From assembly GCA_051294375.1 (NCBI GenBank), contig CM119271.1, positions 11,335,434 through 11,399,433 of the forward strand: a stretch of 64,000 bases of DNA. Direction: 5' to 3'. Both the position numbers and the translations under genes were made by a program. The DNA is from Paraspadella gotoi (Eukaryota > Animalia > Chaetognatha). Below the pieces are notes generated by a model. It did not search any database. It was not told where the DNA came from and saw only the letters and a list, made by a program, of their open reading frames with translations. Of the stretch, positions 1 to 64,000 are shown piece after piece (the first letter of the stretch is position 1; every line of letters begins with the position of its first letter).

Positions 1-299
1 GAAACCTTTTTCGTTAACGCTTAGAAATCCCAGCCGCGCTAAGCACTCGGCCCCAAGATGATTTTTCAAAAAAGAATTTGTTCAAATTAAATTAATTATA
101 GCTGTAGGAGACGCTTTTAATTTTGGAGGGGAAAACAAAAAATTAAATTCATGTTAATTAATTAATTAATTAATTAATTAATTACGTCCAAATCGTCTTC
201 TGATTATCTTATTGGTCTCTGGGTCGTAATTTGACAGAGCATTTCGACATCCGAGTCCCAGGTTTCCCGATTCGCGACGGAACTTGAAAGAACCCCCTC

Positions 300-1060
300 C
301 TCGACCTAGCGGAGAGGCGGAGAAGACCGTCGGAGAGAAACTGCGACTGAAGACCCGCGGACCGCGCGCGCCCGTTAAAGTTTTTAATAAAAGTTTCTTA
401 TCCACTGGCAGTTCTGATATTTAATACGGTACCTTAATAAAATAATCAAAGCATTATAGTGGAGGTCGGAATTTTTAAGTGAAAGAATTCGAGACAAAGT
501 AAAATGAAGAGAGCTATAACATCGAAGGGAAAATGCCGCTCTACAGCGCGAGAATAAAATAACATGACTTTTATATGAACTACTTTGTTTACCAAAGTAG
601 GTATGTGAAAAGGAATGGAATTTTAGGCCTGAAGAAATATTAATTTGACATTTTTGGGAACTTTACAAAAATTTCTTCTCAGCCGCGAACTCACTACATA
701 GATATTCATACAGACAATAATAATTAATCCAAACAATAAAAGTCAAATGATTAATCAAGAAGCAATATAATCAAATAAACAAAATCCACGAAGAAACCAC
801 TAAGCGTCCACCAAGGAATCCACAAACGTTTATTATTTTGAGAAGAGTTCACGATCCAACGCTAGAGAATCTGGAATGACCGCAAAAAGAGAGAAAGAGA
901 CGAACGTTGAATCTCTTATATAAAAGAGCATCTGAGTACGGTCGTCTGGACTTTAACAAAGTTCGCGGACCGGACGCACGATTAATACGAAGAATAAATT
1001 ATATATAATAAATAAAATAAATCGCAATATCTGGCTCTATTTTTAACGTTTGAACTTGTA
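300..1060 (-). mobile_element. LTR-like relic with downstream leader
   Basis: On the minus strand: TATATAA (~917-923), AATAAA (~830), then TTTAAC-GGGCGC and a GC-rich leader near 375-300. No coding sequence recognised. Confidence 0.25.
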
Positions 1061-1501
1061 GGGAAAAGTCAGAGGGCAGTTGCCTCGTGGTTAAGCCGCG
1101 ACCTCAAACGTTTTCACGTTGTTGTTAAGGTGTCTTTATTAATTGTTTTTAACCTGTTCGTTAATTGATGAAAGAACTGAACCGAAAAACGCTAATTAAA
1201 AATCGAAAATGGCCTATAAAAGCAATCGGTACGAATGCACATTTAAATGACGAAAGGCACAACGCCAAAAAATGAGAAGGTTAATGTACAAAGAAAAAAG
1301 GCACATCGATCCATGCATAAACTCAAATCGCCAAACTGTGCGTGCAAATTTAGTGCAAAATTTGTTGCAAACGTGTTGCAAATTGTGTATTATATTCTAG
1401 CCTAAGCCGACGTACCAACCAAAGACTCGATGAGAAGGAGAGAAACAGAGGCGACTTACCACCGCTCTCGTCTCTCTCTCTTTCTCTCTCTTCTCTCTCT
1501 C

Positions 1502-1532
<31 letters not shown>

Positions 1533-1729
1533 GCCTCAGTTAAGAAAGTTTCTCTCATTCCTGTGACCTGACAAGCGTATCCAACCACTGATTCAGGCCC
1601 CGGGACTGAGTTGAATTTACTCCCCCCCTTTCGCTGGAAAGCCAGTGCAGGTGGTTACAATGTGGGCGGCATATAAGTCGAGCATACATAAGTTCACCTC
1701 GCCCTATAAGCAACAACACCTTCTGTCTT

Positions 1730-1803
1730 GACCGGCTGGCTCAATTGAGTATAAAGCCATTCAATCTCATGGTCCACTAGATACCGGCTCAATCCCAACC
1801 CCG
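1730..1803 (+). mobile_element. Degenerate tRNA-derived SINE head
   Basis: Box-A-like TGGCTCAATTGA near 1737 and box-B-like GGCTCAATCCC near 1786, at tRNA-like spacing. No intact cloverleaf. Confidence 0.35.
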
Positions 1804-2369
1804 TAACGCTAAACCTGCGGCAAGCGTGAAACGCCGTGAACTGCCTTTCGTCGTTATTGTTCCTTTTCACTCATCCGATTTCCAAAAAAAGTGATTATTG
1901 GTTTCGCAGTGAATTCGTGAATCCGTCACTCTCCTCTTTTTTTCATCTCCTCAACTCTTTTTCGTTGAGTCTGAGAATATGAAGTTTATGTTTAGGAGGG
2001 CTTAAGGAGTTTGAATAGTTAATTCGACATTTGTTGATGAAGGATTCTGCTTCTTCTNNNNNNNNNNNNNNNNNNNNNNNNNAGAGAGAGAGAGAGAGAG
2101 AGAATGAAAGAAAGAGACCCGGATAGAGAAACACTGCTGAGTTTTTAACAGGTTTTAATTTGTTGTCAGACAAGTCGCACACGAGTTTCGATTTTTTTCT
2201 TTTGTCACTTCCTGCGATGAATAATCTCTTATTATTTTATTTTAATTAAAGCGTTCTTTTACTATTTCTCCAATTAATAATTTATTAATTCATTAATTCC
2301 TTTATTCTCTCATTACTTTGGTCTTCATTCCGTCCCTCCAACGCAGTTGACTTCATTTTTTTTCATCAT

Positions 2370-2650
<281 letters not shown>

Positions 2651-3091
2651 ATTGCATTTATTTTTCTGCGACGTTCATTTATGCATTCATTCACTCACTC
2701 TCTGGCTCATTCAGTTTGTGATTCTTTCATTCATTCGCTCGTTCATTTGCCGATCCCTTCCCTCAATTCATTAGTTTATTCAATAATTCCCTGACTCGTT
2801 CAGTCACTCAGACATTCTCTCATTAATTCCCTCATTGATTTTTTTTTGTTCAATCAATCAATCATTCATTCAATCACTAACTCCGTCATTCATTCATTCG
2901 TTCATTAATTCATTCATTCAATCATTCACTCATTCATTCATTCATTCATTCAATTACTCCAATCAATGAAATATAATAAAAAATAAATCAAATCTAACCA
3001 TCATAAATCAAAAGAAAAACGATCGGGATTCGCTTTCAATATTTTTGTCCCTGCCTTCCTTTCCCCAGCTCTATTCCCTTCTTCCCTTCCA

Positions 3092-3429
3092 ATGATCCTC
3101 ATCCCCAACCGCCCCTCTTTCTCTTCCTCCTCCTCCTCCTCCTCCTCCTCCTACCCCGGCGCCCGAGAACTCGTTCTCGCCGCCCTCGACGGCGTCCTTC
3201 ACGTCTGGAGCGGGCGTGGCGGCGACGGACGCCTCCTTCCGGCGGATCTAGTCTGGCGGTTCGATCCGCGGGCGGACACGGATGCGGCGTCGTGGGCGGT
3301 CGACGAGACGAGCGGCGACGTTCCGACGGCGCGCATGGGCGCCGCGGGCGTCGCGGTCGACGGAGTTCTGTACGTCTTCGGCGGGAAGAATGGAGAGAAG
3401 TTGATGAGTGGGATATTTTCCTATCGGAG
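3092..3429 (+). CDS. Kelch domain-containing protein (KLHDC1/2-like), 5' exon
   Basis: VLHVWSGRGG...VWRFD...TSGDVPTARMGAAGVAVDGVLYVFGG kelch motifs in a GC-rich island that ends at an ag|gtgag donor. Confidence 0.75.
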
Positions 3430-4599
3430 GTGAGACGAGCGAGCGAGCGAATCGAACAAAAAAAATAATTCGTAAAGATATTGTGTGATCGATCAATTCT
3501 TTGTTCACATAATAGCTTAAGATAATTAATGATTAAAACTTTGAAACAATACTAGATCAGATTAGCAATCAGTCTGAAAACGAAATCAATCAATCTAAAA
3601 ACATTGAAAAAAATTAATCAATCAGTTAAATAAAAATAGTATTGATAGAAAGCAAGCAGGGTTTTGCTATCTTACTATCTTGAACGAGGTATGGTAATCT
3701 TAACCCACCGTAGCCTGTCAAAATTTCATAGCAATTATGTACAAGTAAAATAACCTATAATTTAATTAATAACTAAATTTGATATATATTTTTATACATT
3801 ATAAAGTAATAGAGACAATGTCTTGGCCGCACGGTCCGTTTTAATTTTAAAATCATTGCCTATCGATCGTTCCGGCCTTATTTTCTCCGTCATTTTCCCT
3901 AAAAATTGGATTATAACAACTATCGTATTGCTACATTTCCTTATTAACTGAACTCTCTATTTTATTCTTCTTAACTTGCTATGCTAATCTTCTTAACTTC
4001 TTTTATTCTATTCTTTCTTAACTCTACTTCTATTTCCTTCTTGAACCCCGTCCACCGCGCCACTTTTCTTATTTCGCTACTCTTTTTCTCATTAACGCTT
4101 CTACTGCTTCTATGTTCCATTTGTCCTCTAACGATTCTATTCACTGCCTTACTTCCTTACTTTTTTATTATAGTACCTTGGCTTAACTTCTATTATAGCT
4201 TCTTCTTAAGCTTCAGTGATTCTATTCTTCTTAACACTTCTATTTCTACTATCTTTCGGGCACTAGCTGACCTTTTGAACTTGTCTATGTCGTAACATAT
4301 GGGTACTTCTTCTAGCGTCTTAGTTCGTTGTGTGGTAAATTCCTTCTACAATTCTATTCTTCTTGTAACTTTCTATTGCTATTCCTTCGTAAACTCTCTA
4401 TTCTCAATTCTTCTACTTCTAAACTGTGGTATCCTATCTTTACCCTTCATGCCGCCCTCGGGCATCTTTGCTCCTTTCCTATTCCTTCTTCTCCTTCGCT
4501 CTCAGCCAGCTCTGCGAATTGAAGGTCCAGCCTGCGTCGGTGCTCTGCGACCACCGGATGCACCATCACCAACACGAGGCGCGGGCACCCGGCACGGCC

Positions 4600-5930
4600 C
4601 TGCCTGGCGCAGCGCCGGGATGTCCATGCGCAAGCGTCCCGACCCACAGGCGGCCTCAGCGGACTGAATGGTTGGACCGAGACAGACTGGAGGCGACGGC
4701 CGATAAGACTGTTTGGCTTCCTTCTTCCGGCCGGCGAACAAGCGAGCGGGGCCAAGCGCCATCGGCCGCCCTCGGATCTCCGCGCGGCGGACAAAGAGAT
4801 TCCCTCGGCTGCACGGATCAACTGCTTCGCTTCTTCACCGGAGGCGGCGGGAGACGGCGCCGTGCTGGGGCACCGTGGTGTCGCCGGGTCCGCGTCCGGC
4901 GCCGGAGATACGGCGCCGGTTGCGGAGCGATCGGGACGGCTAAGGCTTACCTTGGGCGGATGGGAGGAAAGGCTAGGGGAAGGAGGGAGTCAATCGGTTG
5001 AATGAAATTGATTAAATATCTTTAATCATAATTTTTATTTAAAATTTAAAATTTTTAAATTTAAATTTAAGATATTTAAAAATTAAAAATTTCAAAAAAT
5101 TAAAAATTTTAAATATTCAAAAATTAAGAAATTTAAAAAAAAAAATTTAAAAAATAGATTTTTAAAAGGCTCTTTTTATTTTTTGCTAAAATCTCTCCAG
5201 ACTTGCGGCAGACTTCAGTATAGCTTCAGAAATCTCAGACGTTCGCTCGCTTCCCCTCGCGCGCAGTACAGACCAGCCGGGTCGGGACGGCAGCCCGCCG
5301 ACGCCCCCCGAACCCCTTCGCGCCGCACCCGGTCGTCCGGCGCGCCCCAATGAACAAAAAAGAGCGGCTACTTGCGAACAGGCGACATCTGGGGTAGTTG
5401 TCTGAACTCATTCGACAACGAGCGAGTGGACATCCTTGGAGAGGGCATAACGTCATACATGAGATGCAGCGATGAGCGTTGGCGAATAACCCGACCACCC
5501 TCCGCGCCGCGACCGTCCTCTCTCTCCGGGGCCGCTCTCCCTGCCGCGGGCCAGGAAGTACGGACGCGGCGACGGCCCCGCTTCCCATGCGCTCAAGACA
5601 CCTGACTGGCCGCTCGACGAGGCGAGCGCGCTACTTCTGCCGGTGCGGGGACCGGTGCCTCGGCGCCGAGAAAACGGGAAGACAGTGATAGTCGCGGCAT
5701 ATTCGGAGACAGAAGCCCGGGGAGCGCCCAGAAGCAGTGGACGCGAGGAGAGAAGCAACGTTCTGACCCGGCAGCCAGTAGGGGCGTGAGTTCCGAGACA
5801 TTGTGGTCTTCGGTGCCGATCGACTCGGGCGAGGATCGGACGCGGGAGACCGTCATTCGTCGTGGGGGTAATGGGAGAGGAGCGCAGTCGGGATCGCCGA
5901 GAGCGTTTGTGGAGATTAGGGTCAGTGGAA
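4600..5930 (+). pseudogene. Kelch gene downstream exons, copy 1, heavily frameshifted (probably sequencing noise)
   Basis: GC-rich blocks 4600-4950 and 5365-5930 align by eye with 14570-14900 and 15220-15590 but contain many indels. Confidence 0.55.
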
Positions 5931-7535
5931 AGGGCATAAGGACTCGTTTTGAAGAGCTGTGAGAGGGGTGGCGGCGAGCAGAGAAGATTGAGAAGGGCGT
6001 GCGGTGTGTCGCGCCGGTGTCAAAGAGACTCTGGGAGAAGAATTGCCCGTTGTAGGTATTTATCTGTTATTATTGACGCTCGCGGCGGGGTCAGATTTTT
6101 TGTGATTATCGCTTATTAAGCAAAAAATAAATGGAATTGGAATTGTTTTACTTTTTCGTTTGGTTTCGTTTCATTTTACTTTTTCTTTCATTTTACTTTT
6201 TTTTTTTTTTTTTTGCCTTTTTCCAATTTTCAACAACTTTTTCTTTTTTAACGATTTATATCCTTCATTTCCCCCTCACTTTCCCCCTACTTCATTTTCC
6301 TCCTCCACAATTTCTTTTATATTTTCCTCCCTTCTTCATTTTCCTCCCTCCTTCATTTTCCTCCCTTCCTTCATTTTCCCTCTTCTTCATTTTCCTCCCT
6401 TTATTTTCCTCCTCTCCTTTCCAATTTTTCTCCCTTCTTCATTTTTCCTCTTTCTTCATTTTCTGCCCTTCTTATTTTTCTCCTCCCATTTCCTCCTCTC
6501 ATTTTCCTCCTTCCTTCATTTCCTCGCCTTCCTTCATTTTCCTACTCCTTCATTTTCCATCCTTCTCATTATTCCATCCCTCCTTCATTTTCCATCCCTT
6601 CTTCAAATTTTCCTCCCTCCTTCATTCCTCCTCCTTCATTTTCCTCCTTCTTGCATTTTCAATCCCTCATTCATTTTCCTCTTCCTTTCATTTTCCTTCT
6701 TTCTTCATTTTCCTCCTTCTTAATTTTTCTCCCTTCTTAATTTTTCTCCTCCTTCATTTTCACTCCCTCCCTCCTATCATTTTCCTCCCTCCTTATTTTC
6801 CTCCTTTCTTCATTTCCTCCCTCCATTCATTTCCTCCTCCTCATTTTCCTTCTTTCTCATTTTCCTCCCTCCTTCATTTTTCCTTCTTTCTTTCATTTTC
6901 TCCCTTCCTTAAATTTTTCTCCCATCCTTCATTTTTCCTACCTCCTTCATTTTCCTACGCCTCCTTGCATTTTCCTCCCTCCATCATTTCCTCCTTCTTC
7001 ATTTTTCAATCCTCATCTCGTTTCGTCTTCAACTCGGCGACGTCCGATGTCACTTCTTCCGCATCGTTTGGGGGGGGGGAGGGAGGAAAGAGGGAGGAGT
7101 AACGTCTCCCTCCCTTTTCCTCGGCCACTTCTACGCTTTCCTCTCTCTCTCTCTATCTCTCTCTTTCTCTCTCTATCTCTCTCTTTCTCTCTCTCCTCCC
7201 TTCCTCTCTTCCTCTCTCATGATTTCCCTACTCCTCTTTCTTTCTTCCTCTGTCCTCTCTCTCTCTCGTTCTCCCTTTCTCTTTCGCTCTCCCGCTCTCC
7301 CTCCCTCACTTCCTCTCCATGACTTTCTTCCCTCTCTCTCTCCCTCTCCTCCCCTCTCTTTCTCTCTCCTCTCCCTCCCTCTCTCTCTTCCTCCCCATGA
7401 TTTTCCCCTCCAGCGGTGAATGGAGGTTGATTGCGAAAACATCAGCAACGAGGATGAGAAAAAAATTCAAATCAGTTTCAATCAGGAGTAGAGGGAGAGA
7501 GAGAGAGAGAAGAGAGAGAGGAGAGAGAGAGAAGA

Positions 7536-7566
<31 letters not shown>

Positions 7567-8026
7567 GAGAGAGAGGAGATGAGAGCGAAGCTGGGTAGTA
7601 AAGACACGCGTCCACCGCAACAAAAACTATTCATTCGCCAGGCAACTTATCGTCAGGCGAGAGAGTGAGAAAAAGAGAGAAAGAGAGTGAGAGAGAGATG
7701 GAGAGAGTGAGAGTAAAAGAACGAGGCAGTAGTCGTCACCTTTATTTGGTCAAGTTTATCCAAATTGAATAAGACACATCCAAATTAACAGATCCTGTAA
7801 AGTTTAGAACAAATGAAAAACCCAAATTAAAATTAACAACAAAAAAAACACAACACGAAAAGAAAAAAAAAGAGAAAAAAGAAAAAAGAAAAAAACTTGG
7901 GATGAATGAGAGAGGGTTTGAAGAATCGAGATTGAGGAACAAACTCGATTTTTTTTTCAAAAGTTCAAATATTTTCTTTATTTATTCCAAAAGAGAATTT
8001 CTCTCTCTCTCTCTCTCTGCTCTCGT

Positions 8027-8061
<35 letters not shown>

Positions 8062-8155
8062 TCTCCTCTCTCTCCTTGACTCAAGATATATTTTTCTCCT
8101 TTAATCTTTCGCTTTGTCCTCACCAATCTCACGAAACAACCTTGTGGTTTAGGAC

Positions 8156-8186
<31 letters not shown>

Positions 8187-8313
8187 TGATGACGACGACG
8201 ACGACGACGAATGACGACCGACGGACGACGACGATGGCGAAAAAAAAACCTCAGAGCAATAATCATCTTCAAAGGCGTCGATTCAGAATCATCTCCGTTG
8301 ATGCTCATCTCAT

Positions 8314-8354
<41 letters not shown>

Positions 8355-11300
8355 TTTCTCTCTCTCTCTCTCTCTCTCTTCTTACTGTTTCTCTTTTCTC
8401 TCTCTTTCTCTCAAATCTTTTTCTCTCCTCTCACTCTCTCTCAATCTTTCTCTCTCCTCCTTTCTCTCTATTTTTCTCTCTCATCTCTAAACGTTCTCTC
8501 TCTCTATCTCTCTCTCTCTCTTTCTCCTCTCTCTCTTTCTCTCTCTCTCATCTCAATCTTTTTCTCTCTCCCTCCTCTCCTCTTTCTCTCTCTCTCATCT
8601 CTCCTCTTTCTCTCAATTTTTTCTCTCTCTCTCTCAAATCTTTCTCCTCTTTCTCTCTTTCTCTCTATCTTTCTCTCCTCTCTAAATCTTTCTATCTTCT
8701 CTCTCTCTCATCTCTCTCTCTTCTCTCTCTCAATCTTTCCTCCTCTCTCTCATTCTTTCTCCTCCTCAATCTTTTCTCTCTATCTCTCTTTCTCTCAATC
8801 TTTTCCTCTCTTTCTCATCCTTTTTCTCTCTCATCTCTCTCAATCTTTCTCTCTGCTCTCTCCTCTTTTCTCTTCTAATCTTTTTCTCTCTCCTCCTTAA
8901 ATCTTTCTCTCTCTCTCTTCTTTCTTCATCTCTCTCTCTCTGCTCCTCATCTCTCTCTCTCTCTCTTCTCTTCTTCTTTCTCTGTCTCTCTCTCTCAATC
9001 TTTTTCTCTCTCTCTCTCATATCTTTCTCTCTCTCTCTCTCCTCCTCCCTCTCCCTTGACTCAAGAGTAATTTTTTCTCCTTTATCCTTCGCTTTGTCCT
9101 CACAATCGCACGAACAACTTGTGGTTTAAGGACGACCACGATGACGGTGATGACGACGACGACGACGGGAACAGACGACCAGGACACGATGGCAAAAAAA
9201 AAAACCTCGAGAGCAAATATAATCTTCAAAGGCGTCGATTCAGACCTCATCTCTGCCTTGATTGTGCTCATCTCATTCCAACTTCGTCCGCCTCTCCATC
9301 TCTCGTCCTCGTCTCTCTCTCTCTCTCCCCCCTCATCAATCTATTCTCTCTCTCTCATCTCTTTCTCTCAACAATCTTTTTTCATCTCATCTCTCTTTTC
9401 TCAATCTTTTTCGAGGCATAATAATACTTGAACTTTCGCGGACACCAGATTTGGTCACTCTTTTTGTTTTTCCCCCGGCCGGGACTGGCCGGCCATTGTT
9501 CTCCTCCTCTCCCGGATTCGCAGGACCTTCCAGGAGGTGTCGGCAAGCGACGCCTCTACTGGCTGACTAGCGAACACCTAAGATACACAACTCGACGCGG
9601 TCATTGTCTTCTTCTTACTCTTCTCTTCTCTCTCACCCTCCATCATCATCCGCGCATCGCCTGCGATGCGGCAATCCGGGCTAATAAATCAGATTCAGAG
9701 TCCGAGTGAACCGCAGAACCTAGAATCCCTGAGGAGGACGTCTTGAAAGACTGTCTAGTCGCGGATGCAACTGACCTAGAGTTTCGTTCACTGATGTAAT
9801 TTTTTCCTTCAGGGAAAACTTCGGACCTTTTAATTCGTTAAAACTATCACTCTCTCTCAGAACGGTTAACACGTAAAACGTAACTCCGCCGAGTATATTA
9901 TATTATTTTAATAATTCAACCGTGTAAAAATTTACCAATAAACATATTCATATAACATTAAATTAATTAAAACAACCACAGCGAATGTACCAGTTTTAGC
10001 AAAGTACTCGGTTGATATTACCCGCATTGATAATTGAGACTTTAATCAGGGCTAATCTTGCATACAAGATGTTTTTTATATCGTTACTTTTGCGCCTTAA
10101 GCATAATACAGTATGAGTCAAGAGAAAAAGGCACGAGATTTAATTCTAATTTTAATATTAAGTTGTTCAATCGTTCTCATCTTTCTATCCTTCTCAGTCT
10201 TTGGCAATTTTTCCTCTTTTCTCTATTTCTCAATTTCTCTTTTATATATTAAGTTGGTAAGTAAGAGCTTTCATGAAACTATCGACCATATAATTAGTAA
10301 ATAACCACTTACAATATGAATTAGTTCATTATTTGTATTGATATGGTTTATTGGAGTTGAGAGGGGCTATTGATCAAAGACCGATTTATTGATAAATAAA
10401 TATTTTTGGTCGGGTTTTTTATTAAAAAGTATATCATCATTGAGAATATTTTTAGTTAGCCTTAATGTCTTTTTAAAGATTCCCTCCCTTCTATTATTAA
10501 TTGCTGGTACAATTTTTTTATAAGAATTTATTTTATTAATTTATTTTCATTCATCCTCGATTTTATTTCAGTTACATTCTTCTTTCGTTCTAAGAGGTTT
10601 AAAGAAAAAGAATAATTATGTATTTTTTTAACAACCAAATAGCAATCCACCGGAAGAGTGGTTTTCATTTAATATATACTTAAGTTTGTAAAGAAAATGT
10701 ATGTATTTTGCATTATATAGTTATATTTCAAAATATTATGGGTGTTATGAGGTAATCCCTTTCTTTTCGTTGTGATTAGAGATTTAAGACAGAGTATTGA
10801 AATAAATTGGCCAATAGACAATTTATTTTTTACAAAGCCTTCTTCAAGCGTCAATTTAGTTTGTGAAATTAATTAGAGATTTTGTGTAGAAAGATGGGGA
10901 GAGAGAGAGAGAGAAACAGAGAAACTTTGCCCTCTCTCTCTCTCCTACTTTCTCCTTCTACACAAAATCTGTCTAAATTATTTTCACAAACTAATGACGC
11001 TGAACGAGGCTGTAAAAAAGTTCAAAACATGTACAATTATTCCAATCTTTGATAAATAAATTGTTATTGCCAATTATTTCAAACTTTGTCCTAAGATGTA
11101 TACATAATTATTTGAAAGGAACCAAAAAAATTGGGAGAAGTAAATAATACTGGAAGGGCAGAAAAAGGAGAAGAAAAAGAGAAAGGGGGGAAAGGAGGGA
11201 AAGAAGAAAAGAAAGAAAGGACATAAGGGTATAAAGTTAGGGGATAAAGAATAAGAGAGATTAGGAAAGAAAAAAGATTGGGGGTTGATAATAAAAGAAA

Positions 11301-12494
11301 AAAAAATCATTTAAAAAAATAGAGAAGAGAGAGAGATGGGGAAAATATGGGGAGAGAAAAACAACGGACGGGAAAAAATACTTTTCTTTAAAAAAATTAA
11401 AGAGATTTCATAACAAATAATAACAAGAAATCGGTTAATAAACCGTAACTTTTAGGTTATAGAAACTCAGTCAAAATTATTTTTTATTTACATTATTTCG
11501 GACAAGTTTGGCTTCAGTCAAAAACAGAATTGATTTGTTTTTAAATCTATTTATTATTACAATTTTTCCATTTTTTTTCATCATTTACTATAATATCTTT
11601 TTTAAAAATGGTCTAATCGGTTGTCTCGAGAAACGAACACGAAAAGAAAGCAATATTATCCAAAAAATAAGTAAACTAAAAGATCTTCAGTCGCGACGCC
11701 CACGATGCTCCGGAATATTCGTCACTATTGATAAATCTCGCGAGATATTCTCACCAGGATCAGAGATAATTTTCCTCGATCCCGCCGACCTCGAGTCCCG
11801 GAGGCAAAGATTGGCCGACACGTTGTGGTCGGCCATGGTGGCACAAAAGGGAGACTATCCGGATTGGCTCGGGGAGTCACACCGTGGCTTCCGGCTCGCC
11901 TGCAGAATCCCGAGTATAACCCATGTCTTTATGTTCCTCTCTCTATCAATATATGCCTCGAAAGATCTTGATGCAGACAGAGAGCAGGAGAGGAAAAAGA
12001 TTGACTCGCAGCTCTTAATCTTATATGCTCTCTCTCAGATCCTCATCTCTCTCTCTATCGTATCAGACTTTTTCCTCTCTCTCTCTTATAAATTTCTTTG
12101 CCTTTTCCATCAGCAGATATCTCTCTCGTCAATCATCACTCTCTCGTTCCATCTCATCTCTCTCTCTCTCCCTCGCTCCTCTCCTCCTCTGCTTTTTTCT
12201 CAGCATGGGCAGCTCTTCCGCTCATGCCTCCTCCCGTCACTCTGTCTTCTTCATCTCTATCGACCGGTCATTTTCCTCTCCTCATCACTCTCTCAATCTT
12301 TTTCCTCTCTCTCTCCCGTCTCCTTCTCCACTCTCTCTTGCCTCTCGATGGACTCAGNNNNNNNNNNNNNNNNNNNNNNNNNCTCCAACGCAGTTGACCT
12401 TCAATTTTTTTCATCATGACAACATCAAACAACAACAACAACCCAACGACGGACAACTCTTTCAAAAGGGGAAAACCGAAATCGAGTCTTTTCG

Positions 12495-12539
<45 letters not shown>

Positions 12540-13197
12540 ACAACAACAACAAACAACAACACAACAACAACAAACAACAAACAACAACAACAAATGCCAT
12601 CGGACCTTGCAGATCTAGGAAAAATGGCCGAAGGGCTAAGACGTTGACGACGACGACGACACGAAGACGACAACGAATGACATTATTGCATATTTTCTAT
12701 TTTTATGCGATCGTTCATTTATGCATTCATTCGCTCACTCTCTCCGCTCAGTTCACAGTTTTGTGATTTCTTCATTCATTCGCTCGTTTCAATTAGCCGT
12801 TCCTTCCCTCAATATCATTAGATTTATTCGAATAATTCCCTGACTCTTTTCAGTCACTCAGGGAATTCTCTCATAATTTCGTTCAATTGAATCTATTTTT
12901 TTGTTGTTTCATCAATTTCAATCCATTCAGTTCAATACTTCAACAAGTGTGTATAAGTAGTCGTCAGTTCGTGAGATGTGTCATCATTCATTCATTAGTC
13001 TCATTAATTAATTCAATCATTCCTATCATTCATTCATTCAATTAACTCCATCAATCAATGAAATATATAAAAAAAAAATCAATGCAAGATATTTAACCAT
13101 CATAAATCAAAACGGGAAAACCTATCGGGATTCGCTTGTCAATATTCTTTTGTCCCTGGCCTTTCCTTCCCAGCTCTATTCCCTTCTTCTCCTTCCA

Positions 13198-13520
13198 ATG
13201 ATCGCTCATCCCGCAACCGCCCCTCTTTCTCTTTCCTCCTCGCTCCATCACGTCCTCTGACTCTCACCCACGGAAGCGCCCGCGCAACCGTCTCGCCGCC
13301 CTCAGATCGGCGTGCTTCTACGTCTTGGAGCGGGTCGTGGCGAGCGAGTCGGACGCCTCCTTCGGCGGATCTAGTCTGGGCTCGGTTTCGATCGCGGGCT
13401 GGACACGGGATGCGGTCGTACCTGGGCGCGTCGACGAGACGAAATGCGGCGGGGCGGTCGAGGCGCGCGGGCGCGCGGGGGCTCCGTTTGTTTGACGGAG
13501 ATTCTGTTCCGCTCGGTAGG
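13198..13520 (+). pseudogene. Kelch gene 5' exon, copy 2, frameshifted
   Basis: Noisy copy of 3092-3429 (atgatcgctcatccc..., ggcggatctagtctgg, tttgacgga). Confidence 0.55.
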
Positions 13521-15220
13521 GAGAGAAGGAGACAGCACCTTTGTCAGGGCGTGGGACGGGCTGTGAGGCGCGCTGGCGCTAGTGGCCGCGGTGTTTCGCG
13601 TCGACCGGAGTCTGTGACGTTTGCGGGCGAGGGAGCTGATGCAGCGGCTATTCCTCGCGACGTTGTCGCGCAGAGCTTGAAAGCGTACTTACAACAAAAA
13701 TAATTCGTACAAGATTATTTGTGTTGATCGCATCAAGATTCTGTTCACATAATACGCTTAAGATAAATTAATGATAGTGAATTACTTTGTGACACCGAAA
13801 GATTACGTAGATTCGGCATTAGCAATATCAGTTCATGAAAAACGAATCATACAATCTTAAAATCGATTCTCTAGAAAAGAGCTTATGTCAATCACGTTAA
13901 CATAAAAAAGAGTAGTCTATTATATAAAAGCAAGCAAGGGGTTTTGCTATTTGTACTACCTTTATAAACAGGTAATAGCTAACCTGTGTAAAACCCACGT
14001 CCGCCTGTCAATATTACAATAAGACAATTATTATACAAGTAAAATAGACCTATAATTTAATTAATAACTAAATTTGATATTATATTTTATACATTAAAGT
14101 ATATGAGACGGTTGGTTCTTGCCGCACTCGTTTTTAATTTAAATGTGCCTTAAATCGATCCGCCTTATCCGTCATTTCTAAAAAAATTGGATGATAATAA
14201 CTTCATATTCATCTTTTAACTTCTATTTATACTTCTAACTTCTATTCTATTTTCTTAACTTTCTATTCTATTCTTCTAACTTCTATTCTATTCTTCTTAA
14301 CTTCTATTCATCATTTCTTAACTTCTATTCTTTTCTTAACCTTTCTATGCTTCTTTTAATATCTTTAACTTCATTAATTCTAATTCTACTTCTTCTTAAC
14401 TTCTATTCTATTTTCTATCTATTCACTTGCTTCTATTCTGTTGGTAACATCTACAATTCTATTCTTCTTAACTTCTATTCTTTCTTCTTAACTTTTATTC
14501 TATTTCTGTCTTAACTTGTATTCTATCTTTATTCTTACTATTCTTCTTACCTTCCTTCACCTCCCAATACACGCACGCCCAAATGCGCCCGACGCCTCTG
14601 GACGCGAATCTCCAATCCAAGGTCCGACCCCTAGCGGAACGATGGTTGAACGAGCATAGCTTGAGCGACGTGCGAAGACTGTTTCTTCTTCGCGGCGAAC
14701 AGCGACGAACCATCTCCCTTCTGATCTCCGCGGCGGACAAGAGATTCCCCTCGGCTGCACGGATCAAACTGCTTCGCTTCTCACGGAGCGGCGGAGACGG
14801 CGCCGTAGCTGGGCCGACGTGGTGTCGCCGGGTTCCGCGTCCGCCGCCGAGATACGGCGCCGGTTGCGGAAGCGATCGGGACCAAGCTTTACCTCTTGGG
14901 CGGATGGGAGAAAAGGTTAGGGGAAAGAAGTCAAATCGGTTGAATGAAATATTGATTAAAATCATCTAATAAAGTTAAATTATTTAAAATTTAAAATTTA
15001 ATTTAAAATTTGTATTAAAAAATCTAAAAATTCAAAATTTCAAAAATTTTAATATGTCAAAAATTAAAAATTTAAAAAAAAAATTTTAAAAAAATAAGAT
15101 TTTTAAAAGGCTCTTTTATTTTTATGCTAAAATCTCTCAGACTCTGGCAGATACTTCAGAAACTCTCAAACTTGCTCTTTCCCCCCCGACCCTCCGCCCC
15201 CCTCTCCCCCCCAAAAAAAG

Positions 15221-28800: not shown

Positions 28801-30124
28801 GGGGCCTCGCCACGCGGCCTCAGCCATATGGCGCCTCAACCACTGGGCGCACTCGCCACCGCCATCTCACCACTGGCCCTCGCCGTCCTCAGCCACATTG
28901 TGCCTCAAGCCACTGGGCGCACCTCAACCACTTGAGGCGCCCATACCACCCTGGTGCCTCAACCACGCGCCTCAACGCCACGCGCCTCAACATCACACTG
29001 GGCGCCTCCACCACGCTCGCCTCAATCACACTGGCCGCCTCAGTCCATGGCGCACTACGCCAACGCAGACTCTAACTCACTGGCGGCGCCCAACCATCTG
29101 GGCGCCTCCGCACGCGCATCAACCACTTGGACCGCTTTCAATCAACAGGGCGCCTCAATCACTTGGCACCCCAGCACTGCGCCTCAACTTGGCGCCTCAA
29201 ACACTGGGCACCTCACAGCCACGCGCCCTCAATCCACTGTCGGCACCTAGCACACGCGCCTCAACCACTGGTGTCCGCCTCAACACTGTGGCAGCATTCA
29301 ACCAGCTGGGCGCCTCCCGCCACGCGCCTTCAAATCCACTGGGACGCCTCCAACTCAACTGAAGCGCCTCAATCACTGAGGGCCCCACGCCACGCGCCTC
29401 AACCACGAATACCCACTTTTCTTTGCTCCGGCGTCAGACGGATTCCGTCTCCAAAGTTCACACCGGGGACTCTGGCCAATTTCTTGTCACGGGTCAGGGA
29501 GAAAAATTTACACGTTATTGTAAACGATATATAAGTCAAAAGAAATTATTGATTTTTACCGGCTACTTTTTAAAAAGATAACTTTATGTAGTAATATTGT
29601 TAATTTTTTAGGTAAATATAACACCGATATAATTAATTGTATAATATATCTGTTAAAATATAATACTTTTTTAATATTATTTATTTAATAAATAGAAATT
29701 ACAATTATACTATTTTTCCCAATTACCTTTTTTTTTTCAATTTCTTTATATTTCTGTTTATTTTTAATTTTTTTTTACGAAAAAAATTTAATCTTCGCGT
29801 AGAAATTTCAATTTGAACTCTTTTTTTCTTGAACTTAGAAAGGCGCCCCCGGCGGAAAAGGCCTAAATCATGGCCTAAAAATTTGGCTAGAGAAAAAGGT
29901 CCTAGAATACTGCCGAAAAACAAACCAACCTCGGCTCCTGAGCCATCAAAAAATCCTAGGACAAGAAAAAAAAATAAACAAAGAAGAAATTTTTTTTTTT
30001 ATCGAAATTGGATGGAAAGAACAGCAGAAGCAGCGTGCAGCGGGGTCGCCGCGTTTCAGCCGCAGAGGCGGCGGCTTCTCTGAGAAGGCGGTGTTTCTCT
30101 CTCATCTCTCTCTCCTCTCTCACA

Positions 30125-30155
<31 letters not shown>

Positions 30156-33100
30156 TCTCTCTCTCTCTCTCCTCTTTTTAGTCGTCTCTGTCTCCTCTCT
30201 CCTCTCTCGTCGTTTGTCTTTCTCGTCNNNNNNNNNNNNNNNNNNNNNNNNNCCCTCCCTCTCTCCCTCTCTCCCTCCTCCTCCACCCTCAGAACATTTC
30301 GCCAAACTGATAGAGGTGGGCATCAACGAGAAGACCTCCGCCGAATTGGATCGACTTTTCTTAGAAAAGAAAATCTCGGCGTCGGATCTTGACGAGAGGG
30401 CGCTGGACGCGTTGAAGGAGTTCGAGGTGGAAGGAGCAGTCTGCGTCTTGAGGCAACTCGCTTCCGACGGTGAGACCCGTTGTCGTTGTTGTTGTTGTTG
30501 TGGTTGTTTTCGTTTTTGTTCTTGATGTGGTTGTCTTCGTTGTTGTTGTCAATGTTGTTGTTGTCGTTCTTCTTCTTCTTCTTCTTCTTCTTGTCGTTGT
30601 TGTGGTCATTGTTGTTGTTGTCTTTTTTGTTGTTGTTGTTGTAGTCGTAAACGTTCGTCGGTAAAAAATTTTATGACAGCCGTTTCTTTTCAATACGTCA
30701 ATGAATCAATCAATCAATCATTAGTAAATTAATTATTGAACAAATCCCGGAATTTACGAAGGTGTCAATCAGTCAATGAATTGTTCCATCAATCAATCAA
30801 ATCAATCATTCAATTAATTAAATTATTATTATGAAAGAATGAATGAATGAATGAATGAATGAATGAATGAATGAATGAATGAATGAATGAATGAATCTGT
30901 CTATGTTTTATCAATCAATCAATCAATCGCCAGGAAACCTAGATCACGTGACCAACAAGAGCGCCTACCTCTGCGGAGCGATCAAGACGTACAGACAGAA
31001 GCTGCGAATGGCTGGCGCCGGCGCGGCCTCCGCCATCGTCTCGGTCAAAGGACCGGACGAGGAAAAGCTCAACGTGAGTTCAGCTAAACTCTTTACTTTT
31101 GATTTTTGCCTTTCTCGCTGTGCATACATCTGTCGGAAGCTTATTCTCTCTCTCCCCAGTAGTTTTGGAAAATTCTGTATTATATTAGGACTAAGCTCTG
31201 ACGAACAAAGCCTGAGGTTTTTTTAATATATTCTTATACCGCCCAAGGTAGAATGATGGCAATATTGTTAATATTAAGTTTCAAAAAAATCCGACCATAA
31301 ATATAGAAAATATTAACCAAAATCTTCGGAAAATTCACCCCTTCTTTGGAACATTTTCGCCATAGAAGATTTTTCCCGAATCGTTAGCTCCTCTTTTACT
31401 TTTACTTTAAATAAAAATTTCACCAAAATAGACTAATTCACTTTACCATGATCGTATCATATCAAAATAACCAAATAAAATGTAAAGAAAAATTTTGAGA
31501 GCCCTTCAGACACTTTGCCAAAGGATTCCAAAATTTGACCTCATTTGTTGAACAGAAACATATCTCAGTCGCGTTTATATCGTTTTCAAAGAAAAAAATC
31601 CCTTTCATTTCAATATAAAATCAGAGATGAAAAATTTTTCCATCCAGAAGCAGTCTATTTGTTCTGGCTTGTTTGATATCAAGATGTTGATGATTTGACA
31701 AGAGAAAAAAAATGCGAGCCCTTCAGATGCAACAGGATCGGAATCAAGTGTTTTTACATCGATATTTTACCAGAATTTTTACCAGGAGCGTTTATATTGT
31801 TGGGTAGTCAGATTTGAACGAAAATCTCCATTGAAAAAGTCTTCCTCGATCTCTAAGAACGACGTAGACTCCTATCAAATTCTAAAATTAATTCCAAGCT
31901 GATATCGGTAAAGATTCTTTCTAGGAGCAGTGTTTATCTGCAAAAGAGCATTTGTTCGCTCCGGTTTTATAATAAGACCGCTCTGCCAGCGTTATTCTGT
32001 ACAATGTCGTTATTGTTAACCATTAAAAAGTTATTATTTCGTCCCTGAATCAAACTAAATCAAACTATAGTATATAGGAAAAATGACTTTTATAATATAA
32101 TAATAGTTTAAGAAGAAGGGGATAAAACTGTAATAAAATCATTTATATTTATGTATAAACATTGTCCTTGTTAAAAAAAATTTGTCTTTTATTAAATAAT
32201 AATTATACTTATTGTTATTTATCATTTTACTATATAAGATCGGATTTTATATTAATTTTTCTTCAAAAATATGTTCAGACTGAATTTCAGTAAAGCAAAC
32301 CAAAAAATAGCGATTAATCTCTAAATTTTTTTCCTATAAAAAACAGAAAAAAACTATTAAAAATCACAACATGCAGCTACTAAAAACTCATAAAATTATT
32401 AATAAAACGTAAAAAATATTATTAATAAAATATATGTTATTAAAAAAAACTAAACTCATCATCAGATTTCATATGTAAAATATGCTCTTTTTATGAAAAA
32501 TTCGCAAATATTCGCCAGGTTCGCTAATATCTTTTGTTCTTTTTGACCGGCTTGACCAGTAGGGTGGAGTGATGAAAAGATTGAGCGATGGAACTATGTT
32601 TTTTGCTGCCTTTGTATATAAAACTGAAAAACTTTTGTAAAATATGTTACATGATATTTTTAGGTTAAAGCTGTAAAAAATGACCAAAATGTTTCATCAT
32701 ATAATAGTTTCTACTACAAAGTGTAAAAAAAGTGGAAAATTTAACCTTTTTTTTCATTTTTGACGCTGAAAACATTAAAATTTTTTATAACATATTGAAG
32801 AAACAGTAATTATTATTATATGTTAGTGACAGAACCGTTCAATATAAGCAGTCCCTGAGCTTCGGATCAGGCTGTAACACCATGTTACAGGCGGGTTAAG
32901 CGCCCCATCCCTCTTAACTGCAAGGCGGCCACCGGGCTAAAACCCCGCACCAATGGCCGCTGATGAACGGATGGTGGATTTTAGTCCACCATAATATTTT
33001 ATATTTTTGATCTAACTTTTTATGAAGAATCAGAATGTTTAATAAAAATTTTAAAAAAATATTTTGAAAATTTATGATTTTATAAGAATATTACTATAAA

Positions 33101-36100
33101 TATATTGTAATTAATGATACTGTTCCCCAAACAATATAAGCAAAATATTTTTGTACTCCTTAATCATACTATCTCACGTTTAAATATCCTTGTTTGATCA
33201 CTCAAATAAAATTTATGTTCCCCAGTGCTCCACTCTATTGACCAGTCTTTAACATTAAAAAGATACGAAATGACGCATTTGATCTCGGGATCTTTTATGT
33301 TCGATCCATTAAACTTAAATATTTTTATACGAAAATTATTTATTTATACATCTGATTAAGTATGCCAACGTTTTTGATAAAATTCAATATCTGTATATTT
33401 TGGGTCTAACAATATCATCTTTTATTAAACATTAATGTATTTTGCACATGACTGTTCACTAAGGCGGAACAACTAACAGAAGTCCGGTATAAATATTATT
33501 AATGTGTTTATTAAAGATCGTAAAAAAATTAAGATTTATCTTATAGTTAAACGCATGGAAACTATTTTATATTATCCGAATACTATAATGTAAAAAAAAT
33601 TTTTAAGAAATTTTAATTTTTTTTACGGATTCTGATAGAGCTTGAAAAGTTAGTTATTACAACTTTTTGGAATTTTAATAATGTATTTATGAAAATTAAT
33701 AAAAACTATAAAATTTAAAGAATGATGATGATGATTTTTTAAGGTTTTTTTAAATTTTAGCCTATTTATCATTAAATTTTTGAAATTTGTAGTACTAACT
33801 TTTATCTAACTTTTTAATCTTTATCAGAATCCATTTTTAAAAATTGGAATTTCTTTAAAAAAATTTTAAGAATTTTTTATATATTGTTAAATATTAAAAT
33901 GCTTCCATGCGTGAGGAAAATTAATTTAATCAAAATTTAATATCATAAGTCAATTTAGCTTGAAAAGGACAAAAGACTTTTATTGCAGACTTTTTCAGAT
34001 TGTAAAAAATGTTAAATTTTGGCCCGCCTTACTGTTCACCCTATAAAATATATATAACTATAACTGCGCTGTAGTGTTTATGTTTTGCATATTTTTGTGC
34101 GTCTTTTGATAACTTTTTTTTATTCGACTTTACTGTATTTGTCTCCAAAAAGCAATTTTTTGAACAAATTAATGGTGTCTTGTAAACGATCATTTTCAAA
34201 CTTCTTTGGCTCGTCCGCAAAACGTCGTGCCAACTCGACGCAAAAGTGATGTCCAGTTCGATTAGATGAGTCGAAAGCTTTCTCCAGCTGCCGGCTGTCA
34301 TACACCCAATCAAGTATATCGGCCAACGTCTGTGGCGGGTGTCGTTTTGCTGATCCACTGTGAACTATAGAAATAGCACCTCGTTTTGACCCTAAGAATA
34401 AGAAAAAAAGACATGGGATTTCTGAACGGAACCCAGGTGGTTAAAACATACAAAACGTTAGAAAGCACTACCATCAGATTTTAGAGCCATGATCTCGTCT
34501 TTTTGGCGTCCAATTCGCAGAGAAATGTAAGCAGTTCCCAGTTCCATTGTGGCCCAAATGGTTTCTCCGTTACCTATGTTAAAATAAAATAGCCTTTTCT
34601 TATATTGGGTGTAAAGCTTACTATAGCATCGCTGATGGAATCGGATCCGCGATGAAATCCGCCGAGGACTCTCTGATTGGTGAATCATCATCGAAACGGA
34701 CCAATGAGAGGAGAGGCTTCATGCCATCGGGAAACGAGACCGGGTCGATGATCCGATCGTATGGTATAAATACTTGACCATTTTGTATTGAATCCATCTG
34801 AATCCATTCTGACTCCGTATTCGCTTGTCATATTTCTCAGAATAAAATCCACTTTGGTTTCATGTTGAAATCTCTGTCTACTTAGTTGAATGTGGTGGCA
34901 GTTGTGAGACTAAATATTACTTTTATGAGGGTCCTTCGACTAAATCTCAGGGGGAAAAAAATCACTTTGCTGCTTCATTTCAGGATTAATTATTATTCTT
35001 CCTAATAAAAATTGATTAATGAGCTACTTAAATTTAAACTCTTTCGCACTCTATTAATTCATTTATTCATAATATTTATTTTATATTTATTACGCTAATA
35101 GTTTAAAAATATAATATATTATAATATTATCGTAATGTTGCTACTGTAGTCCATAGGTGTTGCATTTCAGTATTAAGCTATGCTGTACTAATATATTTTT
35201 GTGCATACCGCACACAAACATTTTACGGCAAAAAAATTTATTTTAAAGTAGAATATTTTTAAACGCTTCTTTTGTATTTTTAATCATTTTTTCCCATAAA
35301 TTGCTGATTGGAAGGCTAAATATTTTGGAATACGCTGTTTATTTTTTAAATATAAATACACTATAATATACAGGGTAGTGAATCAAAACTTAGAATAGTA
35401 TATAAATTTGTATATAGATACAAAAGCAACTGAAACGAAAGAAAGTTTCGGCGACTCATTTTTTTCCTACATGGAACTACAGTGTGTCCCATTGGTACTG
35501 TCGCTTAACTTTCACTTATTGTACCGAACTGTGTTATTAAATGTTATTTCTGAGATAACACTGGCAAAGATAAGTTCTTACCATTTATGATACTATATTT
35601 CGAATTCAATTTTTATCAATTTTTCTTTGCAGAACATTCAATTTAAATGAGTCCTCATTTCTCACTTTTTTAATTTTTAGATATTTTTTTTTACTTTAAA
35701 ATAAATTTTATTTAAAAAATTATGCAAAAAAATATTTTAAATAGATTTAAATTATTTAAATTATAATTTGTATAAGATAAGTGCATTAATAAAAAGAAAT
35801 AAACAAATATTTAAAAAAATATAAAAGTTGATTAAAATATGCTAATTAATTTGTTGGACATAAACTCTCGTCCTAATCCGTCGATCTTATTTACCTTTTG
35901 TAATCGATATTTGTTTACAAACAATACAGTTCATTATTATTTCAATGCTTTGTTCAGTAATGATTCCATTCGTTACAGATCGCATTAATATTAATTAGCC
36001 ATCGTCGAGGTTTATGGTTTATGGTTTAGAGTTTGTTATTGCGGTTTTATATTATTCGAATAGTGGCAAAGCCGAGCTTACTTGAGAGGTCTTTATTTAT

Positions 36101-39100
36101 TGATTCATTACCGATGCTTACTTTTGCTTACCTCCAGTTCATGATCCTTAAAGACTCGATCCTACATGCGTTATAGATACTCTCAGAAGGGTGAACAAGA
36201 GACGGAAAACCCCGCTCATCAAATTTAATATTTAAATTTTATTATTTGAAGTTGTGAGCGATTGATTCATTAAGCCAGAACAAAATTGTTGCTATTTATT
36301 CAATAAATTATTATTAAATCAATTCAAAAAGTAATAAGAACAAGGTGAGTAGATAATTTTAAAAATAATGATTACTGAATTATAAGAGCTCTGGAGCTAA
36401 AAATATGAGTTAATTTGTTACTGTCCAGCATCTAAAGAAAAGATTTAACTCATTATTTAATCAATATTATAAAAAATATTTGATAAATATTAAAAAATAT
36501 ATAATTTAAGATTTTTTTTAGTAGAAATAAGTTTGAGTTTATTTTTTTTTAAAAATCACTGAAAAAAGTTTTATACCACTTGCTTTATGTAATAAATACA
36601 GGAGTTTGCTTTGTTCAATTTTTGAAATTTAGGTATCCTATAAAATGGTCCATACTTGTGCGCATATTCATTATAATAAATTAAAGTTTTTCGATCTGGT
36701 ATAGGAGCAGTAAAATTTTCTTAACAGACAGTACCATTGGGACATACCAATGAAGGAAGTGGGCGCGGTTTATTAAAAATAAAAATAAAAATAAATCTTG
36801 AATAATGAAAATGGATAAGTGCGGAAATTGATACGTATGTAGTGCCTTTTGTTCCTACACGTAAACTAATTTTGAAAAAAATTTACTTGTATTCATACAC
36901 AACGGAATGTATGTTGAATTTGTGCATAGTGCCAGCTAAAAAAAATCGTAAAAAGCTCACCTTCTGAATCTGACATGTTCTTGAATTCCAGGGCAGCGAA
37001 ACCTTTTTTTCTGAATGAAAGTGGATCGAGAATCCCGAAGATTCCAGCAACCCCCATGCAAATGCCTCCCAAAGAGCTGATTTCATTTGCAGTGTTTACA
37101 TTGAATTGATTTCCAAGCATTTGTAAACCATCTCCGTATTGCCAGCAGTGTTTCGCGATTCGCTTTATGCTTTCCCACGTGAAACCTACTCCTTTCAGTT
37201 GCTCATAAATCTGTCCAATGGTGACGGTTTCGTTTTTAAAAAGATCCACGACATTGGAAAATGCCTCGGAGACGGATGCTCCGTTAAAGATTCTCGATCT
37301 CGCAACCAGAGGTAAAGCTGCGAATGCTGCTTTAGCAAAGCTAAAAAAGCATTTCACCCATGGCGAAACAGTCTCAGAATCGGCGTCGATCGGATCATTT
37401 TCATGGTCGGCATCTGATTTTGTTCCTCCTATCTTTCTTCTAACCCCAACGCCGAAGTAGTATAGATCTTCTAACAGATTGAAGGCAAAGTTTGCCGCAG
37501 TGATATACGTGGAGAAATAAAAAAAAGAGACAACAGTGACGACGCCGCTAATGATGGTTGTCACGTAGTAGATCGTGGAATCGACCGAGGATTGCAGATG
37601 GTATAAGTTAACCAGTTTAAGATCCTTAGTGTGAACTGTGATCTCCTCATCTTCGGTCGAGGCGAAAAAAAATTGTTATTACGAAATCGTATTTATATAT
37701 TTTACGTATTACGAGTGGCAATACATCTTTAATAAATAAGCCCTAATATCACCAGTCAATTAGTAGTATTAGTAGTAATCTCAAAAATCTTTAAATGCTT
37801 CTATTATGGCAACAGCCGGGTTGCCTGTGATGCCCATTGGGATGGGGAATCTCACTGTTGACTTTTGGGGCTTCCGACCCTCAGTGACGCATCAAGTCAC
37901 TGGCGCGGTTACCCTAGGACGGTCTCGCTTTGCCAACGTAGAGGGAAGTTGTTAGGACTGTGGTTGAAACACTACGTCTGGGTTGGTGTGCTCCCCCTCT
38001 GAGCCAATGGATTTGGCTTAACGATGGTGGACGTGAGGCAGTGTGTTATTTAGTATACTATGGCAACAGCCGGGTTGCCTGTGATGCCCATTGGGATGGG
38101 GCATCTCACAGTTGGCTTTGGGGGCTTCCGACCCTCGGTGACGCCTCCAGTCACTGGCGCGGTTACCCTAGGACGATCTCGCTTTGCCAACGCAGAGGGA
38201 AGTCGTTAGGACTGTGGATGGAACACTACACTTGGGATGGTGTGTTCCCCCTCTGAGCCAATGAATTTGGCTGAACGATGGTGGACGTGAGGCGGTGTGA
38301 TATACCGCCACAATACATTGATTTTCATTATCCTTCACTTGCGTTCAGTCAATCAATCCGTCAATGCGGCTCTTTTGGCGTAAGATTACAATATGATATT
38401 GGAAAACCAATATTAAAATTATCTATTCTATTTAGCTAATACCGAACAGATAAATAACAAACCGTAAGTTAATCATTAAATATATGTTTTATACTTGTGT
38501 AATAACGTGTAATTATGGAAGTCACTTTCATAATTTCATTTACTTTATTAGGTGTAAACATTAAAAAAATTAAACTCATTTTTTACTCACTGGTGATTTC
38601 GTCCGAACAACTTTGAAGGTTTTGAAGTTTTGCATAAATTCTTTGTCTCCCGACGTTACATGGCTCCATTTTCCCGTAGTTTCCATTACTCTTTGGTTTA
38701 CGTTTCTGCATTTTTTCGCCTTGTACATAGAAATGCGCAGTTCTTCTCGCCATTGGCCAGCCATGATGATGTACCTTATCCATAAAATTTTTTTAGTCGG
38801 ATCTGCTGAAAGCAGATCCCGACTCTATAATTCACTTTGTCGGTCCGTCGGTCCGCCCCCTCAATAATGACGGGCAACCACATATATCATGTCCGTCAGT
38901 CTGTCTGTCTGTCCGTCCGTCCTACCTTAGAAAAAAGTCCAATTACTCGTGATTGGATGGATGGATTTGAATGAAATTTTGTGTGTGGGTAGGGAAGTGT
39001 GTGATTGAGCTGGATATAAAGTTTCGATGGAATCGTCCGAGTGGAAATGAGTTTAAATGGAAAAAACAAAAAAATATAATTCACTATTTGAACACCAATT

Positions 39101-41377
39101 GCTCATGAGTGTATGGGGCGATTGACCTGGAATTTTGTATGTGAGTAGGAAAGTGTGTGATTGAACAGGAAACCAAGTATCGTTGGAATCGTTTGAGTGG
39201 AAATGAGTTTAAATGGAAAAAAACAAAAAACCTGTTTCACTAATTGTTATGATTTTTTTTCCTTTTATATTAAATGTATATGCAGGATGTATTAATAAAT
39301 CAAATAATTAATCAGTTAATTAATCAATTAGTCAATTAATTAATTACTAATTAATTAATCAGTCAATCAATCCGTCCATCCGTCCCACCTTAGCAAAAAG
39401 CCCCAATAACTCGTGATTGGCTGGTTGGATCGGAATGAAATTTTGTGTATGGGTAGGAACATGTGTGATGAAGCTGGATATAAAATTTCGACGGAATCGT
39501 ATGAGTGGATATGAGTTTAAATGGAAAAAACATAAGTCTCATTTACTAAAATATTTTTACTTATTTTTACCAATAAATACTCTAATTAATCATAATTGGA
39601 TGGATAGATTGAGTTCAAATTTTGTATGTGGGTAGGAAAATGTGTGACGAAGCTTGATATAAAGTTTCGGTACGAGTGGAAATGAGTTTAAATGAAAATG
39701 TCGGATCTGCCTACGATAATTAATTAATTAATTAATCGATTAATTAATTAATTAATTTCAATATGTAATAATTAATTTTAAATTTATATTCAACTTATCA
39801 TCATCGATGTCCTTAAAATTGGGTTAGGACAGTTATTAAATATGTTTTGTTTACATTTTATCAAAACAAACAAATATCCTCTATTTTATTTTATGTCTCC
39901 TTCTCTCTCTCTCTCTTACTTTCTCTCTCTCTCTCTCTCTTTTTATGCAATTGCGACGATCTTTATGCTTTTAAGATTTTTTAACTTGTATCATTTTTTC
40001 ACATTAATTATTATTATTAGTAATCATTAATATTAAAGATTCAAGTAAATGTGACTTATGTTTTTTCCATTTAAACTCATTTCCACTGGCTCAATTCTGT
40101 CAAAACTTTATATAATTATTATATATTAATAAATAATTATACATTTAATATAAAAGGAAAAAAAATCATAATCAATTAGTGAAACAGGTTTTTTGTTTTT
40201 TTCCATTTAAACTCATTTCCACTCAAACGATTCCATCGAAACTTGGTTACCTGTTTAATCACACACTTTCCTATTCACATACAAAATTTCAAGTCAATCG
40301 CCCCATCCACTCATGAGCAATTGGTGTTCAAATAGTGAATTATATTTTTTTGTTTTTTCCATTTAAACTCATTTCCACTCGGACGATCCCTTCGAAACTT
40401 TATATCCAGCTCAATCACACACTTCCGTACCCACACACAAAATTTCTTTCAAATCCATCCATCCAATCACGAGTAATTTTTTTTTTTTTTTGCTAAGGTG
40501 GGATGGATGGACGGATGGACAGACGGACGGACGGACATTATTTTTTTTGCATAATTTATCATAATTCGATGTTCTGACATGATATAAGTTAGTGCCCGAC
40601 AATATTGAGGGGGCGGACCGACAGACTGACAAAGTGAATTATAGAGTCGGGATCTGCTGATAAGCAGACCCGACTAAAAAGGCGGCTATTATCACGAATA
40701 CAAAGTGGTCAAATGTGATTGACTGATTGTGTCAATACTGTTTTTGGTATTAATAAAGAAAAATGTGATTGACCTAACAGAGAGAGAGAGGCGAGGCATA
40801 ACATTTTCTTCAAAAATAGTTATTTTAAATCTAAATAAAAAAAAAATAAATAAATAGAGTGAAACAAGTAATTTTGCAATTTTCATAAACATAAAAAAAT
40901 CATTCTTTATTTTTTTATAATTTTATTAGTTTTTCCTGATTTTAACAGAAAAGGTTTAACAATTTTTAAAGAGTGCATTTATATTTTTGATTTAACTCGC
41001 TCGCTCGCGAAATCGCCAGCGAGCCTTCCGCTCAACCCTAACTCTAAACCGGGCCCCAAATTCCCTCGTTCAATCTTTGAGTTTTTCGCTTTTGAGTAAA
41101 TGTGACGGAACTAGTGACAGGAAAATCCAGCAGTTGCCATAATTAAAAAAAAAAAAAATCTTCATTCCGACTTTCAGTTTTAAACGTTACTTTTCATTAT
41201 TTTATTAATATTATTTTTTTAAAGAACATACCTTGTTCAAAATATATGACTGGTGAGTTTAAAATGAATCTGTCCTGATCAAGACGTAAGTGACTTCGAG
41301 AAGAAAAAACACGAGGCGGGAACTTATCTTATTACAAATCACAAAGTATTGCGTCGGGGTTTCCAGAGAAGTTCCTT

Positions 41378-41417
<40 letters not shown>

Positions 41418-42961
41418 GGTGAAAAAGATTTTTCAGTATTTTTTCAAATGTTTTTTTTTTGTATTATAGGTTTAGCTGTAGAACAATCGTCTGCTTCAAA
41501 TGCATTCAATTTCTATCCAGGCCCTCCTCGCCCGGACGGGCTACTCCCTCGAGATCACCACCGGCCAACGCAAGTACGGAGGTCCGCCCCCCGAATGGCT
41601 GGAAGACGACCCGCCGCCGCCGACCGGCGCCGAAGTCTTCGTCGGGAAGATCCCCAAGGATATGTTCGAGGACGAGTTGGTCCCTCTATTCGAGCAGGTC
41701 TTAAAATTGGGAAGGGTGATTAAATCGTCATTTTATAATTTATGTAATACTAGAATCATATACTTGTTTGTTTTTGTTAAGAAAAGTATATACATTATAC
41801 AGTTTACTGGACTTTGAGGGAGTATTGATTTAATGATTTTATGGTTTATACCTGTTATTATTTCTTATATCCACTTTAATCTACTTTATAGTCCACTTTA
41901 TACTGTCCAAACTTTGGACCAAAGTCAAACTAATGATCATGAAGTGAAAGTTTGGAATAAAAATTTAGAAATTATATATTCAAAACTATTTTATTAGTGA
42001 ATATTAATCTTTTATTTTTTACTAATAAGTCAGCTTATTTTGTATATAGTACTACCTCTATATAATATCAATATTTCAAAATATTTGTTTATAAATTCTA
42101 AGAACAGATTAAGATCCTAATAAAAAGTTGATATAAGAATATATAAATCTTTAGAATTATGTTATTAAGTAGTTTAAAATTTAAAAAGGCTTTTAAAAAT
42201 TGGTATTTTAAATATAGTTTTTATATTTTTAACCAACTTAATGAAAGAATTTTTGAGAATGAATTATATTTTTTATTATTATTAAAAAATGCAATTTTTA
42301 AATTTCAGCCTATTATATACTTATTACTGAATAACTATAGAAAAACGGTGCCCAGTAATATATAAAACTAAAAAATAAATTTACCAAAATATTTTTATGG
42401 GTTTTATGTACTAAATTTTATTTTTATGAAATTTCATTATTTTCACATCACTCTAATGTACAATATAAGAGCAGAGTCACTTCTGCAATCAAAGGGGAAG
42501 TGACTGGAAACGGAAACATTCTTGCGGTCGTGCTTAGAATGATAAGTGAACACTTCAGACGTGAGATACAGTATCTGAAATACGACCGTTGAATTAAGGT
42601 GTGCACGCTAAAAATAGCTCGATGATTCGTTGGAAACTTCGTGATTGAATTTAAAATTAGGCGCGGGCTGAGAAAAGTTAGATAAATATGCGAGCGACCG
42701 ACGAATCAAGAAACAAGCCTACGATAATTAATTAATTAATTATTAATTAATTATTAATTAATTATTAATTAATTATTAATTAATTATTAATTAATTAATA
42801 ATTATTAATAAATAATTATTAATAAATAATTATTATTAATTTATTAATTAATTAATTTTTAATTAATTAATTAATTAAAAATTAATTATTAAAAAATTAT
42901 TATTAATAATTTATTAATTAATTAATTTTTAATTAATTAATTAATTATATTTTATTTTATG

Positions 42962-43002
<41 letters not shown>

Positions 43003-44359
43003 TATGCAATTGCGACGATTGCTTTTAAGATTTTTTTAACTTGCATCATTTTTTCAACTTGCATCATTTTTTCATTTTGCATAATTTTTTCAATTTGCAT
43101 CATTTTTTCAATTTGTATCATTTTTTCAACTTTCATCATTCTTTCAACTTTCATCATTCTTTCAACTTCCATCATTTTTTCAACTTGCACCATTTTTTCA
43201 ACTTGCATCTTTTTTTCAACTTTTGCATCATTTTTTTCAATTTGCATCATTTTTTTCAAACTTTCCATCATTTTTTTCAACTTGCATAATTTTTTTAAAT
43301 TGCATCATTTTTTCACATTAATTAATTAATTAATTAAAACATTTATTAGTAATCATTAATTCCATTTAAACTCATTTCCACTTGCACAATTCGTCAAAAC
43401 TTTATATCTAGCTTCTTCACTCACTTTCCTACCGGCTCACAAAATTTCATCTCAATCTATCATGGGTTAAAATAAATAAAAAGATTCAAGTAAATGTGAC
43501 TCATATTTTTTCATTTAAACTCATTTCCACTCGTACATTTCCACCGAAACTTTATATCAAGCTTCGTCACACATTTTCCTACCCACACACAAAATTTCAT
43601 TCCAATTCAACCAGCCAATCACGAGTTATTGGAGCTTTTTGCTAAGGTGGGGACGGATGGACGGATTAATTGACTGATTAATTAATTATTGATTAATTGA
43701 CTAATTTATTAATTAACTGAATAATTATTTGATTTATTAATACATCCTGCATATACATTTAATATAAAAGAAAAAGAATCATAATCAATTAGTGAAACAG
43801 GTTTTTTTGTTTTCCATTTAAACTCATTTCCACTCAAACGATTCCATCGAAACTTGTTTTCCTGTTCAATCACACACTTTCCTACCACATACAAAATTCT
43901 AGGTCAATTGCCCCATCCACTCATAGCAATTAATTAGGCAATTAGTTAATTAATTTGATTTGAAATGTTTGTTTTAGGTATTTTCGTCACAACCATGACA
44001 AAAGCAATGACGACGATGAGAATAATGCCGATAATGATTGACTTGATTGATTGATTGAATAATCAAATAATAGATAAATGAATTGATTGATTAAATAATT
44101 AATTAATAGATAAATAAATTGATTGATTGAATAATTAATTGATTGATAAATTGACTGATTAATTAATTATTGATTAATTAACTGATTTTTCTCTTTTAAT
44201 TATATGTAGCTATCTCTCTCCCTTTTCCCCAGTGCTGATTCATCGGGAAAAAAACGAGTCTTTTTCTCTCTTTTCTCCTGCTGCTCTGTGCTGCCTTTTG
44301 ATTTTTTTCTTTTTTCTGGCTGTCTCTGCTGCTGCCGCTGCTGATTCGTCCGAAAACGA

Positions 44360-44433
<74 letters not shown>

Positions 44434-45358
44434 GCGTTTTTGTTTAAAAAAAATTGAATTAGGATTGAACTCGTAAAATTATGCATCGCATTCGTGCATG
44501 TTATCATTTTGCTATTGCAACATCAAGTTTTAATTTCCTTTTTATTTCCCTCTCTCTCTCTCTCGCTTTCTCTCTCTCGCAATTATGCAATTGCGACGAT
44601 CCTTATGCTTTTAGATTTTTTTAACTTGCATCATTTTTTCAACTTGCATAATTTTTTTAAATTGCAACAATTTTTCCACATTAATTAATTAATTAATTAA
44701 AACATTTATTAGTAATCATAAATCTTAAAGATTCAAGTAAATGTGACTTATGTTTTTTCCATTTAAACTCATTTCCACTGGCACAATTCCGTCAAAACTT
44801 TATATCTAGCTGATTAATGAATTATTTATTAATTAATTGACTAATTGATTAATTAACTGATTAATTATTTGATTTATTAATACATCCTGCATATACATTT
44901 AATTAAAAGGAAAAAGAAGCATAATCAATTAGTGAAACAGGTTTTTGTGTTTTTTCCATTTAAACTCATTTCCACTCAAACGATTCCATCGAAACTTGTT
45001 TTCCTGTTCAATCACACAATTTCCTACCCACATATAAATTCCAGGCCAATCGCCCCATCCACTCATGAGCAATTGGTGTTCAAATAGTGAATTATATTTT
45101 TTTTTTTTTTCCATCTAAACCAATTTCCACTCGCACGATTCCCTCGAAACTTCATATACATCTCAATCACACACTTCCCTACCCGCACACAAAATTTCAT
45201 TCCAATCCATCCATGCAATCACGAGTAATTGGTGTTTTTTGCTAAGTGGGACGGACGGACGGACGGACGGACGGACGGACGGACGGACGGACGGACGGAC
45301 GGACGACGACGGACGGACGGAGACGGACGGACGGACGGACGGACGGACGGACGGACAG

Positions 45359-45405
<47 letters not shown>

Positions 45406-48400
45406 GGACGGACGGACGGACGGACATAATTTTTTTGCATAATTTATCATAATTCGATGTTCTGACATGATATCATTTAAGGAAAAACTCATAGAACCGG
45501 AACCGGAACGGAACCGGCGTCATCCTGTGTTCTTGATTTTTGCATGAGTTCGATTCTCAAGGAGATTACGCTGAGTGGGTAATCAACGTGTTGGGATGCA
45601 CTGGCTAGCGATGGGTAGATGGACGTTGGGGCTGGATTTGTTTGGCTTTGGTATCTCATCAGTTTTGATGTCCAGCCTGGCGAGAATGGCGTCCAATTTC
45701 GGGGTGACTGCAACCATGTGCCTGTCCATGGAATTAACTTTGCAATCCATGGCTTTGAGTTCTTTTGCGAGAAAATCAAATTTTTGTTGATTTTGTATAT
45801 TGGCCTCATTGACGATCTGCTTTGCAATGACTCCTTCCTTTGTCGTGAGTCTGCAGTGCTTTGACAACTCGGGCGGCATTACAAATGTGCGTATTAAGTT
45901 GTCTTCGTCGTCGGCACTGCTACCGTCTCCATCCTCGGACAAGGTCTTTTGTTTCGTCTTGTCCGGATCCCGCCATTCCGTCCAATTTGCCTTGGGTGCC
46001 GGCAGTGGTGGTAAATGCTCGGCAGCGGCGGAGGTTGAGGGCACGGGATCCATTTGGGGTGGCGTGGTCGTTGGTGGCTTCTTGGAGGAGTGGTGAGTCT
46101 TGCCCAGAAGTCCTGTCACCACATTTAAGGAAAAACTCATAGATTTCCAGGTTGAAATCAACTCGATTTTATTCTGAGTAAATAAAGGTGACGGTGAGAC
46201 GCACGCAGGAGTCTGAATCAATTCTACTGAAACTAAGAGAGAACTCAAGCTATTTATAACAAAAGACAGGATCAGAGCAAGAGTGATTTTGACAATCAAT
46301 TGTTTCTGCAAGCTGATTGGTCGGGTCTGGTTCAGTCTCGGCAATCAGCGTTCAATGGCGGGGATCGCCCGATCCTCTGATCGTTTTGGATTTTGGCGAG
46401 ATTGATCCTGCCTGGATGATATAAGTTAGTGCCCGACAATATTGAGGGGCGGACCGACGGACGACAAAGTGAGTTATAGAGTCGGGATCTGCTGATAAGC
46501 AGATCCGACTAAAAAGTCCATTAGTAAGTAAGGAGACAGCGACTTTAGGTGGCTTTATGATTTGTGCTTCAATCACTTAGTGACGATTAATTACTATTCA
46601 ATCAGGAAAGTCAGTCAATCAATCCATCTGTTTTTCAGTGCGGACAAATCTGGGATCTTCGCCTGATGATGGATCCACTCAGCGGCGCCAACCGCGGTTA
46701 CGCTTTCATCAAATTCTGCGGCCGCGACGGAGCCGAGGCCGCCGTCAGGATGTGAGCGGGGCTGTGGAAGGGGCCGGAGGGGAAGAGGGGTGTTCAGTGT
46801 AGAGATAAATAGGCCTTATTTACTCATAACACCCCAAGCTATCTTAAATTTGGAATTAAGTCATTTTTTTAAGTTATACTTATTTTGTTAAACAAGTTGG
46901 GTTGTTATTTTTTAGCTAAAGCTTTTTCTTTATTCAAATCTGTGATATTTATAATTCTTCATAGCAGAACAACCATTCAGTTATTAAATGAATCAATGAT
47001 TAAAAAATATTAAAAAATCTACTGACAAATCAATATACAAAACTTGTTTGACGATGAATTAGTATAATTGTATGTTCTATCAATTACTAATTCCAAAGTT
47101 TTTTAAGATAATCCTTTTTTTTAATTTTTATGGCAACCTATCTCGGATCACACACACACATACACACACATTAAAAAAACACATAAATATATACACACAC
47201 TAACATATAAACATAACATAAAGATACGACAACCACGAAGTGAAAAAGGGTAAAATCCTCAAAGTGAACATCAGCGTCGCCAACCAACGCCTCTTCGTGG
47301 GCAACATCCCCAAGAGCAAGAGTCGGGAGGAAATCCTGGAGGAGTTCGGGAAGATTACGACTGGACTCGTCGACATTATCGTCTACTCGTCGCCGGATGA
47401 TTTGAAGAAGAAGAATCGAGGCTTCGCCTTTTTGGAATACGACACTCATAAATCGGGTGAGGGATTATGGAGGGGGAAAAGGGGGAGACATTCACAAATT
47501 GGGTGAAGATAAGGGGGTAGGGGAGATACGAGATATTCACAAATCAGATAAGCATTGAGTGGAGGGTGAGGAAAATCCTCCTTACCAATCATTCATAATT
47601 CTATTACCTCTTTTATCTCTTTTCTATCCTTCTTTTATTCCTTTTTTATCCCTCTTTCCTCTTCTATCCATCTCCACCTTTATCTCCTCGTCTTTCTTCT
47701 CCTCTTCTCTATTTTGATTAACTTGGTTTACTTATGGCAACAGCCGGGTTGCCTGTGATGCCCATTAGGATGGGGCATCTTCACTGTTGGCTTTGGGGCT
47801 TCCGACCCTCAGTGACGCATCCAGTCACTGGCGCGGTTACCCTAGGACGGTCCGCTTTGCCAACGCAGAGGGAAGTTGTTAGGACTGTGGATGGAACACT
47901 ACGCCTGGGATGGTGTGTTCCCCCTCTGAGCCAATGGATTTGGCTGAAGGATGGTGGACGTGAGGCGGTGTGAATATACCGCCACAGGATCCCCGAGGCC
48001 AAGACATCACTCAGGTTCCTCAAGCCTGAGAGGTGTCTGACAAGACTGTTACCATAGTGGGAGAGAGAGAGAGAGCGCGAGTTGTGGGGCATAAGCGTTT
48101 GTCGTAGCGTACCCCAGGGGCATAGGCGTTTGTCGTAGTGTACCCAAAGTCGGCAGGGCATAGGCGTTTGTCGTAGCGTACCCTGAGAAGGTTGCGTATT
48201 CGATAGTAGGGCTCACCACTTATGGCATCAGCCGGTTGCCTGTGATGCCCCTTGGGATGGGGCATCTCACTGTTGGCTTTGGGGGCTTCCGACCCTCAGT
48301 GACGCATCCAGTCACTGGCGCGGTTACCCTAGGACGGTCTTGCTCTTGCCAACGCAGAGGGAAGTCGTTAGGACTGTGGATGGAAAACTACGCCTGGGAT

Positions 48401-50276
48401 GGTTGTTTCCCCTCTGAGCCATGGATTGGCAGAAGGATGGTGGACGTTAGGCGGTGTGAATATACCGCCACAGTTTTCCTTTTACTTTCCCAACCCACTT
48501 TTCCCTTAAATGCTCAGCCTCTTTGGCCAACAAAAAACTCGGGACCGGGCGCATCAAAGTTTGGGGCTGCGACATCCTCGTCGATTGGGCCGACCCTATG
48601 GAGGAACCCGACGACGAGACCATGTCCAAAGTAAGAGCCTATTTTCTGAAAACGACCCATTTCTGAATTTAATCACTCGCTCGAATTTTAATTCTTAACT
48701 AAATCTCCAACCAAATCTTATGCCTAATCTTAATCCCTATCTTTTACCCAATTTTTTTTTTTTTTTTTAAATTAAAAACTAATTCTGAATTAAAACTGAA
48801 ACGGGGCAACTTTCGAAAAATGTGGCCAAAAATCCCAAACTACGTAACATGAGATGGACTGACCTCTAGGTGAAGGTCGTCTACGTGCGGAACTTGAAGG
48901 AGTCGGTGACCGAGGAGGATCTGCGGAGCCTCTTCGAATCTCACGGACGAGTTGAGAAAGTGAAGAAAATGAAGGATTACGCCTTCGTTCATTTTGAGGA
49001 GCGGGATCACGCGCTGAGGTGAACATCTGTCACTCGTAATCGAATTCCATCGATTTATAAACACATTTGTTGTATAAATTACACCAACCATTGAAAGAGA
49101 TATATAAGAGAAATATAAAAAACGAATTAATGAGTAAACCTACAGCTTATCAGGCTGTAGCAACTTGCTTCAGACGTTTCACTAATAGCAGACTGGGTGG
49201 CTCAACGGGCTCAACGGGCTCAAAACTCGGACCTTTGGGTTGGGGGGGGAATGACTAATCAATTAAACTATTGAACGATCGATCAATAATTTTATGTCCC
49301 AATTTATAACTATCAAATTATTAATCAATCGAAAAATTCTTTATTCAAACTGTGAAACTTATAGATCCATTTATTTCTCAATCGTTCAATCAAACAATCA
49401 TTCGAACTATTTTAACTTGATGTCTAGAGAATATAAATTGCTAAACGATTATCTAATTCTCTCATTTTCTAAATTAATATAAATCTATAAATTAATTATT
49501 AAATAAATTAAAATATAAATTAATATAAATTGCTAAACGATATCTAATTCTCTCATAGTTCTACTTATTTAAAGTTTATATATCAAAACAATATCATCCA
49601 TTCCTCTCTTTTAGCGCCATTCGAAGGGAGAACGGTCGTGAGATGGACGGAGTTGGGATAGATGTCTCTCTGGCGAAACCTCCGACGAAGAAGAAAAAGG
49701 AACAAAAGCTCATGCGTCAGGTTAACAATAGACCTATTAATGTTAATTTATATAAAAGATAGTATTAATTTTTGGGGTCGGTAAATTTTTTTAGAATTGG
49801 GCAATTTTTAAATGTAGTTTTATACTTATAAAATGTTCATAATAAGAGCAGATTTGAATTCCTCATTTTTATATATTTACTTCGTTTAGGTGGTTAAAAA
49901 ATCTTGTTAAAAAAATTATTGGTAATGGTAAATTTAAGGTTAGAATATTAGTTTTTATCATTTTTGACTAACTTACTTTTTCCTCCCGAAATTGAATAAT
50001 TGATTTTTTTTGATATTTTAAGATCGATTAAAATGCATTGATTGATATATCGACTCATTGATTTAAAGTCGATAGCCTGATTAAAACCCTAAGACTACTA
50101 ACCCAACTATCCCGATAGATGGCAGCGGGTCAACTCCACCGAATGGCCGGCGCCTCTTTTCCCGGCGGCGATCCTTACGCGGCCTACGGCGCCAACGAAG
50201 CTTACAACCGGGCCTTCCCCCCGCCTCACGCTTTGGGTCGAGGCGAGAAGGGATCATCCGCTAGGTGGAAGAAGGA

Positions 50277-50355
<79 letters not shown>

Positions 50356-51477
50356 AAAACGTCGAGAGTCAAACTAACATACCGAGGGCGATATAGACAA
50401 ACTTATAGACAGGCAATCGAGCAGAGAGACAGACATCGGAGACATCCTGCCCCCTCCCTTTAATTTAACCCCCCCCCATCGTTTCATAGGCTGCGATTAC
50501 GGTTACCCCTACGGCGACTATTACGGCGGTTACTTCGACTACTACGAGGAATTCTACGGTCCTTACGAGGATTCGGATTTGGCGAGATCGGTTTTGGGCG
50601 AGGCGGCCGCGGCGTCGAAGCTTGCCGGGTGAGTCGCGTAATAATAAATAATAATAATAATAACAATAATAATAATAATAATAATAATAAAAACATAAAT
50701 ACAGTGTGAGAATCTAGATGATTTTTTTTTCTTCAATTTTTGCTTTTTAGAATTCTGTGAGGTTCTTTTTATTTTTACAAGTTATAATTATTTTTGTATT
50801 ATTTTAACACTATTTTGATAATTTTAAATCCTAATAGGCTAGTACTCTCAAAAATTCTAATTTTATAGACAAAAAAATATTTTATCACTTTATCATCAAC
50901 ATTCATGAAAGATTCATTGTACAAATAAACATTTAAAAAATTTTGTCTCAATTTCCATCTTTAAGTTAACAAGAATATTTTAAAAGAACTGTAGAGAATA
51001 AAAACTTCACCCGATTTACTTCTCGGCTTTTCTCATTTTAGGCTCAAAAACGTGAATTTTAACATCGACCGATTCCTCCCCTTAAACATCTTTCCTTCCG
51101 CAGGCGTACCTCGCGGCCCCGCCCGAGGCGCCCGCGGCGTCGTCCGGGGTTTCCCCATGATCCCGGCCGGCGTTCCCGGGTCTCGCGGCGGCGGTGGCGG
51201 CGGAGTTCCTAGCGGCCGAGGGCTGCCCATCGTCCGCGGCGGACCCGCCGGAGGAATGGCGCCGGCGTTCGCTCTGAGCGGCGGCGGACGAGGCGTCAGA
51301 AACGGCGCTGGCGGCGGCGGAGTTGGCGGCGGGAAGAGGAAGAGTCTAGAGATGGCGTCGGCGGCGGCGGCGGCAGCGGCGGCGACGAAAGACGCTTTGA
51401 CAAAGAAGAAGATCGACACTGGCGAAGACGACGAACCTGCGGGTCCTGAACAGTGGTACAACGACGTGGCCATTTAA
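25752..51477 (+). CDS. SYNCRIP: hnRNP Q/R (SYNCRIP/Syp) gene, 12 coding exons
   Basis: Exons 25752-25812, 30293-30469, 30934-31073, 41521-41697, 46639-46751, 47224-47456, 48518-48630, 48870-49018, 49615-49720, 50119-50242, 50490-50628, 51104-51477. Domains: N-terminal acidic domain ([12 protein letters not shown]...[15 protein letters not shown]), three RRMs ([10 protein letters not shown]; [11 protein letters not shown]...NRGFAFLEY; VKVVYVRNL...DYAFVHF), YDY/RGG region, NLS-like KRK and a QWYND tail. Splice phases are consistent except exon 11, which is 2 nt short. Confidence 0.95.
25820..27340. repeat. GAGGCGCCCAGTGGTT / GAGGCGCGTGGCG satellite (mirrored at 28680-29410)
   Basis: Many 13-16-bp units. 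Explains the long spurious ORFs in this region. Confidence 0.85.
30293..30469 (+). CDS. SYNCRIP: hnRNP Q/R exon 2 (acidic domain)
   Basis: [58 protein letters not shown]; cag acceptor, gtgag donor. Confidence 0.93.
30934..31073 (+). CDS. SYNCRIP: hnRNP Q/R exon 3
   Basis: [24 protein letters not shown]...KGPDEEKLN; cag acceptor, gtgagt donor. Confidence 0.93.
32836..32992. other. Unexplained multi-stem GC-rich island with an H-type pseudoknot
   Basis: Stems ccgttca/tgaacgg, gcag/ctgc, cctga/tcagg, ctgtaaca/tgttacag, ggcg/cgcc (loop ggttaag complementary to downstream cttaact), gcggcca/tggccgc, atggtgga/tccaccat. Confidence 0.5.
33551..33912. mobile_element. Palindromic MITE (related copy at ~54240-54600)
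   Basis: TIR acgcatggaa / ttccatgcgt, inner inverted pair ggattctgata / tatcagaatcc, and a (GAT)n centre. The ggattctgatagagc + (GAT)n motif recurs at 54320-54450. Confidence 0.7.
34627..34910 (+). mobile_element. LTR-like relic followed by PBS-like TGGTGGCAG
   Basis: CCAAT boxes, TATAAATA (~34765), ctcagAATAAAatc (~34836), end ...gaatg, then TGGTGGCAG, which resembles a tRNA-Leu-type PBS. Layout is shared with 46122-46418. Confidence 0.55.
36893..37660 (-). CDS. Antisense nested ORF of unknown function (~250 codons, hydrophobic segments)
   Basis: Non-repetitive 223-aa ORF that extends in frame upstream ([35 protein letters not shown]). GC content is higher than the flanking intron. Confidence 0.45.
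   Translation of the reverse strand, partial: STEDEEITVHTKDLKLVNLYHLQSSVDSTIYYVTTIISGVVTVVSFFYFSTYITAANFAFNLLEDLYYFGVGVRRKIGGTKSDADHENDPIDADSETVSPWVKCFFSFAKAAFAALPLVARSRIFNGASVSEAFSNVVDLFKNETVTIGQIYEQLKGVGFTWESIKRIAKHCWQYGDGLQMLGNQFNVNTANEISSLGGICMGVAGIFGILDPLSFRKKGFAALEFKNMSDSEGELFTIFFSWHYAQIQHTFRCV
37805..38045 (-). mobile_element. Twister-bearing LTR, copy A (truncated at one end)
   Basis: Near-identical to 38059-38312, 47733-47986 and 48221-48472. Lacks the terminal aatataccgccaca. Confidence 0.85.
37857..37937 (-). ncRNA. Twister ribozyme, P5-type (copy A)
   Basis: Minus strand GUUGGC AAA GCGA GA CCG UC CUAG GG UAA CCGC GC CAGUGAC-loop-GUCACUG A GGG U CGG AA GC CCC AAAA GUCAAC. Confidence 0.8.
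38059..38312 (-). mobile_element. Solo twister-bearing LTR, copy B, with 4-bp TSD ATAC
   Basis: atac|tatggc...gccaca|atac on the plus strand. Minus-strand termini TGTGGC...GCCATA. Confidence 0.88.
38111..38191 (-). ncRNA. Twister ribozyme, P5-type (copy B)
   Basis: Same core as the other copies, with a U-G wobble in pseudoknot T1 and one mismatch in P3. Confidence 0.75.
38791..39697 (+). mobile_element. Helentron-associated non-autonomous element (HINE/DINE-1-like)
   Basis: TTTTAGTCGGATCTGC-tgaaa-GCAGATCCCGACTCTATA terminal hairpin, (GTCC/GTCT)n microsatellite, and internal ~120-bp repeats (gagtggaaatgagtttaaatgg). Confidence 0.8.
39699..40680 (-). mobile_element. HINE/DINE-1-like element, inverted copy
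   Basis: Reverse complement of the same terminus at 40640-40680, a (GGAC)n tract, and the sub-terminal repeat gtcggatctgc at ~39700. Confidence 0.8.
41521..41697 (+). CDS. SYNCRIP: hnRNP Q/R exon 4 (start of RRM1)
   Basis: [24 protein letters not shown]...[22 protein letters not shown]. Confidence 0.95.
42717..46515 (-). mobile_element. Cluster of HINE/DINE-1-like copies with an 18-bp internal satellite and a nested insertion
   Basis: Terminus at 46475-46515, (GGAC/AGAC)n at 45249-45425, 18-bp ttttttcaacttgcatca array at 43030-43310, and a gcctacgataatt end shared with 39709. Confidence 0.75.
45474..46418 (-). mobile_element. Internally deleted LTR retroelement inserted in a HINE, with a gag-like ORF fragment
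   Basis: Interrupts the HINE motif gacatgatataagttagtg with a target duplication (ATAT or atgatat). LTR-like 46418-46122 has CCAAT, TATAAATA and AATAAA, followed by PBS-like TGGTGACAG and an ORF MDPVPST...coiled-coil. The last 22 nt of the LTR are repeated at 45474-45495. Confidence 0.65.
46639..46751 (+). CDS. SYNCRIP: hnRNP Q/R exon 5 (RRM1)
   Basis: [37 protein letters not shown]. Confidence 0.95.
47224..47456 (+). CDS. SYNCRIP: hnRNP Q/R exon 6 (RRM2)
   Basis: [41 protein letters not shown]...[14 protein letters not shown]. Confidence 0.95.
47786..47864 (-). ncRNA. Twister ribozyme, P5-type (copy C)
   Basis: GUUGGC AAA GCGG A CCG UC CUAG GG U^AA CCGC GC CAGUGAC UGGAUGC GUCACUG A GGG U CGG AA GC CCC AAA GCCAAC. 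P5, P2, P1, P3, P4 and pseudoknots T1 (CCG/CGG) and T2 (GC/GC) can all form. Confidence 0.82.
48272..48353 (-). ncRNA. Twister ribozyme, P5-type (copy D)
   Basis: Same core; the P2 5' strand variant GCAA weakens P2. Confidence 0.72.
48518..48630 (+). CDS. SYNCRIP: hnRNP Q/R exon 7
   Basis: [38 protein letters not shown]; gtaag donor. Confidence 0.95.
48870..49018 (+). CDS. SYNCRIP: hnRNP Q/R exon 8 (RRM3)
   Basis: [49 protein letters not shown]. Confidence 0.95.
49615..49720 (+). CDS. SYNCRIP: hnRNP Q/R exon 9
   Basis: [35 protein letters not shown]. Confidence 0.92.
50119..50242 (+). CDS. SYNCRIP: hnRNP Q/R exon 10
   Basis: [41 protein letters not shown]. The donor is either GC (50243) or GT (50237). 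Confidence 0.8.
50490..50628 (+). CDS. SYNCRIP: hnRNP Q/R exon 11 (Tyr/Gly-rich)
   Basis: [25 protein letters not shown]...; two apparently missing G residues would restore [21 protein letters not shown]. Confidence 0.8.
51104..51477 (+). CDS. SYNCRIP: hnRNP Q/R last exon (RGG, NLS-like, stop)
   Basis: [16 protein letters not shown]...GGKRKSLE...[10 protein letters not shown]. Confidence 0.9.
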
Positions 51478-54400
51478 ATGTAAATAAGAATTTAAATCTA
51501 AATCTAAATCTGAATCTAGATTTGAAAACGCATTTGCAGTAGAGCAAAATCTAAATATGAATCTAAAACTAAATTTACGCATTTGCAATAAAGCTAAATA
51601 TAAATCCTATTCTAAAAATTAAGATAAAAATTTGCAGTTGAGTAAATCTGAATGAAAAACTTAATCTAGATTTAAAAACGTATTCACAATATATCTATGT
51701 TTAATTAGAATCTAAATCTAGATTAATATATGCATTTGCAGTAGATCTAAATCAGAATCTAAATCTAGATATAAAAACTTATCTCAATAAAAATCTATAT
51801 TTAGATCAATATCGGATTCTAAAATCCAGTTATAATGCCAATCTAGATTTAATTCTGGATCCAACTCTATAATTCTGATCTACTAACTCTAAAAACTCTA
51901 AAAACTTTAAACTTAAAAAAAAAAAAATTTAAAATTTAAACTACTGCAAGTTTTTTTATACTTTTCGAAGGGCATTCTAGAGCCTGTGGATGAAAAAAAA
52001 TTAACGTATTTCAAAAATTAGTTCTTAGTTTGTTTTTTTTTTCATTATTATTATTTTTATAAAGCCCGCCACTCACATTTGGCACTACTACTACTAAAAC
52101 GGAAAATTATATTTAAAGGGCGAGTCGGAATTATAAATACTAAATAAGTATTTTATTTTCAATAAATATTTCAAGGACAATGAATTATTTATTTCCCTTT
52201 TTTTTTGTCCAAAATTCCGCTCAAGTGCCGTCCCTACTAGTCCTCGTAATCTTAATTAATTTTACTACAAGTACTTCCTTTCCTACCAGTTGGTACGAAA
52301 TTATTTTCTAAAGATCTCAAATTCGCTCAAGACCGAGATTCGCTGCTTCTTTGTGTGCGTCGTTGCATCTTTTTAAAGGGATAATTTTCGCCGCTAGAAA
52401 AAATTCGCTCATAACTCATTGATTCCATTACATTTACAAATAAATAACCAAAACCCAAAACAAAAGGTTATTAACTTCATTTTGGGGTAAGGATCAATAG
52501 AACTTAAGATTTACTACCATCTTTTAAACTTGAAATTTGTTTTTTTTTTCAAGTATTAATCCAATCTAATATTTAATTATGATACAATATGATTAATATA
52601 GTTTCATTGGGACGTACCCGTTTAATGAAGTGTTTTTGTATTCATTAGCGACAAGGAGAACGCCGATTTAATGGCACTCCCTGAATATTCGTGTCGATGT
52701 ATTTATTAACCTCAACTGACATTTTTGACAAATTTATTGATGAAATTTTCACAAAATCCTCGGCCGCCATGAAAAGTCATTGTTAAAAAAAAAATTGGGC
52801 GAGGTATATCGTAGTTGTATTTATTCCAGGATGATTACATTGGATTTATAAATATTTTTGAGAAAAAAAAAACCATCCCCTCCAAAAAAAATTAAAAAAA
52901 AAGGAAGAAAATACTTTCTATAGAGATACTTTCAATAGTAATATCAAAAGTCTACATAAGGAAATATGAACTTTTTTTTTCTTCATTTTTTTTTTTTTTT
53001 TTTTTTGAAGAAAAATAAATTGTCATTTTCAGTTTTATGACAATGTAGTACTTGCGATATTCCATCTTCAGCACGATTTGTTTGAAATTGGTTCATATGA
53101 AGACACTTTTGAAAATCAGTACAAATGAATAACATTGAAAAACGTATTATGTGAAGAGAACAACAGTGAAAAAGCTCAGCTCAGCTCAGCTCATCTCATT
53201 CTTCACAAACTTACCGCTCATATTTTTCCCCATTTATTACCCTCGGTACCACGTAGTACAATCCATACAACTTTTTTTACTGTTGAGAAAGGCAAAAAAA
53301 GAAAAAAAAAGACAAAAAAGATGATCATATTTTAGCGATTCATATGTTCGCCACAATATACGAGAAACAACTTTTTGTTCCGTTTTTTGTTGCATCTATG
53401 ACAACGAGAAACGACCCGTGGTCCGACCGGCGCAATTTCAGGGAGAGAGATTGTTAACGAAATAATTTTTTTTTTACATCGATGACCAAACGCGGAACAC
53501 ATTTTTTTTATTTTTGAGCGAATAAAAGAAAAAAAAGTTCTTCCCAGTTTTGCTCGCCATCGTTTTCATGCGCTTTTTTCTTTTTCCTGAAACCTCAAAT
53601 ATTTTTTTTTTTAATTGAGGCAGATTGATTAATGATTATACGACACTTTCCGGTTTATTGGATCGAATGAGTGTGAACACTTTTTTTTTAAAGTCTATCG
53701 AGGAAATAAACTGACAAACGTCTCCAATGTGATTTGATGTGATTTGACAGAAAGGTTCCCCAAATCACGAATGAATTTATCCGTTTTTGGCCACTATTTT
53801 TTTTTTTTTTTTTTTGAAAGAATCACATCTCGAATCCAGCATCTGAAATCGTTGTCTCTGATCATTACCTCTAACCCTAATCACCTTAATCCACAACTGA
53901 TTCCCGAATTTAATCCAAAACCCTGATCCCAAAACCCTTTATATTTCGTCTCTCTCTTTTCCAAAAGCGCCCCATTTCTGTTTCTTAATTCCTGAACTTA
54001 ATCTTAATTATAATATTTAACCGTAATCTATTAACTAACTTATATCCCAATTTTTAACCATAGTTCCTAGCGCTAACCTATTCCTTAACCCTTAACCTAT
54101 TCCTTAATCTTAATCCTTAATACCTAATATTAGAAATCTACTATGAAATTAAATTCAATAGGGGCGGGGGTTCAAAACTTTAGTCTTGAACTCTACTTTC
54201 AGGTAAAAAAAGTTATTTTTTTAAAAAGTTCGATTTAAATGCTTTTATTGTTGCTATTAAAATTACAATATTACTATATAATGATAAAAAATTGTTTTAA
54301 TCTAAAAATCTTTTTAGATGGATTCTGATAGAGCATAAAAAGTTAAATAAAAATATAACTACAACTTTCAAAGATTCTTATGTTTTCTTGGTGAAAATTA

Positions 54401-57400
54401 AGAAAAAGTAATAAAATTATCGAAAGATGATGATGATGATGATGATGATGATTATAAATAGTTTTTCATATTTTTCACCCACTTATGATCAAAATATCGA
54501 AAAAAGAATTATACTTTGTGTACACAACTTTTTGCAATCTACCTATCTTATCTTAAAATTAAAAAAATCCTAAAAAAATTTTTAGCCCTTCCTATTTATA
54601 AATACATATTAAAAAATTAATATATGGGGTACGAAGTAGTATTAAAATTTTTTGTCTATTCAATTTTTTTAAAAAATGTTTAAATTTTCGTTTGAGCAGG
54701 TGCTTGATTCAAATTTCTTAACCACCTTACAGAGTTAGGCTACTCCTACTAATATAATCATTTACCCCTTAACCTTATTCTTTAACCCATAACCTATTCC
54801 TTAATCTTAATCCTACCTAATCTAATCCTTAACCCTCTCACCCAATTTTTCTAATTTTAAAAATAACCTAATTCAAAGTTTAAGGGATATGGCGACGTTT
54901 TGGAGAAAATTAAGCCCAAAACATTTTTTTTTCCCCAACATTTCAGATCGACTCGATTTGTTTTTTCCTCAGCGAGACGTCGATCCCTCTCGAACCGTTG
55001 TTTAACTCTTGGCAATCATTTTTATTTCTTTCAGCTGTCGGTGCTAATGTTATCTTATGACACTTGAATTCAAAGCAATTTTTGGTGTTACTCTTTGAAA
55101 ATAATACTCATTTACAACGTTGATCTTGAGCTCCCGGTTACCGAGGATTAATTGCGAAAAACAAAAAAAAAAAGAAAAACCTCGCCGAAAATATATATCG
55201 CGCATATTATAATTAGTTTGTTATGGAATAAAATACCTTCGATATATAATATGCCGAGACATAATCTGTTGTTTCATTTTATTGTATTCCAGCCTCATAC
55301 GCAGCATTCCATTCCGGTTGTTGTTGTTGTTACAAACACATATTTAGGCACAACAACTTGTTTTGCTCCGCCAGTATACGTTGTTTAGTAGGTGGTGTTA
55401 TATTATTGATTGTTATAGGTATTAGGTACGTGACGTGATTCTGACTCTTTTTCGACAGATGAGAGAAGTAGAATTTTTTGCTTCGGCACAACTCTTTTTT
55501 TGGGGGGGCATTTATTATCTTAGTACGGATATGGTTAAAGCATATCAACTATTTATAATTTCTTAAGCTTGTTTTTTATGAAGTTTTTAAATATTTTTTT
55601 TATTTTTATATTTTTTTTTAGTAAACAGTTTGAAAATGCTAAATTAATTTCAACAGATGATTAAGTAAACATTATACAATATTTCAACAGAAAAAGTACT
55701 TTCATCTTTGCTTTTTGGTTCAATAAAGCGCAAGTGCATGCCAACAAAATTGACCGACAAACATTTTGAACATCTTTGGAGAATGTTAAAGGCTGAAAAA
55801 TCCTAGGAGAATTAATATGGCAACAGGTCAGAGGTTCCAAATTGTTTCATCACAGATTGACATAAAACAATTTGAATAAAGCATTTTTCCTTCCTTATGA
55901 AAAAAGTGGGGTTTCACAGAAGATTATTTCAATTATATTAATTATATAAAATTTAAAAAAAATTTTAAACTATGTATAAACGATATTTCTGAAAAGAAAT
56001 AAAAACAAGCAATACAAGTATATTTGTAAAATATGAACATAATTGTTTTATTTAGATTATTTTTGGTATTAATCTACCTTTTTAGACACTAATGTACGCA
56101 ACTTTGTGATAGTTCAGAATATATATTTTTTTTAAAATTATTTCCTGAAGAATTTAAGTATAAAATACAATCTATCAGTTTTGCATTAGTTTATCTAAAA
56201 TCTTAGATATTTATACTAGAATTAATAAGGATTGCTCCACTTGAATTCTAAGAGAAGTCATTCGGTTTAAATCTACTAGACATCCTGTAGTAATACCGTT
56301 TATAAAATTGATTTAACAAGTAATGTCTTGTAAACTTACTCATTTAATGTGGCACTTTCTGGTACTCAATATTTAACATGTATACAAAAATGAATCTCCA
56401 GTAAGGTCATTAATATCTTTCCTTATAGTTTTTAGTGTAATTTCGGTTTTAAAAGAAAAGAAATTATTCTATTCCATTAAATTTGCATGCACACGTGATA
56501 AATTGTTTCATTGTTCAGTGTACTAAATAAGTAATGTTATAACTTATGAAGTCTCATCTGTAGTCAAATTGTGGTTTTTGTGATTTTGGTATTACTTTCC
56601 ACAGACAACTTTGTCATCCATTATTTGTCTTTGTCCAAAACTGAAATTTTTTTATTTAATTGCGGAGGTAAACCGTAACTTATTTTTGAATTTGTATTGA
56701 AATAAACCATTTTTTTGAATGTTTTGGCTTACTTTTTTTTAAATCCTGGAGTCCAGTTAATTCTTAAGTGAGGTCTAGATACAGGTGGGACTATAGATAC
56801 TGCAAATTTTATAGTTGTAAGTACCAAAATATATAAACAAATGAGGCGACTTACCACTGGTCTACACAAAACTCATTATTAGAAATGTTAATAGAAGTAC
56901 CAGTTCAAAATTCAATGCAGAATCTGGTAAAATTTAGCTTTTAATTTTACTTATTGAGACCATGAGACCTACATCTTCGTAAATGTTAAATCTCGGAACT
57001 TGAATTGTAAAATTAAGTGTTGGAAGCGTGAGTTGTACTGAAGGGTTGTGGCGTAGTAAAAGAAAATTATCCAATCGATGAATAAAAATAATTAATAATT
57101 AAATAAAAATAATAGACACTCAGCTCCTCAACAGCTTTATTATTATTTATTCCTACTCCATCTGCATTAGGTTAAAAAAGAAAGAAAATCTGTTGTCAGT
57201 CGTGGTAAATAAATACTTTATTTAACAACAAACACTCATGACATTTTTGTAAAATATTTCTTCATTTCCTTTATACGGGAATCACGAAAAAATGTTTGAA
57301 TATTACTTAGTTTTGGTATTGTAGTACTGCTTAACGGTAAAAATATAAAGTATATTAATTTTTTATACTATCAGTATTACCAACATGTTTGTAGGTTTTA

Positions 57401-58795
57401 AGATTTATCTAAAGTTATGGAACGTACAATCATCTTGAAAGCTAAATACAAATTATAAAGGTTTAACAAAGTATTTTTATAATGAAAGAAAATGCGAGAT
57501 TATAACGGCAAGAGCTAATTTTTATTTAAAAAAACGAAATCTCAAGGTACCTAACATTACATTTTGTAGCGTATTTATGAACGTTAATGGCTCATTTCAC
57601 GAACACAATTATTAGGAGTTACAATTTCCACAAGCACAGTTATTACCACAAATTTTGATATGTCTTAATTTTAATCTTTAATCTTAATTTTAGCCTATTT
57701 AGACAATATTTAGTTTAGTTTTGGCCAACGATATTTTGAATTTTTAGGAAATCTTATCAAACGTTTTCATTTAAAATTTAACCCATGCTGGGTATATAGA
57801 TATGTAGATATAACTACATTGGCCATACCAGTTGGTTTACGTGAAAAAGCAAATGAAATATTGTATATTCAATTAATAAAAAAACCAAATAACGATATTC
57901 CACTCCACAGAAAGTTTTATATTTTTATGCGTGATCTACAGGTTAGTCGGCTAAAAAAATATATTGCCATCTTTCTTACTTAAAAAAACAAACCAACAAA
58001 AAGCTTGGTTTTCTGAATGAAAACTATATTTGACAATAAAATATTTAGTAACAAATTGTGATTTTCAGGTACACATCCAACAAGAAAAAGAGATATCCAT
58101 TTGTTAATATAAATTAGCTTAAGCAATTTTATTTAATGTCATTAAAATAAAGCTAAAATTACCTTAATTGAAAAAATATTTTTAATATTCATACATTCTA
58201 GATCTCCTAAAATGAATTTGGGTTTTAAAAAGGGTTAAATGTATTACTTAATCAGTGGTTTTGAAAAACAGAACATTTTTGGTGGAGATATATGAATTTT
58301 TTAGATCCCTATCTAGGTTTGGAAAAAAATATGAGACCTAACTCGGTTAAATAGATGTATAGTTATCTCAAACTTATTCCTTTGATGCTTCCAAACAAAA
58401 TTAAAATCATATCTCGTTAAAAGTTTTATAAGTTATTTGTGCCTTCAATAGTGATACAAACCCAAATGTTTTTTTGTTTTTTTGTTTTACAATCAGTATC
58501 AAAAGTAAAACTCTAAATAGTGTAGGCTAAGATGTCTTTTTAAAAAATTGCAAAATATATGTATATATAAATAAAATCGTATATATCTACTAGATTTCTA
58601 GTGCGTTATTACAAACGAGCGAAAGAGACTTGGTATTCGGTTAGGCCGGTACAAAATAAATGAAATATAACTTAAAAAAAGATATGCACAGTTCAATCGT
58701 CCAATCGTCAAAAAAAAAAAAAAAAAAACTTGTTGCATATATATTTCTTCTTTTTCTCTCTCGCGATCTTCAAAAAAAAAATAATGGAGTAGGAT

Positions 58796-58867
58796 GATCC
58801 TTTTGTCCGAGAAGGGATCAGCTTTTGTTCGAGAAGGGATCAGCTTTTGTCCGAGAAGGGATCAGCT
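58796..58867. repeat. 22-bp tandem triplication overlapping the synapsin stop codon
   Basis: cttttgtccgagaagggatcag at 58800, 58822 and 58844. Confidence 0.95.
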
Positions 58868-59001
58868 TCGCACGTCACCGAAAATCCCGGCGAACGTTTT
58901 TCTCAAATTCTTCATGGTATCAGGCTCTCCGTTGAGATCTCCGTGTTCTCTCGTCTCGTCCGAGGTTTGAGATCGAGGACCCAACTTCGGTCGGGGATTT
59001 T
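58862..59001 (-). CDS. Syn: Synapsin last exon (domain E)
   Basis: [45 protein letters not shown]; ttcag acceptor. Confidence 0.92.
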
Positions 59002-59931
59002 CTGAAGGAGAAAAAAAAAGAATGAAAGGTTTATAATTATATATAAATTTATAAATTATATTCCAATACTGAGTTGCGCCGTTTTATGTATGTTTGACAC
59101 GCGCTGCATCGGATCGCAGTCTTTATTCATTTATATACTCTATACATTTTTTTTGGAAAAAAAAAACAAACAAAAGGTACCGCTAGCAGTCACTTAGTTT
59201 AGGGTCATCGAGAATAACAAAATAGCAACAAATTTAAGACACATTAAATAGAGATGGATAGAGATAAATTTTGTGTCATGTGATCGCCTTTTTTAGCTGA
59301 TCACGTGACTTCACAAGTATACATGAACGTTAAAGGACTTATGTTACCTTTCTTACATACCAAATATGAACTGAGTTATGAGCATTTTTCAAATAAGTAA
59401 GACGGATAAATAGAAAGCTATCTTTCTATTGGACTGTCCCGAAAGGTGACACCACCCACCCCCCCCTATCTCCCCTCCCCCAATTACCCCGTCTTTCCAG
59501 CGTCTAAGTTCGAGCTGGATCCAGGTCTTGGGGGAGGCGTCGGCGCCGCCGCTCCGGCTGCGGAGGGCATCGACGGAATGCTGCTGCTGCTGGGAGATCG
59601 TCCGGGAATCGGCGGCGGTCCCGGTGGCGGCCCTGAAGTTGATTGATCGATTGATTGATTTATAGGATTAGATGGTTTAATACATTTTAATACAATTTCA
59701 TAGCTTTGAAATATTGTTCGCGATGTGGATTAACCAAAGGAGACTGACCCCCCCCCAACGACTGAGAGGCTGACCCTCACCCCCGTATCCTTACCCTTGT
59801 AGCTTACCTTGTCCCAGCGGAGCGGGTTTCGTGGGGTGAGGATTTTGAGAATTAATTTCGGACGTCGGGTGAGGGAGAACCCTTCGAGAGGCGTTGCTAC
59901 CTGCTGAGTTTAAAGTAACTTGATAGATAGA

Positions 59932-60004
<73 letters not shown>

Positions 60005-63000
60005 AAGATAAGATTTATTGATTGATTCTTTCATTCATTCATTGTTTCATTCATTCATTCATTCAATGACCCTCTCATTCTTTCATTCCATTCTACCCTC
60101 ATTCATTCATTCCCCCTCATTCATTCATTCAATCCTTTCCTCATTCATTCATTTATTCAATCAATGACCCCCATCATTCTTCATTCCACTTTTCACTTAT
60201 TCATTCATTCAATCCCCCCCTCATTCATTCATTTATTCATTAAATCATCATTCTTTCTTTCATTCATTCAATCACACCCCCTTTATTCTTTCATTCCCTC
60301 CTTCCCTCATTCATTCATTCAATCCTTTCCTCATTCACTCATTCATCCCTTCATCCCTTCCCTCATTCACTCATTCCCCCCCAGCGACCCCTACCAGATT
60401 CCGTCGAGGGCGAATTGACGCCGTAATTCCCTCCTTGACCGGCGTCGCCCAAAGCGGCGACGCCCCCGTTCATCATCGGCGCCGGATTCGTCGGCGCCGG
60501 GACGACGTTCGGTTTCAAGATTTGACCCATTCGCGCGATCACTGGGCCCCGAAATGGGGAAAGAATTTCTTATTTTGTGGTTTAAAAAGTTTATAAAAGA
60601 AAATATATAAGTCTTAAACAAAAATTCTTGCATTAAGTTAGCTTAAAATTACCAAAAACTACACTTTTTATATCAAAATTTAATTATAGGGTAATTATAT
60701 CAGTTTTTTTAGAACTTTGAACAACTTAATGAACTAATTTTTAAAAAAAGAGTTATATTCCCTTTCATCACCTTTTCCTGAGAAATTCCAATGTGCTTTT
60801 AAAACTAAAAAAAAAAAACATTTGAAAATTTTGACATTCTCTTCGGTGAGTACTATTGATAAATATGGGCTAAAGCGAAAATTAAGATTTTTTTTTATAT
60901 ATCAATGTTCAACTATTCGAACATGACAACGATCAAAATGATCCTTGATCAACGATCAAACTATTCGAATTTTGATTGACAACATTTTCATTTCGCTCAC
61001 CCAAATCAGCGATTTGTCTCCGGTCCTCTTTTGGCGTTTCTCCCATCAACGTCATGGCGCAATCGTCTGCCTCAATGATGTATTCTTTGCCGTCTTTGCC
61101 GACGACGGCCTCCACGGCGCAAATGTCGAGGCCCGTAGATTTTGGAGGCCTCGTCCACCCAGGCCTTGTATCTTTGGAGGCGGGGGGTGGAAGGGGGGGG
61201 GGGCAAAGAAAGAAAGGGGGGGAAAGAGGAAAAAATATTTTTTTTATGTGTCAAAACTATGATGGTAGGTACGATGAAGGAACACCAGTGCGCTATTACG
61301 GCGCTGATGGATGGAACAGTCGTATCCGACGGGTAGTGATATACTACACCACTACTCGTCATTAATTTTCTTCGTGATTATTTTGTTAAATTAATTTGTA
61401 AATTAATTAATTAATTAATTAATCGGAATTAGAGATGCTCCTTCCCGTATTTCGATGCTTCAATTTGAGCCGCATTAAATTTTGGGTCACGTGATCGCTT
61501 CTTAAGGCGATCGCGTGACTTCACAAGTATGATATATATATATATGTTAATGTATATATGCTCGTTAAAGGTCTGACGTTACCTTTCCTTCATACTCAAT
61601 ATGAACTAGATTGATGGACAAGACATACCGACCGACCGACCAAACCGACCGGCTAAATAAACTGACTTGTCGGTGGTGGCGATTTGTTCCAACATGGCCG
61701 ACCCTTGATTGGCCTTCCAACAGCCCGACATGGATTTCCTCATGAACGATTTGTAGTTAGGACCGATTTTTTGAACGTGCACATCGTACTTTCCGTCGAC
61801 GTAAGGTTCTGAGGTTGCATAGGTGTTTGCAAGTGCGACAACGGAAGCAACGTCCTGCATTAAATCATAATTTATTACTAATTTATTACTATTACTATTT
61901 ACTAATACAGTGTATCTTTGACTGGATATAAAAATAAGGGCGCTCTTTTCGGGAAGCGCCCCGTTTCTGTTGGTTTATCCAAGGATTTGAGTTTAATCTT
62001 GATATTTAACCTCAATGTATGTACTTGAACGTATAACCTAATTTATAACCCTAAACATTAATATAACATAATCATGAACCTTATCGCTAAACCATAAAAG
62101 ATAAAACCATTATCCCTAAATTGTAACCCTAACCTCTAACCATAAATTCTAATCCTAACCAAATCCCTAACTTTAATCACTAACCTAATCACTTATCAGT
62201 AACCCTATTCCTTAACCTTAAACCTAATCTTTAATTGAATAAAAAAAATTAACCCAATTCCGAATTTAAGATGAAACTGGTAAATAAGTACGCAACGTCC
62301 TCAGATACCCGTTCCTTCCCTCGCTTTTCGTAGTGACATCCCCCCCCCCTTCAACCTGAAAGTCGCTGGCGTTTTCCACTTTGACTTTTCCCTTTCCCCC
62401 GTGCGCGTGGCCGATTTTCACCACCACAGGCAATTTTGGATTTTGGTTCATTTGGGTTGAGTCCGCGTAAAAGGTTTGGTTGATGAGTGGGAAATTGTTC
62501 CTTCCGAGCCGTCTCCTGATCTTGGCTGAAATAAAGTTGTATAAATAAAATAAATAAACAAATAAATAAATAAAAAAACCAACTCAATTTCGCGCTAATG
62601 ACGGACATATTAGCCGAAACGTTTTCTTTTGAAAATAAATAAATTACGTTGTCTGTAAACAAAACAAAACGCTGTCATTGATCCTAAATTTTAAACGCAA
62701 CGAAAAGTAAAGTCCGAAATAAATAAATAAATAAATAAAAATAAAAGAATAAATTAGTAAAGGAATAAAATAATACTATTAACTATTTATTTACCTAATT
62801 CCGCAAACATGAACCCTAAGGTTTGTCCATGAAATTAATAATTTGATGCTAAGGAGTTGACGCTGGGAACTCCGCCCATCTGTAAACCTGAATTTAAAAG
62901 TATTCATACAATTATTTTATTGAGCGGTTTTCTTTGTATAATTCAGTAGCCAAAAACCATTCTTTTGAAACAAAACATGAAAACAAAACATATCAATAAT

Positions 63001-63747
63001 TTCGCGAAATAATGTTTTTTTGTGTGTGTGTGTTTCCCTTCTCAATTCTATTTATTTTTTTTTTTTACAATGTTGCAGATGTAGTATGTCACTGCATCAA
63101 AACAAAATGAACTTCACATATTAGTCCAAATTTGTTTTTATATGTTATCTGACTTAAATAAACTACAAAAAATCCTAGAAAAGATATAATTTTAGTAATT
63201 TTCGGATTTGTCTTACTAGCGTCATCAAAAGAAAAATTTTGTCCTTAATCAAGATATTATTATGCATATAATTATATTTATTAGGGCGGAAGACTAAGTG
63301 ACTCTTACGTTAACTCACCCAAAATGATCTTCTTATAGTTACTTCCGGCATCGACCGGATGTTGCCGGATCAAAACGAAGTCTGGCCGGAACGATCTGGC
63401 GGAATTGCCTCTGGTGGGGGAGATGTCGACCAGGCAGCGGTTTTCGGGAGTCGAAATCACCGTGATTTCTGTGAATTCCGCCTGTTCGACTCGGATGTCC
63501 AATCTGTTGAATTTAGTTGTATTCATGAATGAACATTTCTAAATATTAGAAATAACACAATTTTACAATTTTTTTTTCATTTACCTCCAAACAACTTTTT
63601 CTTATCGCTCAAAGTATTTGGTCCAGTCCGTATGTCTTTCGTCGATGACAAACAGACATTTGCATTTGTCTTTGTTGTAAAAAGTTTGGCTTCTCGCTTG
63701 ATTGGCCGCCGCAGAGATTCCGCTCTTGATGGCGCTGGCGAAAGCTC
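58862..63747 (-). CDS. Syn: Synapsin gene, 3' ten exons (5' end outside the window)
   Basis: Exons 63585-63747, 63319-63503, 62795-62887, 62356-62525, 61667-61854, 61001-61171, 60395-60541, 59808-59900, 59488-59632, 58862-59001. C domain motifs [87 protein letters not shown]. Pro-rich linker, then E domain [19 protein letters not shown]. Several small indels. Confidence 0.95.
59268..59395 (+). mobile_element. Second hairpin-terminated (HINE-like) repeat family (copy at 61480-61610)
   Basis: A ttttg.gtcacgtgatcgc-loop-gcgatcgcgtgacttcacaagtat...cgttaaagg...gttacctttc layout is shared by two synapsin introns. Confidence 0.65.
59488..59632 (-). CDS. Syn: Synapsin Pro-rich exon
   Basis: [47 protein letters not shown]; ttcag acceptor, gtaatt donor. 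Confidence 0.85.
59808..59900 (-). CDS. Syn: Synapsin linker exon
   Basis: [30 protein letters not shown]; cag acceptor, gtaag donor; phases fit its neighbours. Confidence 0.8.
60395..60541 (-). CDS. Syn: Synapsin exon (end of C domain)
   Basis: [27 protein letters not shown]... Confidence 0.85.
61001..61171 (-). CDS. Syn: Synapsin C-domain exon
   Basis: [12 protein letters not shown][frameshift][44 protein letters not shown]. Confidence 0.92.
61667..61854 (-). CDS. Syn: Synapsin C-domain exon
   Basis: [62 protein letters not shown]. Confidence 0.95.
61936..62260 (+). mobile_element. MITE-like repeat with a degenerate (TAACCC)n interior (related at 53960-54130, 54760-54900, 48700-48830)
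   Basis: A gggcgct...agcgccc hairpin plus cgtttctg, then a telomere-like tract. The same aagcgccccatttctg start occurs at ~53965. Confidence 0.55.
62356..62525 (-). CDS. Syn: Synapsin C-domain exon
   Basis: [56 protein letters not shown]. Confidence 0.95.
62795..62887 (-). CDS. Syn: Synapsin C-domain exon (with indels)
   Basis: [14 protein letters not shown]...NFMDKP...MFAEL. Confidence 0.85.
63319..63503 (-). CDS. Syn: Synapsin C-domain exon
   Basis: [61 protein letters not shown]. Confidence 0.95.
63585..63747 (-). CDS. Syn: Synapsin B/C-domain exon
   Basis: [45 protein letters not shown]...KKLFG. Confidence 0.9.
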
Positions 63748-64000
63748 CTGGAAACAAATGACATCCTCGTCGTCATCGTTGTTGTCATTATCATAATCAT
63801 CAATCATTCATAATCAATCAATCAATCAATTCATAATCATCATTATCATAGTCATCATCATCATCATCAATACCATCATCCTCAAACATTAAGCTATTCG
63901 TCATTGTTTTGGACAAGTTTGTTTGTACAAGTTCTCCAGTCTCGGCATGTCAATCGCCATGATAATAAAGCATAATATAATATGTATGTACATAATGACC

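Follow-up and report, generated by a model that had tools for sequence, protein, structure and literature searches.

Can an animal LTR retrotransposon carry self-cleaving ribozymes in its terminal repeats and replicate through a circular RNA? This question is raised by a locus (hereafter locus A) in a 64,000-nucleotide stretch of Paraspadella gotoi DNA (the window; contig CM119271.1), where a sequence-only reading had proposed two direct repeats of about 250 bp, each containing a twister fold, around a 234-bp non-coding interior. The repeats proved to be as described: a 5' long terminal repeat of 252 nt (48221..48472), running TGTGGC...GCCATA, and a 3' repeat of 254 nt (47733..47986) are 93.5% identical in pairwise comparison (9 substitutions and 8 indels), and flank a non-coding interior of 234 nt (47987..48220) that is high-copy too. 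All features given here are on the minus strand. No Pfam match was found in the reading frames across the element, and locus A agrees with a TRIM in its two direct repeats, fixed ends and short non-coding interior in less than 1 kb. We lean towards the reading that its family is a miniature non-autonomous LTR retrotransposon in which predicted twister cleavage would give rise to a circle of about 487 nt, copied by a helper Gypsy element.

Locus A is a member of a very high-copy family with sharp, fixed ends. In sequencing run X1, contigs departed from the element at 47732/47733 (86+68 contigs) and at 47986 (105), which makes the ends of the 3' repeat the family termini, and three other runs (four in total) behaved alike. 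The depth of repeat and interior is thousands-fold over flank depth, a figure that reflects sequencing contigs and is not a copy number. In run X9, guessed to be RNA, the ratio of element to flank depth was about 4,100, similar to the DNA runs (4,150-18,300), and intron flanks were covered; this run counts neither for nor against expression. Common variants occupied 0/72 non-loop core positions and 12/175 positions elsewhere (p 0.014, among the table rows listed), although this p value rises to 0.17 once two low-depth variants are included (also among the table rows listed).

Further copies, at 37.8-38.3 kb, had been missed by the sequence-only reading. B-up (38059..38312; twister 38111-38191) is a full-length solo repeat with GTAT on both flanks, and 13 nt past it lies B-down (37805..38045; twister 37857-37937), which is 5'-clipped. 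The GTAT flanking B-up could derive from the repeat itself. In addition, a diverged relative of the repeat, element C (32819..32993; 175 nt), contains a twister at 32848-32921 with a predicted cut at 32898/32897.

The anatomy of locus A bears on what kind of element this is. The PBS-like TGG expected 2 nt downstream of the 5' repeat is present, in a 13-mer (48206..48218) that is complementary at 11/13 positions to the 3' end of an arthropod tRNA-Trp, as given in an extract of the PMC10886601 supplement and not the host's tRNA; the chance of such a match is roughly estimated at about 0.001. The opposite orientation was set aside, as the plus strand lacks a TGG after the repeat. Within the interior, three 29-nt repeats (48086..48183) fold into similar stem-loops and are a possible packaging signal, and a weak polypurine tract candidate of five purines (47990..47994) is followed by TCC and then the 3' repeat. 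TG...TA termini occur in 3/3 full copies; this departure from the TG...CA norm is not decisive, and non-standard ends occur in a crustacean CsRn1 element as well (PMC3587641). Locus A has no clean copy of the suggested 4-bp target duplication. Beyond the 3' repeat lies AGT + AAAC (47726..47732), in which AGT repeats the downstream junction of the 5' repeat and AAAC is the 4-mer preceding the element (48473-48476). AAAC is therefore on both sides, but it works as a duplication only if the element end is 3 nt past the contig-defined family terminus; possibly, an unprocessed right end is followed here by the target duplication. Elsewhere, the duplication is exact at one of three two-ended insertions (B-up) and absent at element C.

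A Penelope/Naiad-type passenger or an animal retrozyme might also produce an LTR-interior-LTR arrangement, as 1.5 tandem units left by rolling reverse transcription and not by an integrase. The lack of a clean 4-bp duplication at locus A and element C and the weak polypurine tract are in its favour, and animal retrozymes are tandem non-LTR repeats in the available extracts of PMC7229834. However, hundreds of contigs define both ends to single-base precision, the repeat starts with TG and its termini form a 6-bp imperfect inverted repeat, a tRNA primer site follows the 5' repeat and a solo repeat exists at full length, whereas the animal retrozymes in those extracts do not have such features and have longer duplications. 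We consider this origin quite improbable, and LTR-element anatomy holds up.

The assignment of the ribozyme as a type-P5 twister holds up as well. In the 5' repeat the layout spans 48272..48353, with a predicted cut at 48326/48325 and general-base G at 48339, and in the 3' repeat it spans 47786..47864, with a predicted cut at 47839/47838; these U^A positions, named beforehand, were confirmed to lie 487 nt apart and delimit a predicted monomer at 47839..48325. The P5 circular permutation was likewise borne out, in that the segments run P5a-P2b-GA-T1b-tiny P1-UAA-P2a-GC-P3(7 bp)-P4-L4-P5b, an order that could be parsed in all five window copies and is that of the Rfam Twister-P5 consensus, and the catalytic G sits 13 nt 5' of the cut site. 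All T1, T2, P3, P4 and P5 pairs form at locus A, and both pseudoknots (T1 and T2) are paired in each of the five copies, with one G-U in two of these. The weak point is P2, for which a GCGG/GCGA partner strand had been claimed. GCGA is found in B-up and B-down, which form 3/4 P2 pairs (in B-down, all pairs are formed but the family's C.A in P2); the 5' repeat of locus A has GCAA instead and forms 2/4, and its 3' repeat is one base short between P2b and the catalytic GA and fails our twister descriptor. One base is also absent in element C. Both locus A ribozyme cores are thus flawed, being either damaged or mis-assembled, and locus A itself has probably decayed or been mis-assembled. The 487-nt circle is accordingly offered as a model prediction for the family and not as a finding for locus A.

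How far could such a likeness arise at random in a GC-rich, hairpin-rich repeat? The descriptor matches 3/4 window copies of the repeat and had no match in 60 window shuffles, 100 further window shuffles or 5000 LTR shuffles. Its relaxed form was adjusted after element C had been seen, a point that favours chance, as does the result of the proposed check with Rfam twister models on the minus strand, which did not come out as hoped: there was no gathering-level match in the window and no Twister-P5 (RF02684) match at E<=10 in 47600-48700, and the sole Rfam match at locus A was a partial twister-P1 (E 0.011). In the RF02684 control, 17/20 control loci passed. Hammerhead ribozymes gave no Rfam match in the window or element region. 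When 31 P5 twisters of phages and prokaryotes were used to build a model, it recovered fragments of two copies alone (E 6-7) and no whole A or B ribozyme; conversely, these 31 twisters hardly scored with the family model (best E 0.33). When viral pattern loci were screened for the family's T1 letters, 0/86 qualified, and a 26-nt family word had no exact occurrence in metagenomes. A looser family pattern found one viral contig and 19 metagenome loci; of the 19, one passed the descriptor and none had P3 or P5, and these were judged to be chance matches. Against a random origin, in addition to the shuffles and the paired pseudoknots, stands element C, which was the best non-self match, in register, of a four-copy model (18.6 bits, E 0.0034). 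Compared with the repeat family, element C carries double changes in P3 (2/7 pairs), T1 and P4, and the fold is preserved in both, through compensatory pairs and with every invariant letter in place. Judged from sequence comparison, element C would represent a second, diverged family that gives covariation support for the twister, and we regard a chance likeness as very improbable.

The twister may nevertheless be dead. In that case the element would be an ordinary TRIM with a captured twister relic, inactive or kept misfolded, and would replicate in the standard linear way. No window copy has a perfect P2, the C.A first P2 pair occurs in just one of 51 distinct natural P5 cores, the minimum-energy folds omit P2 and P4, and the silence of Rfam also fits. 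However, the energy programs are unable to form the two pseudoknots, and two diverged families share the fold, its compensatory pairs and every invariant letter. Furthermore, the matching C.A change in the rice twister is neutral, with activity kept at 0.97, and two T1 pair swaps there gave 0.86 and 0.74, with single-side changes far lower (PMC5113685 supplement); an analogue of two adjacent P2 mismatches gave 0.10-0.88 (same supplement). By analogy with rice, the odd pairs of the family (C.A in P2 and the T1 swaps) may be tolerated, and we hold the relic explanation to be improbable.

The circular reading, towards which we lean, would proceed as follows. A transcript would start in the 5' repeat and extend across the 3' repeat, and intact family copies are predicted to cleave at U/A in both repeats. 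As cleavage at one and the same site of each repeat would remove the terminal redundancy that LTR reverse transcription needs for the first strand transfer, the monomer would need circularising, and it would be ligated into a circle before copying. The helper reverse transcriptase, primed by tRNA-Trp, would then go more than once round the circle, rebuilding both repeats, and the helper integrase would insert the DNA with a 4-bp duplication; solo repeats would arise by recombination. Folded as a circle, the 487-nt monomer is 58% paired (z -2.55), a value from a copy that may hold errors, whereas retrozyme monomers are more than 70% paired in the extracts of PMC4918200.

A different use of an active twister deserves consideration. 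Because the catalytic G lies 5' of the cut, transcription that starts between them, inside the 5' ribozyme, would disable that ribozyme alone, so that only the 3' ribozyme would cut. We think such a linear RNA unlikely. The 3' cut would replace polyadenylation, and the little terminal redundancy that it leaves would serve strand transfer of the normal kind. The repeats are without AATAAA or ATTAAA, and the modest pairing of the circle fits too. However, the redundancy would be <=13 nt, which is short for strand transfer. In addition, plant retrozymes cut in both ribozymes and their circles accumulate, according to the extracts of PMC4918200 and PMC7761336.

On the circular reading, what would the helper be? 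A Ty3/Gypsy partner had been proposed. By analogy, the helper would most likely belong to the CsRn1 lineage of Gypsy, because of the tRNA-Trp primer and the 4-bp duplication: this lineage is defined by a Trp primer and a 4-bp duplication (PMC3630058) and is common in crustaceans (PMC3587641). The partner's lineage could be narrowed in this way, but the 91/240 window frames scanned contain no reverse transcriptase or integrase. Two ORFs near the B and A copies (36893-37675 and 45583-46344) were not counted as helper parts; neither had a Pfam match and their atlas leads were all <0.9. As to the wider proposal, that at least two animal LTR-retrozyme families in this genome were built independently on the twister and hijack CsRn1-type Gypsy elements through circular RNA, we are evenly divided.

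Several known systems resemble the family in part. Plant LTR retrozymes, in the extracts of PMC4918200 and PMC7761336, are likewise non-coding, carry a ribozyme in each direct terminal repeat and have a tRNA primer site following the 5' repeat, as well as solo repeats, a 4-bp duplication (one case here) and an inferred Gypsy-type helper. They differ in having a type III hammerhead, a tRNA-Met primer and a plant host, in place of the twister P5 layout, tRNA-Trp-like site and animal host seen here; they are also larger (repeats of 300-400 against ~254 nt, monomers of 600-1000 against 487 nt), and their RNA and circles are known, whereas ours are predicted from DNA and our polypurine tract is weak. 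Animal TRIMs, including Helenus, match in being non-coding and <1 kb, with two LTRs, a primer site, a 4-bp duplication (exact only at B-up here) and a Gypsy helper (a presumed one here), and in Helenus a small structured RNA sits in the LTR (PMC10886601, in part). That cargo is tRNA or 5S sequence, whereas here it is a ribozyme fold, with a poor polypurine tract. A tRNA cargo was rejected here: ARAGORN found 0 genes, and there is an A-box-like word only, without a B box.

Type-P5 twisters (RF02684, and PMC5408937 in part) share the segment order, the UAA cut site, GA, GC/GC T2, the U-NNN-AA-GC loop, a three-pair T1 and a closing P5, and differ from our copies, in which P1 is a 6-8 nt hairpin, P3 is present, two T1 pairs are swapped, the first P2 pair is C.A and the Rfam P5 model gives no score. 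The Perere-3 RTE twisters similarly lie within an animal retroelement, but in the extracts of PMC8501958 a single type-P1 twister does the 5' trimming of a non-LTR element that codes for protein, whereas here a P5 layout occurs twice, once in each terminal repeat of an LTR-type element that is non-coding. Finally, animal non-LTR retrozymes are non-coding, with ribozymes one monomer apart and predicted circles; as far as the extracts of PMC7229834 describe them, they are tandem arrays that use type I hammerheads, and LTRs, a primer site and short duplications are absent from them.

Neither an LTR element with a twister nor an LTR retrozyme from an animal turned up in a literature search whose scope left out Roth et al. 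2014, the Liu 2021 supplement, Repbase and Dfam, any of which could hold such a case. In the literature covered, LTR retrozymes are described in plants with hammerheads, and animal retrozymes are non-LTR hammerhead tandems (PMC4918200, PMC7761336, PMC7229834). If our reading is true, a twister LTR element in an animal would break both the plant-only and the hammerhead-only limits, and the twister would gain a second natural job, circle formation, besides the 5' trimming of RTE elements. Because P5 twisters whose P1 is tiny escape Rfam, animal genomes may contain more such elements than have been counted. The family would also provide a parallel in nature to the engineered circularisation of RNA by twisters, and many natural copies for asking whether LTR elements can shed terminal redundancy and replicate through circles. 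Most broadly, ribozyme-driven circle replication of LTR elements would have arisen more than once, independently of the hammerhead.

The element at locus A, 740 nt on the minus strand (47733-48472), has the anatomy first ascribed to it. It carries two direct repeats of about 250 bp, both running TGTGGC...GCCATA (5' repeat, 48472-48221; 3' repeat, 47986-47733), around a 234-nt interior. No frame overlapping the element matched Pfam in a scan of 91 of the window's 240 frames of at least 70 aa (low-complexity frames left out), in agreement with the interior being non-coding. The primer-binding-like site proposed 2 nt behind the 5' repeat is also present: the interior opens with AG and continues with a 13-mer matching, at 11 of 13 positions, a tRNA-Trp primer site printed in the PMC10886601 supplement (chance roughly 0.001, assuming 45 tRNA ends). 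Three 29-nt repeats lie within the interior, whose last bases, five purines followed by TCC, make a poor polypurine tract. The element is very probably of the LTR type; that the repeats and interior are instead a non-LTR 1.5-mer is very unlikely.

The element lies antisense within an intron of an hnRNP Q/R-like gene, with an RRM exon at 47222-47503 by Pfam and the next exon, by our own reading, near 48.5 kb. Inside an intron of this gene there is also a 253-codon open frame (45583-46344, minus strand) of coiled-coil appearance, flanked by two copies of a 17-nt word, with no Pfam match and only atlas leads below 0.9. Exons of synapsin and a kelch protein also match Pfam in the window, in keeping with animal DNA; the closest named matches of one synapsin exon are arthropod proteins at 70-78% identity, with fish proteins at 72-74%, which makes an arthropod source likely without proving it. 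A kelch-repeat exon block of about 7 kb occurs twice (2336-9412 and 12383-17860, 70-88% identity), through tandem duplication of a gene or as an artefact of a noisy assembly, and several copies of a ~156-bp internally repeated element family lie in both orientations at 38790-45284.

The possible 4-bp target-site duplication proposed for locus A would hold only in altered form. At the family terminus AAAC precedes and AGTA follows, so there is no duplication there; AAAC recurs downstream behind AGT, the three bases that also come next after the 5' repeat. AGT-then-AAAC is, read post hoc, exactly what an unprocessed right end would leave. Two further minus-strand copies were overlooked by the sequence-only reading: a full solo repeat, B-up (38312-38059), flanked by GTAT at each end, and a 5'-clipped copy, B-down (38045-37805), 13 nt after it. 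The repeat itself has a GTAT close to where it begins, so the downstream 4-mer of B-up could derive from B-down. Just beyond B-down is a 260-codon open frame (36893-37675, minus strand; no Pfam match, atlas leads below 0.9).

Parts of the stretch are listed in 10 sequencing runs from 4 studies, and the 4 runs compared with the window gave 12,392, 8,940, 3,023 and 560 matching contigs. Repeat and interior both reach a contig depth thousands of times that of the flanks, a ratio that does not give copy number. In run X1, contigs part from the element at 47732/47733 (86 and 68) and at 47986 (105), and the loose letters beside both element ends are ATAT-like (agreement just 0.41-0.47), which hints that insertion prefers a 4-bp target in AT-rich DNA. 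At locus A both outer junctions are spanned by contigs that show no differences. Between its two repeats are 9 substitutions and 8 indels; the indels suggest that the repeat sequence perhaps carries assembly error. Separately, run X9 contains a 1,998-nt contig (depth 214) in the middle of which lies a diverged copy of the repeat's 3' half, and further loose contig ends exit the interior just behind the primer site (48190); these may represent related subfamilies or a helper.

The twister fold proposed for each repeat stands in part. T1, T2, P3, P4 and P5 form in all four family copies, save one A.C in P3 of B-up, but A 5' retains 2 of 4 P2 pairs and A 3' lacks one base. P1 is 8 nt, a helix dispensable in twisters (PMC5113685; PMC5408937). 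Rfam gave no match in the window at gathering thresholds; at E<=10 only twister-P1 matched, over the 3' two-thirds (24.8 bits, E 0.011; 16.4 bits, E 2.8), and the P5 model did not match locus A in this search, which the sequence-only reading had proposed. A P5 descriptor written from the column layout of Liu 2021 Table 1 matched 3 of the 4 family copies (A 3' fails) and nothing in 60 window shuffles or 5000 repeat shuffles, making chance resemblance highly improbable. It accepted 38/46, 7/20 and 51/51 pattern-selected control loci; Rfam confirmed P5 in 17/20 and 9/12 of those tested. The family has the P5 layout yet fails the Rfam P5 score.

Relative to phage P5 twisters the family has two swapped T1 pairs, letters with which 0 of 86 viral loci pass the descriptor, and its first P2 pair is C.A, found in 1 of 51 distinct natural cores. 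Judged by rice twister equivalents (G44A 0.97; C27G/G47C 0.86, G47C alone 0.17; C26G/G48C 0.74; PMC5113685), values from a saturating assay that cover each of these variants separately rather than all together, the T1 swaps and C.A pair would be tolerated; analogues of the A 5' P2 state span 0.10-0.88 (PMC5113685). Among phage loci, T1 pair 27-47 is swapped in many P5 twisters (L088-L138, mostly one widespread family), and contigs L026, L028, L057 and L061 each show two Twister-P5 matches at most 300 nt apart. Among the variants listed from contigs, the common ones sit in the P3 loop (47819, 47823) or beyond the ribozyme. They touch 0 of 72 non-loop ribozyme positions and 12 of the 175 remaining positions (p 0.014); counting low-depth variants raises the first figure to 2 of 72 (p 0.17). 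Two differences private to locus A (47767, 47877) are left out of these counts. We consider the family ribozyme probably active, and a dead relic rather unlikely.

The strongest evidence for selection on the fold comes from element C, a diverged relative of the repeat. A model of 31 phage and prokaryote P5 twisters found fragments of only 2 of the 4 family copies (E 6-7), which counts against the assignment; its best match (32855-32917, 24.6 bits, E 0.0007, wrong register) lies in this 175-nt GC island (32993-32819, minus strand), which begins TATGG and ends CATA. A word of 14-15 nt is common to element C and the 5' part of the repeat (2 matches, against none in 100 shuffles). Element C folds with z -3.76 and parses as a P5 twister (32848-32921; P1 6 nt, P3 7 bp) under a relaxed descriptor adjusted after element C had been seen (0 in 100 window shuffles). 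It is the best non-self match, in the parsed register, of a model built from the four family copies alone (E 0.0034, rough), a model that barely scores known P5s (best E 0.33). It departs from the family by double changes in T1, at two of the seven P3 pairs and at the pair that closes P4; its P5 differs but is paired, P2 is one base short, and UAA, GA, GC/GC and AA are identical. These compensatory differences round an unchanged core argue for selection. Element C, which we take to represent a second family, is terminal-repeat-like, single-copy in the window, and has no clear flanking duplication.

The literature searched (Roth 2014, Repbase and Dfam lay outside it) describes neither an LTR element with a twister nor an LTR retrozyme from an animal, consistent with the claim that the combination is undescribed, and sequence look-ups turned up nothing similar; passages in PMC7761336, PMC7229834, PMC5680766, PMC9695139, PMC6765202, PMC13725137 and bioRxiv 2022.07.19.500677 place twisters solely in viruses, viroid-like circles and elements of the RTE type. 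The element would work like a plant LTR retrozyme, yet falls outside that family by its hammerhead criterion, and 58% of its bases would be paired in the predicted circle (z -2.55), below the 70% of retrozymes.

LTR reverse transcription requires terminal redundancy (PMC10886601). Intact copies would cleave in both repeats, 487 nt apart, and cutting the same site in both removes that redundancy; if the family spread while its ribozyme was active, its RNA would therefore have had to be ligated into a circle. Linear RNA replication with only the 3' cut, an unlikely course, would spare it. The predicted cuts in B-up and B-down are separated by 254 nt, the length of one repeat, and 37805-38312 (minus strand) could accordingly release an RNA made of repeat alone. 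The type of primer and the putative 4-bp duplication suggest a helper of the CsRn1 lineage of Gypsy elements; Pfam revealed none in the 91 of 240 frames scanned in the window. The released monomer would be circularized by ligation, a step demonstrated in plant retrozymes, with RtcB as a candidate ligase, and the family would be mobilized by a CsRn1-lineage Gypsy helper, with replication by circle the course we modestly favour.
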